A stretch of DNA of 64,000 bases from Terriglobia bacterium (lineage in GTDB: Bacteria > Acidobacteriota > Terriglobia > Terriglobales > Acidobacteriaceae). The DNA is taken from the NCBI GenBank assembly GCA_963823085.1, contig CAWGKF010000016.1, positions 126,824 to 190,823 on the forward strand, in the 5' to 3' direction. How positions within the stretch are numbered: position 1 is the first letter of the stretch; every line of letters starts with the position of its first letter. The position numbers and the translations under genes are program-made. The notes below the pieces were generated by a model. That model was given only the letters and a program-made list of their open reading frames with translations, was not told the DNA's origin and did no database searches. Positions 1 through 64,000 of this stretch are shown one piece after another.

Positions 1-1
1 C

Positions 2-313
2 GGTTTCAACAACTCCATCTGCTCGAAGGCGGCAGATGTTCCGGCGCCGAAAGTTGAGGAATCCAAGGAGAGCGACTCGAAGGACAAGCTCGTCGCCGCA
101 GTGAAGGCGTCCTACTCCTTTTGCAGCGAAGCTCTTGGGAAGATGGACGACTCCAAGCTGGGAGACAGCATCGACCTGTTCGGTGGGCACCAGGCTCCTC
201 GCGCGATGGCTGCACTGGTCGCCGCCAGCGGCTGGTCCGACCACTATGCAGCAGCGGCCATGTACCTGCGGCTGAACGGAATCACGCCGCCATCGGCGCA
301 GCAGAAGCATTAG
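2..313 (+). CDS. DinB-family-like protein, C-terminal fragment (5' end lies outside window)
   Basis: Frame is open from the window edge to TAG at 311-313. The C-terminal '...HYAAAAMYLRLNGITPP' resembles the last helix of DinB/YfiT-type four-helix-bundle proteins. Confidence 0.5.
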   Translation, partial: GFNNSICSKAADVPAPKVEESKESDSKDKLVAAVKASYSFCSEALGKMDDSKLGDSIDLFGGHQAPRAMAALVAASGWSDHYAAAAMYLRLNGITPPSAQQKH

Positions 314-319
314 CAAGAC

Positions 320-420
320 AGCACTTAGCAGTTAGCAATTGGCATTTGGCGATCAGGTTTCCCAGATGGATTGGCGGGGAACTTGACTGGCTGAATGCTA
401 AGTGCCAACTGCTAAGTGCT
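320..420. repeat. Imperfect inverted repeat (arms 320-346 and 394-420) between convergent genes
   Basis: agcacttagcagttagcaattggcatt versus the reverse complement of aatgctaagtgccaactgctaagtgct; 24 of 27 positions match, with a ~47-nt spacer. The right arm overlaps the stop codon of the radical SAM gene. Confidence 0.5.
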
Positions 421-1447
421 ACTTAATTTGTACGAGTTCTTCCGCAGGAACTGCCGCTGGAGTGGGCTGGGCCGGCTGTTGCGGCGCCCGCCACGAATCG
501 AAGATGGAAACCTGGTGGACGCACGAAACCGTGCAGTGTGGAGCGCAGCCCTTTTCGGTCAGGTATTCGCGACGCAAATCTTCGCGGCTGTATTTCTCCA
601 GTGGGATTCCTGGATAGCCGCGCTGCTGGGAGCAGTAATGCACTAAACCGTTTTCGCAGATATAGAGATAGCGCGCGCCCGCGCGGCAACGCCAGTCGTT
701 CGGCTGGCCTTTAGCGATGTTGTCCTGAAATGCATTGATCCGCGTGAAGCTGCTTTTTTCGAGCGCCTGCATCTCGTGATAGATCCGGCGCTCCTCGTCC
801 CCTAGCGGTTGCAGCTGTCCGCTGCCATCGTGAATGATGCCGATCGTCGAAGTGAATCCCAGTTCGACCGCACGCTTCCCTATCACAAGCGCGTCCTGGG
901 GATGCGAGATGCCGCTGCCCACTACTGAATTAATGTTTACGTGAAAGTCGGCATGCTCGGCCAGCAGTTGCAGCTTTTTGTCGAGCACCTTCAGACTCTT
1001 CTTCGAAACCTCGTCGGGATTGACGTTGTCGATGGAAATCTGCAGCCATTCGAGCCCCGCACGGTTCAGTCGCTGGATGCGCTCCGCCACCAGCAGGTAA
1101 CCATTGGTGATAAGTCCGGCGATCATGCCATTGGCGCGAATCCGCCGGATCACATCGTCCAGTTCCGGATGCATCAGTGGCTCGCCGCCAGAGATGGTTA
1201 CGACGGAGGTTCCGAGCGCGCCCAGCTTGTCGATCCGGCGGTACATCTCATCGATCGGCACCGGCTTCGAAAAATCGTCAAACTCGTTGCAATAGGTACA
1301 CGCCAGATTGCAGCGCCGCATGGGAATGATGTGGGCCAAAAGTGGATGATCGGTCGACGCCAGCGCGCTGATCGCCATCTTTGCGCCACGCACGTTGCGG
1401 TGCAGGGCTTTGGCGCGGCGTCGCAAATTGGTCAAGGTGGTAGGCAT
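419..1447 (-). CDS. Radical SAM enzyme with Cys-rich (SPASM/twitch-like) C-terminal region
   Basis: CNLACTYC (CX3CX2C) follows 'IIPMRR', and GGEPLMHP is a SAM-binding motif. C-terminal cysteines lie in [19 protein letters not shown] and CAPHCTVSC. Start chosen at ATG 1447 (MPTTL); the ORF extends to 1522. Confidence 0.85.
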
Positions 1448-1582
1448 TATATGTGTACTTCTATTACAACACAGGCTCTCCCTTCGCGACTTCCAGATCC
1501 CAGCATTCGGCGCGGGCGGCACGCTAAATGGCAGAAAACACGGGGTAATCAGGTAAGAGTGGGCGCTCAGCGGTGGACGTTG

Positions 1583-1981
1583 TTACGACCCTTGTTGTGA
1601 CTCCAATTCGTGTCCGGCCTGATGCAGCGCATTGAGCGCGGCTCCAGCCCATTCTTCCTGAATCAATACATAATCCGTGTCATAGGTCGAAATCGCGAAG
1701 ATTGGAATGCCCTTCGTCGAAAGTGGTTCGATAAATGAGAGCAGCACTCCAGTTTGCGAGAAAGGAAATGGACCGTGCAGCTTGAGGCACATCCAATGAT
1801 GTTGGACCTCGACGTCGTGAGGAAGATTGGTGGCCGGACAGACTAAGGATAGTTCATCCCCGGTTCGGGTGATCGATGTGAACTCACCCGTCGTCGCCCA
1901 CTCGGGCACTGGTTCGTCCGGTGCCTGGCGGACGATGGCATACGGCTCTCGGAGGCGGCGAAATTTGAGTTGATGTCCCAT
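1583..1981 (-). CDS. ACT-domain-containing protein (small ligand-binding regulatory protein)
   Basis: 132-aa ORF. The pattern 'TGDELSLVCP...WMCLKLHGPFPFSQTGVLLSFIEPLSTKGIPIFAISTYDTDYVLI' is typical of stand-alone ACT_7-type proteins. Confidence 0.7.
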   Translation of the reverse strand: MGHQLKFRRLREPYAIVRQAPDEPVPEWATTGEFTSITRTGDELSLVCPATNLPHDVEVQHHWMCLKLHGPFPFSQTGVLLSFIEPLSTKGIPIFAISTYDTDYVLIQEEWAGAALNALHQAGHELESQQGS

Positions 1982-2009
1982 ATAAATCGTAGTTTTTGGA
2001 ACTGCACAA

Positions 2010-2699
2010 TCATCCTTCGATAGCCTTCTGCACTGCCGCCCGCGCCAGCAACCTTGTCGAATCGAGGGTTGGCAAGGGAGAAGACTCGGGCGTTACGAGC
2101 AAAGGAATCTCAGTGCACCCGAGCACCACGGCATCGCAGCCCTCGTCCTTTAGCGCCCGGATGACTTCAACGTAGTACGAAAGCGAACGCGGAAGAATAT
2201 AGCCGTTTACCAACTCGTCGAAAATAATCTGATTGATCCGCTCCCGTTCCACGGCGCTTGGCATCCGATACTCGACGCCCGCCGCCTTCAACGTCTCCGG
2301 ATAGACTGGGCCTTCCATCAAATAACGTGTGCCGAGGACCGCTAGCCGTTTGTACCCGCACCGCTTCGCCTCCGTTGCGACCTCACACGCGATATGCAGC
2401 CATGGACGCGGTGAACGATGCTCGACCAGATCAAATGCCTGGTGAATCGTGTTGTCCGGGCAGATCAGAAAATCCGCACCAGCCTTGGCCAGCTTCTCGG
2501 CTGAAGCGAGCATCAGTTCCGCCACGCCGGCCCAATCGCCGGAGTCGATGCTCTTCATGTACTGCGCCAGTGAAAACGAATGCAGTGACACCTCGGGATG
2601 ATCGTGTCGCCCAAGCTTCTTTGCTCCTTCAAGGGAGACCGTCCGGTAGCAGAGTGCTGCTCCTTCGGTACTGCACGCGACGATGCCGATGTGCAACAT
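2010..2699 (-). CDS. Aspartate/glutamate racemase family protein
   Basis: 229 aa. Two conserved Cys regions (IGIVACSTEGAA and VVLGCTEIPLL) are characteristic of Asp/Glu/hydantoin racemases. Confidence 0.85.
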   Translation of the reverse strand: MLHIGIVACSTEGAALCYRTVSLEGAKKLGRHDHPEVSLHSFSLAQYMKSIDSGDWAGVAELMLASAEKLAKAGADFLICPDNTIHQAFDLVEHRSPRPWLHIACEVATEAKRCGYKRLAVLGTRYLMEGPVYPETLKAAGVEYRMPSAVERERINQIIFDELVNGYILPRSLSYYVEVIRALKDEGCDAVVLGCTEIPLLVTPESSPLPTLDSTRLLARAAVQKAIEG

Positions 2700-2764
2700 G
2701 CAAACTGATTGTTAGGATGAGCAACTCGCAGTCATGCCGATTGTGGCGGAAGGAATCAGCCGAC

Positions 2765-3346
2765 TTAGCCGCCGAGCGACACCTTCATGATTGGCTGGGA
2801 CTTTCCCTCTCCCTCAGCATATGGACTCTGATCCCGAAACCGCTTCTCAAATTCTTCGCGCGTGCAAATCGTTTTCAAATCCGCAACGCGATCGAGGGCC
2901 AGAATTCCATCCAGATGGTCGATCTCATGTTGCAGCAGCTCGTTGAGATTACGGTCATCTCCAGCGTCGAACTCGAGCACCTCGCCCTCGAGATTCTGGT
3001 ACCTCACCGTAATCCAGCGCCATCTTTCCACCTGCATGAAGATCGAAAGAAAGCTCAGGCAAGCATCCCAAACGACCATCTTGTCAGCGCCGGCATCCAC
3101 GATCTCCGGATTGATCAGCGGCCACGCTTCGACACCCGGCAGTTTCAGAAAAATCACTCGCTGCAGTATGCCAATTTGCGGCGCCGCAATGCCGCGCCCG
3201 TAGCCAGTCGTGGAACGCCAGTGCGCCAGAGTGTCCGACAGATCGCGCACCAGTTGCTTGATTTCAGGCGAGCTCGCGTCCTCGACGCGCGCACATTTTG
3301 CTCTTAATAACGGATCTCCGAGCTGGATTATGGGCCGGATCGCCAT
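2765..3346 (-). CDS. def: Peptide deformylase
   Basis: Three deformylase motifs are present: GIAAPQIG, ACLSF (EGCLS-like) and HEIDHLDG. ATG at 3346. Confidence 0.9.
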   Translation of the reverse strand: MAIRPIIQLGDPLLRAKCARVEDASSPEIKQLVRDLSDTLAHWRSTTGYGRGIAAPQIGILQRVIFLKLPGVEAWPLINPEIVDAGADKMVVWDACLSFLSIFMQVERWRWITVRYQNLEGEVLEFDAGDDRNLNELLQHEIDHLDGILALDRVADLKTICTREEFEKRFRDQSPYAEGEGKSQPIMKVSLGG

Positions 3347-3367
3347 ACATGCACCCCTCGCAATGAC

Positions 3368-3562
3368 TCAAGAGTTCCCAGGGCCCTTTTTTATCACCGG
3401 TTTTGCATCCGTCCATACGAATTGGAGGATGGTGCACAATACTAACCCCAAAAGCACATCCGCAAGCAAGGGATGCGCCGGCCAGATCTTGCCCGGAATA
3501 TGCAGCCACCACGAGACAAGCGAAACCAAAGTTGCCACCAGGCTGATCTTCAAGGTCTTCAT
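3368..3562 (-). CDS. Small hypothetical membrane protein (two predicted TM helices)
   Basis: 64-aa ORF packed tightly between add (stop 3579) and def (start 3346). Hydrophobic segments are LVATLVSLVSWWL and LLADVLLGLVLCTILQFVW. Confidence 0.45.
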   Translation of the reverse strand: MKTLKISLVATLVSLVSWWLHIPGKIWPAHPLLADVLLGLVLCTILQFVWTDAKPVIKKGPGNS

Positions 3563-3578
3563 GTATTTGGCGATTCCG

Positions 3579-4595
3579 TTATCGCGCTGCCGCTGCGTCG
3601 AACAGGCTCAGCAATTCCAGCTTCTTTTCGGCCGGCAAGAAAGACGCCTCGAACGAGTTCCGCGCCAGTTCGCGAAGATGCTCATCCGTAAATCCAAATG
3701 TCTCCTGGGCAAACTGATATTCGCGCGCCAGCGTGGTGCCGAACAACGCCGGATCGTCGGTATTCAGCGTCACCATAAGCCCCTGATCGAAATAGTTCTT
3801 CACTGGATGCTCGGTAGCGACCTTGCAGCAACCCGTACGCAGATTGCTGGTCAAACAAATCTCGATCGGAATTTGCCGGTACGCCAGTTCCTCGATCAGA
3901 TCCGGATCTTGCGCCGCGCTCAGTCCGTGACCAATGCGTTCTGCATGCAGATTCAGCGCGCCCCAGATCGATTCCGCCGTTCCCGTTTCCCCGGCATGGG
4001 CCGTCAATCGTAGCCCGTGATCTTCAGCGTAGGCGTACACCCCGCGAAAAAGCTCTGGAGGTGCCTTAATCTCATCCCCTCCAATGCCGATCCCCACCAC
4101 GTGCCGGTCTCTGTAGCGTGCGGCAAGTTCAAAAACTTTCTGGGCCTCTTCCACGCCGAAGTGGCGAGTCGCATCAAAAATCCAAAGCAAAGAAACTCCA
4201 AAATCGCGCGCACCTCGCGCCCGCCCCCGCTCAAGACCTTCGAAAATGGCAGCGAAATCCTGCTTGCGATAAAGGCACACGCCCACGGAGACGTATACCT
4301 CGGCATGCAGCACCGTTTCATCTTTCAGTTGCTGCATGAGGCGGTACGTCGCGATCTCGTAATCCTCCGGTCCCCGCAGATGCGCACTTACATCCCGAAA
4401 CGCCATCAGGAAGCTGGCGAAATCGTTGTAGCGATAAAGCGGTTCGGTATCGGCCAGGGTGGCGTTCTCTCCGTGATTGCGGCGAAGCTCGACCAACGTT
4501 GCCGGTGTTACGGCCCCTTCAAGATGCAAATGCAAATCCGCCTTAGGAAGTTGACGGATAAAGGCGTTCGGCAATTGGGCTCCTGCGTTACTCAT
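3579..4595 (-). CDS. add: Adenosine deaminase
   Basis: LPKADLHLHLEGA metal-binding motif, plus 'LTAHAGE' and 'VTLNTDDP'. Start chosen at ATG 4595 (MSNAG); the upstream extension to 4790 overlaps the divergent gene. Confidence 0.9.
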   Translation of the reverse strand: MSNAGAQLPNAFIRQLPKADLHLHLEGAVTPATLVELRRNHGENATLADTEPLYRYNDFASFLMAFRDVSAHLRGPEDYEIATYRLMQQLKDETVLHAEVYVSVGVCLYRKQDFAAIFEGLERGRARGARDFGVSLLWIFDATRHFGVEEAQKVFELAARYRDRHVVGIGIGGDEIKAPPELFRGVYAYAEDHGLRLTAHAGETGTAESIWGALNLHAERIGHGLSAAQDPDLIEELAYRQIPIEICLTSNLRTGCCKVATEHPVKNYFDQGLMVTLNTDDPALFGTTLAREYQFAQETFGFTDEHLRELARNSFEASFLPAEKKLELLSLFDAAAAR

Positions 4596-4683
4596 GGATT
4601 CGATTGTAGTTTGCAGTTTGCATATTTGCGAGAGACCGCGCCCTTCTTGCTTTACAATCCGATTTCTGTTGATCGGAGGAATT

Positions 4684-6282
4684 ATGTTGAAACGGAACAC
4701 GCGGCTGCCAGTGGCTCTTGCAACCGTCTCCTTATCTTTCTTTTGCTTGGCGTCGTTCTCATGTTTCGCATCGTCGGCCCCGCAGGTCAAGACTCACTCT
4801 GGCACAGTGGAAGGCAAGGACGACGGCAAGGTTCGCTCCTTTCTGGGTATTCCCTATGCCGTGCCTCCGGTCGGCGAACTTCGCTGGAAAGCGCCGCAGC
4901 CCGTTGCGAAATGGAGCGGCGTTCGCAAGGCAACTGAATTCGGATTCCATTGCATGCAGGGGAATGTTTACGGAGACATGGTTTTTCGCGATCCCGGTCC
5001 GAGCGAAGATTGCCTCACGCTCAACATTTGGGTCCCCGTCAGGCACGAGGGCGGAAAGCTTCCCGTCATGGTCTGGATCTATGGCGGAGGCTTCGCCGCC
5101 GGCAGCACCTCGGAAGGCCGCCAGGATGGCTGGCAACTCGCGCAGCGTGGCGTCATCGTCGTCTCGATGAACTACCGGCTCGGCGTCTTCGGATTCTTCG
5201 TGCATCCAGAACTGGCAAAAGAATCCGGGCACAACTCTGCCGGCAATTACGGATTGCTCGACCAACTGGCCGCGCTGAGTTGGGTGCATGAAAACATCGC
5301 CGCATTCGGTGGGGATCCCGGGAACGTGACCATCTTCGGTGAGAGCGCGGGCTCTTTCTCAGTATCGGCGCAAATGGCGTCGCCATTGGATAAAGGACTG
5401 TTCCAGAGGGCAATTGGCGAAAGCGGAGCGGCGTTTTCTCGCAGCGGGTTGTCGTTCGATCCGCTCTCTGTCCGCGAAGAAAAAGATGTGAAACTCGTAA
5501 ATGAAAAGCTGGGAGTTTCGACTCTCGCCGAGTTACGCGCCGTTCCTGCTGACAAATTACTTGCAGCATTTGCGCCACCCAAGTCCCAAGGTTTCGATTT
5601 CGGACCTGACATTGACGGATATTTCCTTCCCGAGTCCGTCCCTGATATTTTTGCCGCCGGAAAGCAGAATGACGTTCCCTTGCTCGCTGGTTGGAATCAC
5701 GACGAAGGCAGCTTTGAGATCGGACCGCAGAAGCCCAACGCCGAGAGCATGAAGGCAACCGCGCAAAAAGACTTCGGCGATAAGGCCGACGAGTTCCTCA
5801 AGCTCTATCCCGTCGACACTCCCCAGCAAGCCCTGCGCTCGGCCGAAGACTATGCCGGTGACAAATTCATCGCCATGTCGACCTGGGCATGGATTGAAGC
5901 GCAGAGTAAGACCGGCAAGCAGCCGATCTACCGATATCGATTCGACATGGCGCCAGTGCCGTCGGATCCGAACGCTCCGCGAATGGGCGCCTATCATTCT
6001 GCTGAGATCGAGTACGTTTTCGGACAGCTCGACTCGAAAACCGACGTGACCTGGCGTCCTGACGACCGCCAGCTCAGCGAGATGATGCAGAAATACTGGT
6101 CGAACTTCGCCAAGACTGGCAATCCCAACGGTGCTGGCTTGCCGAACTGGCCGATGTACGACTCAACCGACGGATGGCCGGTGATGTATTTAACCGCCCA
6201 GCCAGCCGCCCATAAAGACAATCTGCGGGATCGCTATTTGTTTTTGTCGAAGGAGTGGGCGAAGAATAAGTCAGGCGAGTAA
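4684..6282 (+). CDS. Secreted carboxylesterase/lipase, type B family
   Basis: GESAGS nucleophile elbow, IYGGGF oxyanion region, and an N-terminal signal peptide. GGAGGA lies 3 nt upstream of ATG 4684. Confidence 0.9.
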   Translation: MLKRNTRLPVALATVSLSFFCLASFSCFASSAPQVKTHSGTVEGKDDGKVRSFLGIPYAVPPVGELRWKAPQPVAKWSGVRKATEFGFHCMQGNVYGDMVFRDPGPSEDCLTLNIWVPVRHEGGKLPVMVWIYGGGFAAGSTSEGRQDGWQLAQRGVIVVSMNYRLGVFGFFVHPELAKESGHNSAGNYGLLDQLAALSWVHENIAAFGGDPGNVTIFGESAGSFSVSAQMASPLDKGLFQRAIGESGAAFSRSGLSFDPLSVREEKDVKLVNEKLGVSTLAELRAVPADKLLAAFAPPKSQGFDFGPDIDGYFLPESVPDIFAAGKQNDVPLLAGWNHDEGSFEIGPQKPNAESMKATAQKDFGDKADEFLKLYPVDTPQQALRSAEDYAGDKFIAMSTWAWIEAQSKTGKQPIYRYRFDMAPVPSDPNAPRMGAYHSAEIEYVFGQLDSKTDVTWRPDDRQLSEMMQKYWSNFAKTGNPNGAGLPNWPMYDSTDGWPVMYLTAQPAAHKDNLRDRYLFLSKEWAKNKSGE

Positions 6283-6370
6283 AGAAAGGTTTTTCCATCC
6301 TGAGCGACGCAGACCAGACCGGTCCGACGCCGTCGAAGGATCCCGACCAGTATTTCGGATGCGGAGGGAA

Positions 6371-7990
6371 CTATCTCTTCGCGAACTCGCTGCGATGCCG
6401 GCTGTAGAAGACATAGATCAACAGTCCAAGTCCGAGCCAGACCACAAAGCGCCGCCATGTAACCAGGGTAAGGCCGAGCATCAGTCCGCCACACAGAATC
6501 ACCGAGATCAGCGGGAACCACGGCACAAAGGGCACGCGGAACGCGCGCTTGCGATCGGGTTGCCTGCGGCGCAGAAAAATGACGCCCAGCGAAACCAGCA
6601 CGAAAGCAAACAACGTCCCAATATTGGCCAGATCAGCGGCATCCGCAATATCCACCAGCCCCGCCGGAATCCCCACGGCAAAGCAGGCAATCCAGGTGGA
6701 CCAGTACGGCGTCTTGTATTTCGGATGTACCGCGGAAAACAATTTCGGCAGCAAGCCGTCGCGCGACATCGCATACCAGATACGCGCCTGCCCGTACTGA
6801 AAAACGAGCAACGAAGAGATCATCCCGGTCAGCGCGCCCAGTACGATCACCGATCGGAAAACCGGGTGCACGCCCAGATATTTCATGGCATAGGCAACGG
6901 GCGCTTCGGCCGCTTCGCCGGAAACGAAGGTCGTGTACTTCATCATGCCGAGCAGCACCAAAGCGACGCCGACGTATAGCAGAGTGCAGACGATCAGCGA
7001 CATGATGATGCCGAAGGGCAAATCTTTTTGCGGATTGCGCGACTCCTCGGCCGCGGTCGAAACCGAATCGAATCCGATGTAGGTGAAGAAAACGATCGCG
7101 CCCCCGGTCACGATTCCGCCAAAGCCGGAAGGCGCGAAGGGCGTCCAGTTCGCCGGCTTCACCAGCATTCCACCGACCACCAGGAAGGTCAGGATCGCGC
7201 CGATTTTGATCGCGACCATGATGTTATTGGTCTCGGCCGATTCTTTCACTCCGCGTACCAGCAGCAGCGTGAGAATAAAGACGATCAGAAACCCCGGCAG
7301 ATTAAAGTAGGCGCCCGTCCACTGCCCCGAGGCCCACACTGGGCTGGCCCATTTGTCGGGCAAGTGGATGCCAAATGCCAGGAATTGCGCCTTGGTATAG
7401 CCGGCGAAGCCCACAGCGACGGCAACGTTCGAGACCACGTATTCGAGAATCAGATCCCAGCCGATGATCCAGGCAAAAATTTCGCCGAGAGTCGCGTACG
7501 AATACGTATAAGCGCTGCCAGCGATCGGAATCATCGAGGCCAGTTCTGCGTAGCACAATCCGGCGAAACTGCACGCAACCGCTACCAGGAAAAACGAGAT
7601 CGCGATCGATGGCCCGGCCGGCGGACGCCCGTGCATGAGCGCTCCCGACGTGCTGCCCGTGCGCAGCAAACTCAAGATCACGTCAAGAGCCTGGGCATGC
7701 CAGATCGAAGAGGCCGTGAAATATTCTCCGGCCGCCGCCGTTCCAGTCAGCACAAAAATCCCGGAACCGATGATGGCGCCGATGCCCAGCGCCGTCAGCG
7801 ACCACGGGCCGAGCGTCTTCTGCAGACGGTGGCCCGGCGTTTCCGATTCTGCGATCAGCTTATCGATCGACTTGCAGCAGAAAAGTTGGTTGTCTGAGGT
7901 GCGAACGACTTTGTCGGAAGGAGGCTCGGTGGTTGTGGGTTGCGACAAGAGGTTTGATTTCTCCTGAACGGAGGAACTCGAAATTGGCAC
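6371..7990 (-). CDS. Amino acid permease (APC superfamily, cationic amino acid transporter-like)
   Basis: 539 aa with many TM segments. The N-terminal signature is 'LTALGIGAIIGSGIFVLTG'. Confidence 0.9.
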   Translation of the reverse strand: MPISSSSVQEKSNLLSQPTTTEPPSDKVVRTSDNQLFCCKSIDKLIAESETPGHRLQKTLGPWSLTALGIGAIIGSGIFVLTGTAAAGEYFTASSIWHAQALDVILSLLRTGSTSGALMHGRPPAGPSIAISFFLVAVACSFAGLCYAELASMIPIAGSAYTYSYATLGEIFAWIIGWDLILEYVVSNVAVAVGFAGYTKAQFLAFGIHLPDKWASPVWASGQWTGAYFNLPGFLIVFILTLLLVRGVKESAETNNIMVAIKIGAILTFLVVGGMLVKPANWTPFAPSGFGGIVTGGAIVFFTYIGFDSVSTAAEESRNPQKDLPFGIIMSLIVCTLLYVGVALVLLGMMKYTTFVSGEAAEAPVAYAMKYLGVHPVFRSVIVLGALTGMISSLLVFQYGQARIWYAMSRDGLLPKLFSAVHPKYKTPYWSTWIACFAVGIPAGLVDIADAADLANIGTLFAFVLVSLGVIFLRRRQPDRKRAFRVPFVPWFPLISVILCGGLMLGLTLVTWRRFVVWLGLGLLIYVFYSRHRSEFAKR

Positions 7991-8002
7991 TGAAAAGGCT
8001 GC

Positions 8003-8031
8003 CCCACCCTTCGCGTTTTTCGAAGGGTGGG
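8003..8031. other. GC-rich hairpin (10-11 bp stem) between small basic ORF and permease
   Basis: ccacccttcg-cgttttt-cgaagggtgg is a perfect inverted repeat. No clean U-tract follows on either strand, so a terminator role is uncertain. Confidence 0.3.
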
Positions 8032-8048
8032 ATTCCCGAGTGCTGCTC

Positions 8049-8210
8049 TTACCGCTTCGCTTGGCCGCGGGCTAACTTCTTAACCTTCGGCTTTTTCGAT
8101 CCCCGCGGATAGTCACGAGGCTTCAGCGGTTTGTCCGCTTTGCGCTTCTTGCGCGCGGCGCGTTTTGTTTTCTTACGTTCGTCTCTGCTTAGTGCTGTCG
8201 TATTCGCCAT
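8049..8210 (-). CDS. Possible 53-aa highly basic (Lys/Arg-rich) small protein
   Basis: ATG 8210 to TAA 8049: MANTTALSRDERKKTKRAARKKRKADKPLKPRDYPRGSKKPKVKKLARGQAKR. It falls below the ORF-track size cutoff. AAGGA lies ~15 nt upstream. Confidence 0.35.
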   Translation of the reverse strand: MANTTALSRDERKKTKRAARKKRKADKPLKPRDYPRGSKKPKVKKLARGQAKR

Positions 8211-8275
8211 GAATCGGTCTATTCGTCCTTATGTACAGTTTTGTCTTTACAGCAAACTCTCGAGCTCAAACACTT

Positions 8276-8830
8276 TTAGAACGGTGGAAAGCGGTCTTCC
8301 GAACCCCAGCACTGGATGTCGTCGCTCCAAAACACCAGCCCATCTTCATTCGTCTGAAGCATACGCGCACCTTGCGCGACTGTGAATTCCACGTAGGGCC
8401 ACACCGCGAACGGCGGCCGAGTCTTTATCTCCTGGTTGATAATGCTGTTCCACTTCACGCAATCTCTTGCGCTGTTCGGGTTCGGCGCCGTATTGGGGCT
8501 GATTGCCTGCGCCGTGTAGTAGTTGAAGATCTGCAAGCCTTCGGGCTCAAAATTCCCGTCGGAATTCATCACTTGCAACTCGATCACGAACTTGTAGACG
8601 TCGATCGGCTGGTTCGTGCCGGCTACGGTGTCATGACGAAGCTGCATCAGGACCGGAGTACCATCCAGGATTGAAAAATAGTCGTACGGTGGCTGCTTTT
8701 GCGGTTCTATCGCACGTCCGAGATTCTCCGAATTGTTCGCCGGACGACGCTCCGTCTTCGTTCTTTTCGGCTGCGCCATTGCAGACGTCGCCAGCAGAGC
8801 CGCTAATACGAAAATGAAAACTCCTCTCAT
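8276..8830 (-). CDS. Secreted hypothetical protein
   Basis: Signal peptide MRGVFIFVLAALLATSAMAQ. I recognise no domain. Confidence 0.6.
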   Translation of the reverse strand: MRGVFIFVLAALLATSAMAQPKRTKTERRPANNSENLGRAIEPQKQPPYDYFSILDGTPVLMQLRHDTVAGTNQPIDVYKFVIELQVMNSDGNFEPEGLQIFNYYTAQAISPNTAPNPNSARDCVKWNSIINQEIKTRPPFAVWPYVEFTVAQGARMLQTNEDGLVFWSDDIQCWGSEDRFPPF

Positions 8831-8912
8831 AGTGACTCCATAATTAGCACGGCTGGGCTATGTCTGCCCGGTCTGCCATGATTGGGAACTTTTCCTGAAG
8901 TGTCCGGACCAA

Positions 8913-11669
8913 CTAAGCTCGTTCCAGTTGGGCGTACTTCTCCACCAGCTTCTTTAAGCCGAAGCGTGGAAATTGTACCGTAATCTTGGCTTCTTCGCCT
9001 TCTCCTTCGCGCTGGTAGACCGTTCCCTCACCATATTTCGGATGTCGCACCCTTTGCCCCGGACGGAATCCGCGCTTGCCCGTCGGCTCCTCAACCGGCG
9101 CTGACTTGGGAACACTGAACTTCTTCCCCCGGCTGGCGAAGAACTCGGCGATGTTCTCGATGGAGTTATAGGCCTTGGCCGCTACCGTCTGTTTCGAGGT
9201 GCGTGCGTTGGTTCGGCTCGCCTCCCCAGCGTGCCATGACGCGCTCTGATCTTCATCTTCGTACGAATAGTGGGATGACTCGGAGCTGTAGCTTCCGGAG
9301 TTCGTGTGGGGACGGGCGCCCTCGCCCGTCCGGCGGAGCGAAGCTCCGTTAGTGCGGCGTGTTCCTAATTCCTCAATCAGCGGTCCCGGTACTTCCTCCA
9401 GAAAACGCGATGGCACGCTCGCTTCCGGTAGATCGGTTCCGTACCTGCGCCGGTAAACGGCCCGCGTCAGGATCAACTGATCCATCGCCCGCGTCATCCC
9501 TACATAACAAAGCCGCCGCTCTTCTTCGATGTCTTCCGGGACAAGCATCGTTCGCGAATGTGGAAATAGTCCCTCTTCCAGCCCGCTCAGAAACACGAGG
9601 GGGAATTCCAGTCCCTTGGCCGCATGCAGACTCATCAGCGTGATCTGTGCGCGCGCGTCGTAATCGTCGGCATCGGCAATCAGAGCTGCGTGATCAAGAA
9701 ACTGATCCAGCGTCTCGGCACGGTCGCAGGAGTCCATCGCTGCATTCACCAACTCCCGCAAGTTTTCGATCCGCGAATAGGCCTCGGGTGTGTCTTCTTC
9801 TTCCAGCAGCTTGATGTAGCCTGTACGGTCGATCAGGAATTTAAGGATGTCTGCCGTACTGACGGTCGGCGTCGGAAAGCCGGTCGGATCGGCCGGCGGT
9901 GAGCCATCCGCTTTCTCAATCACCTCAGACGGTTCTGCAGTAAGTGGTTCTGCCGCATTCTCACTCGCAACTCCATCCGGAGCATCATGCGCACCGAAGT
10001 CGAATGAAAAATTGCCGAACTCCTGAGGATTGAAATCGGTGGCGTCTGTTCCCGTGGCCACATCTTCCTCCGGCGCAAGCGCGAGCTCTTTGGTCGCCTG
10101 CAAAGGCTCGGCCGAAGTCCCTTCCAGCTGCTCGGTGAATGTGCCGGCTAGCATCGCCCGCGCATCTTCGATCAACTGCTGGAAGCTCTTCAGCGACGCC
10201 ACCGCCCTAGGAGGCACTAACTGCCGCTTCACTGCTTCTCCAATCGCTCCCCATAGCGACAGTCCTGCCTCCAGCGCCACTTGCTCGAGGGTGTCGATCG
10301 TGCCTTTGCCGATCCCGCGTGATGGCGTGTTGATCACGCGCAACAGCGAAATTGTGTCGTCCGGATTCAAGATCACTTTCAAGTACGAGATCATGTCTTT
10401 GATCTCGGATCGCTCATAGAATGAAAATCCGCCTACCACGTGGTACTTCAGCCCGTACCGGCGCATCGCCTCTTCGAACAATCGCGACTGCGAATTCGTT
10501 CGATACAACACAGCCGCTCGCGGAGTCTCTCCGCGTTCATTCGCCTCGCGCGCATAGCGGGCGATCCAGTCCGCAGCGAAGAGCGCTTCGTTCTCCCCGT
10601 CCGGCGCCTCGTAGTAGCCGATCTTCGTGCCGCCCTGCCGCGAGGTCCACAAATTTTTCCCTTTACGGCGAACGTTATTCGCTACTACTGCTGAAGCCGC
10701 CTGCAAAATGTTTTGTGTCGACCGATAGTTCTGCTCCAGACGGATGATCTTCGCCTCGGGAAAATCCTGCTCAAACTCGAGAATGTTGCGGATGTCCGCC
10801 CCGCGCCACGAATAGATCGATTGATCCTCGTCACCTACGGCGCAAACATTGTGCTGAGCACCGGCCAGCATGCGCATCAACTCGTATTGCGGACGATTTG
10901 TATCCTGGTACTCATCGATCAGCAGGTACTGAAATCGCTTGTTGTAGTATTCGCGCACCTGTGGCGCCGATTTCAGGAGCCGCACGGCATCCAGCAGAAG
11001 GTCGTCAAAGTCGAGCGCATTCGCCTTGCGCAGTTCCTTCCGGTATTCCTCGAATAGGTGCGCGACCTTTTCCGTTTTTGGATCTGCCGACTGAAGATAG
11101 AGCTCCTGCGGATCGAGCATGTGATTCTTGGCCCACGAAATCCGACCGAGCACGGTGCGGGGCGTAAGTTGCTTATCGTCCACCCCCAGTCGCTTCATGA
11201 CCGACTTCACCACGGACTGCTGATCGGATTCGTCATAGATCACAAAATTCTTCGTATGGCCGATTGGTGGTTGGCCCGGTACAGTCGAGGGAATGCGCAT
11301 CGCCTCGATGTCGCGCCGCAGCATCCGAACGCAGAAGGAGTGGAAGGTCGAGATCACCGGCTTCGCGATGCTCAGCCCGCCGACTAGTTTTTCGACGCGC
11401 TCCCCCATTTCCGCCGCAGCCTTATTGGTGAATGTCATTGCCAGAATGGACTCCGGCATTACGCCCTTGTGCTCGATCAGGTAGGCGATGCGATAGGTAA
11501 TGACGCGCGTCTTTCCGCTTCCGGCGCCGGCCAGAATCAGTACCGGTCCTTCGGTGGTTTCTACAGCCTCGCGCTGCTGCGGATTCAATTGGTCAAGAAA
11601 AGACAATGCGGAAAGTGGCTCCGGAGTTGATCTCTCAATTCTACAGGACCCTATGGCGAGGGTGCCCAC
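8913..11669 (-). CDS. UvrD/PcrA-type ATP-dependent DNA helicase with C-terminal Tudor-like domain
   Basis: Walker A AGAGSGKT, DEYQDTN (motif II), YRSTQNIL, and C-terminal 'GQRVRHPKYGEGTV...ITVQF'. Contains a long acidic insertion. The exact start is uncertain. Confidence 0.9.
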   Translation of the reverse strand: MGTLAIGSCRIERSTPEPLSALSFLDQLNPQQREAVETTEGPVLILAGAGSGKTRVITYRIAYLIEHKGVMPESILAMTFTNKAAAEMGERVEKLVGGLSIAKPVISTFHSFCVRMLRRDIEAMRIPSTVPGQPPIGHTKNFVIYDESDQQSVVKSVMKRLGVDDKQLTPRTVLGRISWAKNHMLDPQELYLQSADPKTEKVAHLFEEYRKELRKANALDFDDLLLDAVRLLKSAPQVREYYNKRFQYLLIDEYQDTNRPQYELMRMLAGAQHNVCAVGDEDQSIYSWRGADIRNILEFEQDFPEAKIIRLEQNYRSTQNILQAASAVVANNVRRKGKNLWTSRQGGTKIGYYEAPDGENEALFAADWIARYAREANERGETPRAAVLYRTNSQSRLFEEAMRRYGLKYHVVGGFSFYERSEIKDMISYLKVILNPDDTISLLRVINTPSRGIGKGTIDTLEQVALEAGLSLWGAIGEAVKRQLVPPRAVASLKSFQQLIEDARAMLAGTFTEQLEGTSAEPLQATKELALAPEEDVATGTDATDFNPQEFGNFSFDFGAHDAPDGVASENAAEPLTAEPSEVIEKADGSPPADPTGFPTPTVSTADILKFLIDRTGYIKLLEEEDTPEAYSRIENLRELVNAAMDSCDRAETLDQFLDHAALIADADDYDARAQITLMSLHAAKGLEFPLVFLSGLEEGLFPHSRTMLVPEDIEEERRLCYVGMTRAMDQLILTRAVYRRRYGTDLPEASVPSRFLEEVPGPLIEELGTRRTNGASLRRTGEGARPHTNSGSYSSESSHYSYEDEDQSASWHAGEASRTNARTSKQTVAAKAYNSIENIAEFFASRGKKFSVPKSAPVEEPTGKRGFRPGQRVRHPKYGEGTVYQREGEGEEAKITVQFPRFGLKKLVEKYAQLERA

Positions 11670-11888
11670 GACGCCGAAACCAAAGCCAACACATTTGAAA
11701 CTGACAAGCGCTCCTCAGGTGGAGCACCGCCGGCGCTGTCCAAGCGCAGAAATTCTCCGCAAGCCTTTCTGCTTCCCACGTTCTTTCACCGGAGTCGAAA
11801 TGGGCGGCGCGCCCGGTTCGAGTTACGCCCCTAGTAACGCGGACACGGCTTCTTCCTGGGAGTGGGCGCGCGCCCGATAGGAGCCACG

Positions 11889-13037
11889 ATGCGTCCCAAA
11901 ATTTTGGCTGTCCCGCTTTTGCTGCTTGCGATCGCTTGCGTTTTCCTGAATCAACACGCGGCACGCGCCGGAGAAGTCACACCCACTCCCGGCTACAAAG
12001 TGCTCGATCCCATCCGTCAGGGCAACCTTACTGTCTTTCCCGTGGTGGCCGCAAAGAGCTATCCCACCAGCGAGTTCCTCACCCTCGATGAAGGTCTTCG
12101 CTCTGGCGAAGTCGTCGTCACCGAAGCCGGCAGCGTGCAAGGTCTCGTCCGCCGCCACGGAACTCCGATCGTCCACGACGGAGCTCAAGTCAGCCGTCTG
12201 GTGCTGGTTAACAATTCGAAACGGCCTTTGCTGCTGCTTGCCGGTGAGATTGTTTCCGGTGGCAAGCAGGATCGAGTCATCGGCAAGGACCGCATCGTCC
12301 CGGCCGAAAGCGATCCCATCGATCTCAGCGTCTTTTGTGTCGAGCACGGACGCTGGGTAGCCACCACCGAACACTTCGGAGCCTCCGAGGCGTTGTATGG
12401 CAAAGCCGTGGGCGGACCTGTTTCAAATGCTCCGCCGCCGATGGCTCTAATGGTGCAACCCTCCGTCCGCGCGAAAGCCATGGGCGACAAGAGCCAGCAG
12501 GAAGTCTGGGACGAAGTAAGCAAGCAGAAGACAGAAATGACCAACCAGCTGAATGCATCAGTGCCCTCGGCTCAGACCGTGGAGATCGAGCGTGTGACTT
12601 CGTACGCCAAGGTGAATGAAAACCAGGACGTCCGAAAATATGTTGATTCCGTTGCCAAGCCGATCGAGCAGAGCTACCAAAGCCTGATTCACCAGTTGCG
12701 CGATCGGAACGCGGTCGGCGTTGTGGTGGCTGTCAACGGACGCGTCATCTGGGCCGATATCTTTGCCAGCACGGATCTGCTCTCGAAATATTGGCCGAAG
12801 CTTGTTCGCTCGTACGCCTCAGAAGCAGTGGTCACGCGAGCAAAGGAGTTGGAAATAACCAACAAGCAAGCCGAAGCCTTCCTTGCCGATATGGAAGGCC
12901 GTAAGGAGATGATCGAGAGCGAGCCGGGAATCTATCGCCATACCGAAGTCGATGGTGACGGATTCAAGGCCTTCGCTCTGACGTCGTTACTACCGAAGAC
13001 TGGCTTCGATCTGCACGTGGCAAAGATGGCAGAGTGA
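11889..13037 (+). CDS. DUF6569/ARPP-1-like protein with N-terminal signal peptide
   Basis: 'GNLTVFPVV...EFLTLDEGL..GEVVVTE...LVLVNNSKRPLLLLAGEIVSGGKQDRV...CVEHGRW' fits my recollection of the DUF6569 pattern. AGGAG lies 6 nt upstream of ATG 11889, and the N-terminus MRPKILAVPLLLLAIACVF is hydrophobic. Confidence 0.65.
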   Translation: MRPKILAVPLLLLAIACVFLNQHAARAGEVTPTPGYKVLDPIRQGNLTVFPVVAAKSYPTSEFLTLDEGLRSGEVVVTEAGSVQGLVRRHGTPIVHDGAQVSRLVLVNNSKRPLLLLAGEIVSGGKQDRVIGKDRIVPAESDPIDLSVFCVEHGRWVATTEHFGASEALYGKAVGGPVSNAPPPMALMVQPSVRAKAMGDKSQQEVWDEVSKQKTEMTNQLNASVPSAQTVEIERVTSYAKVNENQDVRKYVDSVAKPIEQSYQSLIHQLRDRNAVGVVVAVNGRVIWADIFASTDLLSKYWPKLVRSYASEAVVTRAKELEITNKQAEAFLADMEGRKEMIESEPGIYRHTEVDGDGFKAFALTSLLPKTGFDLHVAKMAE

Positions 13038-13088
13038 GAAGTTCATGCATCCCGTTGGCGAGTGCAAGCTTTCCTCCAACAGAGCACA

Positions 13089-13147
13089 AAGGGCACGATT
13101 GTCCGCGAAGAAAGAAACAAATTTCCTTCGTATGACTTCGTGCCCTT
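13089..13147. terminator. Long hairpin between convergent genes (possible bidirectional terminator)
   Basis: aagggcacga ... tcgtgccctt form a 10-bp outer stem, with further partial pairing inside. Confidence 0.35.
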
Positions 13148-13161
13148 CGTGGTTGAAGCTT

Positions 13162-14178
13162 CTAATTTCTCGTAGATTCGTACCAATTGCGCCATGCAGC
13201 GGCGTCGTTCGGCAGTTTCTGCTGCGTAATATCGCTGAGCGCATGAAATGCCCAGGCATGGGTCTGCGCGTCGAGCGACGGATCGTCGGTGTAATTCAAC
13301 AACTGTGGCACTGCTCGCATCCGCTGCTCGCTGGTAAACATTCCGGACGACGCGATGCCGCAAGCTGCTCGTTCCCGTACCTCAGGCGAGCCATCCGCAT
13401 GGATGGTCTTCAGCAAAGTATCGATTGCCACATCCGAGCCCGACAACGCGAGACCCTCCACTGCCCATCGCCGCGAATCCACGTCTGAGTCTTGCAGGTG
13501 GTTCGTGAGCACATTCACCACCCGATCCGTTTCCACGGCGCGATTTGCCATCAGCCCGAGTGCCCACAGCGCCCAAATCTTCTGAGCGTGATCTGGAGAT
13601 TCCGCAGTCTTTAGCAGATATTCGAGACTTTGCGAGTTCTTTGACAGCCCGTAAGCCGCGAGTTCCACCTCAACTCCCGACTCGCGCACCCGCATATCGT
13701 TCGAGTTCAGCGCGGCCGTCGTCAGATTTGCAATCTGAGAAGTCCACTGCACCTGGCCTTTCCAGCGATCGACTTCCGCCGAAATCTGCTCCACCGCTCC
13801 CGGCGAACGCCCCACTGCTCGCTCGAGCAAAGTCTCTGCCTGCTTCTGAGCCCTCGTCCCGTCAATCGGACCGGAACTCACGCCGGATACAGGCTCATTC
13901 ATCGGTCCACGTTCTGCTGATCGCGTAACTGTGCGGTGGGAATGACTCAAGGTTCCCGCCACGATCGCGGCAAACATTCCTATGCCAGCTGCCAGCAGCT
14001 GCACTGTGGGCGCCGGCGTTTTTCGTGCTGGTGTCTGACTAACCCCTTGCCCGAGGTTGGGAATATCCGAGCCCGGTCCGAGCGTCCCATAATCCGGTGT
14101 GGGCAGCAGTCGCGGATCGACCGGCGTCCCCTCCGGTTGCGAACTGGTTCCCTGCGGGAATTCTGAAGACAAATTCAT
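13162..14178 (-). CDS. HEAT-repeat protein with Pro-rich N-terminus and one TM segment
   Basis: Repeated 'D.RVR..A...L' style HEAT units (DSDVDSRRWAVEGLALSG, GSPEVRERAACGIASSG). TM segment LLAAGIGMFAAIVAGTL. Start chosen at ATG 14178 to avoid overlap with the divergent gene. Confidence 0.7.
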   Translation of the reverse strand: MNLSSEFPQGTSSQPEGTPVDPRLLPTPDYGTLGPGSDIPNLGQGVSQTPARKTPAPTVQLLAAGIGMFAAIVAGTLSHSHRTVTRSAERGPMNEPVSGVSSGPIDGTRAQKQAETLLERAVGRSPGAVEQISAEVDRWKGQVQWTSQIANLTTAALNSNDMRVRESGVEVELAAYGLSKNSQSLEYLLKTAESPDHAQKIWALWALGLMANRAVETDRVVNVLTNHLQDSDVDSRRWAVEGLALSGSDVAIDTLLKTIHADGSPEVRERAACGIASSGMFTSEQRMRAVPQLLNYTDDPSLDAQTHAWAFHALSDITQQKLPNDAAAWRNWYESTRN

Positions 14179-14332
14179 ATAAAGAAGTCTAGGAGCCAGA
14201 TGTAAATAGGGTAAAGTTACCTTCGGGTCAAACGATTGTTCGGCACGATTTGCGGATACAGTTCTCCCCATGTGTTTGGAAAGGCCCCCAATCCGCGGAG
14301 CAGGACTCGCACCAACTCATCAGGAGGAAGTC

Positions 14333-15367
14333 ATGTCTACGAAATTCAGATGGCTGGTAGCGGTCATCGGCGTGTCCCTGGCAGCAGCCGGTCTCGCAGC
14401 CGCTGGTCCGGGATATCACGTCGTGAAAACCTACAAAGTTGGCGGAGACGGCGGATGGGATTACCTCACCGCCGATGCCAGCGCCCGTCGTCTCTACATA
14501 TCACGCGGCACCCACGTCATGGTTCTCGACCTTGATTCCGGCAAAACTGTCGGCGACATCCCCGACACACCCGGCGTTCACGGCATCGCTCTTGCTCCAG
14601 AACTCGGGCGCGGTTTTACCAGCAACGGTCGCGAAGGCACCGTCACTATCTTCGACATCAAGACTCTCGCGCCCATTGGCAGCAAGGTAAAAGTTGGTGA
14701 GAATCCAGATGCGATTCTCTATGATCCCGCTACCAAGCGCGTCTTCACGTTCAACGGACGCAGCCAGGACTCCACTGCAATCGATGCGACGAACGGAAAC
14801 GTTCTGGGCACCATCAAACTCGACGGCAAGCCCGAATTCGCCGCCAGTGACGCCAAAGGCGAAATATTCGTCAACATCGAAGATAAGAGTGAACTGGTCG
14901 CTATCGATCCCAACAAGCTGGAAGTGAAATCAAAATGGCCGCTCGCCCCTTGCACCGAGCCCAGCGGGCTCTCCATCGATCGCAAGAACCGCCGCCTCTT
15001 CGTCGGTTGTGACAATAAAATGATGGCCGTGGTCGACGCCGATAGCGGCAAGGTTCTGGCGACACCGGCGATCGGCGAAGGCGTCGATGCCACCACTTTC
15101 GACGAAGAAACCGGGCTCGCGTTCGCATCTTGCGGGCAAGATGCCGTGCTCACCGTCGTCAAAGAAGAAACGCCGGACAAGTTCACGGTCGCGGAGAACG
15201 TTCCCACCAAAAAGGGAGCCCGCACGTTGGCCCTCGATTCGCAGACCCATAACGTATTCGTTGTGACCGCCGACTTCGGTCCGCGTCCCGCACCAACAGC
15301 CGATAACCCTCGTGCGCGTCCGCCCATGATTCCAGACAGTTTCGTGGTTCTGGTAGTCGGAAGGTAG
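14333..15367 (+). CDS. Secreted YVTN-family beta-propeller repeat protein
   Basis: AGGAGG upstream of ATG 14333, and a signal peptide. Repeated '...G..P.GIA..P...R.F.' blades (GVHGIALAPELGRGFTSN, ENPDAILYDPATKRVFTFN). Confidence 0.8.
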   Translation: MSTKFRWLVAVIGVSLAAAGLAAAGPGYHVVKTYKVGGDGGWDYLTADASARRLYISRGTHVMVLDLDSGKTVGDIPDTPGVHGIALAPELGRGFTSNGREGTVTIFDIKTLAPIGSKVKVGENPDAILYDPATKRVFTFNGRSQDSTAIDATNGNVLGTIKLDGKPEFAASDAKGEIFVNIEDKSELVAIDPNKLEVKSKWPLAPCTEPSGLSIDRKNRRLFVGCDNKMMAVVDADSGKVLATPAIGEGVDATTFDEETGLAFASCGQDAVLTVVKEETPDKFTVAENVPTKKGARTLALDSQTHNVFVVTADFGPRPAPTADNPRARPPMIPDSFVVLVVGR

Positions 15368-15593
15368 GCCGATGGGTTGCACGAGGAGGAAGTTCGTTCG
15401 TTCCGGCCCAGTGGTTGCCCATTGCTCGCCGCTGGTCCAAGCCAGCAACTTGATTTCGCCGCTCACGAGTTCGCTACTCGCAAACGCAACCAATTACAAT
15501 ATTTCGGCCACTAAGTAACGCGATAATTTAAGAGGTGCTGGCGCTCAGAACGCATCGCTCAGATCCACGACGATCGGATTCCGTAACGACATC

Positions 15594-16472
15594 ATGACCA
15601 TGAGAGTTCGCAAAGCTGTTTTTCCCGCAGCAGGCTTGGGCACACGCTTCTTGCCCGCTACCAAAGCCCAACCCAAAGAGATGCTCCCGCTGGTCGACAA
15701 GCCCATCATCCAATACGGCGTCGAAGAAGCGATGGCCTCCGGATGCGACCAGATCCTCATCATCACCGGCCGCGGCAAGCAGGCGATCGAAGACCACTTC
15801 GACGTCAGTTATGAGCTCGAGAAGATGCTCGAGGAGCGCGGCAAGACCGACCTGCTTAAGATCGTCCGCTCGATTTCTGACATGATTTACGTTGGCTACG
15901 TTCGTCAGAAAGAAGCGCTTGGACTCGGGCACGCCGTCCTCATGGCCCGCGAACTCGTCGGCCACGAGCCCTTCGCGGTTCTACTCGCCGATGACGTTAT
16001 CGATGCTCCCGTCCCGGCCCTCAAACAGATGGTCAATGTATTTAACGAGAAGCAATGCAGCGTGATTGCCGCGCAGGTGATCGAAGGCAAGATGATCTCT
16101 TCCTACGGAGTCTTCGACGCGCAGCCTGCCGACGGATTTAATGGCCGCCTCTTCGAGATCCGCAACATGGTCGAGAAACCCAAGTTCGAAGAGGCGCCTT
16201 CCAATCTCGCCGTAATAGGCCGTTACATCCTTACTCCCGCGATCTTCGATTGCCTTGCGAAAACGCCAACCGGCGCCGGCGGCGAACTCCAGCTTACCGA
16301 CGGCATGCGCATGCTGCTCAAGCAGGAAAAAATGTACGCCTACGTCTACGAGGGCAATCGTTACGACACCGGAGATAAATTAGGATTCCTCAAAGCGACT
16401 GTGGAATTTGCCCTCAAGCGGCCCGATCTGGGTGGTCCCTTCCGCGAGTACCTGAAAGGCTTGTCCATTTAG
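15594..16472 (+). CDS. galU: UTP--glucose-1-phosphate uridylyltransferase
   Basis: N-terminal KAVFPAAGLGTRFLPATKAQPKEMLPLVDKPIIQY is the canonical GalU signature. Confidence 0.92.
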   Translation: MTMRVRKAVFPAAGLGTRFLPATKAQPKEMLPLVDKPIIQYGVEEAMASGCDQILIITGRGKQAIEDHFDVSYELEKMLEERGKTDLLKIVRSISDMIYVGYVRQKEALGLGHAVLMARELVGHEPFAVLLADDVIDAPVPALKQMVNVFNEKQCSVIAAQVIEGKMISSYGVFDAQPADGFNGRLFEIRNMVEKPKFEEAPSNLAVIGRYILTPAIFDCLAKTPTGAGGELQLTDGMRMLLKQEKMYAYVYEGNRYDTGDKLGFLKATVEFALKRPDLGGPFREYLKGLSI

Positions 16473-16637
16473 CCTGCGCTACCGTGGTCTCAGGTTTGCG
16501 ACTTTTCGCCGCCTTGACCTCACGGGTAGACTCTGTGTTACCAGAAGGGGCGGCGAGCAGGAGTTTTTCGCAAAAGCGATTTCTTAATCCTGCCTTGTTC
16601 TCCCTTTGCTTCAGATGGAAGCGAGGATTCACTCTGG

Positions 16638-17321
16638 ATGGGAAAGCGCAGCGAGACCCGAAAAGACATCCAAGTCCCAGTGCGCATCTTCGGAACCGAT
16701 ACTACCGGCGCCGTCTTTTCCCAAAAAGCTGTCACCGTGAATATCAGCCGCAACGGTGTAGAGATTGCTGGCTTTGAAGCCAACGTCGCGGTCAATGAAA
16801 TCATAGGCCTCACCTACGGTCCGAATCGCGTCCACTTTCGGGTGAAGTGGGTGGGCAAACCGAACACGCCGAGGGCCGGTCACTTGGGCCTGCTGAACGT
16901 TTCCCCTGGAAAGCCGCTGTGGGATTTCCCCTTGGAAACGTCCTTTGGTGATCCTTATCAAGCGAGCCTCTCCGAGAATCGCAAAACGCCACGCTATCGC
17001 TGTCAAAACTCGATTGAGATCCACATTCTTAATGGTGCTTCCTTCTGGGGCACGGTCGCCGATCTCAGTGTTGGCGGATGCTATGCGGAATTGGCGATCC
17101 CAATGGAAGTCGGTACGAAGCTCAGAGTGGCCATCTGGGTCGGACAAGCCAAGGCTTGGGCGGAAGGCGAAGTCGCACATAGAACTCCGGGATTCGGAGT
17201 CGGCATCCGTTTCACAAATATCTCGGACCAGGATCTCGAAATCATCCGCCAATATCTCAACACGCTCGCGCCCTTCGCCCGTAAGCCTTTACTCGCCAAC
17301 GCACCCCGATCGCCGCGTTAA
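16638..17321 (+). CDS. Tandem PilZ-domain protein (putative c-di-GMP receptor)
   Basis: Two RxxxR ... (D/N)xSxxG motif pairs: RSETR...NISRNG and RKTPR...DLSVGG. Confidence 0.75.
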   Translation: MGKRSETRKDIQVPVRIFGTDTTGAVFSQKAVTVNISRNGVEIAGFEANVAVNEIIGLTYGPNRVHFRVKWVGKPNTPRAGHLGLLNVSPGKPLWDFPLETSFGDPYQASLSENRKTPRYRCQNSIEIHILNGASFWGTVADLSVGGCYAELAIPMEVGTKLRVAIWVGQAKAWAEGEVAHRTPGFGVGIRFTNISDQDLEIIRQYLNTLAPFARKPLLANAPRSPR

Positions 17322-17400
17322 GAGAGCTTGGGTAAGTCCCATGCATTTACCGTGGAGATGGACCATGCCACGCGTTGGTTCCTGTTAAAATTAAAGAGCG

Positions 17401-20400
17401 ATGCTTCTTCCCTTCGTCCGTGAACTCTTCACGGACGTCGAATTGCTTCCCGGCTTTGCGCGTGTAGCCTCCCACCTGAAAGAGGGCACGGGGCGTATTC
17501 GTGTCTCTGGACTCTCTCCGACCGCCAAGGCTCTACTGCTGGTGCTTCTGCGCCGGGCCGCCGAGCGCCCGCTGATCTTCGTTGTCAACGACAATCGCGC
17601 GGTCGAGGAGTTTGTTCCCATCCTTCGCGGATTCTCCGAACTTACTTCGGCATGCGATCCCGATTCTGTCGTTTCTCTGCCCGCCCGCGACGTTCTGCCG
17701 TTCCAGCAGCTTTCGCCACATCCCGAACTTCAGGAGGAGCGCGCGACGGCCCTGTGGAAGATTGCTACCGGCAAAGCTTCAATCGTGGTCACTCCGATCG
17801 CGGCTACGGCTATCCTGCAGCGTTCGCCCGACTACTACACCGAGCTCGCCCGCACTCTGCGCCGTGGAGAGTCCTTCGACGTGGAGAATCTGCTCGGCCA
17901 CCTGAACACGGTGGGCTACGCTTCGGCAGACGTGGTTGAAATGCCCGGCCAGTACGCTCTTCGCGGAGGCATTCTCGACGTTTACTCGCCAGAGGCCGAA
18001 CGCCCGGTGCGCATCGAATTCTTCGGCGATGAAGTCGATTCGATTCGCCGTTTCGACCCGACCTCGCAGCGCTCTTCGAATCCCATTGACGAAGCCCTGC
18101 TCCTTCCGCTCACTGAAACGCCAGTGACCGATCAGCTTCTCGGCGCAATTCATACGCGCCTCTCGGGCAAACGCATTTCCGGATCGACCGAGGAAATCGT
18201 GGAAGCCGCAGTCCGCTCTGGTGGAGTTACCGTCTTCCCCGGCTGGGAGTTTTATGCGCCAGTCGCTGGATCGGACCGTACCGTTTTCGACCTTCTGCCT
18301 CGCGCCGCCGTACTGCTGGACGAACCAGATACACTGCGGACGGAATTCGACCGCTTCTGGACGCGCGTCAATGAAATGCACGAGCGCAGCGGTGTCGGTA
18401 ATCTCGTGCGTCCCGAAGACCTTTATCTGCCTCCGGAGCACTGGTGGCAAAAGGTCGCATCGTTGACCGGAGCTGACGTCGAACACCTCGGAATTACGCA
18501 GAGCGATGACGGCGACCGCAGCATTTCAATCCTCACGCAACCCACACCGCGCTTCCACGGTGCAGTTCCGGCGATGCTCGAAGAAGTTCAAAAGCTGACT
18601 GCTTCGGGAAATCAGGTTCTGTTCTCGGTGCCGAACACAGGCGAAGTCGAGCGCCTCGCTGACATTTTCACCGAATACAACGTCAGCTTCCGCCTGGGAA
18701 GCCGAACGCGTGGCGGCGAGAGCTATGCCGACGAGACCAGCTACTTTGCCGGAGAGGTGAACACCACCACGCTTGCCAAAGCCTACGTACCCGATGGCGT
18801 GGCTTTTCCGGACGCGCATCTCGCCATTTTCGGCGCGCGCGATTTGTTTGACGAATCGGAAGCCGTCGCTTCACGTCCTCAACGGTCGAAGTCAAAAGTC
18901 TCCGCGTTTCTTTCGGACTTCCGCGATCTGCAAGTTGGAGACTACGTCGTTCACGTCGAGCATGGCATCGGTCAGTATCAGGGGCTGAAAGAAATCAATC
19001 AGGGCGACGGCAATGCCGAATTCATGCTGCTCGAATATGCCGATGGCGCGCGCCTGTATGTTCCTCTAACCCGTCTCGATCTGATACAGAAATACCGCTC
19101 GTCTGAAGGGGCGAAGCCGGCGCTGAGCCATCTGGGTACGCAAGCCTGGGCCAAGACCAAAGCGCGCGTGCGGAAGGCCATGAAGGACATGACCGATGAG
19201 CTGCTCAAGCTCTACGCACAGCGGAAAATGGCGCAAGGTCATGCATTTCCGGCGGGGAATGATTTTGTCCGCGAGTTCGAGGATTCCTTCGAGTTCAACG
19301 AGACTGAGGATCAGGCACAGGCCATCACCGATGTGATGCACGATATGGAATCGTCGCTTCCGATGGACCGCCTGCTCTGCGGCGATGTCGGTTACGGTAA
19401 GACGGAAGTTGCCATGCGCGCCGCTTTCAAGGCCGTCAGCGACAACAAACAAGTCGCCGTGCTCGCGCCAACCACGGTGCTGGCTTTTCAGCATTACGAG
19501 ACGTTCAAGCAGCGCTTCGCTCCATTTCCCGTCACCATCGAGATGATCAGCCGCTTCCGCAATCCCAAGCAGCAGAAAGAAATCCTGCAGAAGACGGAAG
19601 CGGGCAAAATCGATATCCTGATCGGCACACATCGAATTCTTTCCAAAGACCTTAAATTCGTGGATCTTGGCTTGCTCGTGGTCGACGAGGAACAGCGCTT
19701 CGGCGTCCGCCACAAAGAACGTATCAAGCAGATGCGCAAGCAGGTCGACGTGCTCACGATGTCGGCCACGCCCATTCCGCGCACACTGCACATGTCGTTG
19801 GTCGGCCTGCGCGACATGAGCGTGATCGAAACACCGCCTAAAGATCGTATGGCGATCCAGACCGTAGTCGCCAGCTGGGATGACAAGATTATCCAGTCTT
19901 CCCTCGAGCAGGAACTCGAGCGTGGAGGACAGGTCTACTTCGTCCACAATCGCGTGGAGAGCATCTGGGAGATTGCTGCCAAGCTGCAGGAACTGGTGCC
20001 GAAGGCACGAATCATCGTTGGGCACGGCCAGATGGGAGAGACCGAGCTCGAGAAGGTGATGCTGCAGTTCATGCATCACGAAGCCGACATTCTGGTGGCG
20101 ACCACGATCATCGAGAACGGGCTCGACATCCCCCTATGCAACACGATTCTGATCAACCGCGCCGACCGCCTCGGCCTCTCTGAGCTCTACCAGCTGCGCG
20201 GACGCGTCGGCCGCTCCAATCGCCGTGCGTACGCGTATTTGCTAATCCCGAAGGAAGTCGAACTCACCCCGATCGCACGACGCCGTCTTGCCGCGTTAAA
20301 AGAGTTTTCTGATCTCGGTGCGGGATTCAAAATTGCCGCCCTCGATCTCGAGTTGCGTGGCGCTGGGAATCTACTCGGCGGCGAGCAGAGCGGCCACATC

Positions 20401-20940
20401 GAGGCTATTGGTTTCGAACTCTACACGCAGATGCTCGACCGCGCCATTCGCGAGATGAAGGGTGAGGCTGCGCCGGACGAGGCCGAAACCCAGCTCAACC
20501 TTGGCCTCAACATCCGCATCCCGGCCGAATACATTCCGGAAGAGAACCAGCGCCTGCGGATGTACAAGCGCGTCGCCGGCGTCGAGACCGAGTCTCAACT
20601 CTCCGACGTTGGAGCCGAATTGCAGGACCGCTATGGCGAGCCGCCGCAGGCAGTCCGAAACTTGCTCGACTATGCCTCGCTCAAACTGCTCTGTATGCGG
20701 GTGGGCGTGAACGCCATCGATCGCAAGCGAGATGGGGTCACTCTCAAATTCCGCCAGAACGCAGCCGTCGATCCCGAGCATCTGGCGCGGTTTGTGTCAT
20801 CGCAGCGTGGGGCGCAGTTCACTCCCGATGGACTGCTGAAGTTCGCCCTGAAGGTGAACGCTGCGGATGACGTCCTCCGCTCTCTTAGAACCGTCCTGGA
20901 GCAACTCGCGGCGGAAGAAACATCTTCGCAGACCCGCTAG
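17401..20940 (+). CDS. mfd: Transcription-repair coupling factor
   Basis: 1179 aa. CarD-like 'GDYVVHVEHGIGQY', helicase motifs GDVGYGKTEVA and DEEQRFGV, and a TRG/C-terminal region. Confidence 0.95.
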   Translation: MLLPFVRELFTDVELLPGFARVASHLKEGTGRIRVSGLSPTAKALLLVLLRRAAERPLIFVVNDNRAVEEFVPILRGFSELTSACDPDSVVSLPARDVLPFQQLSPHPELQEERATALWKIATGKASIVVTPIAATAILQRSPDYYTELARTLRRGESFDVENLLGHLNTVGYASADVVEMPGQYALRGGILDVYSPEAERPVRIEFFGDEVDSIRRFDPTSQRSSNPIDEALLLPLTETPVTDQLLGAIHTRLSGKRISGSTEEIVEAAVRSGGVTVFPGWEFYAPVAGSDRTVFDLLPRAAVLLDEPDTLRTEFDRFWTRVNEMHERSGVGNLVRPEDLYLPPEHWWQKVASLTGADVEHLGITQSDDGDRSISILTQPTPRFHGAVPAMLEEVQKLTASGNQVLFSVPNTGEVERLADIFTEYNVSFRLGSRTRGGESYADETSYFAGEVNTTTLAKAYVPDGVAFPDAHLAIFGARDLFDESEAVASRPQRSKSKVSAFLSDFRDLQVGDYVVHVEHGIGQYQGLKEINQGDGNAEFMLLEYADGARLYVPLTRLDLIQKYRSSEGAKPALSHLGTQAWAKTKARVRKAMKDMTDELLKLYAQRKMAQGHAFPAGNDFVREFEDSFEFNETEDQAQAITDVMHDMESSLPMDRLLCGDVGYGKTEVAMRAAFKAVSDNKQVAVLAPTTVLAFQHYETFKQRFAPFPVTIEMISRFRNPKQQKEILQKTEAGKIDILIGTHRILSKDLKFVDLGLLVVDEEQRFGVRHKERIKQMRKQVDVLTMSATPIPRTLHMSLVGLRDMSVIETPPKDRMAIQTVVASWDDKIIQSSLEQELERGGQVYFVHNRVESIWEIAAKLQELVPKARIIVGHGQMGETELEKVMLQFMHHEADILVATTIIENGLDIPLCNTILINRADRLGLSELYQLRGRVGRSNRRAYAYLLIPKEVELTPIARRRLAALKEFSDLGAGFKIAALDLELRGAGNLLGGEQSGHIEAIGFELYTQMLDRAIREMKGEAAPDEAETQLNLGLNIRIPAEYIPEENQRLRMYKRVAGVETESQLSDVGAELQDRYGEPPQAVRNLLDYASLKLLCMRVGVNAIDRKRDGVTLKFRQNAAVDPEHLARFVSSQRGAQFTPDGLLKFALKVNAADDVLRSLRTVLEQLAAEETSSQTR

Positions 20941-21210
20941 CCTCGGCCTGACTGGCCACGGATTCACAAATCCGATTCGTCTTATCGAAAGTTTTGCTAT
21001 TCCCAAAAGGCCGGGTTGAGGCTACGATATCGCAATTTGTCGCTGGACGACCGTTCGGTCGGGATATGGGGCTCGCGGCGTGCTGAGTCACGGTCGCGCG
21101 CTTTGACATCTAAAGAGTATCCGAAGAATTCAGGCGTAGCACGTCCGGATATCAGGACGGGCGGCGCTGTTTCCGAACAGGTTCGTATGCAATTGCTGAG
21201 GCCGAGAGAC

Positions 21211-21981
21211 ATGACGATGCCAGACGAGAGGTTCTATGACGCGCAGGTCACCAAGCGCGTGGACTTCGCTGCGGATCTGTGGATGTTCCGCATCCGCAGC
21301 GGCGGCGAATTCAACTTTGTGCCCGGACAATTCGCTACCCTCGGTGTGATCGAAGACGGAAAGCGCATCGAGCGGCCCTATTCCATCGCCTCTGCGCCCA
21401 CCGAGGACGAAGTCGAGTTCTTCTTCGAACTCGTCCCCAACGGCGCGTTGACTCCCTTGCTGCATAAATTGCAGGTTGGCGACCGGTTGCTGATGCGCAA
21501 GGTTCCAAAAGGCAAGTTCTCGATGGATACCAGCAACGGACGCAGGAATCACCTGCTGATTTCGACGGTAACCGGAGTCGCTCCGTTCGTGAGCTATGTG
21601 CGTACGCTTTCCAAAGACTGGAAAGAAGGACGCTTTGACGGCTCGCACAAACTCTACCTGCTGAACGGCGCAAGCCGGCCGTGGGAATTCGGATACCTTG
21701 AAGAATTAAACCAGTTTGACAAGGACCTGCCGTGGTTCAAATATGTGCCGACCGTCAGCCGTCCGTGGGATCACGAGGACTGGTCGGGAGAGATCGGCCG
21801 TGCTGACGACATCCTGCGTAAGTACGCCGATCACTGGGAACTGGATGCGAGTAATACCGTTGCGTATCTCTGCGGCCATCCGGAGATGATCGAACATAGC
21901 AAGGCGATCCTGAAGCGCCGCGGCTTTGTCGATAAAGGATCGGTAAAGGAAGAGGTTTACTGGATTCCGCCTCACAAATAG
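21211..21981 (+). CDS. fpr: Ferredoxin--NADP(+) reductase (Fpr-type, FAD/NAD(P)-binding)
   Basis: RPYSIAS FAD-binding motif, 'ISTVTGVAPFVS' NADP-binding motif, and C-terminal 'EVYW'. Start chosen at ATG 21211. Confidence 0.8.
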   Translation: MTMPDERFYDAQVTKRVDFAADLWMFRIRSGGEFNFVPGQFATLGVIEDGKRIERPYSIASAPTEDEVEFFFELVPNGALTPLLHKLQVGDRLLMRKVPKGKFSMDTSNGRRNHLLISTVTGVAPFVSYVRTLSKDWKEGRFDGSHKLYLLNGASRPWEFGYLEELNQFDKDLPWFKYVPTVSRPWDHEDWSGEIGRADDILRKYADHWELDASNTVAYLCGHPEMIEHSKAILKRRGFVDKGSVKEEVYWIPPHK

Positions 21982-22013
21982 CGGATTGATTCTGAATTAT
22001 GAGCGAAACCTCA

Positions 22014-22075
22014 GGGGCTATAAAGCCCGCATCTTTGTTGGCTGTAGCGCGGCTTAAGCCGCGCCCTTTCAAACA
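22014..22075. repeat. Short interspersed repeat, family D copy 1 (contains palindrome GCGGCTTAAGCCGC)
   Basis: ggggctataaagcccgc...gcgcggcttaagccgcgccctttcaaaca resembles 24477-24540. Confidence 0.5.
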
Positions 22076-22113
22076 TTGCCCGGCCACGAGTCTTCAGCTT
22101 TGAGACCAGATTT

Positions 22114-22437
22114 CTAGCTCTCCGCGGGCGCGAAGAAAACCAGGACTGACAATTCCTCTTCAACATCGTAGAACTTGTGTTCGACCTCAGCCGCGACAAA
22201 GAGTACGGTTCCGGCCGATACTTCTGTGTCTTGACCGCCCGCGCGAAATCGTCCGCGACCGCGGATGACGTAATAGAGCTCATCTTGATGATGCGGAGAC
22301 TGTGGATCAATCGATCCAGCCGATAAGACATACAAACCAGCGCTCATCGCGGGAACCCGCAGGAACTCCCGATAAAATTGGCCGCTCTCAGCACGTTGGC
22401 GGTTAATGTTCTCAACTCTGGTGAACAGCGTCTTCAC
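22114..22437 (-). CDS. Cupin-domain protein
   Basis: 107 aa with a 'HHQDELYYVIRGRG...G..LFV.A...H.F' cupin motif pair. The GTG start overlaps the TetR stop (GTGA). Confidence 0.75.
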   Translation of the reverse strand: MKTLFTRVENINRQRAESGQFYREFLRVPAMSAGLYVLSAGSIDPQSPHHQDELYYVIRGRGRFRAGGQDTEVSAGTVLFVAAEVEHKFYDVEEELSVLVFFAPAES

Positions 22438-23021
22438 GCGAGAATTCCCCCAAACATCAACTCGGTGAATTGCGGCACCAGATTATGCGCCTGCAGATTT
22501 CCTTCCGGCTTGTACCACTGATAGATCCAGTTGATCATGCCGAGCAGCGCGAATGCCGCGGCGCGGGGACTCACTGAGCCTTTTCCGTGACGCACGCGTT
22601 GCACCTCAACGATCAAGCTCTCGACGAAGTGAACGTAATCTTTCTTGCGCGTGTTGATGCGTTTGCGCAGCGTCGGGGGCAGCGGATGATTCTCATGCAA
22701 CATCACAGTAATCTCGCGATCGCGCGGGCTGAGCACGACTTCAATATGCAAACGGATCAGCGCACGAAGACGTGCTTCGGGATCGGCGATCGCGCGGGCG
22801 GGAGCGAGCACACGCTCCTCGGTGATCTCCATGGCGTGGTTCATGATCTCGAAGAGGATTTCATCCTTGCTCTGAAAGTGATGATAGAGACCACCCTTGC
22901 TGAGCTTGAGCGCGGCGGCCACGTCGTTCATCGAGGTCGCGTCATATCCGCGCTGCTGGAAGAGGCGGGCGGCGGTTCGCAGGATTTCCTGCCGGGAATC
23001 AACCAGGGTCTCGCGAGGCAT
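22434..23021 (-). CDS. TetR/AcrR family transcriptional regulator
   Basis: HTH region 'ILRTAARLFQQRGYDATSMNDVAAALKLSKGGLYHHF'. Start chosen at ATG 23021. Confidence 0.85.
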   Translation of the reverse strand: MPRETLVDSRQEILRTAARLFQQRGYDATSMNDVAAALKLSKGGLYHHFQSKDEILFEIMNHAMEITEERVLAPARAIADPEARLRALIRLHIEVVLSPRDREITVMLHENHPLPPTLRKRINTRKKDYVHFVESLIVEVQRVRHGKGSVSPRAAAFALLGMINWIYQWYKPEGNLQAHNLVPQFTELMFGGILA

Positions 23022-23110
23022 CGCGTGCCATGGTAAACAGTTGCGGCGCGGAATGCCAATGCCGCGTAGAGATTCTCTGGCGGCACTATCGGCAAGGGAT
23101 TCGCGCGGCC

Positions 23111-23986
23111 TCAGACGTAGACTTCCGGAATGAAGTTCTGTTCGTGGATAGGCGGTCTGACGTATTTGGTCTTGTCCAGAGGCGGCAGTTTGAGCCGTTG
23201 CGGCGTCAGATCCTGATAGGGAATCAGGGACAAGAGATGGCGAGCGACATTGAGCCGTGCACACTTCTTGTTTTCGGCGTTCACCACGTACCAGGGCGCC
23301 TGCTTGATGTCAGTGAGAGCGAACATCTCGTCCTTCGCCCGCGAGTATTCCGCCCAACGCCGCCGTGACTCCAGATCCATGGGGCTGAGTTTCCAGCGCT
23401 TTGTGGGGTCGTTCATGCGGTCTTGAAAGCGACGCTCCTGTTCCTCGTCGCTCACGGAGAACCAGTATTTGATGAGGATGATACCGGCGCGCACCAGCAT
23501 GCGCTCAAACTCCGGGCAGCTATGCAGGAACTCCAGATACTCGGCCTCGGTGCAGAAGCCCATGACGTGCTCGACGCCGGCGCGGTTGTACCAGCTGCGG
23601 TCAAAAAGCACCATCTCGCCAGCGGCCGGCAAATGGGCTACATAGCGCTGAAAATACCATTGCGTCTTCTCGCGTTCGGTAGGCGTGCCCAAAGCCACTA
23701 CACGGCAGATACGGGGATTCAGCGTCTGGGTAATCCGCTTGATGGCGCTGCCTTTACCTGCAGCGTCGCGGCCTTCGAAGAGGATCACGACCTTCAGGCC
23801 TTTGTGGCGAATCCATTCGTGAAGCTTGACCAGTTCGAGTTGCAGGCATCCAAGTTCCTGCTCGTAGTCGCAGTCTTTGCCCAGGCGCAGGGGCTTTGAG
23901 GATTTTGTGCCAGCTGTGATCGGTTCCGTAATCTTCACGGTATCGACACGGACTTTCTCACTGGTTAGAGCACGCTTCTCCGCCAT
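23111..23986 (-). CDS. ppk2: Polyphosphate kinase 2 (single-domain PPK2)
   Basis: 'VVILFEGRDAAGKGSAIKRI' Walker A, 'FDRSWYNRAGVE' and 'WYFQRY' are PPK2 signatures. Confidence 0.9.
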   Translation of the reverse strand: MAEKRALTSEKVRVDTVKITEPITAGTKSSKPLRLGKDCDYEQELGCLQLELVKLHEWIRHKGLKVVILFEGRDAAGKGSAIKRITQTLNPRICRVVALGTPTEREKTQWYFQRYVAHLPAAGEMVLFDRSWYNRAGVEHVMGFCTEAEYLEFLHSCPEFERMLVRAGIILIKYWFSVSDEEQERRFQDRMNDPTKRWKLSPMDLESRRRWAEYSRAKDEMFALTDIKQAPWYVVNAENKKCARLNVARHLLSLIPYQDLTPQRLKLPPLDKTKYVRPPIHEQNFIPEVYV

Positions 23987-24408
23987 ATCATCACCTTCGG
24001 CGAACCCCGAGCGTGCGTCAGGTTGTGGAATGTCTGGCTGAAATAAAGTTTGGAGGGAGATTCCCGAAACGGGATGGCTTTTCGTGTGCGAACGTCGATT
24101 GGGGTATCCCCCCTCCCCCTCGGGTCCCCGGAATCATTGAGTTAGCGGGAAATCGCAAAGTAATCTATGGGGCTCAATCACTTGCGGGCAAAATCTTGGT
24201 TTCAAAGAACTTAGTAGCAAGAATTGCAATGAATTTGCAATGACAATTCCCAGAACGGGACCTAATGCGTACTCGGCGCACCGTCTCCGCTTCAGCGATG
24301 ATCGCCGATATGGAAGTCTGTGCGCAAGGTCAGACGTCACAAGGGGCTGTGGGAAACCGCACTTTGGACGGTAGCGATCGGAGCGGCCCGATACTTCCGG
24401 GCCGCTGT

Positions 24409-24433
24409 ACAGCCGAGGGCGGCTGTCGCCACA
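24409..24433. repeat. Hairpin repeat, family C copy 1 (ACAGCCG-AGGG-CGGCTGT + CNCCACA)
   Basis: acagccgagggcggctgtcgccaca is near-identical to the copies at 24809 and 24942. It is preceded by another hairpin (agcggcccg/cgggccgct, 24382-24406). Confidence 0.6.
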
Positions 24434-24476
24434 ACTTTCCGAATGGGTCTACCATCTGCGGCGAAATACGACCACT

Positions 24477-24540
24477 GGGGCTGAAGCCCGCGTTGATTTC
24501 GCTGCTTTTACGCGGCCCTCAAAGGGCCGCTCTTCCACGG
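24477..24540. repeat. Short interspersed repeat, family D copy 2
   Basis: ggggctgaagcccgcgttgatttcgctgcttttacgcggccctcaaagggccgctcttccacgg shares its ends and an internal GC hairpin with 22014-22075. Confidence 0.5.
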
Positions 24541-24808
24541 TTTTGCATGCGGTGGGGGTGAAAGTTGTAATTACAGGCTCGTAAGCTTTTCTATAGTCCC
24601 CCCATGACTTGGTTCTTCTTTTTCGTGACTCGCTTGCGCCGTGGGAATTCTTTCGGCCCTTTGGCGGGCCAGGGGATTGTTCCGAAGTTTGCGGTTGCCA
24701 CGTTTTCGCAAAGCGGGATTTCATGGGCACGCATTATTGTGGCGCTTCATTCCTGAATGACTAAACTGAAACGACCGACACGTGCGCCAGGTAAGGCTGG
24801 GGTGATGA

Positions 24809-24832
24809 ACAGCCGAAGGCGGCTGTCCCGCA
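24809..24832. repeat. Hairpin repeat, family C copy 2
   Basis: acagccgaaggcggctgtcccgca. Confidence 0.6.
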
Positions 24833-24868
24833 TGAACGTGCTCTAGATCCAACTCTCTTAGTACGCGC

Positions 24869-24912
24869 GAGATCCCTCTCTTCGCCTGAAAAACGGCTCC
24901 GTTCGGGATGAC
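24869..24912. repeat. Family A repeat, single arm (…GAGATCCCTC…TCGGGATGAC)
   Basis: The reverse complement, gtcatcccgaacggagccgtttttcaggcgaagagagggatctc, matches the arms at 28514 and 32547. Confidence 0.6.
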
Positions 24913-24941
24913 GCCGTGCGTGGAGGTCCATGGCGCGCTGG

Positions 24942-24966
24942 ACAGCCGAGGGCGGCTGTCCCCACA
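24942..24966. repeat. Hairpin repeat, family C copy 3
   Basis: acagccgagggcggctgtccccaca. The 3' part, cggctgtccccaca, recurs at 34878-34892. Confidence 0.6.
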
Positions 24967-25016
24967 TCGTTTTGCCGTTCCCGAAGAGGTGGTTACGAGG
25001 CGGTTACCATTCTCTC

Positions 25017-25045
25017 TTGACAGCTCATTTTGGCTTCGATAGCAT
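25017..25045 (+). promoter_or_regulatory. Candidate sigma70-type promoter upstream of ilvC
   Basis: TTGACA (25017-25022), a 17-nt spacer, then TAGCAT (25040-25045), 47 nt upstream of the ilvC ATG. Confidence 0.4.
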
Positions 25046-25049
25046 ATCG

Positions 25050-25072
25050 AAACCGACCGACCGGTCGGTTTT
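25050..25072 (+). other. Short hairpin plus T-run in the ilvC 5' leader
   Basis: aaaccgacc-gacc-ggtcggttt forms a 9-bp stem followed by a T. It lies between the candidate -10 and the GAGGAG RBS. Confidence 0.35.
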
Positions 25073-25091
25073 CACGAGCGAGAGGAGCACG

Positions 25092-26141
25092 ATGGCAGTA
25101 ACTATATTTTACGAACGCGATGCAAAGCCCGAAGTGCTGAACGGCAAGACGATCGCCATTATCGGATACGGCAGTCAGGGACACGCGCAGGCACAGAATC
25201 TCCGCGACAGCGGGCACAAAGTTATCGTTGGTCTGGACCCGAATCGTCCGAGCGCCCGGCAAGCCCGCGCCGATGGCATGGTGGTTGTGGCGCCAGATGA
25301 GGCCGCGAAGCATGCCGACTGGATCCAGATTCTCACTCCTGATGAGACTCAGGGCGAGCTATATGAGAAGTTGATCAAGCCCTATCTGCATCCGGGAAAA
25401 GTTCTGGGCGTCTCGCACGGATTCAGCATTCATTTCAAAACCATCGTTCCGCCGAATGACGTCGACGTGGTGATGATCGCTCCGAAAAGCCCCGGGCACC
25501 TGGTCCGCCGGGTCTACAGCGAGGGGCGCGGAGTACCGTCGCTGATTGCGATTCACCAGGACGCCAGCGGTCGTGCGCACGAACTCGCGCTGGCCTACGC
25601 GCACGGAATCGGATCGACGCGCGCGGGCGTTCTGCAAACTTCATTCAAAGAAGAAACCGAGAGCGACTTGTTTGGCGAGCAGGCCGTGCTTTGCGGCGGG
25701 CTGACCTCATTGATCAAGAAGGGATTCGAAACGCTGGTCGAGGCCGGATACGCGCCGGAGATCGCTTACTTCGAGTGTTTGCATGAAGTGAAGCTTATCG
25801 TCGACCTGATCTACGAAGGCGGCCTGGCACGCATGCGCTATTCAATTTCGAACACGGCCGAATACGGCGACCTGACTCGAGGCGAGCAAGTGGTTGGCGA
25901 CGCCACGCGGCAGGCGATGAAGAAGACGCTGGCAGATATACAGTCGGGCAAGTTCGCGCAGGAGTGGATCGCTGAGAACAAAGCAGGCTGTCCGAACTTC
26001 AACAAGATGCGCGAAGCGGAGAAGCAGCACCCGATCGAGATCGTTGGCGCGCAGTTGCGCAGCATGATGAGTTGGCTGCCCAAGGAAGGCAAGAAGGCCG
26101 CTCCAGCGCCGGAAGAAACGAAGCAGGTTGTGAATGCGTAA
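25092..26141 (+). CDS. ilvC: Ketol-acid reductoisomerase
   Basis: '[23 protein letters not shown]' Rossmann motif and '[15 protein letters not shown]'. GAGGAG RBS upstream of ATG 25092. Confidence 0.95.
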
Positions 26142-26190
26142 GGAGTGGTTTGAGGACGTCTCTTTCAGTTGGCCGTGTGTAGGGGGCAGG

Positions 26191-26254
26191 GATTCTTCGA
26201 CTGCGGTTGCTCTTTGCGCTTGGCGCGCAAAGAACAATCCTCGCTCAGAATGAC
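26191..26254. repeat. Family A-related repeat (variant arm, minus orientation) with internal 9-bp hairpin
   Basis: The reverse complement starts gtcattctgagcgaggatt. The internal hairpin is tctttgcgc/gcgcaaaga (26211-26233). It sits in the ilvC-ilvB spacer. Confidence 0.45.
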
Positions 26255-26282
26255 AACAGGAACGGGATGACAAGAGGAATCG

Positions 26283-27992
26283 ATGCATAAGGGAGCCGAG
26301 ATCGTTCTGGAGTGCCTGCGAGCCGAGGGCGTGGACCTCGTCTTTGGCTATCCAGGTGGAGCGATCATGCCGTTGTATGACGCGCTCGACGGCAGCGGTG
26401 TGCGCCACGTGCTGACGCGGCATGAGCAGGGTGCAGTGTTCGCGGCAGAAGGATACGCGCGGGTGACGGGGAAAGTCGGCGTCGCGATGGCGACGAGCGG
26501 TCCCGGGGCGACGAATCTGGTTACCGGTATTGCCGACGCGAAGATGGATTCCGTTCCGCTGGTCTGCATCACCGGTCAGGTGCGCAGCGCGCTGATCGGC
26601 AGCGATGCGTTTCAGGAGACCGACGTTTTTGGCGTGACGCTCTCGTTGACGAAGTGGAGCCGACTGGTGCGCACGATCGACGAAATCCCCGAAGTAATCG
26701 CCGAGGGATTTTACTGGGCGCGGAGTGGACGTCCGGGACCGGTGGTCATCGATATCCCTACCGACATGCTGAAGGCGAAGAAGGAATTTTCGGGACCGGC
26801 GAAGTTCACGCCGCATGCGCGTCCGGCGGATGCGAAAGCTGAGGGCGGATTCACCGACACGATTGTCGCGATGCTGCAGCAGTCGTCGAAGCCGGTCGCC
26901 CTGGTCGGAGCGGGAGCCAAGATTTCAGGGGCGATCCCGGAATTGCGGCGTCTGCTTGACACGTTGAACATTCCGACTTTCGCCACGGTGCACGGGCTGG
27001 GCGCTGTTCCGCAGCAAGCTCCTTATTATCTCGGCATGGTTGGCATGCACGGAACTCGGGCCGCCAATACGGCGTTGCATGAGACAGATCTGCTGATGGT
27101 TTTTGGCGCTCGCCTCGATGACCGAGTGACCGGGGAACCGACCCGGTTCGCGCCGCATGCCAAGATCGTTCATTTTGAAATCGATCCGGCGCAACTGGAC
27201 CGCGTGCGTCCCTGCGATCTGCCGGTGATTGGAAATCTCGCGGACACGATTCCAGCATTCGAGAGCGAACTGCGGCGACATCGACTTCCAGATTTCGCGG
27301 AGTGGCGTTCGGTCGCTTGCGGAGAGGATCGAGCGGAACTCGATCCTCGGGGTCTGGCGCAGCCAACGATCCGTTTTCTGGACGAACTTTTCAGCCGCCT
27401 GCCGAAAGACAGCGTCATTCTTGCCGATGTCGGGCAGCACCAGATGTGGGCGGCGCAGCGTTATTGCTCGGATTCGCCGCGGGGGTTCATCACGTCAGGC
27501 GGACTGGGCGCGATGGGCTTCGCTCTTCCGGCCGCGGTGGGCGTGCAGCTCGCGAAGCCGGAAACGTGCGTGCTTTGCGTCTCGGGAGATGGCGGATTTC
27601 AGATGAACATTCAAGAACTGGCGACGGTGCATCGCCTTGACCTGCCAGTGAAGATGGTCATCATCGACAACAAATATCTGGGCATGGTGCGGCAGTGGCA
27701 GCAGCTGTTTTACGAGCGCAACTATGCCGAGACCGATTTGAGCGACAATCCCGACTTTGTGGAGATCGCAAAGGCTTACAAGATTCACAGTTTCCGCGTG
27801 AAGGAAGAGGTCATGCGCGAGTTTCCGGTCTCGCAGGAAACCGGCGATCAGATTGATCGCTTCCTGCACTCACCGGATCCGGAGTTGCTGGTGTTCGATT
27901 GCGCGCCCGAGGCCAACGTTTATCCGATGGTTCCGGCGGGCGCAGCGCTGTCTGAGATGTTGCTGGAAGAAGAACCAGAACCGACACAGTAA
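26283..27992 (+). CDS. ilvB: Acetolactate synthase (biosynthetic-type) large subunit
   Basis: ThDP-enzyme motifs: 'GYPGGAIMPLYDAL', 'GPGATNLVTGIADA' and 'GLGAMGFALPAAVG...SGDGGFQMN'. Confidence 0.95.
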   Translation: MHKGAEIVLECLRAEGVDLVFGYPGGAIMPLYDALDGSGVRHVLTRHEQGAVFAAEGYARVTGKVGVAMATSGPGATNLVTGIADAKMDSVPLVCITGQVRSALIGSDAFQETDVFGVTLSLTKWSRLVRTIDEIPEVIAEGFYWARSGRPGPVVIDIPTDMLKAKKEFSGPAKFTPHARPADAKAEGGFTDTIVAMLQQSSKPVALVGAGAKISGAIPELRRLLDTLNIPTFATVHGLGAVPQQAPYYLGMVGMHGTRAANTALHETDLLMVFGARLDDRVTGEPTRFAPHAKIVHFEIDPAQLDRVRPCDLPVIGNLADTIPAFESELRRHRLPDFAEWRSVACGEDRAELDPRGLAQPTIRFLDELFSRLPKDSVILADVGQHQMWAAQRYCSDSPRGFITSGGLGAMGFALPAAVGVQLAKPETCVLCVSGDGGFQMNIQELATVHRLDLPVKMVIIDNKYLGMVRQWQQLFYERNYAETDLSDNPDFVEIAKAYKIHSFRVKEEVMREFPVSQETGDQIDRFLHSPDPELLVFDCAPEANVYPMVPAGAALSEMLLEEEPEPTQ

Positions 27993-28007
27993 GAGGGGGA
28001 CGATCAC

Positions 28008-28310
28008 ATGCAAAGCTTTCACATCCGCTACCGCAATACACAGGGAACATTGATGCGCATCCTGAATGCCGCTTCGCGCCGCGGTCTCGATCTGCCAGTG
28101 GTGCATGCAGAGCGGGGTGAGACTGATCATCAGGTCACGATTGTTCTCGATGTGAATGCCAAGCAGGTCGGCCAGCTTTACCGCGAATGGTATTCGATCA
28201 CCGATGTAATTCATGTCGGGTCGGGGGCCGCGCATAGCGACACGTGGACAGGCCATCATCCGCCGGCGGGTGTAACGATCGCTGAGTCGCGCTCGGCCGC
28301 ACGAGCGTAG
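28008..28310 (+). CDS. ilvN: Short ACT-domain acetolactate synthase regulatory subunit (IlvN/IlvM-like)
   Basis: 100-aa ORF 15 nt after the ilvB stop, with a GAGGGGGA RBS. An ACT-like beta-alpha-beta-beta-alpha-beta pattern is seen (FHIRYRNTQGTLMRILNAASRRGLDLPVVHAERGETDHQVTIVLDV...). It lacks the second domain of long IlvN/IlvH. Confidence 0.6.
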   Translation: MQSFHIRYRNTQGTLMRILNAASRRGLDLPVVHAERGETDHQVTIVLDVNAKQVGQLYREWYSITDVIHVGSGAAHSDTWTGHHPPAGVTIAESRSAARA

Positions 28311-28330
28311 TGGGATTTGATTTTGGGCAA

Positions 28331-28363
28331 GCATGACGACTCCTGGGCAGCGTCATGCATTTT
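28331..28363 (+). terminator. Intrinsic terminator-like hairpin 1 after ilvN
   Basis: gcatgacg-(12 nt)-cgtcatgc followed by aTTTT. Confidence 0.55.
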
Positions 28364-28399
28364 GGGGAACCTGCTGCGAGCGGGTTCCCCGTTTTTATT
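28364..28399 (+). terminator. Intrinsic terminator-like hairpin 2 after ilvN
   Basis: ggggaacc-(10 nt)-gggttcccc followed by gTTTTTaTT. Confidence 0.6.
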
Positions 28400-28423
28400 C
28401 GCGAGAAGATCAAAAACATTCAA

Positions 28424-28451
28424 CACAGAGGTCACAGAGGGAACACAGAGG
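28424..28451. repeat. CACAGAGG short tandem repeat, family B copy 1
   Basis: cacagaggtcacagagggaacacagagg. Confidence 0.6.
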
Positions 28452-28513
28452 AAATCTGAGCAGTCAAAAGGTCTTGGTGCAGTTTGAACTTCAATCGGCT
28501 TGCTCTTCGAGGA

Positions 28514-28636
28514 GTCATCCTGACGGGAGGCGTCGTTCAGGCGGAGGCAAGGATCTCGCGTGCAGTGAGTAAGCGTCTGATCCGCACCACGCCAGATCCC
28601 TCGACCGGCTGAACTGCGCCGGATCTTCGGGATGAC
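28514..28636. repeat. Family A palindromic element (two inverted ~47-bp arms, GTCATCCYGA ... TCGGGATGAC)
   Basis: Left arm: gtcatcctgacgggaggcgtcgttcaggcggaggcaaggatct. Reverse complement of the right arm: gtcatcccgaagatccggcgcagttcagccggtcgagggatct. Confidence 0.65.
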
Positions 28637-28643
28637 GCCCCGG

Positions 28644-28670
28644 ACAGAGGAAACACGGGGAACACAGAGG
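28644..28670. repeat. CACAGAGG short tandem repeat, family B copy 2
   Basis: acagaggaaacacggggaacacagagg. The 21-mer ggaacacagaggaaWtctgag is shared with copy 1. Confidence 0.6.
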
Positions 28671-28777
28671 AATTCTGAGTAAAGACTGTGTGTCACGGCG
28701 GGCCATTTGTAGTTTATGCTTCTTAGTTCTCAGCTTCAGGTTCCATCTTCAATCATTTCTCATCGAGTGAAATCACT

Positions 28778-30451
28778 ATGGATCTCAAGCACATCAGTCG
28801 CGGAATTACCGAAGGGCGGTCGCGCGCGGGCGCTCGCTCCATGTACAAAGCGGTTGGATTCACCGATGCGGACCTCAGCCGTCCGTTGATCGGCGTGGCC
28901 AATACGTGGATTGAAACCATGCCCTGCAACTTCCACCTGCGCCGTCTTTCCGCAAAGGTGAAGGAAGGCATTCGCGCCGCGGGAGGGACGCCGATGGAGT
29001 TCAACACCATCGCGATCTCCGATGGAGAGACGATGGGGACCGAGGGCATGCGGGCGTCGCTGGTCAGCCGAGAACTGATCGCCGACTCGATCGAACTCGT
29101 CTGCCGTGGGCAGATGTTTGACGCCGTGGTGTGCGTGGTGGGATGCGATAAGACGATTCCGGCCGCGGCCATGGCGCTGGCTCGCATGAATCTTCCGGGT
29201 GTAGTGCTCTACGGCGGGACGATCGCGGCCGGCAGCTATCGCGGGAAGGACGTCACGATTCAGGACGTGTACGAAGCCATTGGTGCGAATCTGGCGGGGA
29301 AGATGTCGGACTCCGAACTGAAGGAATTGGAAGATGTCGCCTGCCCTGGGGCGGGTGCTTGTGGCGGCCAGTACACGGCCAACACGATGTCGACGGTGAT
29401 GGAGATGATCGGGCTGTCGCCGATGGGATTCAACAGCGTGCCAGCGATGGATGCGCAGAAGGATCAGGTTTCGTTCGATTGCGGCAAGATCGTGATGAAT
29501 GTGCTGCAGCAAGGGCTGAAGCCCCGCGACATTCTCACGCGCGAAGCGTTCGAGAACGCGATCGCATCGGTTGCTGCGTCGGGCGGCTCGACGAATGCTG
29601 TTTTGCATCTACTTGCAATCGCGCGGGAAGCTGGAGTCAATCTTGAGATCGATGATTTCCAAACCGTCAGCGAGCGGACTCCATTTCTGGCTGATCTGAA
29701 GCCTTCGGGCAGATTCGTGGCTGCCGACATGCACCGTGCAGGCGGCATTCGACTGCTTGCGAAGCGCTTGATGGATGGGAAGTATCTGCACGGCTCGGCG
29801 AAGACCGTGACCGGGCTAACAATTTCGGATGAGGCGAAGGGCGCGACCGAGACTGCGGGGCAAGAAGTGATCGCGCCGCTCAACAAGCCGTTGAAAGCCA
29901 CCGGCGGACTGGTGATCTTAAAAGGCAATCTTGCCCCCGAAGGCTGCGTGGCGAAGATCAGCGGGCACGAACGTCTCGAGCAACGCGGGCCGGCACGCGT
30001 CTTCGACTCGGAAGAAGACGCCATGGCCGCTGTCACTGCAAAGAAGATCAAAGCAGGAGATGTGGTCGTGATCCGCAACGAAGGCCCAAAGGGTGGACCG
30101 GGAATGCGCGAAATGCTCGGAGTTACTGCGGCACTCGTTGGGGAAGGTTTGGGCGAATCGGTGGCGCTGCTCACCGACGGACGTTTCAGCGGGGCCACGC
30201 GCGGGCTAATGGCTGGGCATGTCTCCCCCGAAGCGGCGCTGGGAGGTCCGATCACCGGGGTTCGCGATGGCGACATGATTCGATTCGACGTACGGCAGCG
30301 CATCCTGGAAGTCGAAGTCAATGACGATGAGTTGCGCAAACGCATGGCACAGTGGAGAGCGCCGCAGCCGCACTATTCGACAGGAGTGTTCGCGAAATAC
30401 GCCGCGCTGGTTTCGTCGGCGTCGCAGGGAGCGATCACCAAGCCGAACTAG
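28778..30451 (+). CDS. ilvD: Dihydroxy-acid dehydratase
   Basis: '[11 protein letters not shown]', '[15 protein letters not shown]' and '[11 protein letters not shown]' are IlvD signatures. Confidence 0.95.
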
Positions 30452-31152
30452 CCCGTTGTGGTGATCTTCTTCAGCGCTTTTTCGAGATCGTCTGGCTTGA
30501 ATCCAAAAGGACCGGGCTTGCTCTTGTAGGCGACCCGGTTCTTCTGGTCAATCAGGTAGATTCGGTCCGGCCAACCGGTGTAGGCGGCCTCCGTCGAGTT
30601 GTCGAATCCGTCGATGACTGCGGGAAACTTGATCCCCAACTTGCGCACGCAGCTTCCGGCTACCTGGCTGCGCTCCTCGAAATCTTTAGGGCTGGCAAAA
30701 ACGACCTTGTCCTTCAGATTGCTCTGCGTCTGCCAAACGTCGCTCGGGTGGGCTTCCACGATGTAGACAATGAGGAAAGCGACCTGCTGGTTGTATTGAT
30801 CGTAGAGCTTGTTGAGAGCGGGAACCTCCCGCCGAAACGGCGGTCAAGTGTAGCTGCCGAAGACAAGTACAACAGGTTGTGTCGAGGTGAGCGAGGACAG
30901 TTGCACGTTCGCGGATTTGTCGAGCTTGATCAGCGAGAAATCTGGCGCAGGATCGCCAGCCTGCAAGTGTCCGGCACGAGCGTGCATCCACATGGTTTCG
31001 AATGGGACCACGAAGAAGGTCGCATCCGGCACGTGCTTCATGACCCGGCCAAACGTCTCTGGAGACTGGTGCATCGCCCACCAGATCAGCCCGACAAACG
31101 AGACGTAGAGAACTGCCACGACAAGCGCTGTTCGGAGAAGATACTTCGCCAT
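30448..31152 (-). CDS. Membrane-anchored iodothyronine-deiodinase-like thioredoxin-fold protein with in-frame TGA (candidate selenocysteine) at 30844-30846
   Basis: The two track ORFs (30844..31152 and 30448..30759, extended upstream) share one frame and are separated only by a TGA. Read-through gives [47 protein letters not shown]-terminal TM segment [23 protein letters not shown]. Confidence 0.65.
30818..30832 (-). promoter_or_regulatory. Candidate bacterial SECIS apical hairpin
   Basis: mRNA: UGA-N11-GCGGG-AGGUU-CCCGC. The stem is 5 bp of G/C pairs, the loop contains GGU, and the loop starts 16 nt after the UGA. Confidence 0.4.
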
Positions 31153-31297
31153 AGATGGGACGGAATCATACCGGAAAGTTTCTCGGCAGACCGTAATGTA
31201 AAGGCACTATCAGCGGCAAAGCAGGCTTGCCAGGCTGTGTTAGATTAGGTCGTCGATTCTGGGGTCGTCCCGGCTAAAGTCGGGCGAAAACAATACA

Positions 31298-32503
31298 TTG
31301 CACAAATGGGTTGCGGTGATTCCTGACATAGCAGCAGGTCGTCCGGTGAGGTGCGCCTGGCTTGTGCTGGCGTACCTGGCATTGGTCCTAAGTGGTGTAG
31401 CGCAGACGCCGGCTGCAAGCAGCGAACCTCCCAAGCAGGACTATCTTGTCTATGTCGTGTGCGAATCGGCAGACAAGATTGTTCTGCTTCGCTTCGGACC
31501 GGACGGCCTACGGATTGAGAATCAGACTCGGACGGGTCTGATGCCCACGGACATTAATGGACCGCACGGGATCGTAGTCTCGCCCGACAAGCAATTTTTC
31601 TATGTCGCCGAGGGCCACGGACGTCCGGAAGGCTCCGCGTGGAAGTACCGCGCCGGGAGCGACAGCGTGGTGAAGTACACCAGCCTCGGGATGTTCCCGG
31701 CCACCACCGACATCACTCCTGACGGCAGCTTCATCTACGTGGCCAACGCCAACTTCCATGGAGACATGGTTCCGTCGTCGATATCGGTGGTCGCGACAGA
31801 CCAGATGATTGAGGTCAAGCGCATCACGACCTGCACCATGCCACATGGATCGCGACTGAACCATGCGGGAACAAAACATTACTCGGCATGCATGATGGAC
31901 GACATGCTGGTCGAGATCGATACCAGCAAATTCGCGGTGTCGCGCTATTTCGTGGTCACGCCCGGGAAAGAGATGGGGATGACGGGCGAACCATATCCGA
32001 AGTTTGTTCCATCGATGGGAGATCATAAGGAAATGACTCACAAGCCGGTCTGCACACCGACGTGGGCTCAGCCTTCGAACGACGGATCGACCATTTACGT
32101 CGCGTGCAATCAATCGAACGAGATCGTTGCGGTTAAAACGGCCGACTGGACGCTGGCCCGGCGCTTTCCGGCGGGCAACGGCGTTTACAACCTGGCGATG
32201 ACGAAAGATGGACGCCTCATCGCGACCAACAAGCGGGGACAGTCGGTGTCGATCTTCGATCCGGTGAGCGGAAAAGAGCTGGCAAGAATTCCGACGAAAA
32301 GAAAAGTCGTTCACGGCGCAGTGGTCACGCCGGATGATCGTTATGCCTTCATCAGCGTAGAAGGCGTGGGCGACGAACCGGGCACGGTTGAAGTGATCGA
32401 CTTGGCAGCGCTGAAGACGGTCGCGACCATCGACGTTGGGCCGCAGGCCGCGGGCATTGATTTCTGGAAGACCGAGGCAAGCAAGATTGAGGAAAAAAAG
32501 TAA
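31298..32503 (+). CDS. Secreted YncE/YVTN-like beta-propeller protein
   Basis: Repeated 'GPHGIVVSPDKQFFYV', 'DITPDGSFIYVAN', 'VVHGAVVTPDDRYAFISVEG' blades and a signal-like 'WLVLAYLALVLSGVAQ'. The start is uncertain (TTG 31298, GTG 31316 or GTG 31346). Confidence 0.75.
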   Translation: MHKWVAVIPDIAAGRPVRCAWLVLAYLALVLSGVAQTPAASSEPPKQDYLVYVVCESADKIVLLRFGPDGLRIENQTRTGLMPTDINGPHGIVVSPDKQFFYVAEGHGRPEGSAWKYRAGSDSVVKYTSLGMFPATTDITPDGSFIYVANANFHGDMVPSSISVVATDQMIEVKRITTCTMPHGSRLNHAGTKHYSACMMDDMLVEIDTSKFAVSRYFVVTPGKEMGMTGEPYPKFVPSMGDHKEMTHKPVCTPTWAQPSNDGSTIYVACNQSNEIVAVKTADWTLARRFPAGNGVYNLAMTKDGRLIATNKRGQSVSIFDPVSGKELARIPTKRKVVHGAVVTPDDRYAFISVEGVGDEPGTVEVIDLAALKTVATIDVGPQAAGIDFWKTEASKIEEKK

Positions 32504-32546
32504 TGGTTCAGTTTGGATTTTCATTCCGGGTTCCTTTCGGAGCGTG

Positions 32547-32659
32547 GTCATCCCGAGCGGAGCCGCTGTTCAGGCGGAGCGAAGGAGCTCCCTTGGGACA
32601 GATGTGTTGCGAGGGAGATCCCTCGGCCCGCTGGTGAAAACGCGGGCCTTCGGGATGAC
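32547..32659. repeat. Family A palindromic element, second full copy
   Basis: gtcatcccgagcggagccgctgttcaggcggagcgaaggagctc ... gagatccctcggcccgctggtgaaaacgcgggccttcgggatgac. Confidence 0.65.
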
Positions 32660-32723
32660 GCCGCAAGAGAGATGAAAAGAAAGAAGAACGATGGGATGCG
32701 GTCACACTTAGCGGGAGGGATGC

Positions 32724-34784
32724 ATGTTCAAACGTAGCGTGTTCGTATTTGCCGTAGCGGCAATTCTCGCAGTGCCAGCTGTGTGGTCGCAGGACGCACC
32801 CGCGAAGCAGGAAACTCCGAGCACGTCAGTGGCTCCGGCTATCGTCGAGATCACTCCCAAGACTCTCGATGCGCACGTCGGGGAAAAGGTGAAGTTCAGC
32901 GCCGCTGCGAAAGATGCGGCTGGCAATCCTATCGATGCGAAGGTCTCCGTCTGGTTCGCAGCTCCGTTTGATCTCGCGGGGGCGGATGAGTCCGGGGAAG
33001 TGACGTTTCACGCACCTGGCATAGTCACGGTCGGTGCCGTGATTGCGGGCAAGACTGGGTACGCCACCGTGAACGTCGGCACGTCGAAGATCACGACGAT
33101 TGAAATCGAGCAGCCCAAGCCGATCGTTGCGGGCAGTGTAGCAAAACTGATGGCTACGGCTCGCACTGCGAACGGCAATCCGAGCGCGGATGCAAAGATC
33201 AAGTGGATTTCGGAAAAACCATCTGTCGCCACGGTTGACGCCGCTGGCTTGGTTGCCGGAGTTGCTTCGGGAAGCGCGGTCATCAAAGCCACGTCGGATG
33301 ACGCCTCCGGAAAGGTAACGGTGCAAGTTGTGCGGGACGCGGTGCGAAAACTTACGGTCAATCCCGCCACTACCGAGACTCGCACCGGAGACGTGGTGCA
33401 CTTCGCTGCTACGGCCGACAGCGGGAAAGCGCCGAGCGTGCGCTGGTCGGTCAGCGGAAGCGGGGCGTCGATCTATGATGACGGAGCCTTTGTGGCCGAG
33501 AAAGCCGGCACATATGTCATCACGGCCAGCAGCGGACAGCACAGTGCTTCCGCATCGGTGGTGGTTCGTCCGCGTAATGTCGAGCGCGAGGTCGAAGTCG
33601 TCTCGCATGTCCCGATGCCCGACCTGCAGATGTCGGAAGAGTGGATCATCGGTCATCACGCATATCTCTCGACGATCGCCGACAAGCTGTTTGTGTACGA
33701 CATCGCCGACCCGTCGAATCCCAAACTGCTCGACACATTGAAAGTGGATGCCCGCCTCATTAACGACATCAGCACCACGACGGATGAGAAAATCGGTGTC
33801 TTCACGCGGGAAGGCGCGTCGAACCGAAAGAATGGAATCGTGTTCCTCGACACAACGGATCCCTCGCACCTGAAAGTGCTCTCCGAGTACACGGCGACTG
33901 TGACGGGAGGCGTGCATAGCGCGTATATCGACGGGCATTATGTTTATCTCACCGACGACGCCACCGGATCGATGCGCGTGATCGACTTCGCGGACCCGAA
34001 GCATCCAAGGGAAGTCGCGCGGTTTCAGGTAGAGAACCCCACGGTCGTGACTCTCAGTACGGAAATGGGATCGATGTCGAGCGGGCGTTATCTGCACGAT
34101 CTGCAGGTGAAGGATGGCATTGCGTATCTTGCCTACTGGCGAGACGGGCTTGTCATTCTCGATGTAGGCAATGGCATGGCGGGAGGCAGCCCGGAAAATC
34201 CCAAGGTGATCAGCCAGTACCGCTTCAATCACTACGAACTATATGGCGATGGATGGCTGGCGGGCACGCACAGCGTCTTCCGCTACAAGAATTATCTCTT
34301 CGTCGGCGATGAGGTTTTTCCTGCGATTTTCAACATCGAAGACCGCGACCGTATCCCGGTTCGGGCTATTTGCCATGTGATGGACGTTTCCGACGTCAGG
34401 CATCCGAGGGAAGTCGCGCAATACGAGGCTCCGGAAGGCGGCTCGCACAATTTCTGGGCTGCAAACGACATGCTTTACGAGGGCTATTACAGCGGAGGCG
34501 CGCGTGTGCTCGATATTTCCGGCGAGCTGCGCGGCGATCTCTACCGCCAGGGCCGCGAAATCGCGCGTTTCTGGACCGGCGACTCGAAAGGATATCGCCC
34601 GAATCTTCCTTTTACATGGGGTGGACAACCTTGCTCGGTCACCTGTGACACTCCGGAACTGAATGCCCTGATGTACTTCAACGATATTCACTCCGGACTG
34701 TGGATCACGAAGCTGGGTGCGCCGAAATTTCAGGGGTCAACGACCGCGCCTCCGGTAAGAAGGAGCGAGCAGACGATTCACTAG
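32724..34784 (+). CDS. Secreted protein with three Big_2-like Ig domains and a C-terminal LVIVD-repeat beta-propeller
   Basis: Signal peptide present. Three Ig-like units are seen ('V.F.A.A.DA.GN.I...V.W.S....VATVD..G.V..V..G...I.A'). Later 'DGLVILDV', 'LFVYDIADPSNPK' and 'MRVIDFADPKHP' are LVIVD-type repeats. Confidence 0.8.
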   Translation: MFKRSVFVFAVAAILAVPAVWSQDAPAKQETPSTSVAPAIVEITPKTLDAHVGEKVKFSAAAKDAAGNPIDAKVSVWFAAPFDLAGADESGEVTFHAPGIVTVGAVIAGKTGYATVNVGTSKITTIEIEQPKPIVAGSVAKLMATARTANGNPSADAKIKWISEKPSVATVDAAGLVAGVASGSAVIKATSDDASGKVTVQVVRDAVRKLTVNPATTETRTGDVVHFAATADSGKAPSVRWSVSGSGASIYDDGAFVAEKAGTYVITASSGQHSASASVVVRPRNVEREVEVVSHVPMPDLQMSEEWIIGHHAYLSTIADKLFVYDIADPSNPKLLDTLKVDARLINDISTTTDEKIGVFTREGASNRKNGIVFLDTTDPSHLKVLSEYTATVTGGVHSAYIDGHYVYLTDDATGSMRVIDFADPKHPREVARFQVENPTVVTLSTEMGSMSSGRYLHDLQVKDGIAYLAYWRDGLVILDVGNGMAGGSPENPKVISQYRFNHYELYGDGWLAGTHSVFRYKNYLFVGDEVFPAIFNIEDRDRIPVRAICHVMDVSDVRHPREVAQYEAPEGGSHNFWAANDMLYEGYYSGGARVLDISGELRGDLYRQGREIARFWTGDSKGYRPNLPFTWGGQPCSVTCDTPELNALMYFNDIHSGLWITKLGAPKFQGSTTAPPVRRSEQTIH

Positions 34785-34815
34785 GTCCCTTCTCTCCGTT
34801 GTGAGAAAGAACCTT

Positions 34816-34845
34816 CACCACAGAGGACACAGAGGAACACAGGGG
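34816..34845. repeat. CACAGAGG short tandem repeat, family B copy 3
   Basis: caccacagaggacacagaggaacacagggg, followed at 34878-34892 by a partial family C motif. Confidence 0.6.
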
Positions 34846-34957
34846 ATTTTGGTCTATTCCCACCGACGGGCTGTTCGCGGCTGTCCCCACACGCCCGCGC
34901 TTGCTCAGGGCGGATGGCTGTGAAAAACTAGTTCTTACCAGTTTTTCTTCATTCTCT

Positions 34958-36367
34958 ATGGCATCCGCGCGAACTTTATTTGAGAAGATTTGGGACGCCC
35001 ACATGGTGGCGCAGCCGGAGGGGCGGTCGCCCATCCTTTATATCGATCTGCATTTGGTGCACGAGGTGACGTCGCCGCAGGCGTTTGACGGATTGCGGGG
35101 GGCACACCGAAAGGTGCGACAGCCGCTGCGCACGGTGGCGACCGTCGATCACAATATTCCGACGGAACCCCGAGGGACGCCAATCACCGATCTGATTGCC
35201 GCGAAGCAGATTGCCGCGCTGCAGGCGAACTGCAAGGAGTTTGGGATCCGGCTGTTCGATATGGATTCGCCGGAACAGGGGATTGTGCACGTGATCGGTC
35301 CGGAGTTAGGGCTAACCCAGACGGGGATGACAATTGTGTGCGGCGACAGTCACACCAGCACGCATGGAGCGTTTGGGGCGCTGGCGTTCGGGATCGGAAC
35401 GTCGGAAGTGGAGCACGTACTGGCGACGCAGTGCCTGGCGCAGCAGAAGCCGAAAACGATGAAGATTGATGTGCGCGGGCGCCTGGCAGACGGCGTGACT
35501 GCGAAAGACCTGGCGCTGGGGATTATCGGGCAGATCGGCACGGATGGAGCTAACGGATACGTGATTGAGTATGCCGGTCCCGCGGTGCGGGCGCTGTCGA
35601 TGGAAGGGCGTATGACGCTCTGCAACATGAGCATCGAGGCAGGTGCTCGGGCTGGGATGGTGGCTCCAGATGAGACGACGATTAACTACGTGAAGGGACG
35701 GCGGTTTGCTCCGACGGGAACGGACTGGGAGAAGGCGGTGGCGTACTGGCGGAGTTTGCCTTCGGATGCGGATGCAGAGTTCGACAAGGTAGTGGAGATC
35801 GATGCGGCGCAGCTTTGTCCGTTTGTGACGTGGGGAACGAATCCAGGGATGGTCGCGCCGGTAACGGGCCGAGTCCCAGAGATCAAAGGCTTGCAGGAGG
35901 CGGACCGGCGGGCTGCAGAACTTGCTTTGCAATATATGGCGCTGGAGCCGGGAAAGCGGATAGAGGACATCGGGATCGACCGCGTCTTTATTGGATCGTG
36001 TACGAATTCACGCATGGAAGACCTTCGGTCCGCGGCGCGGGTGGCGAAGGGACATAAGGTGAGTTCGAAGGTACGTGCGATGGTGGTACCGGGGTCCCAG
36101 GCGATAAAACGCGCTGCCGAGCAGGAAGGGCTGGATAAGATTTTTCAGGACGCAGGATTCGAATGGCGGGAGTCGGGATGCTCGATGTGCCTGGGGATGA
36201 ATCCGGATATTCTGCAGCCCGGAGAGCGGTGCGCGTCGACGAGCAACCGGAACTTTGAAGGGCGGCAGGGACGAGGCGGACGGACGCATCTGGTGAGTCC
36301 GATGATGGCAGCCGCGGCGGCCATTACGGGACACTTCACGGATATAAGGAAGTGGAAGTTTCAGTAG
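34958..36367 (+). CDS. leuC: 3-isopropylmalate dehydratase large subunit
   Basis: '[10 protein letters not shown]', '[24 protein letters not shown]' and '[11 protein letters not shown]...CSMCLGMN' are aconitase-family Fe-S ligand motifs. Confidence 0.95.
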
Positions 36368-36455
36368 TAGTGGTCAGGGGTCAGGGGCTAGTGGTCAGTG
36401 ATCAGTGGCCAGTTATCGGGGGCCGGGAGTCAGGGATCAGGTTCACGGATCAGTT
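36366..36455. repeat. Degenerate heptad-phased repeat (GGTCAGKG-like) in leuC-leuD spacer
   Basis: TCAG recurs at 36374, 36381, 36395, 36402, 36430, 36437 and 36450, at spacings of 7 or multiples of 7. Confidence 0.55.
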
Positions 36456-36493
36456 AGGACCTATAACCGGAAGCGATCTCGGAATACAGAAAA

Positions 36494-37105
36494 ATGAAGC
36501 CATTTACAGTGCATCGTGGGCGCGTGGCGCCGCTGGATCGGGTCAATGTGGACACGGACCAGATCATCCCGAAGCAGTTTTTGAAGCGGATCGAGAAAAC
36601 CGGGTTCGGCCAGTTTGTGTTCTATGACTGGCGATATGCCGCAGATGGGAAGAAGAACCCGGATTTCATTCTTCACGAGCCAAGGTATGAAGGCGCGAGC
36701 ATCCTGGTCGCCGGGAAAAATTTCGGATGCGGGTCCTCGCGCGAGCACGCTGTCTGGGCGCTGGCCGACTTCGGCTTCCGAGCGGTGATCTCGTCCTCAT
36801 TTGCCGACATTTTTGCTAATAACTCGACGAAGAACGGGTTTTTGACGGTGAGGTTAAGCGAACCCGAAGTTGCAACTGTAATGCAACGAGCGCAGGAGGT
36901 CGACAACTACGAACTGACAATCGATCTGGAGAAGTGCGAGGTCAGAGACGAACAAGGCTTTCGCGCAAATTTTCCGATGGATGCATTTGTCAGGCACTGT
37001 TTGCTCAATGGTCTGGACGACATTGGACTGACGTTGCAGCACGAGGACGATATTGCAGCCTATGAAGCGCAGCATACGGCGCCTGCGGCGCTTCGAGTAT
37101 CGTAA
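36494..37105 (+). CDS. leuD: 3-isopropylmalate dehydratase small subunit
   Basis: 'VAPLDRVNVDTDQIIPKQFLK', 'GKNFGCGSSREHA'. Confidence 0.95.
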   Translation: MKPFTVHRGRVAPLDRVNVDTDQIIPKQFLKRIEKTGFGQFVFYDWRYAADGKKNPDFILHEPRYEGASILVAGKNFGCGSSREHAVWALADFGFRAVISSSFADIFANNSTKNGFLTVRLSEPEVATVMQRAQEVDNYELTIDLEKCEVRDEQGFRANFPMDAFVRHCLLNGLDDIGLTLQHEDDIAAYEAQHTAPAALRVS

Positions 37106-37371
37106 GTTCATGAAAAGTCAAGTCGAGTAAAAGTATGTAAAACATGCGTGCCAGTATTGACCCGCCATGGGCGCGCGGTTGATCCTATAGTGGCGGTCCT
37201 GCCACAGCAACTGCAGCACGCGAGTTTCCGACCTGAGTGACTGGGAGGCCTCCTCGGCATCAGAAATTCCTGCCTCCTCTGGATTTGAGTTGCCGCAAAC
37301 CGAGCCTAAAATGTTACGTCTAACCATGGGATGCTACCGAGCCCGGGTTAAGGACGGTGATGGAATAACCT

Positions 37372-38643
37372 GTGAATATAATCGACGGCCATAAAAAAGA
37401 CGCCCGCAGCCTACGGATTCCGTGCGCGACGATCGTTATCATTCTTGCGGCAGTTTGCGCGATTTCATCTGGCTGCACTTCGGCCGATTCCAAACAGCAG
37501 AAGGCTCAGGCAGCCGGGCCTCCACGAGCAGTTTCCGTGGCGGTGGCACCTGTCATGAAGCAGGATGTCCCGGTGTATCTGTCGGGGCTGGGGTCCGTGA
37601 CTGCGTTCAACACGGCGAATATCAAAAGCCGCCTGGATGGGCAAATCATGAAGGTGAACTTCCGCGAAGGGCAGGAGGTCCGTGAGGGAGACCTGCTGAT
37701 TCTAATCGACTCCCGGCCGTACGAGGTGCAGGTGGAGCAGTTGCAGGCAGCGCTGTTTCGGGACCAGGCGCAGTTGCGCGATGCCAGGCTGAATCTGGAG
37801 CGGTACACATCGTTAATTCCGTCGGGCAGCATTGCGCAGCAGCAGGTGGACACGCAAAAGGCGCTGGTGGATCAACTCGACGGCACCGTGCGCAACGATC
37901 AGGGGCAGATTGACGCGGCAAAATTGAATATCGTCTATTGCCATATTATGGCGCCGTTTAACGGGCGAGTCGGATTGCGGCAAGTGGATCCGGGAAACAT
38001 TGTGCACGCAGCGGATACGAATCCGATGCTGATCCTGACGCAGCTTCAGCCTATCGCGGTGATCTTCACACTTCCGGAAGATGTTCTGCCAAGAGTCGCG
38101 CAGCAGATGGCGCATGGAACTCTTGAGGTGGATGCGCTCAGCCGTGATGATCAAACCAAACTGGGGACCGGAAAGCTGCTGACCATCGATAACCAGATCG
38201 ATCCGACGACCGGGACGGCAAAACTGAAGGCCGTATTCGATAACAGAGACAACCAACTTTGGCCGAACCAATTCGTGAATGCGAACTTGTTATTGGAGAC
38301 GCGGAAGAACAGCACGGTGGTGCCGACGGCGGCAATTCTGCGGGGGCCGCAAGGGACGTACGTTTATTCAGTGAATACGGATAAGACGGTGCAAGACAAG
38401 TCCGTAACAGTCGCGCTGACGCAAGGCGACAGTACGGTAGTGACGGAGGGAGTAAACCCCGGAGACATGGTGGTCACTGACGGGCAGGACAAGCTGCAAC
38501 GAGGCAGTCACATCGAGCCACGAAATACTGGCACGAACAGGGGGGTGGGAACGTCCCCGGCCCGCGGGCGTCAGGCGGCGGGTGGTTCGAACTCGGCGGG
38601 AAGTTCGAGGTATGCCGGGCAATCCGGTAATTCAGGGTCATGA
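37372..38643 (+). CDS. mdtA: RND efflux periplasmic adaptor (MdtA-like), lipoprotein
   Basis: Lipobox AISSGC plus coiled-coil and beta-barrel adaptor pattern. Its stop overlaps the next start (ATGA). Start is GTG 37372. Confidence 0.8.
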
Positions 38644-41600
38644 GTCCTTCGCGATTATTTATTCTCCGGCCGGTTGCGACTACGCTGCTGATGGTCGGAG
38701 TGTTGCTCGTGGGCTGGGTTGCATTCATGCAACTGCCGGTCTCGGCACTTCCAGAAGTTGACTATCCCACAATCCAAGTGGTGACGTTTTATCCGGGCGC
38801 CGATCCGGACGTTATGGCGTCGTCGGTGACGGCTCCGCTGGAGCGACAATTCGGGCAAGTGCCTGGCCTGAGCCAGATGACCTCGACCAGTTCCTACGGC
38901 AGTTCGGTCATCACCCTGCAGTTTGGTCTCGATCAAAATATTGACGTTGAAGAACAGCAGGTGCAAGCGGCGATCAACTCAGGATCAACGTACCTGCCCA
39001 CGGATCTGCCGAATCCACCGATTTACAACAAGGTGAATCCTGCCGACGCGCCGATTCTGACTTTGGCGCTGACATCGGACTCGCTACCGCTATCGAAGGT
39101 CGAGGATCTCGCGGACACGTCTCTGGCGCAGAAGATCTCGCAGTTGCCCGGTGTGGGGCTCGTGTCCATCAGCGGCGGACAAAAGCCGGCGGTAAGGATT
39201 CAGGCAAATCCGACAGCGCTGGCTTCATACGGGCTGAGCCTAGAAGACCTGCGGGCGGCCCTGGCGCAGGCGAACGTAGATCAGGCGAAGGGCGTGATCG
39301 ATGGTGCGCGCCAGTCGTATACCATCGGCGCAAACGATCAGCTTTTCTCAAGCGAGCAATACAAGCCAATTGTGATTGCCTATCACAACGGCGCGCCGGT
39401 GCGAATCAGCGACGTGGCCAACGTGATCGATGGCACGGAAAACAACCAGCTTGCGGCGTGGATGAATCTGACGCCGGCCGTGATCGTGAACATCCAGCGG
39501 CAGCCGGGAGCCAACATCATCAGCGTGGTGGACCGGATCAAGAAATTATTGCCGCAGTTACAGGCATCGCTGCCGACTGCAGTCAAGGTGCAGATCCTGA
39601 CCGACCGGACCACAACAATTCGGGCTTCGGTAAAAGACGTTGAGTTCGAGCTGATGCTGGCCATCGGCCTGGTTGTGATGGTGGTGTTTCTGTTCCTGAG
39701 GAACCTGTCGGCCACGGTGATTCCCAGTGTTGCGGTGCCCCTGTCGTTGATTGGCACGTTTGGTGTGATGTACCTGCTGGGGTACAGCCTGAATAACCTG
39801 ACGCTAATGGCGCTGACAATTTCTACAGGGTTTGTGGTGGACGATGCCATCGTCATGATCGAGAACATCGATCGCTTCCTCGAGGCGGGCGACTCGCCGC
39901 TGGATGCGGCGTTGAAGGGATCGAGCCAGATTGGATTCACGATCATCTCGCTGACTGTTTCGCTGATCGCCGTGCTGATCCCGCTGCTCTTCATGGGCGA
40001 CATCGTCGGCCGGTTGTTCCGCGAATTTGCGATGACGCTGGCGGTAACGATTCTGGTCTCGGCGGGGGTTTCGCTCAGCCTGACGCCGATGATGAGCGCC
40101 AAGCTGCTCAAACATCGCAAAGAAGGCGAGCGCGGACGCTTTTACGACATAACGGAGAATTACTACAACCGCATCATTGCCTTCTATGGCCGCACGGTGA
40201 AGCTGGTGCTGAAGCACCAACCGGCCACTTTGTTTGTGACAGCTGCGACGCTGGTACTGACTCTGTTCTTGTATGTGATCGTGCCGAAGGGATTTTTTCC
40301 GGTGCAGGACACGGGCGTAATTCTGGGTGTCTCGCAGGCTCCGGACTTCGTCTCGTTCGATGCGATGTCGCAGCGGCAGCAGGAATTGGCGAAAGTCATC
40401 CTGAAGGATAAAGATGTGGAGAGCCTGTCATCGTTTATCGGGGTCGACGGCACCAATACAACACCGAATGAAGGACGAATTCAAATCAACCTGAAGCCGC
40501 GCGACGAGCGGAAGGATGACGCGTCGGCGATCATACGGCGGCTGCAGCCGGCGTTGGCAAAAGTCGACGGTATTACGCTGTACATGCAGCCGGTGCAGGA
40601 CTTGACGGTAGAAGACCGAGTGAGCCGGACGCAGTTCCAGTATTCGATCGAAGATGCGGATGCGCAGGAGCTGGCGCAGTGGACTCCGAAGCTAGTTGCG
40701 AAGCTGCAGACTCTTCCGGAGTTGCGGGACGTAGCGACAGACCAGATGAATAACGGGCTGAGAACCAACGTCACCATCGACCGTGACACCGCTTCGCGGC
40801 TGGGGATCTTTCCACAGGCGTTCGACAACACGCTCTATGACGCGTTCGGGCAGCGACAGGTTTCGACGATTTTTACGCAGCTGAACCAGTATCACGTGAT
40901 TCTGGAAGTACTACCGAATTTCGCGCAGGATCCCGCCGACCTCAGAGACATCTACATAAAGCCGAGCGTGGTTACGGCGAACACGGGGGCACCAACGGCG
41001 AATGGAGCGGCGGTCACGACCAGCGGAGCGCCCGTGCCGATCTCGACATTCACGCGCATGAAGTCCGAGCGCACCTCGCTGGCAGTGAATCATCAGGGAC
41101 AATTTCCGGTGGTGACCTTGTCATTCAACCTGGCGCCCGGAGGTTCGCTGGGAGATGCGACCAAGGCGATACAGCAGGCCGAGAAAGAAATACAACTGCC
41201 GCTCAGCATCCATGCTTCATTTCAAGGCACAGCGGCGGCCTTCCAGAATTCTCTGGCGACCGAGCCTTTCCTGATTCTGGCAGCGGTGATCACGGTTTAC
41301 ATCGTGCTGGGCGTGTTGTACGAGAGCTACATCCACCCGATAACGATTCTTTCCACACTGCCTTCGGCCGGGGTGGGCGCAATTCTGGCATTGATGATTA
41401 CGGGGAACGATCTGACCGTGGTGGCACTTATAGGGATCATTCTTCTGATCGGCATTGTGAAGAAGAACGCCATCATGATGATCGATTTCGCGCTTGAGGC
41501 CGAGCGCGTCGAGCATAAGCCGCCAGAGGAAGCCATTTATCAGGCTTGCCTGCTCCGCTTCCGTCCGATCATGATGACGACCATGGCGGCCCTGTTGGGA

Positions 41601-41807
41601 GGACTGCCGCTTGCTCTGGGTACAGGCACGGGGGCTGAGTTACGGCGGCCGCTGGGTATCACGATCGTGGGCGGATTACTGTTGAGCCAGTTGCTAACGC
41701 TGTACACCACGCCGGTGGTTTATTTGTGGTTCGACCGGGTGGCGCAAAGATTTTCTCGTTACCGCATCGGCAACGAGATTCCTCCGGAGCCGATGTCGGC
41801 GGACTGA
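38640..41807 (+). CDS. mdtB: RND multidrug efflux permease, MdtB-like
   Basis: From memory, the N-terminus '[16 protein letters not shown]...[23 protein letters not shown]' is nearly collinear with E. coli MdtB. 1055 aa, 12-TM RND architecture. Confidence 0.85.
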
Positions 41808-41844
41808 GGCTGATTGGACACGGACTAGGCATACTGATTGAACG

Positions 41845-44800
41845 ATGAGTATTTCGGCTCCATTTATTCGCAGACCGATCGGCACGTCGCTGTTGGCGGC
41901 GGCGTTGCTGCTCTCGGGAATCCTCGCGTTTAATTTCCTGCCGGTCGCATCGCTTCCGCAAATGGATTTCCCGGTGATCAGCGTAGGGGCAAGTTTGCCG
42001 GGAGCCGATCCGCAAACGATGGCGTCGGCGGTGGCAACGCCGCTGGAACGCCAGTTTGGGCGCATTGCCGCCGTGAATCAGATGACGTCGTCGAGCCAGC
42101 TGGGCAGTACTGGCATCGCGATGCAATTCGATCTGAACCGGAATATCGACGCTGCGGCTCGCGACGTACAGGCTTCGATCAATGCGGCCCGCAGCCAGCT
42201 ACCGGCAAACCTGCCAAGCAATCCGACATACCGCAAAGTAAATCCGGCGGACGCGCCCATTTTATTGCTGGCGTTGACCTCAGATACGTCGACCGTACCG
42301 CAGATGTACGACGCCGCGGATTCGATTCTGTCGCAGAAGTTGTCGCAGGTCCAGGGAGTCGGGCAGGTTTTTGTGTGGGGCGCGTCCCAGCCAGCGGTGC
42401 GCGTGGAAGTCAATCCGACTTTGTTAAACAAGCTTGGAGTCGGCCTGGATACCGTCCGGAACGCGCTGAATGCCGCCAATGCGAACCATCCGAAGGGCAA
42501 AGTTACGAGCGGCTCGATGGTGTATACGTTCAGCGACAACGACCAGTTGTTTACGGCAGATCAGTACAAGCCATTGATTGTGGCCTACAACAATGGCGCG
42601 GCGGTGCGACTCAGTGATGTGGCCACGGTTCAGGATGCGGTCGCTGACTTACGAAACCTGGGGCTGGTGAACGGCACGCCGGGTATCGTGATACCTATCT
42701 TCCGGCAACCGGGAGCGAACATCATTGATACGGTGGACCGGGTCAAGTCGCTGTTGCCGTATTTGCAGTCCTCGATTCCTCCCTCGATCCATCTTTCGGT
42801 TTTGATGGACCGCACGACGACGATTCGCGCCTCGGTGAAAGATATCGAGGGCACGCTGCTGATTTCGATCGTACTCGTGATTCTGGTGGTATTCGTCTTC
42901 CTCCGCACAGTACGAGCAACGATCATTCCGAGCATCGCGGTGCCCCTGTCGCTGGTTGGCACTTTCGGGGTGATGTATCTGCTCGGGTACAGCCTCGACA
43001 ATCTCTCGCTGATGGCCCTGGCAATTTCCACCGGCTTTGTTGTGGACGACGCGATTGTGGTGCTGGAAAACATTACGCGCTATGTGGAACAGGGCATGGA
43101 TGTTGTGCGAGCGACCTTCAAAGGGGCGGCCGAGATTGGATTCACAGTCCTTTCGATGAGCACGTCTCTGGTGGCCGTATTCATTCCGCTGCTGATGATG
43201 GGCGGCATCGTGGGACGTCTTTTCCGCGAATTTGCGGTTACGCTTAGTACTGCGATCGGGGTTTCTCTCGTGGTTTCGCTGACGACGACGCCGACGATGT
43301 GCGCGAAATTCCTGAGGTCCGCGAAGACCGAAAAGCACAATATCTTCTATCGAGCCAGCGAATGGTGTTTCGACCGGATTCTGGCCATCTACAGCCACGC
43401 TCTGAGGTGGGTCCTCGCGCACCAGCCGGTGACCGGGGTGGTGACCATTGCAGTCGCGGTGCTGAGCATTTTCCTCTACTTCAAAGTGCCGACGGGCTTC
43501 TTTCCGCAGCAGGACACAGGGCGAATTCAGGGAACGGTGATTGGAGCGCAGGACATCTCGTTCCAATCTATGAGCGACAAGATCAAGCGGTACGCCAGCA
43601 TTGTGATGAAAGATCCTGCGGTCGACACCATGGGCGGTTTTACAGGTGGAGGCAGCGCTTTGAATCAGGGCCGGTTCTTCGTGATGCTGAAACCGCTGGA
43701 GGAGAGGGGCCCATGCCAGAAACAGCACTTCTGGGAGCCTTGCCATTATGCGTCCGCCGATGACGTGATCAACCGGCTGCGCGGCAAGCTGGCGGTGGTG
43801 CCGGGCGCGACCCTGATTTTTCAGTCGGCGCAGGAGCTCACCATTGGCGGCCGGTGGGGCAACGCACAATATCAATACACGCTGCAAAGCGCGAACCTTG
43901 ACGATCTGAACACTTGGTCACCGCGCCTGCTGGACAAGCTCAGGACGCTGCCGGAGTTACGGGACCAGAACTCCGACCAGCAGGACAAGGGATTGCAGGC
44001 GAAGCTGGTGATCGATCGGGATACGGCGAGCCGACTGGGGATCACGCCGCAGACTCTCGACAATGCTCTTTATGACGCGTTCGGGCAGCGCCAAGTTTCT
44101 ACCATGTACCGGCCGCTGAACCAGTATCACGTGGTGATGGAAGTTGCGTCGCAGTTCCAGCAGACGCCCGAGGCACTGCAGAATATTTATTTGAAGTCGA
44201 CGACAGGAACGCCAATTCCGCTGGCGGCGTTCACGCATTTCGAACCATCGAACACCCCGCTGGCGGTCAACCACCAGGGGCAATTGCCTTCGGTGACAAT
44301 CTCGTTCAACCTGGCACCGGGCATTTCTCTGGGGCAGGCGACGGACGCCATTGAAAGAGCCGAGCGCACGATCGGATTTCCTCCAAGCATCCAAGCCAGC
44401 TTTCAGGGAACGGCCGCCGCTTTCCAGGATTCCCGTTCCAACATGCTGGTCCTTATCATCACCGCGCTCGGCGCTGTCTACATTGTGTTGGGTATGCTGT
44501 ACGAGAGCTATATCCATCCAATTACGATTCTTTCGACGATTCCTTCCGCTGGCGTAGGAGCTCTGCTGGCGCTGCTTTTGACGCATAACGAGCTCAACGT
44601 GATCGGGATGATCGGCATCATCCTCTTGATCGGCCTGGTGAAGAAGAACGCGATCATGATGATCGACGTTGCGCTGGAAGTGGAACGCAATCAAGGCAAG
44701 AAGCCCGTCGAGGCGATTTATGATGCCTGCCTCCTGCGCTTCCGGCCCATCATGATGACGACGATGGCTGCGCTGCTAGGTGGCCTGCCACTGGCGTTGG

Positions 44801-45012
44801 GGCACGGTACGGGATCGGAACTGCATCGTCCGCTGGGCATCACGATTGTGGGCGGATTGATTGTGAGCCAGGCGCTCACGCTTTTCACGACACCTGTGGT
44901 GTATGTATATCTGGATCGTTTGAGACTTTTGCTGCGCGGTGGAGCGGATACGGCGCTGCCCGATACTTCTGCGCCAGCGGGTCCCCATCCCTCTCCAGCG
45001 CACGGGGATTAA
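41845..45012 (+). CDS. mdtC: RND multidrug efflux permease, MdtC-like
   Basis: From memory, 'FIRRPIGTSLL...LPVASLPQMDFPVISVGASLPGADPQTMASAVATPLERQFGRIA' is collinear with E. coli MdtC. 1055 aa. Confidence 0.85.
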   Translation: MSISAPFIRRPIGTSLLAAALLLSGILAFNFLPVASLPQMDFPVISVGASLPGADPQTMASAVATPLERQFGRIAAVNQMTSSSQLGSTGIAMQFDLNRNIDAAARDVQASINAARSQLPANLPSNPTYRKVNPADAPILLLALTSDTSTVPQMYDAADSILSQKLSQVQGVGQVFVWGASQPAVRVEVNPTLLNKLGVGLDTVRNALNAANANHPKGKVTSGSMVYTFSDNDQLFTADQYKPLIVAYNNGAAVRLSDVATVQDAVADLRNLGLVNGTPGIVIPIFRQPGANIIDTVDRVKSLLPYLQSSIPPSIHLSVLMDRTTTIRASVKDIEGTLLISIVLVILVVFVFLRTVRATIIPSIAVPLSLVGTFGVMYLLGYSLDNLSLMALAISTGFVVDDAIVVLENITRYVEQGMDVVRATFKGAAEIGFTVLSMSTSLVAVFIPLLMMGGIVGRLFREFAVTLSTAIGVSLVVSLTTTPTMCAKFLRSAKTEKHNIFYRASEWCFDRILAIYSHALRWVLAHQPVTGVVTIAVAVLSIFLYFKVPTGFFPQQDTGRIQGTVIGAQDISFQSMSDKIKRYASIVMKDPAVDTMGGFTGGGSALNQGRFFVMLKPLEERGPCQKQHFWEPCHYASADDVINRLRGKLAVVPGATLIFQSAQELTIGGRWGNAQYQYTLQSANLDDLNTWSPRLLDKLRTLPELRDQNSDQQDKGLQAKLVIDRDTASRLGITPQTLDNALYDAFGQRQVSTMYRPLNQYHVVMEVASQFQQTPEALQNIYLKSTTGTPIPLAAFTHFEPSNTPLAVNHQGQLPSVTISFNLAPGISLGQATDAIERAERTIGFPPSIQASFQGTAAAFQDSRSNMLVLIITALGAVYIVLGMLYESYIHPITILSTIPSAGVGALLALLLTHNELNVIGMIGIILLIGLVKKNAIMMIDVALEVERNQGKKPVEAIYDACLLRFRPIMMTTMAALLGGLPLALGHGTGSELHRPLGITIVGGLIVSQALTLFTTPVVYVYLDRLRLLLRGGADTALPDTSAPAGPHPSPAHGD

Positions 45013-45236
45013 TTGGCGATCCCGGACCGCGCCCAACTCCTGGCCCCCGAGGCCCCAGTACAACCCCGCCGGAGAACTGCCGCATCGCAGAGAGGAAGCC
45101 GATCGGCTGCGCAAAAAAGCATTCGTCCCGTATGATAGGAAGCACGAATAGTGCTGCAGGGAGCGGCTCAATTCTGAAGACGCCCGGCAGATCAGTGTTT
45201 CCAATTTGTTTTCGACAATTTCTTGAGGAGTCAAGG

Positions 45237-46325
45237 ATGCTAAAGAAAGCAGCAGCTGTCATGCTGGTTTGCGCAAGCATGGTCGCCTGGGTGGGATGTG
45301 GCACGACGAGCAACCGATATCTGTACGCGTCGATTCCAGGAGCCAACGAAATTGTGGCGTTTCGCGAGGACCCCAATTCGGGCGCTTTGGTTCAGTTGGT
45401 GGGCAGCCCGATTACAGCGGGACAAGCGGTTCAATCGCTCGCGCTTCATCCATCGAACAAATTCCTGTACGCCGCAAACTCTGGAGCCACGCCGACGGGC
45501 ACGATCTCGTTGTTCGACATTTCGAATGGAGGCGCACTGACGGAACATACTCCGCGGGTAAACGCAGGGACGGCACCAACTTTGCTGGCCATGGATCCAT
45601 CCGGAAAATATTTGTACGTGGCGAATTCGGGATCGTTCGACATCTCGGTGTTTTTGATTGATCCAACGCATGGATTGCTGACTCCGGTAGCACAAACAGG
45701 AGGCGCTACCGCAGGAATAGGCCTGTCAGCGTTGAACATGGCACTTTCGCCATCGGGAAGTATGCTATTTGTCACTGGGCAGAATGGGACGCAGGGATAT
45801 ATCGAAGAGTTTACCGTGACGAACGGTGTTCTTGGCATCAAGCCGGGTTCGGGCACGCCGTTTATCACGGGCAACGGCCCTTACGGCCTGGCGATCGACC
45901 CCAGTGGGGCGCACCTTTACACGGCGAACAAGATCGATAATAGCATTTCGGCATTTTCCATCGGCTCTTCCGGAAACCTCACATTAATCTCCACGATCGG
46001 CGAGACATATACGGGACCTGTTTCACTGTTTATCGACAAGTCCGGAAAGTACCTGTATGTGGCGAATCAGCAGAGTGCGGGAAATCTAGCCGCATATTCG
46101 ATCGGATCGGACGGCGGTCTGACGCTGCTGGCGACTTCTCCATTCGCGACGGGCCCGCAGCCGAATTTCATTGCTGGCGATGCGAGTGGGGATTACCTAT
46201 TCGTAGGAAACCAGTCCACAACGGCGATTCAATCGTTCAGCCTCGCTCCGAGCACGGGGACGTTGACCTCGGTTTCGACGTATGGCGTTCCGGGTACGCC
46301 CACTTCGATCGTAATCACACACTAA
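45237..46325 (+). CDS. Lipoprotein, 7-bladed beta-propeller lactonase family
   Basis: GAGGAG RBS and lipobox WVGCG. Repeated 'P..l.l.PsGkyLYvAN' blades (HPSNKFLYAAN, DPSGKYLYVAN, DPSGAHLYTAN, DKSGKYLYVAN). Confidence 0.8.
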   Translation: MLKKAAAVMLVCASMVAWVGCGTTSNRYLYASIPGANEIVAFREDPNSGALVQLVGSPITAGQAVQSLALHPSNKFLYAANSGATPTGTISLFDISNGGALTEHTPRVNAGTAPTLLAMDPSGKYLYVANSGSFDISVFLIDPTHGLLTPVAQTGGATAGIGLSALNMALSPSGSMLFVTGQNGTQGYIEEFTVTNGVLGIKPGSGTPFITGNGPYGLAIDPSGAHLYTANKIDNSISAFSIGSSGNLTLISTIGETYTGPVSLFIDKSGKYLYVANQQSAGNLAAYSIGSDGGLTLLATSPFATGPQPNFIAGDASGDYLFVGNQSTTAIQSFSLAPSTGTLTSVSTYGVPGTPTSIVITH

Positions 46326-46340
46326 GAATTTGTGAGGGAA

Positions 46341-47714
46341 ATGAGTACCGCAACACAGATCACGGAGCAGGCGTACTCGTCGGAACGCTACGCGCGGCAT
46401 GTTAACCGGGAGTGGGTTCGCCTTCTCGATCTGCTGCAGATGAATGTTCGCTACGAACGGTGCGTCGGAGCGGAGCTATACACCGCGGATGGCAGACGCA
46501 TTGTTGACTTCCTGTCGGGCTACTGTGTTCATAATCTGGGCCACAACCATCCGAACGTGGTGCGGGCGCTGAGGGATGAGTTGGAACGATGCGGGCCCGC
46601 GATGGTCCAGACGCATGTCGCGGACCTCGCTGGTGAGCTTGCTGACAAGCTGTGCAAACGCGCAGGCGGACGCCTGAGTAAAGCATTCTTCGCATCGTCG
46701 GGGAGCGAGGGAGTAGAAGCCGCGATCAAGTTTGCCCGAGCTCACACACGGCGCAACGGAATCCTGGCAGCGGAGCATGCGTTCCATGGTTTGACATGCG
46801 GAGCGCTTTCGCTGATGAGCGACGATTTCTGGCGCGAGGGCTTCGGACCGCTTCTGCCCGAGACGAAGATGGTTCCGTTTGGTTCCCTGGACCACCTCGA
46901 ACGTGAACTCAAGAGCAAGAAGTTTGCGGCATTCATCGTCGAGCCGATTCAATCAGAAGGCGGCGTCTGCGTTCCCGATCCAGAGTATCTGCGGAGCGCG
47001 CAATCGCTGTGCAGACTTTACGACACGCTATTCGTACTCGATGAAGTGCAGACGGGGATGTATCGCACGGGAAAGTTTCTGGCGGCGCATCACTTCGGGG
47101 TGGAACCGGACATGGTGGTTCTGGCCAAGGCACTCAGTGGCGGATTGGTTCCGGTGGGCGCGGTTCTGATGTCCGAGGAGATTTGCGATTCCGTTTATTC
47201 GTCGTTGCCACGCGCTTTTGTACATACGTCAACTTTCAGCGAAAACAGTTTGGCCATGCGCGCAGGACTGGCAACGCTGGAAGTACTGGAGCGCAAAGGA
47301 CTCGGAGATCGATCGATCGCGGCAGGCGATTATTTGCGGAAGCGACTGAGCGATGAGTTGGGCGCGTATGAGATGGTGAAGGAAATCCGCGGACTGGGAT
47401 TGCTGAACGGCATTGAGTTCCGGGCGCCGAAGCAACTGCGTTTGCGCATTCCATACGAGGCATTTGGCGCTGTGCACGCAGGGATGTTCGGACAGATCGT
47501 GGTGATGCGCCTGTTCCGCGATTATGGATTCCTGACGCAGGTATGTGGGAACAACTTCATGGTGCTGAAAGTAGCGCCGCCGCTGGTAATCGAGGATGCG
47601 CAGATGGAGGCATTCGTTAGCGCGATAAAGGAAGTCGTGGACTTGGCGAACTCTCCGGGCGCGTTCTGGTCAGAGGCGCTTGGACTAGCGCGGCGAGCAT
47701 TTCGGCGTTCGTAG
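46341..47714 (+). CDS. Class-III PLP-dependent aminotransferase (ornithine/putrescine/GABA aminotransferase-like)
   Basis: 'SGSEGVEAAIKFAR', 'DEVQTGMYRTGKF', and the PLP-lysine context 'VVLAKALSGG'. An alternative GTG start lies at 46332. Confidence 0.85.
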   Translation: MSTATQITEQAYSSERYARHVNREWVRLLDLLQMNVRYERCVGAELYTADGRRIVDFLSGYCVHNLGHNHPNVVRALRDELERCGPAMVQTHVADLAGELADKLCKRAGGRLSKAFFASSGSEGVEAAIKFARAHTRRNGILAAEHAFHGLTCGALSLMSDDFWREGFGPLLPETKMVPFGSLDHLERELKSKKFAAFIVEPIQSEGGVCVPDPEYLRSAQSLCRLYDTLFVLDEVQTGMYRTGKFLAAHHFGVEPDMVVLAKALSGGLVPVGAVLMSEEICDSVYSSLPRAFVHTSTFSENSLAMRAGLATLEVLERKGLGDRSIAAGDYLRKRLSDELGAYEMVKEIRGLGLLNGIEFRAPKQLRLRIPYEAFGAVHAGMFGQIVVMRLFRDYGFLTQVCGNNFMVLKVAPPLVIEDAQMEAFVSAIKEVVDLANSPGAFWSEALGLARRAFRRS

Positions 47715-47783
47715 CGGATTTGATTTTCTATCCTATTTTTCTTCACGCTCAAAAAAGTCTTGACCTGCGGTTGACAATTAAGG

Positions 47784-47799
47784 GTCCTAAGCTTAGGAC
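47784..47799. promoter_or_regulatory. Perfect 16-bp palindrome (candidate operator) upstream of type III PKS operon
   Basis: GTCCTAAGCTTAGGAC begins 8 nt after a TTGACA hexamer (47771-47776) and lies ~130 nt upstream of the PKS ATG. Confidence 0.5.
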
Positions 47800-47927
47800 A
47801 ATCTAAACAAGTGGCATTGAGGTACTGGGGTACAACCCAGGATCAGCGCACGGCCATCTAACTGCACATTTGGGTCCGGCAGGGTGATGGCGCTGACTCT
47901 CTGCCGGAAACCGGGGATTCACACAAA

Positions 47928-48977
47928 ATGCAAATTGCCAGCGCCGCAAGCGCGTTTCCTGAACATTACTACTCACAGAAATTCCTTTTGGAAAAATTGC
48001 AGGAGTATTGGGGTGACCAGCTGCGCAATCCACAGATGCTGGCGCGACTGCACCGAAACGTAGCCGTGGAGGGCCGTCATCTAGCCTTCCCGCCGGAACA
48101 ATATTACGAAATGAAAACCTGGGGATGCGCAAATGATGCATGGATCCAGGTTGCGCAGGAATTGGGCGAGCAGGCGCTGTGCCGGGCTCTGCATCATGCG
48201 GGCCTGGAACGGGGTAATTTGGGCGCCTTGTTTTTCACTTCCGTTACGGGGATATCGAGTCCGTCGATTGACGCATTGCTGATCAATCGCATGGGACTCT
48301 CTCCGAACATCAAACGTGTACCGATCTTCGGCCTGGGATGTGTCGCAGGAGCAGCGGGGATCGCCCGGGCTGCGGATTACGTGCGGGCTTATCCGAAGCA
48401 ATCGGCGGCGCTGGTTTCTGTAGAGCTTTGCTCACTGACGATCCAGCGCGAAGATCTTTCGGTTGCGAATCTTATTTCTTCGGGGCTGTTCGCGGATGGA
48501 TCTGCGGCTGTGATCGTGACGGGAGACGATGTGCCGTCTGAGGGCCCGGAGATTGTGGCAACACGTTCCGTCTTCTATCCCAATACTGAGCAGATGATGG
48601 GATGGAAGGTCAGCGAGAAGGGCTTCCGGATTATCTTGTCGCCGGAGGTGCCAGTCCTGATCCGCGAGAATCTCGGCAAAGACATGGACGCGTTTCTTGC
48701 GGACAACGGATGCACTCGTGCCGACATTGGAAGCTGGGTGCTACACACGGGCGGTCCGAAGGTGCTCGAGGCGACCGCGGATGCACTCGATCTGCACAAC
48801 GGACAGCTGGATGCGTCGTGGGATTGCTTGAAACGCGTGGGAAATCTATCGTCGGCGTCCGTGCTAGTCGTTCTGGAAGATGTGATGAGGAACCGGCGTC
48901 CGGAACCGGGCACGATGGGCGTGCTGGCGGCGATGGGGCCGGGATTTTGTTCGGAGCTCGTACTTCTGAAGTGGTGA
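47928..48977 (+). CDS. Type III polyketide synthase (chalcone/stilbene synthase superfamily)
   Basis: Catalytic triad contexts: GLGCVAG (Cys), LHTGGPKVL (His) and GNLSSASVL (Asn). Confidence 0.9.
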   Translation: MQIASAASAFPEHYYSQKFLLEKLQEYWGDQLRNPQMLARLHRNVAVEGRHLAFPPEQYYEMKTWGCANDAWIQVAQELGEQALCRALHHAGLERGNLGALFFTSVTGISSPSIDALLINRMGLSPNIKRVPIFGLGCVAGAAGIARAADYVRAYPKQSAALVSVELCSLTIQREDLSVANLISSGLFADGSAAVIVTGDDVPSEGPEIVATRSVFYPNTEQMMGWKVSEKGFRIILSPEVPVLIRENLGKDMDAFLADNGCTRADIGSWVLHTGGPKVLEATADALDLHNGQLDASWDCLKRVGNLSSASVLVVLEDVMRNRRPEPGTMGVLAAMGPGFCSELVLLKW

Positions 48978-48987
48978 GGATTTAGTT

Positions 48988-50097
48988 TTGGTGACCTCGA
49001 CCGATGTATTTGTAATTGGCGGAGGACCTGCAGGCCTAGCGGCGGCGATCGCAGCACGGCAGCGTGGATTTCGCGTGATGGTGGCTGATGGCGCCGGAAT
49101 GCCGATCGACAAGCCGTGCGGGGAAGGGCTGATGCCGGACGGTCTGGCGGCGCTTGAGGAACTTGGCGTGTCTGTGGAAGAGCATCATTCGTTCCCGTTT
49201 CGAGGAATTTGTTTTGCGAGCGCAGGGTTTGCGGTGAAGGCTGCATTTCCGCACGGAGCGTTGGGCAGGGGGGTGCGACGAAGTGTTCTGCATCCGCTGA
49301 TGGCGGAACGGGCAGCGAGTTTGGGGATCGATCTGTTGTGGCAGACGCCGGTGACGGGTATTTCCGAAGAGGGCGTGAGGATTGGAGATCACACCATCAA
49401 GGCGCGGTGGATCATTGGCGCGGATGGCGGGAATTCGCGGGTACGGCGCTGGACAAATCTGGATGAGTTTCGCGAGAGAGATTGCCGTTACGCATTCCGG
49501 CGGCACTATCGAGTGGCACCCTGGAGCGACCACATGGAATTGCACTGGGGGCGGCACGGAGAGATTTATGTTACTCCGGTAGCGAAAGATCAGGTGTGCG
49601 TGGCGTTGATATCACGCAATCCTAAATTGCGATTAGACGAGGGGCTGACGTTGTTTCCTGAGTTGCAAGCACGGTTGAGCGGAGCCGAATTTGCTTCTTC
49701 CGAAAAGGGCGCGCTTTCCGCTACTTGCAGGCTGCGAAAGGTAAGCCGCAGAAATGTGGCGTTGATCGGGGACGCCTCTGGTACCGTGGACGCGATCACG
49801 GGAGAAGGTTTGTGCCTGGCGTTCAGTCAGGCGATGGTACTGGCGGAGTGTCTGGAGAGTGGAGACCTGGCACGATACGAGCGGGAGCATCAGCGATTAG
49901 CATTGCGGCCCCGGCTGATGGCGCGATTGATGCTATTGCTGGATGGACGACCGAGGCTGCAACGGCGCACGCTGCAGGTATTCCAAAAGCGTCCGTCGAT
50001 TTTTGAGGGGCTACTGCAGTTGCATGTTGGCGTGCTTTCTCCGCTGCACCTGGCGGTGGATGGTCTGAGTCTGGGTTGGGGGTTGCTCACCGTCTAA
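48988..50097 (+). CDS. NAD(P)/FAD-dependent oxidoreductase (geranylgeranyl-reductase / flavoprotein monooxygenase-like)
   Basis: 'DVFVIGGGPAGLAAAIAARQRG' dinucleotide fold, 'KPCGEGL', and 'LIGDASGTVDAITGEG'. Starts 10 nt after the PKS stop. Confidence 0.85.
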   Translation: MVTSTDVFVIGGGPAGLAAAIAARQRGFRVMVADGAGMPIDKPCGEGLMPDGLAALEELGVSVEEHHSFPFRGICFASAGFAVKAAFPHGALGRGVRRSVLHPLMAERAASLGIDLLWQTPVTGISEEGVRIGDHTIKARWIIGADGGNSRVRRWTNLDEFRERDCRYAFRRHYRVAPWSDHMELHWGRHGEIYVTPVAKDQVCVALISRNPKLRLDEGLTLFPELQARLSGAEFASSEKGALSATCRLRKVSRRNVALIGDASGTVDAITGEGLCLAFSQAMVLAECLESGDLARYEREHQRLALRPRLMARLMLLLDGRPRLQRRTLQVFQKRPSIFEGLLQLHVGVLSPLHLAVDGLSLGWGLLTV

Positions 50098-50098
50098 G

Positions 50099-50716
50099 AT
50101 GGGCACAAGTCGACGCAATCAAGAACAATTTATTTCGCGATTCCTGTGCACGGCGGCCGTGCTGCTGGCGATCGTGCTTCCCAGCGCGGCACAGGAACGG
50201 GAGTTTCAGCTGGATCCGGCGCAGACTTCAGTGACATTCACGCTGGGCGATGTGCTGCACACGGTGCGCGGGACGTTCAAGCTGAAGCACGGAGATTTGC
50301 TCATCGAACCGGCAGGCAAAGTGTCGGGAGAAATTGTCGTCGACGCAAAGAGTGGCGATAGCGGCAGCGGAATGCGCGACCACAAGATGAACAAAGAAGT
50401 GCTCGAGAGCGACCGTTATCCGGAAATTTCATTTCGGCCCGATCGCATTGAGGGACCGGTGGCAAATTCAGGCAAATCAGCAGTGACGGTTCATGGGATG
50501 TTTAACGTCCACGGAGTGGACCATGAGATCACCGTGCCCGCAGAAGTCGACATGGGCGCGGATCGATGGACCGCGACTGTGCACTTCACCGTTCCCTATC
50601 AGAAGTGGGGGATGAAGAATCCCAGTACTTTGTTTTTGCGGGTTAACGATTCGGTGGAGATCGATGTTGTAGCGTCGGGTAGCCTGGCGGCGCACGCGGC
50701 TATTTCCGGTCAGTAG
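50099..50716 (+). CDS. Periplasmic YceI-family (lipid/polyisoprenoid-binding) protein
   Basis: Signal peptide present. 'LDPAQTSVTFTL...HTVRGTF' and 'YPEISF...G.F..HGV' are YceI signatures. Starts 1 nt after the previous stop. Confidence 0.85.
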   Translation: MGTSRRNQEQFISRFLCTAAVLLAIVLPSAAQEREFQLDPAQTSVTFTLGDVLHTVRGTFKLKHGDLLIEPAGKVSGEIVVDAKSGDSGSGMRDHKMNKEVLESDRYPEISFRPDRIEGPVANSGKSAVTVHGMFNVHGVDHEITVPAEVDMGADRWTATVHFTVPYQKWGMKNPSTLFLRVNDSVEIDVVASGSLAAHAAISGQ

Positions 50717-52413
50717 CCGTTTTGAGGCGTAATTCCCTTACCTTCCACACAGCTGTAAGCGCGGCCTGCTGCAAGATTCTTGTATTCCTCGGTCTCTCCG
50801 CTCGGCCAGTCGATGACGATGCGATCTATGCGATCGTGCTTCTCCAATCCAAAAGTGACGGGCAGTTCCGATTGCGATAAATAACTGGAGCCGCCCTTGA
50901 CCATCCGCGATTGGGCAAGTCCTCCGGTATAAACATGAACAGCAGCTCCGATTGCATCGCGGTTGGACTTGGTTCCGACAAGGTGAAAGCGGATGCTGTG
51001 ATTTCCAGACTGCTGATCATTGCGGTAAAGGTAGGCCGGGCCGTTGTTGGTAGTGATCAGCAGGTCGAGATCGCCATCGCGATCGAAATCGCCGTAGGCC
51101 AGGCCGCGTCCCACCTTTGGTTGATCGAAGCTTCCGCCAACTTGGGCGGCGACGTCGCGAAAATTGGCTTTTCCATTATTCAGAAAAAGCTGTGGTGGTT
51201 GTGCATAGCCTACGTTGCCGCGGATGTTGCGGACGGTCTCGTCGATGTGTCCGTTGGCGACGGCGAAGTCGAGCCAGCCATCGAGATTTACGTCGAGGAA
51301 CGAGCAGCCGAATCCGAGGCTGTTTCTTGACGCGATGCCGACACCGGCTTGCGGAGCTATGTCCTCAAAACTCTTTCCGCTGAGGCGATAGAGTCCGATC
51401 ATCTCGTTATCGAAATTTGTGATAGCGACACCCGAAGTGCCGGAGTTGTCGAAATCTGCGACGTCGACGCCCATGCCTGCGCGAGCCTTTCCTTCCGTGC
51501 TGAACGCGATGCCGGCTTCCACGGCGGCGTCTTTGAAGGTGCCATTGTGCTGGTTGCGATACAGCTTGTTGGGCTGCGTGTCATTGGCGACGACGAGATC
51601 GGGCCAGCCGTCGCGGTTTTCGTCGAGCAAAGCCACACCGAGAGATTTCGAACTACTGTCGAAGATTCCGCTACTGGCAGTGACGTCTTCAAAGGTGCCA
51701 TTGCCGCGGTTATGAAACAGCCAGCAAGTCGCTCCGCGGTAAGCTTCCGGGGTGCAATAGGATTTGTGCTTGCCATCAAGACTGCAGAAGATGTCAGTCT
51801 CGAGAGACCACTTCACATAATTGCAAACGAAGAGATCGAGCAGACCATCGCGATCGTAGTCGAACCAGAGGGCTGACGTGCTGAAACCTTCCCGTTTGCC
51901 AAGACCGGCGGCGTTGGTGACGTCGACGAATGTGCCTTTCCCCGTGTTGCGGAAGAGATGATTCTGTCCGACACAGGTTACAAGAATGTCCGGAAATCCG
52001 TCGTTGTTGTAATCGCCGACGGCTACTCCCATGCCGTACATTTCGACATCGAGCCCGGCATGAGATGTGACGTCGGTAAAGGTGCCGTTGCCGTTGTTAT
52101 GGTAAAGGCGGAGAGTAGTGCGCGATTTCTTGTGTCCGGGCCAGTCGGAGCCATTGATCAGAAGGATGTCTTGCCATCCATCGCGGTCGTAGTCGAGGAA
52201 GGCACATCCGGAGCCGAGAGTTTCGGGCAGGAACTTTCCGCCGAAGGCTCCGCTATTGTGCTGAAAATGAATACCGGCTTCGGAGGTCACGTCGGTGAAA
52301 CGAAAGCCGAGCGAACTGGAAGCCGCGTTCTGCGTTGCAAACGCACGCACTCGCGAGAGCTGAGACCAAGAGGCAAGACCCGCCATTCCCCCCAGAAAAG
52401 ACCGACGATTCAC
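50710..52413 (-). CDS. Tat-exported CRTAC1-family protein (FG-GAP/VCBS repeats + ASPIC/UnbV C-terminal domain)
   Basis: Twin-arginine N-terminus MNRRSFLGG. Repeated 'DYDRDGWQDILL', 'DYNNDGFPDI', 'DYDRDGLLDLF', 'DFDRDGDLDLL'. C-terminal 'GGSSYLSQSELPVTFGL'. The GTG start overlaps the regulator stop (GTGA). Confidence 0.85.
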   Translation of the reverse strand: MNRRSFLGGMAGLASWSQLSRVRAFATQNAASSSLGFRFTDVTSEAGIHFQHNSGAFGGKFLPETLGSGCAFLDYDRDGWQDILLINGSDWPGHKKSRTTLRLYHNNGNGTFTDVTSHAGLDVEMYGMGVAVGDYNNDGFPDILVTCVGQNHLFRNTGKGTFVDVTNAAGLGKREGFSTSALWFDYDRDGLLDLFVCNYVKWSLETDIFCSLDGKHKSYCTPEAYRGATCWLFHNRGNGTFEDVTASSGIFDSSSKSLGVALLDENRDGWPDLVVANDTQPNKLYRNQHNGTFKDAAVEAGIAFSTEGKARAGMGVDVADFDNSGTSGVAITNFDNEMIGLYRLSGKSFEDIAPQAGVGIASRNSLGFGCSFLDVNLDGWLDFAVANGHIDETVRNIRGNVGYAQPPQLFLNNGKANFRDVAAQVGGSFDQPKVGRGLAYGDFDRDGDLDLLITTNNGPAYLYRNDQQSGNHSIRFHLVGTKSNRDAIGAAVHVYTGGLAQSRMVKGGSSYLSQSELPVTFGLEKHDRIDRIVIDWPSGETEEYKNLAAGRAYSCVEGKGITPQNGY

Positions 52414-53039
52414 GGAATGTTCACCAGTCCGGCGCGAATGGCGTACACGACAAGTTCGGCAGTTTTATGAATGCCGAGGGTATTCATGATATTGGCGCGG
52501 TGAACGGCGACTGTGTTGGCGCTGAGATCGAGTGCAGTCGCGATTTCTTTGTTCGACTTTCCGTCGACGATCATCTGCAGGACTTCAAGTTCGCGCGGAG
52601 TGAGAGCGGAGCTGCGCTCGCCACGCAAGACTGTTTTCTGCTCAACTTTGGGGTCGAAGACGGTTTCTCCGGCAGCGACTTTGCGGATAGCGGCGCTGAG
52701 TTCGAGATCAAGAGCATTCTTGAGCACGTATCCTTTGGCGCCGGCGTCGATGGCCTGACGGACCCAGGTGCTCTCGCTGTGCATGCTTAGCATGAGAACG
52801 GCAGTGTCAGGCGAGTCTTCGATAATCTGACGCGTCGCCTGCAAACCATTCATACCGGGGAGAGCACAGTCCATCACCACGACCTGGGGGTGAAGCTGTT
52901 GAGCGAGTTTGACAGATTCTTCGCCGTCCCCGGCTTCGCCGACGACTTCCATGTCGGCTTCGTCTTCCAGCATGCGGCGGAAACCACGACGCACCAGGCT
53001 GTGATCATCCACGAGCAACACTGTGATCTTCTTTTGCAT
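52410..53039 (-). CDS. Response regulator, NarL/LuxR family (REC + HTH)
   Basis: 'ITVLLVDDH', 'VVVMDCALPGMNG', and C-terminal 'LTPRELEVLQMIVDGKSNKEIA..L..S..TV..HR.NIM.KL'. Confidence 0.9.
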   Translation of the reverse strand: MQKKITVLLVDDHSLVRRGFRRMLEDEADMEVVGEAGDGEESVKLAQQLHPQVVVMDCALPGMNGLQATRQIIEDSPDTAVLMLSMHSESTWVRQAIDAGAKGYVLKNALDLELSAAIRKVAAGETVFDPKVEQKTVLRGERSSALTPRELEVLQMIVDGKSNKEIATALDLSANTVAVHRANIMNTLGIHKTAELVVYAIRAGLVNIP

Positions 53040-54450
53040 TAGACTCTGCTTTCTCTCTTGGAACGGTGAGCCGGACTAATGTTCCGCCTTCTGGCGGGCG
53101 CGTAATCGAAAGCTGGCCATTCATCAACTCGGAGCGTTCGCGCATCGCGACAAGGCCGATGCCGCGACGGCTTGGCCGCTCCGGAAAACCTGCGCCCCGA
53201 TCTTGTACTTCCAGTTCCAGCGTGTGTGGCAGGAATCGAAGCCGCACCCAAGCCTGCTTCGCTCCCGAGTGACGCGCGGCGTTGTTCAGCGCCTCCTGCA
53301 GGATACGGTAAATATGCACGCCCGCGCCGCCATCCACAGCAAAAGGCTCCCCCTGCTTCTCATAGGATATGGCAATTCCGGTTTGCCTTTCCACGGTGGG
53401 AATGTACCAGTCCATAGTGCTTTCCAATCCGGCCTCATCGAGCATAACTGGATGCAATGCTTGTGACAGGCTGCGGACGCTTTCGAGCGTGGACTGAACG
53501 GTCACGAGAACCTCCTGCAAGTCGGCGCGCAGAGAGGAGCCTTCTGGGGCATGGGAGCCGGCACGGCGGAGCATGGATCCGACTGCCGTAAGGATCTGGC
53601 CGAATTCGTCATGCAGTTCGCGGGAGATGTAGCGCAGCGTCGATTCCTGAGTGGAAATGAGCTTCTGTGCGAGTTCACTGCGGCGCTCGGAAATTTCAGC
53701 CAAACGGGCGAAAAGGCGGCGGTTCCAGCGAATCAGAGAAAGACCGTTGAGCAGGATGGCAAGCAAGGTAGCGGCGAGGAAGAAGTAGACCTGGCGCTGG
53801 ACGCGATCGTAGATCTGGACGATGCGCTGTCCGGCTTGTTCTTCGTTTTCACTGTTCTGTACAAGGAAGCGGGCGACGGCGGTACTGAGCGCGGCTTGGC
53901 GTTCCTGGAGCGAGAGTTGAATCTGGCTGCGAGCTTCTTTTTCTTTCCCATCGCGGGCGAGGGCGAAGACGCGATCGACGGCGTCCCAGAACTGGGTGAC
54001 CGAACTGGCGAGAAATGCGCTCTGTTCGGGAGTACGGCTGGCAGCGGCGAATCCGGCTTCGAGGCGCATGGCGTCGTCGAGATCGGTCCGGATGCGCTGG
54101 AACTGGGCCGACCAGGCTGTGAGGGGATAGGGCTCATCGCTGCTGACCATATCCCGCATGGCTACGGCGAGAAGGTTGAGATCGTTTTGAATGCGCAGGA
54201 GCTGAAGGGAGTCTTTGCGGTTGCGATCGACTAGGTTGGTCTGCAGTTTGCGTAGGCCGGTGATCTGCCAGGTGATATAGGCGGAATAGGCCAATACGGC
54301 CGACAGGGTGATCAGCAGGCCTAAAACAAGGCCAATAGTGGGCGACCGGTCCGGGGAAGACGGGCGGGACACGTCCCGAGCATACAACGTGGAGTGGGGC
54401 CGTGTCACAAGGATGGGCTCGCCAACGGCGGCGGCCCGGATGTGTGACAA
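53005..54450 (-). CDS. Sensor histidine kinase (HisKA_3 / NarX-LiaS type)
   Basis: H-box 'ISRELHDEFGQILTAV', N-box 'ILQEALNNAARHS', and G-box 'DRGAGF...GIGLVAMRER'. Two TM segments are predicted. The TTG start at 54450 is uncertain. Confidence 0.85.
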   Translation of the reverse strand: MSHIRAAAVGEPILVTRPHSTLYARDVSRPSSPDRSPTIGLVLGLLITLSAVLAYSAYITWQITGLRKLQTNLVDRNRKDSLQLLRIQNDLNLLAVAMRDMVSSDEPYPLTAWSAQFQRIRTDLDDAMRLEAGFAAASRTPEQSAFLASSVTQFWDAVDRVFALARDGKEKEARSQIQLSLQERQAALSTAVARFLVQNSENEEQAGQRIVQIYDRVQRQVYFFLAATLLAILLNGLSLIRWNRRLFARLAEISERRSELAQKLISTQESTLRYISRELHDEFGQILTAVGSMLRRAGSHAPEGSSLRADLQEVLVTVQSTLESVRSLSQALHPVMLDEAGLESTMDWYIPTVERQTGIAISYEKQGEPFAVDGGAGVHIYRILQEALNNAARHSGAKQAWVRLRFLPHTLELEVQDRGAGFPERPSRRGIGLVAMRERSELMNGQLSITRPPEGGTLVRLTVPREKAESNAKEDHSVARG

Positions 54451-54540
54451 TGCAGTAATAATGAAGCCGAATCCGGGCTTTCACGGAGTCAAACAGGAGG
54501 ATTGAGTTCCCTAGGTAAAGAAGCTGCGAAGCCTCCGAAG

Positions 54541-56400
54541 ATGGACAGACTGAAGGCGGTCTTGCCGGAGGTATGGAAGTTAATGCGTCCGCGCCGCGGA
54601 CTGCTCGCCATTGGTTTCGTGCTGATGGTGATCAACAAACTGGCGGCCTTCGTTCTGCCGTACTCTTCGAAATTCCTGATCGACAACGTTGTAGGCAGGC
54701 ATCAGACCGGGCTGTTACGCCCATTGGTGATTGCGGTGTTGGCAGCGACGGTCATCCAAGGTATTACATCTTTTTCGCTGACCCAACTGCTCTCGAAAGC
54801 GGCACAGCGGCTGATTGCCGATTTGCGGGAGCAGGTGCAAGCGCACATCTCACGGCTTCCCGTGGCTTATTACGATGCGAACAAAACGGGCGCACTGGTT
54901 TCACGAATCATGACCGACGTGGAAGGCGTGCGCAATCTACTGGGAACTGGGCTGGTCGAGTTCACCGGAGGGCTCGTAGCGGCAGGAATCGCGTTAGTTC
55001 TGTTGATCCGGATCAGCGCGCCGCTGACTTTGATTGCTGTGGGATCGCTGGGTTGCTTCGCTTTCGCGCTGAATAGGGCATTTGCGACGATCCGTCCGAT
55101 TTTCCGCGAGCGCGGAAAGATCAATGCGGAGGTCACCGGGCGGCTAACAGAATCGTTGGGCGGTGTGCGCGTAATCAAGGGGTACCACGCGGAAGAGCGT
55201 GAAGAGAAGATTTTCGCGGGTGGAGTGCGGCGCTTGCTCGAGAACGTGATGCGGACACTGACCGCGACCTCGCTGATGAGTCTTTCTGCCAGCGTGCTTC
55301 TCGGTGTAGTAGGCGCGGCGACGATGTACGTTGGCGGCCGCCAAATGGTTGCGCACACTCTGACCCCCGGAAGTTATTTTTCTTACAACTTCCTGCTTGT
55401 GTTTTTGATTGCGCCGATCATGCAGGTCGTGACGATCGGAACACAGTTAACGGAGGCCCTGGCCGGATTGGAACGGACGCAGGAGATTATGAGCGAGCGT
55501 CCGGAAGACCAGGATCCGAATCGTACGGTGGAACTGGAAGACATTGTGGGGCTGGTTGAATTTGACGATGTGAGCTTCAGTTACGACGGCACGCATGAAG
55601 TTCTGCATAACATATCGTTTCGCTCGCAACCGGGGACGGTGACGGCGCTGGTGGGGTCCTCGGGATCGGGGAAGTCCACGACGATTGGACTGATTTCAGC
55701 TTTTTATGTGCCATCGAAAGGAACAGTGCGAGTCGATGACGTGGATCTGAGCACGGTGCGTCTGGATTCTTTCCGCACGCGATTGGGCGTGGTGCTGCAA
55801 GAATCGTTCTTGTTTGATGGAACGATTCGCGAGAATGTCGCGTTCTCGCGGCCCGACGCGACCGAGGAACAGATCATGCGAGCGTGCCGAATTGCGCGTG
55901 TCGATGAGTTCGCGGAATCGTTTGCCGAAAAATACGACACGATCGTGGGCGAACGCGGAGTGAAGCTTTCCGGAGGGCAACGTCAGCGAATTTCGATTGC
56001 CCGGGCCATTCTGGCTGAACCGCGGATTCTGATTCTCGATGAGGCAACTTCCAGCCTGGACTCCGAATCGGAACAACTCATACAGCAGGGACTTTCCTAC
56101 CTGATGCAGGGACGAACGACTTTTGTCATCGCGCATCGACTATCGACGATTCGACGTGCCGATCAGATCATGGTGATGGAACAGGGGCAAATTGTGGAGC
56201 GAGGAACTCATGCGCAGCTCTATGCGGCGCGCGGGCGCTACTACGATCTGTACACGCGTCAGCACGGCGTGGAAGAAAACCTGTTTCTGGCGCCGGGGGA
56301 AGGCGATGCCTTGGTGGCGAACGGAAATGGAGCCGACGCCAAGAATGGCGATGTGAAATCCGGAGACGCGCTCAGCGTGCTGCGAGGAGCGATTCGTTAA
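54541..56400 (+). CDS. ABC exporter, fused permease/ATPase (MsbA-like)
   Basis: Six-TM N-terminal half, Walker [10 protein letters not shown], signature LSGGQRQRISIARA, and Walker B ILILDEATS. Confidence 0.9.
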   Translation: MDRLKAVLPEVWKLMRPRRGLLAIGFVLMVINKLAAFVLPYSSKFLIDNVVGRHQTGLLRPLVIAVLAATVIQGITSFSLTQLLSKAAQRLIADLREQVQAHISRLPVAYYDANKTGALVSRIMTDVEGVRNLLGTGLVEFTGGLVAAGIALVLLIRISAPLTLIAVGSLGCFAFALNRAFATIRPIFRERGKINAEVTGRLTESLGGVRVIKGYHAEEREEKIFAGGVRRLLENVMRTLTATSLMSLSASVLLGVVGAATMYVGGRQMVAHTLTPGSYFSYNFLLVFLIAPIMQVVTIGTQLTEALAGLERTQEIMSERPEDQDPNRTVELEDIVGLVEFDDVSFSYDGTHEVLHNISFRSQPGTVTALVGSSGSGKSTTIGLISAFYVPSKGTVRVDDVDLSTVRLDSFRTRLGVVLQESFLFDGTIRENVAFSRPDATEEQIMRACRIARVDEFAESFAEKYDTIVGERGVKLSGGQRQRISIARAILAEPRILILDEATSSLDSESEQLIQQGLSYLMQGRTTFVIAHRLSTIRRADQIMVMEQGQIVERGTHAQLYAARGRYYDLYTRQHGVEENLFLAPGEGDALVANGNGADAKNGDVKSGDALSVLRGAIR

Positions 56401-56404
56401 GGTC

Positions 56405-57154
56405 ATGACGAGTGCTCCCACGGTTTCAACTTCCTCCACGACGGTAGCGATCCACAGCGAAAATGTTTGCCGTCATTACCGCATGGGAGAGACGGTCATC
56501 CGGGCCGTGGACGGCGTATCGCTTCAGGTCAATGCGGGAGAGTTTGTCGCGCTACTCGGCAGCTCAGGTTCCGGGAAGTCGTCGATGTTAAATCTGATTG
56601 CAGGACTGGACCGTCCAACGTCGGGTAGCGTGGTCGTGCAGAACCGGGACTTGGCCAAACTATCGCGTGAAGAACTAGCCAAATATAGGCTACATGTTGT
56701 GGGGATGGTGTTTCAGTCGTTCAATCTAATCCCGAGCATGACGCTGATCGAGAATGTTGAATTGCCGCTGCGGTTTGCGGAAGTTGACCGCAGTCGGCGC
56801 GAATCCATTGCTCGCGAGGCCCTGGAGCGGGTGGGATTGCGGGCGCGAGTGAATCACCGGCCCAGTGAGCTTTCGGGCGGAGAACAGCAACGGGCCGCGC
56901 TGGCGCGGGCGTTGATCAACCGTCCAAAACTTTTGCTGGCGGACGAACCTACGGGAAATCTGGACAGTCACACGGGCACAGAAATTATGGACATGCTGCG
57001 AGAGTTCAACCAGGCACTGGGTATGACCGTGGTGATGGTCACGCATGAGCGAGCGTTGGCTGAACGATATGCACAGAGAATGATTTTTCTTGCCGATGGG
57101 AAGCTGGTGGACGACCGGCCGAATAACCCGGCGGCAGTGGAGGCTCGGCGATGA
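56405..57154 (+). CDS. ABC transporter ATP-binding protein (MacB/LolD-type)
   Basis: [35 protein letters not shown]. Its stop overlaps the next start (ATGA). Confidence 0.9.
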
Positions 57155-58551
57155 AACTGCCGGACCTTACGGAGCTCGCACTGCGGAACCTGCGCGAATC
57201 GTTCCTGCGCAATTCTCTGACTACGATCGGCATCTCAGTCGGGGTAGCGTCGCTGGTGGCGATGCTATCGCTGGGAACTGGACTGCAACAGCTGTTCACA
57301 CGGCGGTTGGCGAAGTCCGGATTGTTCGACACGATTTACGTTTCATCGCGACGCGAGATGCGGGGAATGGGACGCGCAGAGGAACGAAACGGACCGATCC
57401 CGGGGCAAAGCCGCATCCTGGATGAGGCTGCGCGAATCGAGATAGAGCATCTGCCGAACGTGAGCGAGGCATATCCCGACATACGTTTCTCCACTGAACT
57501 TCGTTTTGAAGACAATCCGCATCTGACGATCGTCTCGGCCCTGCCCCAGTCGGCGAAAAGCAATGACGCGTTCGAAAACATGCAAGGCTCATTCTTCTCG
57601 TCGGAGACGGCTCCGGAAGTGATCCTGCAGAAGTCATTTGCGGAAGAATTGTTGGGGAAGACGCCTCCGCTCGGAGCACCAGAACCCAGCGTGTCGGAGC
57701 TGGCGCAGCCACTTCTCGGAAAGGAGCTCGTGATGCGCTATGCGCAGCGGGAGGTCACTCCGTCAGAAGCGCCTGCGACAAGTGGGACGGCAACCGGGGA
57801 TGATTTTGCGGGAGCATCCTATTCGGTCGTATCGCGCGAACAGAAACTGAAGATTGTCGGGGTCTCCGATCTCGATCCGGAGAGCATGCGGGGACCGACC
57901 CGGGCGAGGGTTTTCTTGCCCCTCAAACTCGCGGAGAGTCTGCATGTAATGCAACCGACCGATCTGCGGGAAATTTCCCGAGCCGCGAGCGACCAACCGG
58001 CCTACTCGTCCATCAGCGTCCGGGTGAAGAATCCGTCACAGATACAGAGCGTCGAAGATGCGGTCAAGAAGATGGGATTTACTACCTTCTCGATCCTGGA
58101 TGCGAGCCGCAGCCTGCAGCAAGTGTTCAAAGTCTTGTATGCGTTTTTGGGGATTTTCGGCAGTCTTGCTTTGGCGGTCGCGTCGATTGGAATTGTAAAT
58201 ACGCTGGTGATGGCGATCCTGGAACGACGTCGGGAAATCGGCATCATGAAGGCGATTGGCGCCAGCGATGCGGACGTAAGAAAGTTGTTTTTTGCCGAGG
58301 CGGGAGCGATGGGAATTTTCGGCGGAGTGATCGGGGTCATCCTCGGATGGGCGATCGGTCAAGTCATCAACTTCGGGACGAATATCTACCTCAAGAGCCA
58401 ATCCATACCTCCGGAGCATTTCTGGGCGGTGCCGTGGTGGCTAGTCGCGTTTGCGATCGGCTTTGCATTTTTGGTCAGCCTGGTTTCCGGACTTTATCCG
58501 GCAGGACGCGCCGCCAGGCTCGATCCTGTACAGGCGTTGCGCTACGAATAG
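57151..58551 (+). CDS. ABC transporter permease, FtsX/MacB family with large periplasmic domain
   Basis: N-terminal TM, a ~270-aa extracytoplasmic region, and a C-terminal FtsX-like 3-TM bundle ('REIGIMKAIGAS', 'GLYPAGRAARLDPVQALRYE'). Confidence 0.85.
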   Translation: MKLPDLTELALRNLRESFLRNSLTTIGISVGVASLVAMLSLGTGLQQLFTRRLAKSGLFDTIYVSSRREMRGMGRAEERNGPIPGQSRILDEAARIEIEHLPNVSEAYPDIRFSTELRFEDNPHLTIVSALPQSAKSNDAFENMQGSFFSSETAPEVILQKSFAEELLGKTPPLGAPEPSVSELAQPLLGKELVMRYAQREVTPSEAPATSGTATGDDFAGASYSVVSREQKLKIVGVSDLDPESMRGPTRARVFLPLKLAESLHVMQPTDLREISRAASDQPAYSSISVRVKNPSQIQSVEDAVKKMGFTTFSILDASRSLQQVFKVLYAFLGIFGSLALAVASIGIVNTLVMAILERRREIGIMKAIGASDADVRKLFFAEAGAMGIFGGVIGVILGWAIGQVINFGTNIYLKSQSIPPEHFWAVPWWLVAFAIGFAFLVSLVSGLYPAGRAARLDPVQALRYE

Positions 58552-58560
58552 ATTGACGGC

Positions 58561-59460
58561 ATGAGTTTCAATCATTGGGTCCGCTTTGTTCCCCTTCTAA
58601 TCCTGGCCGCGATCCCCGCGACTGGGCAAAGCCGCATTGATTGCAGCGCTCTGCAAAGCAAGATCCTGAAGCGACCGGTTCGTTATTGCGTCTACATTCC
58701 GTCGGGTTACGATGATGGCGCGAAGGAACATCCGGTGCGAAGGTATCCGGTTTTGTATTTCCTGCATGGTTTGGGGGACAACGAGCAGACGCTATTCAAT
58801 AGTGGTGGCTGGACTCTGGTCGACGATTTGCGGAAGCAGCACAAGATGGGGGATTTTCTGATCGTCGCGCCTGAGGGCCGAAGAAGCTTCTATATCAATT
58901 CCGCGGATGGATCGGTTCGGTACAGCGACTTCTTCCTGCAAGAATTCATGCCGCACATTGAGAGCAAGTACCGTATTGCTGGCGGACGCGGCAATCGGGC
59001 AATCAGCGGAATCTCGATGGGGGGGTATGGTGCGCTACGGTTTGCGTTTGCACGTCCGGAATTGTTCTCGGCAGTGAGTGCGCAGAGCGCCGCCCTGATG
59101 ACGGAATCACCGCAGCAAATCGATGCGGCGTCGCAGTCGGGAGCACCGCTCATGAGCGTTTTGGGGCTGGTGTTTGGCAGGCCGATTAACGTGCGACATT
59201 GGAACGAAAATAATCCGCTGCTTCTGGCGAAGAAGAATGCCGAAGCGCTGCGCAGGATGGCGATTTACTTCAACTGCGGACAAGATGACAACTACGGATT
59301 CGAAGAGGGAGCCGAGGCGCTACATAAGGAACTACTGCAGGAACACATTAAGCACGAATATCATCTTTATCCCGGCGATCACAGCATTACGTATTTCCTC
59401 TCGCATTTCGCCGAAGTAATGGAGTTTCATTCGAAGGCGTTCGGGCTACTGCCGCAGTGA
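58561..59460 (+). CDS. Secreted esterase-family alpha/beta hydrolase
   Basis: Signal peptide, 'YPVLYFLHGLGDN', and nucleophile elbow GISMGGYGA. Confidence 0.8.
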   Translation: MSFNHWVRFVPLLILAAIPATGQSRIDCSALQSKILKRPVRYCVYIPSGYDDGAKEHPVRRYPVLYFLHGLGDNEQTLFNSGGWTLVDDLRKQHKMGDFLIVAPEGRRSFYINSADGSVRYSDFFLQEFMPHIESKYRIAGGRGNRAISGISMGGYGALRFAFARPELFSAVSAQSAALMTESPQQIDAASQSGAPLMSVLGLVFGRPINVRHWNENNPLLLAKKNAEALRRMAIYFNCGQDDNYGFEEGAEALHKELLQEHIKHEYHLYPGDHSITYFLSHFAEVMEFHSKAFGLLPQ

Positions 59461-59610
59461 CACGGTCACCGTGCGTTTCTCGCTCTCCAAGCTGCGATTC
59501 AGCGCAGAGGGCACAGGCGAAACGGCTCATGTAAACTAGAGCACAGGCAGGAACATTTTTTTCGTGCGGTTCGCCCGAACTGCAAACCTAGTGTGGCTCC
59601 GATGTAGCCC

Positions 59611-59700
59611 GGAGAGTTGGCCGAGTGGTTGATGGCACCGGTCTTGAAAACCGGCATACGGGAAACCGTATCGGGGGTTCGAATCCCTCACTCTCCGCCA
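59611..59700 (+). tRNA. tRNA-Ser (anticodon UGA), CCA encoded
   Basis: Manual cloverleaf: acceptor GGAGAGT/ACTCTCC; anticodon stem CCGGT/ACCGG with loop CTTGAAA; an 18-nt variable arm; T-arm GGGGG-TTCGAAT-CCCTC; 3' GCCA. Confidence 0.9.
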
Positions 59701-59713
59701 GATTCCTTCAGCG

Positions 59714-59748
59714 AGCCCGAAATCTTGGCCATCATCGGGCTTGTTCTT
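59714..59748 (+). terminator. Hairpin downstream of tRNA-Ser (possible terminator)
   Basis: agcccga-(14 nt)-tcgggct followed by tgttctt. Confidence 0.35.
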
Positions 59749-59791
59749 GGTCCTAACCTTTGCTCGAGCGATTGCATCCAAGCCTTGGCAT

Positions 59792-61303
59792 ATGCAGAAT
59801 CTCACGCGCCGGGCGCTACTCAAACTCGGAGGTGCTGCGGCAGTGGCAGAACTGTCCTGTCTGGGTCTGCAGAGTTGTGGCGTTTCAAATGTAGTTCCAT
59901 TCCTTGGGTCCGGGTGCGCCAAGTTAACGGACATTGAACATGTGGTGATCCTCACACAGGAAAATCGGTCTTTCGATCACTATTTTGGAAGCTATCGGGG
60001 AGTGCGCGGATTCTCCGATCAGAGTGCCGCGTTCCAGCAACCCGACTCCGCGAATACCACGATCTCACCGGTCGGGCAACTTCTCCCATTTCATCTGGAC
60101 ACCTCAAAAGTAAATGCAGCGTGCACCCACGACATCAGCCATGACTGGGTGCCACAACACCAAAGCTGGGATAACGGCAAGATGGACGGCTTCGTGAATT
60201 CTCGTTTGCCGATTGATACCAACGATGCAGTGCTGAGTATGGGCTATTACACCCGCTCGGATCTTCCCTACTACTACGCGCTGGCGGACGCATTCACGAT
60301 ATGCGACAACTATTTTTGTTCCGTCATTGGGCCGACCGATCCGAATCGTCTGTACACGATGGCGGCCTCGCTCGATCCTGATGGGAAGAATGGTGGACCG
60401 ATATTACAGACGATTGTCACCAATCGCTCGGCAATGTACGGCCGTCTGACGTATACGACGATGCCCGAACAGCTGCAGGCTCGGGGAATTTCCTGGAAGG
60501 TTTATTCCTCTCCGGACGAGAATATTCTTGGTGGGATTTTGTCGGACAACGTGCTCTCGTATTTCAAGAATTTCCAGGATCCTGCATCGGTGCTGCATCA
60601 GAATGCATTTGGACCACAGTTCCCGACGGACTTCCTGTCTGATGTGACACTTGGCAATTTGCCGCAAGTATCCTGGCTCATCGGCTCAGTTGTGACTTCG
60701 GACCATCCGCCTGCTCCTTCAGTTTTTGGAGAGAGCATTCTTTCGCTCGTCGTCGCTGCTCTGAGCGCGAACCCTGTACTCTGGGCGAAGACAGTTTTGT
60801 TTGTGAATTTCGATGAGAATGGCGGGTTCTTTGACCATGTGCCGCCGACCATTGCGCCTCCCGGCACGCCTGGCGAATATGTAACCGCACCAGCGGTTCC
60901 GGATCCGACCGTGGTTGGCAGTCCAGCGATCAGCGGACCGATTGGGTTGGGCTTTCGCGTTCCGATGTTGATCATTTCACCGTTCAGTCGCGGGGGACTC
61001 GTGTCCTCGGACCTCTTCGATCACACTTCGGTATTACGTTTTTTGGAGGCTCGGTTCGGGGCGGAAGTACCGAATTTGAGTGCTTGGCGCCGGGCCACCG
61101 TCGGAGACCTCACCAGCGCCTTCAACTTCAAAAATCCTGATCTATCTATTCCGAGTCTGCCATCTCCCCTGCAAGCCGATGCACAGGCAATTCAAGAATG
61201 CGCAGCTAACCTGGCAGGCACAGCACCTTTCAACGTACCTGCTACACAGGCCCTTCCGACGCAGGAATCCGGGACAGCGAACCGCCCGAGCGGAGCATGC
61301 TAG
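59792..61303 (+). CDS. Tat-exported phosphoesterase-family protein (non-hemolytic phospholipase C / acid phosphatase AcpA-like)
   Basis: Twin-arginine 'LTRRALLKLGGAAA', plus the 'TQENRSFDHYFGSYRGVRGF' phosphoesterase family signature. Confidence 0.85.
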   Translation: MQNLTRRALLKLGGAAAVAELSCLGLQSCGVSNVVPFLGSGCAKLTDIEHVVILTQENRSFDHYFGSYRGVRGFSDQSAAFQQPDSANTTISPVGQLLPFHLDTSKVNAACTHDISHDWVPQHQSWDNGKMDGFVNSRLPIDTNDAVLSMGYYTRSDLPYYYALADAFTICDNYFCSVIGPTDPNRLYTMAASLDPDGKNGGPILQTIVTNRSAMYGRLTYTTMPEQLQARGISWKVYSSPDENILGGILSDNVLSYFKNFQDPASVLHQNAFGPQFPTDFLSDVTLGNLPQVSWLIGSVVTSDHPPAPSVFGESILSLVVAALSANPVLWAKTVLFVNFDENGGFFDHVPPTIAPPGTPGEYVTAPAVPDPTVVGSPAISGPIGLGFRVPMLIISPFSRGGLVSSDLFDHTSVLRFLEARFGAEVPNLSAWRRATVGDLTSAFNFKNPDLSIPSLPSPLQADAQAIQECAANLAGTAPFNVPATQALPTQESGTANRPSGAC

Positions 61304-61313
61304 TCAGGCATTC

Positions 61314-63974
61314 CTAGGAAAACGTTCGGAGGTCGCTGGAGGTTCCCCCGGCCGCCGGGACGTAACACTTCAGCGTGTAGTCCATCACCATACGGTCGGC
61401 ATTGAAGCGCCAGCCTAAGGTGCGGATGGTGCGCTTCATGCGCTTGATCCAGCCGCGAGGCAATCCGTCGCGATCGCGCTGGTAATAGAGCGGGATCACT
61501 TCTTCGCGCAGCGTGCGCATCAGATCCTCTCCGTCGCGAGTGTCGTGAACGTTGATGTTGGAATGAGTCTTGCCCGTCCCAATAGCGAAGCCGTTAATGC
61601 CATCGTAAGCTTCCGCCCACCAGCCATCGAGAATCGACAGATTGAGGCCGCCATTCAAAACGACTTTTTGTCCGCTGGTGCCGGAGGCTTCCAGTGGACG
61701 GCGCGGGTTGTTGAGCCAGACGTCGACGCCCTGGACGAAGTGCCGGCCGACATTGATGTCGTAGTCTTCCACGAAAACGAACTTGTTGCGGAACTTGGGC
61801 TCTCGCATCAGTTCAGCGATCTGCTGTAGAACGCGTTTGCCGGGTTCATCGAGTGGATGGGCCTTGCCGGCAAAGACGAATTGCACCGGCCGGTTGGGAT
61901 CATTGACCATGGAAGCAAGGCGCTCGATGTCGGTCAGAATCAGATTGGCGCGCTTGTAAGTCGCGAAGCGCCGGGCAAAGCCGATGGTCAGGGCATCGGG
62001 GCTAAGAACACCTTCCAGATGGTCCAAAACTTCTGGGGACTCGCCTCGGCGCTCGGCCTGAGCGACGGCACGCCGGCGCACGAAATCGATAAGTTGCGAT
62101 TTGAGGTTGAGGTGAGTTTCCCAGAGTTCGCCATCGTCGACGCTCTCGATGCCCAACCAGATTTTGGCTTCGCTGCCGCGCTGATGCCAGTCTGTGCCGA
62201 GATGCCGGTCATACAGCCGGAACATCTGTGGAGCGAGCCAAGATGGAACGTGCACTCCGTTTGTGACGTGCCCGATGGGAATCTCGTCTTCCGGCTTGCC
62301 TTTATAGAGGCCAGTCCACATGGCGCGCGAGACCTCGCCGTGCAGCGCAGAGACAGCGTTCGCGCGGCGAGACAGGCGGAGAGCCAGTACGGTCATACAG
62401 AAGAGTTCGTCAGCGTTGGTGGGATTTTCGCGGCCGAGACCGAGCAGGCTGTCTTGCGACAGACCCAAGGCTTCGCGAAGTGGGCCGATGTGCTCTTCTA
62501 CGAGCCTGGCATCGAAACGGTCGTGGCCTGCCGGTACAGGGGTATGAGTCGTGAAAACCACTTCTCGCGATATACGAGGAACGGCTGCGTCGAAGCCGAT
62601 GCCTTCATCTTCCATGCGCATGCGAATCGCTTCCAGTACCGCGAAGGCGCTATGGCCCTCATTCAAATGAAAGACTCCGGGAGTGATGCCGAGGGCCTTG
62701 AGGGCGCGCAAGCCGCCAACACCGAGCAGTAATTCCTGGCGAATGCGAATGCGAAGGTCGCCGCCATAGAGGCGGGAGGTGAGTTCGCGGTCCTCGGGAG
62801 CATTGCCTTCGACGTCGGAATCGAGCAACAGCAAATCGCGGCGTCCGACTTTCACTCGCCAGACTTTCGCTTGAATGCGACCGCTGCGCGTATCGATTGC
62901 GACAACAACGGGGCGCCCATCTTTCCCGATTGCCGACTCCATGGGCAACTGGTTCACGTCGGTATCGAGGTACTCTTCCCGCTGCCATCCATTGAGATCA
63001 AGATGCTGGCGGAAGTAACCCTGAGGGTAGAACAGGCCTACGCCGACGAGGGGGATGTCCAAATCGGAGGCACTTTTGATGTGGTCGCCGGCGAGAACGC
63101 CCAGGCCACCGGAATAAATGGGTAAAGATTCGTGGACTCCGAATTCCGCAGAGAAGTAGGCGACGGGATGAGGCCGAAGAACTCCGGCATGGCGTGTTCC
63201 CCAAGTCCGATCGGCTTCAAGATATTCGAGCATGCGCCGGTAGGCGTAATTTACGCGGCTGTGAAGCATGAGCTCGGTGGCGCGAGTCTCAAGCTTGGAT
63301 AAAGGCATCCCGTTCAGCAACGCAATCGGATTGTGGTTGACTTCATTCCAGCGAGTCGGATCGAGATCGAGGAAGAGGCTCCCGGAGTTGTGATCCCAGC
63401 TCCACCAGAGATTGCGGGCGAGAGCCCAGAGACGCTCCTGTAGAGGGGCGATGAAGCGATCGAGGGTGCGAGCTTCGCTGACGACAGGGGCGACTTGCGT
63501 GGCCGCCTCTGTCAGCATACGAATTTCGTCTGCACTGAAGACACGCGCTTCAATGGTCTGGACGACGAGGACCCCTTGCAGAATGCCACGATCAATCAGC
63601 GGAACACCCAGGAAAGACTGGTAAGCGTCTTCGCCGGAGTCGCGAAAATACTTGAAACGGGGATGGTTTTTCACCTGGCTTACCGAGACAGGCTGAACCT
63701 GTTCGGCTACGAGGCCCGTGAGACCTTCGTGGACCGCCATGCGGAGATTGCCAATGCATTCCCGGCGGAGCCCGACTGTCGCAGCCAACACCAGATTGGC
63801 CCGATCGGGCTCCAGCAAATAGGCTGAGCAGACGTCAGTGCGGAACCGCTTTGCAATGAGGGCGACGACGTTCATCAGCGTATCCGCGGATTGCCCGCCG
63901 TCGGCGGCCAGGTGCTCGATTTCTTCCAGTGTAAGAACGTTCTTGTCTTCAGTGGTGCGCACTGCTTGATCCAT
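61314..63974 (-). CDS. glgP: Alpha-glucan (glycogen/maltodextrin) phosphorylase with N-terminal GAF domain
   Basis: The N-terminal ~170 aa is GAF-like. It is followed by 'WWSWDHN' (DUF3417-type) and GT35 motifs: 'YFSAEFG...YSGGLGVLAGDH', 'FTTHTPVPAGHD', 'FARRFATYKR' and 'EASGTSGQK'. Confidence 0.9.
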   Translation of the reverse strand: MDQAVRTTEDKNVLTLEEIEHLAADGGQSADTLMNVVALIAKRFRTDVCSAYLLEPDRANLVLAATVGLRRECIGNLRMAVHEGLTGLVAEQVQPVSVSQVKNHPRFKYFRDSGEDAYQSFLGVPLIDRGILQGVLVVQTIEARVFSADEIRMLTEAATQVAPVVSEARTLDRFIAPLQERLWALARNLWWSWDHNSGSLFLDLDPTRWNEVNHNPIALLNGMPLSKLETRATELMLHSRVNYAYRRMLEYLEADRTWGTRHAGVLRPHPVAYFSAEFGVHESLPIYSGGLGVLAGDHIKSASDLDIPLVGVGLFYPQGYFRQHLDLNGWQREEYLDTDVNQLPMESAIGKDGRPVVVAIDTRSGRIQAKVWRVKVGRRDLLLLDSDVEGNAPEDRELTSRLYGGDLRIRIRQELLLGVGGLRALKALGITPGVFHLNEGHSAFAVLEAIRMRMEDEGIGFDAAVPRISREVVFTTHTPVPAGHDRFDARLVEEHIGPLREALGLSQDSLLGLGRENPTNADELFCMTVLALRLSRRANAVSALHGEVSRAMWTGLYKGKPEDEIPIGHVTNGVHVPSWLAPQMFRLYDRHLGTDWHQRGSEAKIWLGIESVDDGELWETHLNLKSQLIDFVRRRAVAQAERRGESPEVLDHLEGVLSPDALTIGFARRFATYKRANLILTDIERLASMVNDPNRPVQFVFAGKAHPLDEPGKRVLQQIAELMREPKFRNKFVFVEDYDINVGRHFVQGVDVWLNNPRRPLEASGTSGQKVVLNGGLNLSILDGWWAEAYDGINGFAIGTGKTHSNINVHDTRDGEDLMRTLREEVIPLYYQRDRDGLPRGWIKRMKRTIRTLGWRFNADRMVMDYTLKCYVPAAGGTSSDLRTFS

Positions 63975-64000
63975 ATCTGCCGCTATCTCGTATCCTTCCA

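Follow-up and report, generated by a model that had tools for sequence, protein, structure and literature searches.

The minus strand of the analysed DNA (the window, i.e., the whole 64 kb stretch) carries, in our view with high confidence, one intact gene whose product is a selenocysteine-containing protein of the iodothyronine-deiodinase (PF00837) family. The in-frame TGA of this gene very probably encodes selenocysteine (Sec), judging from the codon column in orthologues, from selection on the sequence that follows and from a conserved hairpin just past the codon. The features to which the text refers are the following:

30448..31152, minus strand: probable deiodinase-like selenoprotein gene, complete; 234 codons including one UGA, plus a TAG stop
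31150..31152, minus strand: ATG start codon, the first start of the ORF; orthologues start at the equivalent M(A/R)K...
31072..31140, minus strand: N-terminal hydrophobic segment, residues ~5-27, a predicted single membrane anchor (Kyte-Doolittle)
30466..30972, minus strand: thioredoxin-fold deiodinase catalytic domain, residues 61-229 (Pfam match, PDB sequence matches, Foldseek)
30844..30846, minus strand: UGA codon 103, the putative selenocysteine codon, in the motif FGSYT-U-PPF; it aligns with Sec170 of Dio3
30816..30833, minus strand: bacterial SECIS-like hairpin GGCGGGA-GGU-UCCCGCU(C), overlapping the codons R-R-E-V-P-A
30739..30756, minus strand: E133-A-H135-P-S-D138 motif, aligned with Glu200/His202 of the proposed Dio3 proton relay and invariant in the family
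30649..30651, minus strand: Cys168, candidate resolving cysteine, invariant in 52/52 aligned family members
30352..31248, plus strand: antisense shadow ORF of 298 aa that is no gene; it exceeds each fragment of the real gene in length

The first-pass annotation had described two minus-strand ORFs that share one frame and are separated only by TGA, and this description is borne out by both the translation and the ORF list. The upstream fragment (30844..31152, 102 aa) has an ATG start and ends with ...VLVFGSYT, while the downstream fragment lies in the same frame past the TGA; the block quoted in that annotation, VLVFGSYT-[TGA] with the residues that follow, matches the translation exactly. Read from 31152 to 30448, the locus is one frame of 234 sense codons, in which the TGA at 30846..30844 (codon 103) is the sole internal one and the terminal TAG lies at 30450..30448. 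The N-terminus and the length of the product are kept in orthologues. On the plus strand, the ORF at 30352..31248 was chosen by a naive gene caller and can mislead gene callers, yet it was rejected as a gene, since both the Pfam match and the pattern of conservation by codon position belong to the minus strand. The window holds 17 in-frame TGAs with long open frames on either side, and only the one at 30844..30846 is strongly coding-like on both sides and not antisense to a called gene. A second selenoprotein gene was not found in the window, all other candidates being antisense shadows of called genes.

When the codon at the Sec column was compared across 44 orthologous loci of Acidobacteriota genomes, TGA was found in 41, TGC in two and TGT in one. 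The paralogous branch holds Cys at the same column, and 22 Cys forms occur among the best 120 database proteins. Whether the column has TGA or Cys codons in orthologues had been proposed as a check, and the argument that a random nonsense mutation would be unlikely to hit exactly the Sec/Cys codon gains from the result. An unrelated residue at this column had been named as counter-evidence: none is present in the 44 orthologous loci, but rare relatives do have Arg (CGA) or Gly (GGA) there. The dN/dS ratio, also proposed as a check, is 0.18 for the part upstream of the TGA and 0.14 for the part downstream; by this measure the region 3' of the TGA evolves as protein, and purifying selection on it is no weaker than on the 5' part.

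These data bear directly on the possibility that the locus is a pseudogene, i.e., an originally Cys-encoding deiodinase-like gene killed by a nonsense mutation, from which the N-terminal 102 residues or nothing would be made. A stop within the frame counts formally as a lesion, two fragments are reported by public pipelines, the Sec machinery was not found in the 64 kb window and three of 42 orthologues are frameshifted. Against this, the same TGA is kept in 41 species-level genomes at ~55-86% protein identity, the downstream dN/dS is low (as given above), the hairpin after the TGA is conserved with frozen synonymous sites, and strain-level relatives (99.8% and 97% identical DNA) have the TGA and the frame intact with no further lesions, as has the window itself. 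The pseudogene reading is in effect refuted by the conservation data, and we regard it as extremely improbable. Slightly less remote, though still very improbable, is UGA read-through that is free of selenium, either by a reassigned code (TGA = Trp or Gly) or by near-cognate suppression with Trp or Cys. It draws on the database itself, where 50 of the best 120 homologues are deposited with W at the Sec column and a few with G. However, the W of P0001, located on a ~1 kb contig, is TGA at the DNA level under alternative-code translation (the other 49 W forms are presumed to be alike), and the G form that was checked at the DNA level is a real GGA codon. Moreover, 12 of the 44 other genes in the window end normally at TGA, for which reason genetic codes 4 and 25 were rejected; Trp or Gly in place of the thioredoxin-fold nucleophile would be inactive, and homologues have Cys; and relatives have tRNA-Sec and selABD in linkage with the gene.

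This linkage was found in four orthologue-bearing genomes, one of them a cultured Tunturiibacter strain, in which the gene adjoins selD-selA-selB and tRNA-Sec; in some genomes it lies within a selD-selA-selB/tRNA-Sec/formate dehydrogenase (FDH) island. The selD, selA and selB genes beside the orthologue score above NCBIfam equivalog cut-offs, and the tRNA-Sec was called by ARAGORN and by Rfam RF01852. None of selA, selB, selD and tRNA-Sec lies within the 64 kb window, which was searched for sel genes over its whole length by tblastn with the proteins of a related genome (L036); of the 45 genes crudely called in the window, Pfam was run on about 22. We infer the Sec trait for the window's own genome.

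The selenocysteine reading also finds a candidate signal in the mRNA. Across the clade, a hairpin of the form GGCGGGA-GGU-UCCCGCY, with a 6-7 bp stem and a GGU apical loop, begins 10-11 nt past the UGA, and its nucleotides are nearly invariant among orthologues, wobble positions included. The hairpin region has the lowest synonymous diversity among 106 five-codon windows, and 95% of cells in the alignment of orthologues are paired, vs 58-67% when the pairing pattern is slid. Compensatory changes were seen in L022 (G-C to A-U) and in L010, L037 and L040 (G-C to C-G), although the covariation support is thin, with one or two independent compensatory events, the hairpin being so conserved. Its architecture matches the FDH SECIS of L036, and it is missing from the Cys forms. 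The element is best described as a SECIS-like hairpin of bacterial type and a putative SelB target. Rfam reported no SECIS family at the site, whether at gathering or at permissive thresholds, which is uninformative. The minimum-free-energy hairpin directly 3' of the UGA (CCGCCG-UUU-CGGCGG) was rejected as a candidate, its Pro wobble positions varying freely among orthologues; the whole-region z-score around it is -0.25.

Mis-annotation of such genes as fragments had been predicted, and it is what the public records contain: in ENA the gene is called as two pieces of 103 and 102 aa, and JGI calls render the TGA as Trp. In the databases the gene and dozens of its orthologues stand as two fragments, as a stub of the C-terminal part or under the name 'peroxiredoxin' with an active-site Trp. 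The signature of a conserved UGA followed by 10 nt and GGCGGGAGGUUCCCGC would let annotation pipelines mend such entries.

Membership in the deiodinase family is indicated by sequence and structure. With Cys placed at the TGA, the product scores 113.7 bits against Pfam T4_deiodinase (PF00837; cut-off 27), residues 61-229 matching profile positions 71-235 of 237, far above the threshold of the very model suggested for this comparison. Its best PDB sequence matches are 4TR3 (mouse Dio3; 1e-22) and 9H48 (Dio2; 4e-21), ~17 orders of magnitude better than ResA, and in the alignment it is collinear with both, through the Dio-specific insertion. The earlier claim that the block is collinear with the deiodinase active site stands, the TGA being aligned with Sec170 of mouse Dio3. 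For the structural comparison, the natural Cys orthologue P0045 stood in for the window protein; the AF2 model of P0045 (pLDDT 95.5) has 9H48 and 4TR3 as top Foldseek matches (TMt 0.82 and 0.80). NCBIfam NF038285 (deiodinase_rel) gave 197.4 bits, below its cut-off of 250, and was matched only at positions 177-340 of the 347-position model, which suits the TPR-fused Cys paralogues.

The active site reads P93-VVLVFG-S100-Y-T-U103-P-P-F, with Ser at -3, no Pro at -7 and no Cys at +3. The proton-relay residues of Dio3 are Ser167, Thr169, Tyr197, Glu200, His202 and His219 (PMC11592359), and the alignment shows five of the six to be kept here (S100, T102, Y130, E133 and H135), His219 being replaced by the invariant Pro155. 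In the thyronine site, the Dio3 Arg275 clamp, His219 and Phe258 correspond to Pro213, Pro155 and Pro195, which vary little or not at all across the bacterial clade. Since the thyronine-binding residues are prolines here, thyroid hormone is not expected as a substrate; the replacements argue against an iodothyronine substrate, not against family membership. Cys168 occupies a position different from those of Cys239 and Cys168 of Dio3 in the alignment.

An N-terminal transmembrane anchor had likewise been claimed, and a hydrophobic segment is indeed seen at residues ~5-27. Of 43 orthologues, 40 have a Kyte-Doolittle mean above 2 over 19 residues at the N-terminus and the other three are truncated or frameshifted sequences; the AF2 model of the Cys-form orthologue has a long N-terminal helix. 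More Lys and Arg residues flank the segment on its N-terminal side than on its C-terminal side (3.6 vs 1.7), and this K/R-rich N-flank suggests an N-in orientation with the catalytic domain out, which would probably face the periplasm.

Given the lack of thyronine-binding residues, one may ask whether the protein, as a genuine selenoprotein, is a dehalogenase or instead a peroxiredoxin-like peroxidase or an extracytoplasmic ResA/TlpA-like thiol-disulfide oxidoreductase. The latter is a serious possibility, to which we give appreciable weight short of even. The Pfam families Redoxin and AhpC-TSA are secondary matches above their cut-offs (40-44 bits), ResA/DsbE and Bcp are the next-best Foldseek matches of the orthologue model, the Ser at -3 from Sec resembles the (T/S)xxC motif of Prx, and neither His219 nor Arg275 of the thyronine site is conserved. 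Furthermore, the Dio mechanism has itself been termed peroxiredoxin-like (PMC11592359), and a generic redox role was put forward for the bacterial family as early as 2005 (PMC1088965). On the other hand, there is no CxxC, the site being U-P-P-F here and C-x-P-F across the wider family; deiodinases outscore every Prx or ResA match, in sequence as well as in structure; and the Dio-specific insertion is kept together with most of the proton relay.

For the probable selenoprotein encoded here, the following sequence of events may be proposed. SelB-GTP-Sec-tRNA(Sec) would bind the in-ORF SECIS hairpin, so that Sec is inserted at the UGA, and the product would be a 234-residue protein composed of the N-terminal membrane anchor and the thioredoxin-fold catalytic domain, probably periplasm-facing. 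The single selenolate of Sec103 would attack an electrophilic atom of the substrate, as in deiodinases, assisted by the conserved network of Ser100, Thr102, Tyr130, Glu133 and His135. Cys168 would then resolve the oxidised selenium (Se-X or Se-OH), giving a selenenyl-sulfide that is reduced again by a thiol reductant. As to the substrate, our guess is deiodinase-type reductive dehalogenation of small halogenated aromatics, although hydroperoxide or disulfide reduction is given equal weight and other reactions only a little less. The exact active site (T-U-P-P-F / Y-I-x-E-A-H-P-S-D-x-W) is common to the clade and the animal deiodinases. It is a speculative and rather unlikely proposal that the Terriglobia clade represents an extracytoplasmic Se-dependent reductive dehalogenase for the natural iodo-, bromo- and chlorophenolics of acidic organic soils, and thereby the animal enzymes' counterpart in prokaryotes and perhaps their evolutionary origin; if true, soil selenium availability would be tied to halogen (iodine) cycling.

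The genes around the locus offer no hint of function: no conserved neighbour or redox partner is common across synteny groups, and the recurring neighbours (ilv, beta-propeller and Big_2 genes only) recur in close relatives only. About 17 kb from the gene lies a pair encoding a type III PKS and an FAD-oxidoreductase; a link to this pair was dismissed as coincidence, as it recurs in one other locus only (L041). The promoter and terminator scan detected nothing above shuffles. For twenty years no function has been assigned to bacterial deiodinase-like selenoproteins. The clade occurs widely among soil Acidobacteriota and has an animal-type catalytic network without the thyronine-binding residues, and cultured Tunturiibacter strains carry the gene in a selDAB-selC-FDH island, beside the Sec machinery, which makes the enzyme experimentally tractable and a functional experiment feasible. 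Tunturiibacter gelidiferens X5P2 and T. psychrotolerans X4BP1 are cultured carriers.

Several known systems invite comparison. With the BCP/PrxQ peroxiredoxins and with ResA/TlpA/DsbE the protein has in common a thioredoxin fold in which helix alpha1 carries the nucleophile at its N-terminus, and those proteins, too, are often anchored or exported; the Pfam and structural matches to them are weaker. Unlike them, it has no CxxC and lacks the Pro found at -7 in the Prx PxxxTxxC motif; it also bears the Dio-specific insertion, and its scores to Prx/ResA are far below those to deiodinases (Pfam 40-44 vs 114 bits). The Cys-containing acidobacterial paralogues (NF038285 'deiodinase family protein', L043-L080) have the same catalytic domain (VFGSYT-C-P-N-F...YIREAH) and co-occur with the Sec form in the same MAGs, e.g., L012 with L054, but they differ in having Cys for Sec and a long TPR-like N-terminal region for the short anchor, at 36-48% identity.

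Like vertebrate Dio1-3 (4TR3, 9H48), the protein combines a single N-terminal membrane anchor with a thioredoxin fold bearing the Dio-specific insertion, and it keeps the FGSxT-U-PPF and Y-I-x-E-A-H-P-S-D-x-W motifs with the Ser/Thr/Tyr/Glu/His relay residues; identity to the Dio structures is 29-30%, with a TM of ~0.8 that comes from the Cys orthologue model. It departs from Dio1-3 in that it lacks the proximal and the distal Cys (168 and 239 of Dio3) and has another invariant Cys (C168), and in that the SECIS here is a short in-ORF bacterial hairpin, whereas the Dio SECIS is a 3'-UTR kink-turn element.

The closest precedent is the prokaryotic 'deiodinase-like protein' selenoprotein family, introduced from the Sargasso Sea by Zhang, Fomenko and Gladyshev in 2005 (PMC1088965), for which a bacterial SECIS has already been described (PMC1088965, PMC13188914) and which was still uncharacterised in reviews of 2022 and 2026 (PMC9312934, PMC13188914). 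The original members came from marine metagenomes, whereas the present clade belongs to soil and peat Acidobacteriota (Terriglobia) and has an N-terminal membrane anchor and a conserved linker of ~40 residues. The reviews tabulate the motif UxxC (PMC9312934, PMC13188914), while the present clade has U-P-P-F, as in animals, and no Cys at +3 was found in the best 150 family representatives. PF00837 homology, an in-frame UGA in the active site, Cys homologues, a bacterial-type SECIS hairpin that lies just 3' of the UGA and has a G in its apical loop, and a presumed redox role are common to both, and the gene of the window is a further member of this bacterial selenoprotein family, known since 2005.

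The deiodinase-like gene lies in one minus-strand frame, and its antisense strand carries a long open frame:

31152..30448, minus strand: deiodinase-like gene, one frame of 234 sense codons and a terminal TAG
30846..30844, minus strand: internal TGA, codon 103, the sole in-frame interruption
30844..31152, minus strand: N-terminal piece in the ORF table, 102 aa, ATG start
30352..31248, plus strand: antisense shadow ORF, 298 aa, spanning the entire selenoprotein gene

The C-terminal piece is in the identical frame in the ORF table, and the protein block quoted around the TGA in the first-pass annotation matches the translation exactly, so that its observation of two ORFs split by TGA is confirmed. 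The mis-annotation it foresaw is found in the ENA gene calls, which cut the gene into 103 + 102 aa; the shadow ORF exceeds each real-gene fragment in length and is preferred by a naive length/GC3-based caller. At the N-terminus of the protein there is a hydrophobic helix, and because K/R residues are more frequent in its N-flank than in its C-flank (mean 3.6 vs. 1.7), the positive-inside rule suggests N-in topology with the predicted catalytic domain outside. In several members of the wider family the anchor is replaced by cleavable signal peptides.

Is the TGA a codon or a lesion? Scanning bacterial genomes, one per species, gave 80 related loci, nearly all from Acidobacteriota (Terriglobia, 'Ca. 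Sulfotelmatobacter', Acidobacteriaceae, Bryobacteraceae), with Tunturiibacter psychrotolerans X4BP1 and T. gelidiferens X5P2 as cultured carriers. Codon x of the motif FGS(Y/F)T-x-PPF, present in 44 loci, is TGA in 41, TGC in two and TGT in one, i.e., the choice between Cys and TGA on which the first-pass annotation had focused. The other 36 loci form a paralogous branch with Cys in the motif VFGSYT-C-P-N-F and a TPR-like N-terminus, corresponding to NCBIfam NF038285; in this branch (L043-L080, VFGSYTCPNFR...YIREAH; e.g., L057 of Acidobacteriaceae bacterium KBS 96) the TPR-like region is long. Cys paralogue and Sec form coexist in one MAG in two cases (L012 with L054, L040 with L049). Among TGA-bearing orthologues pairwise dN/dS comes to 0.18 before the TGA and 0.14 past it; the downstream half is therefore translated as protein. 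The window's exact IlvD protein is encoded on three public contigs (nucleotide identity to the window 99.8% and ~97%), and in the two compared base by base, L086 and L087, the TGA is retained and the frame is unbroken. L086, the ENA contig with 97% identity, differs from the window by a DDE transposase between PPK2 and ilvC (L086:4020-5243 and 6347-7397), and its ilvC is called in two pieces (269 + 82 aa). Reassignment of TGA in the window organism was considered and rejected, as TGA terminates 12 of the 44 other called genes in the window.

In protein databases the best 120 homologues have 'W' at this column in 50 cases and C in 22, and about 40 are ~130-aa fragments starting just past it. 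The one W-form checked at the DNA level (P0001; L081:208-912, a ~1 kb contig) has TGA there, which an alternative code turned into W. Among JGI metagenome proteins (within P0001-P0063), dozens are titled 'peroxiredoxin' and read FGSYT-W-PPF; judging from that one DNA check, they look like a systematic database artefact hiding selenoproteins.

By the first-pass annotation, the reading of the TGA as Sec would be refuted by unrelated residues at the column, or by further lesions downstream, in relatives. Each of the 44 orthologous loci has either TGA or a Cys codon; both kinds of exception exist at low frequency:

L082:895-1548, L083:257-976, L084:97-816: two rare protein clusters with Arg (CGA) or Gly (GGA) at the Sec column, each one nucleotide from TGA
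L037:~1372-1770, L039:~2128-2520, L042:~10170-10283: single frameshifts, past which the conserved protein resumes in a new frame

The CGA and GGA variants, the latter seen in two independent samples, retain most of the conserved hairpin block (CGCCGGGAGGTTCCCGA / CGGCGGGAGGTTCCCGT); they look like recent Sec-loss and may be catalytically dead. The frameshifts, in three of 42 TGA-bearing sequences (41 loci and the window), may stem from indels in the assembly or from recent decay. Indel errors are common in long-read MAGs, from which two of the three come. MAG bin MFD03975.bin.2.179 has both a shifted copy (L037) and an intact one (L010).

The signal for Sec insertion appears to be a hairpin within the ORF. 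The MFE helix CCGCCG/CGGCGG directly after the UGA was rejected, as it is not conserved and its Pro wobble positions vary freely. The block CGG CGG GAG GUU CCC GCN is near-invariant even at third positions: the codons of R-R-E-V-P have an entropy of 0-0.5 bits, vs. ~1.5-1.9 bits in the remaining 4- and 6-fold codons, and normalised synonymous diversity of this five-codon window is 0.085, the lowest of 106 gene windows (median 0.73). It folds into a GC-rich stem of 6-7 bp beginning 10-11 nt past the UGA, with GGU in the apical loop; 95% of alignment cells pair, vs. 58-67% after shifting the 3′ arm by 1-3 columns. In the three orthologues of the Cys form the hairpin is missing, even in cases where they keep the peptide RRE-P. 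As an internal control served the formate dehydrogenase (FDH) alpha-subunit gene of T. gelidiferens, itself split by UGA, whose hairpin has the same architecture (7 bp stem beginning 11 nt past the UGA, loop GGUCU). A compensatory G-C to A-U change occurs in L022, and G-C to C-G in L010, L037, and L040 (RNAalifold variant with a bulged C); covariation is thin because the element hardly varies, and the case for a putative SECIS leans chiefly on its position, on the frozen synonymous sites and on its likeness to the FDH hairpin. No Rfam model matches the hairpin. By established bacterial Sec biology, it would be bound by SelB with Sec-tRNA(Sec), and Sec would be delivered to the UGA.

The machinery for this, proposed as a check, was found beside orthologues: the 64-kb window has no sel genes and tRNA-Ser(UGA) as its sole tRNA, but ARAGORN places tRNA-Sec ≤6 kb from the deiodinase-like gene in four loci (Rfam RF01852, 71-73 bits vs. 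threshold 47), which form a selenium island in T. gelidiferens X5P2 and an Edaphobacter MAG:

L036:5124-15897: selB-selA-selD on one strand, tRNA-Sec and deiodinase-like gene on the other, then the FDH-N operon
L034:4613-10660 and L042:4644-10675: selD-selA-selB immediately upstream
L035: tRNA-Sec near the deiodinase-like gene

The L036 proteins exceed the NCBIfam equivalog cut-offs (SelB 363 vs. 242 bits, SelA 503 vs. 268, SelD 368 vs. 125). The island order is selB-selA-selD, tRNA-Sec, deiodinase-like gene, fdnI-fdnH-fdnG, and fdnG has its own in-frame UGA. Acidobacteria are on record with a small selenoproteome (PMC1794560), and organisms with the island may have FDH and the deiodinase-like protein as their chief selenoproteins. 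We infer the Sec-decoding trait for the window's own genome.

The proposed deiodinase likeness is borne out by sequence and structure comparisons. With TGA read as Cys, the product scores 113.7 bits against Pfam T4_deiodinase (PF00837; E = 1e-32, gathering score 27), and just 40-44 bits against Redoxin and AhpC/TSA. Among all PDB sequences the best matches are mouse Dio3 catalytic domain 4TR3 (1e-22) and Dio2 9H48 (4e-21), with ResA third (2.6e-5); the product is collinear with Dio2/Dio3 across the deiodinase-specific inserted segment, and the TGA falls on Dio3 Sec170, as the claimed active-site collinearity demands. A very confident structure model (pLDDT 95.5, pTM 0.90) of the natural Cys-form orthologue P0045, 54% identical to the window protein, is nearest to Dio2 (TM 0.82) and Dio3 (TM 0.80; TM on target), and ResA/DsbE-type proteins rank lower. 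In the wider family (495 representatives at 50% identity, E ≤ 1e-30) the active site has a single Cys, with x-P-F after it, and in no case CxxC.

Residues of mouse Dio3 and their counterparts in the window protein, from the PDB-sequence alignment; roles from PMC11592359
Ser167: S100, conserved
Thr169: T102, conserved
Sec170: U103, conserved
Tyr197: Y130, conserved
Glu200: E133, conserved
His202: H135, conserved
His219: Pro155, invariant proline instead
Arg275 (thyronine carboxylate clamp): Pro213, invariant proline instead
Phe258: Pro195, invariant proline instead
Cys168 (proximal): Tyr101, absent
Cys239 (distal): Phe176, absent

From this pattern thyronine is predicted not to be the substrate. 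C168 in window protein numbering, aligned with neither Dio3 Cys168 nor Cys239, is invariant in 52/52 aligned family members. In a deiodinase-type cycle the selenolate of U103 would attack an electrophilic atom, C168 would resolve the Se-X or Se-OH intermediate to a selenenyl-sulfide, and a thiol reductant would reduce the latter. Two reactions seem about evenly plausible, reductive removal of halogen from small halogenated aromatics and reduction of peroxides or disulfides; we lean slightly to dehalogenation, since on each measure the protein is closer to deiodinases than to peroxiredoxins or ResA. An unlikely proposal is that the protein works outside the cytoplasm as a selenium-dependent dehalogenase of organohalogens in soil, with kinship to the ancestor from which animal deiodinases arose.

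Genomic context offers no functional clue. The gene is flanked by ilvC-ilvB-(ilvN-like)-ilvD on one side and by a beta-propeller protein, a Big_2/LVIVD protein and leuC-leuD on the other; this synteny is limited to the ~20 closest loci, and no gene family adjoins the gene across synteny groups. It looks monocistronic. The convergent ilvD (plus strand, ends 30451) overlaps its 3′ end (stop 30448-30450) by 4 nt, and no terminator-like element lies between them (window 30448-30451). Farther away, a type III polyketide synthase stands beside an FAD-dependent oxidoreductase (weak Trp_halogenase-like match, 26.9 bits) and a YceI-like protein (47928-50716, plus strand); a homologous PKS/oxidoreductase pair (L041:11192-13560) lies ~5 kb from a Cys-form deiodinase-like gene, and the linkage is probably coincidence, because it is seen in this one other locus only. 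A membrane-fusion protein gene and, after it, two tandem AcrB-type RND transporter genes (1055 aa each) occupy 37372-45012 (plus strand). Crude calling left 23986-24930 and 45012-46332 without a gene; for the equivalent of the former in relatives, ENA calls a 209-aa ORF without Pfam hit (L085:5478-6107).

The window gene belongs to an already known prokaryotic family, here from soil Acidobacteriota: the 'deiodinase-like protein' (PF00837) was reported in 2005 as a family of bacterial selenoproteins that comes in Sec and Cys forms and has a bacterial SECIS (PMC1088965), and reviews of 2022 and 2026 list it without known function (PMC9312934, PMC13188914). In the published accounts consulted of this family we did not find described the anchoring in the membrane, a SECIS of near-invariant sequence, the placement within a selDAB-selC-FDH island (cultured Tunturiibacter strains) or the animal-like U-P-P-F site. 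The clade of the window has U-P-P-F, as in animals, whereas the two reviews tabulate UxxC for the prokaryotic family.
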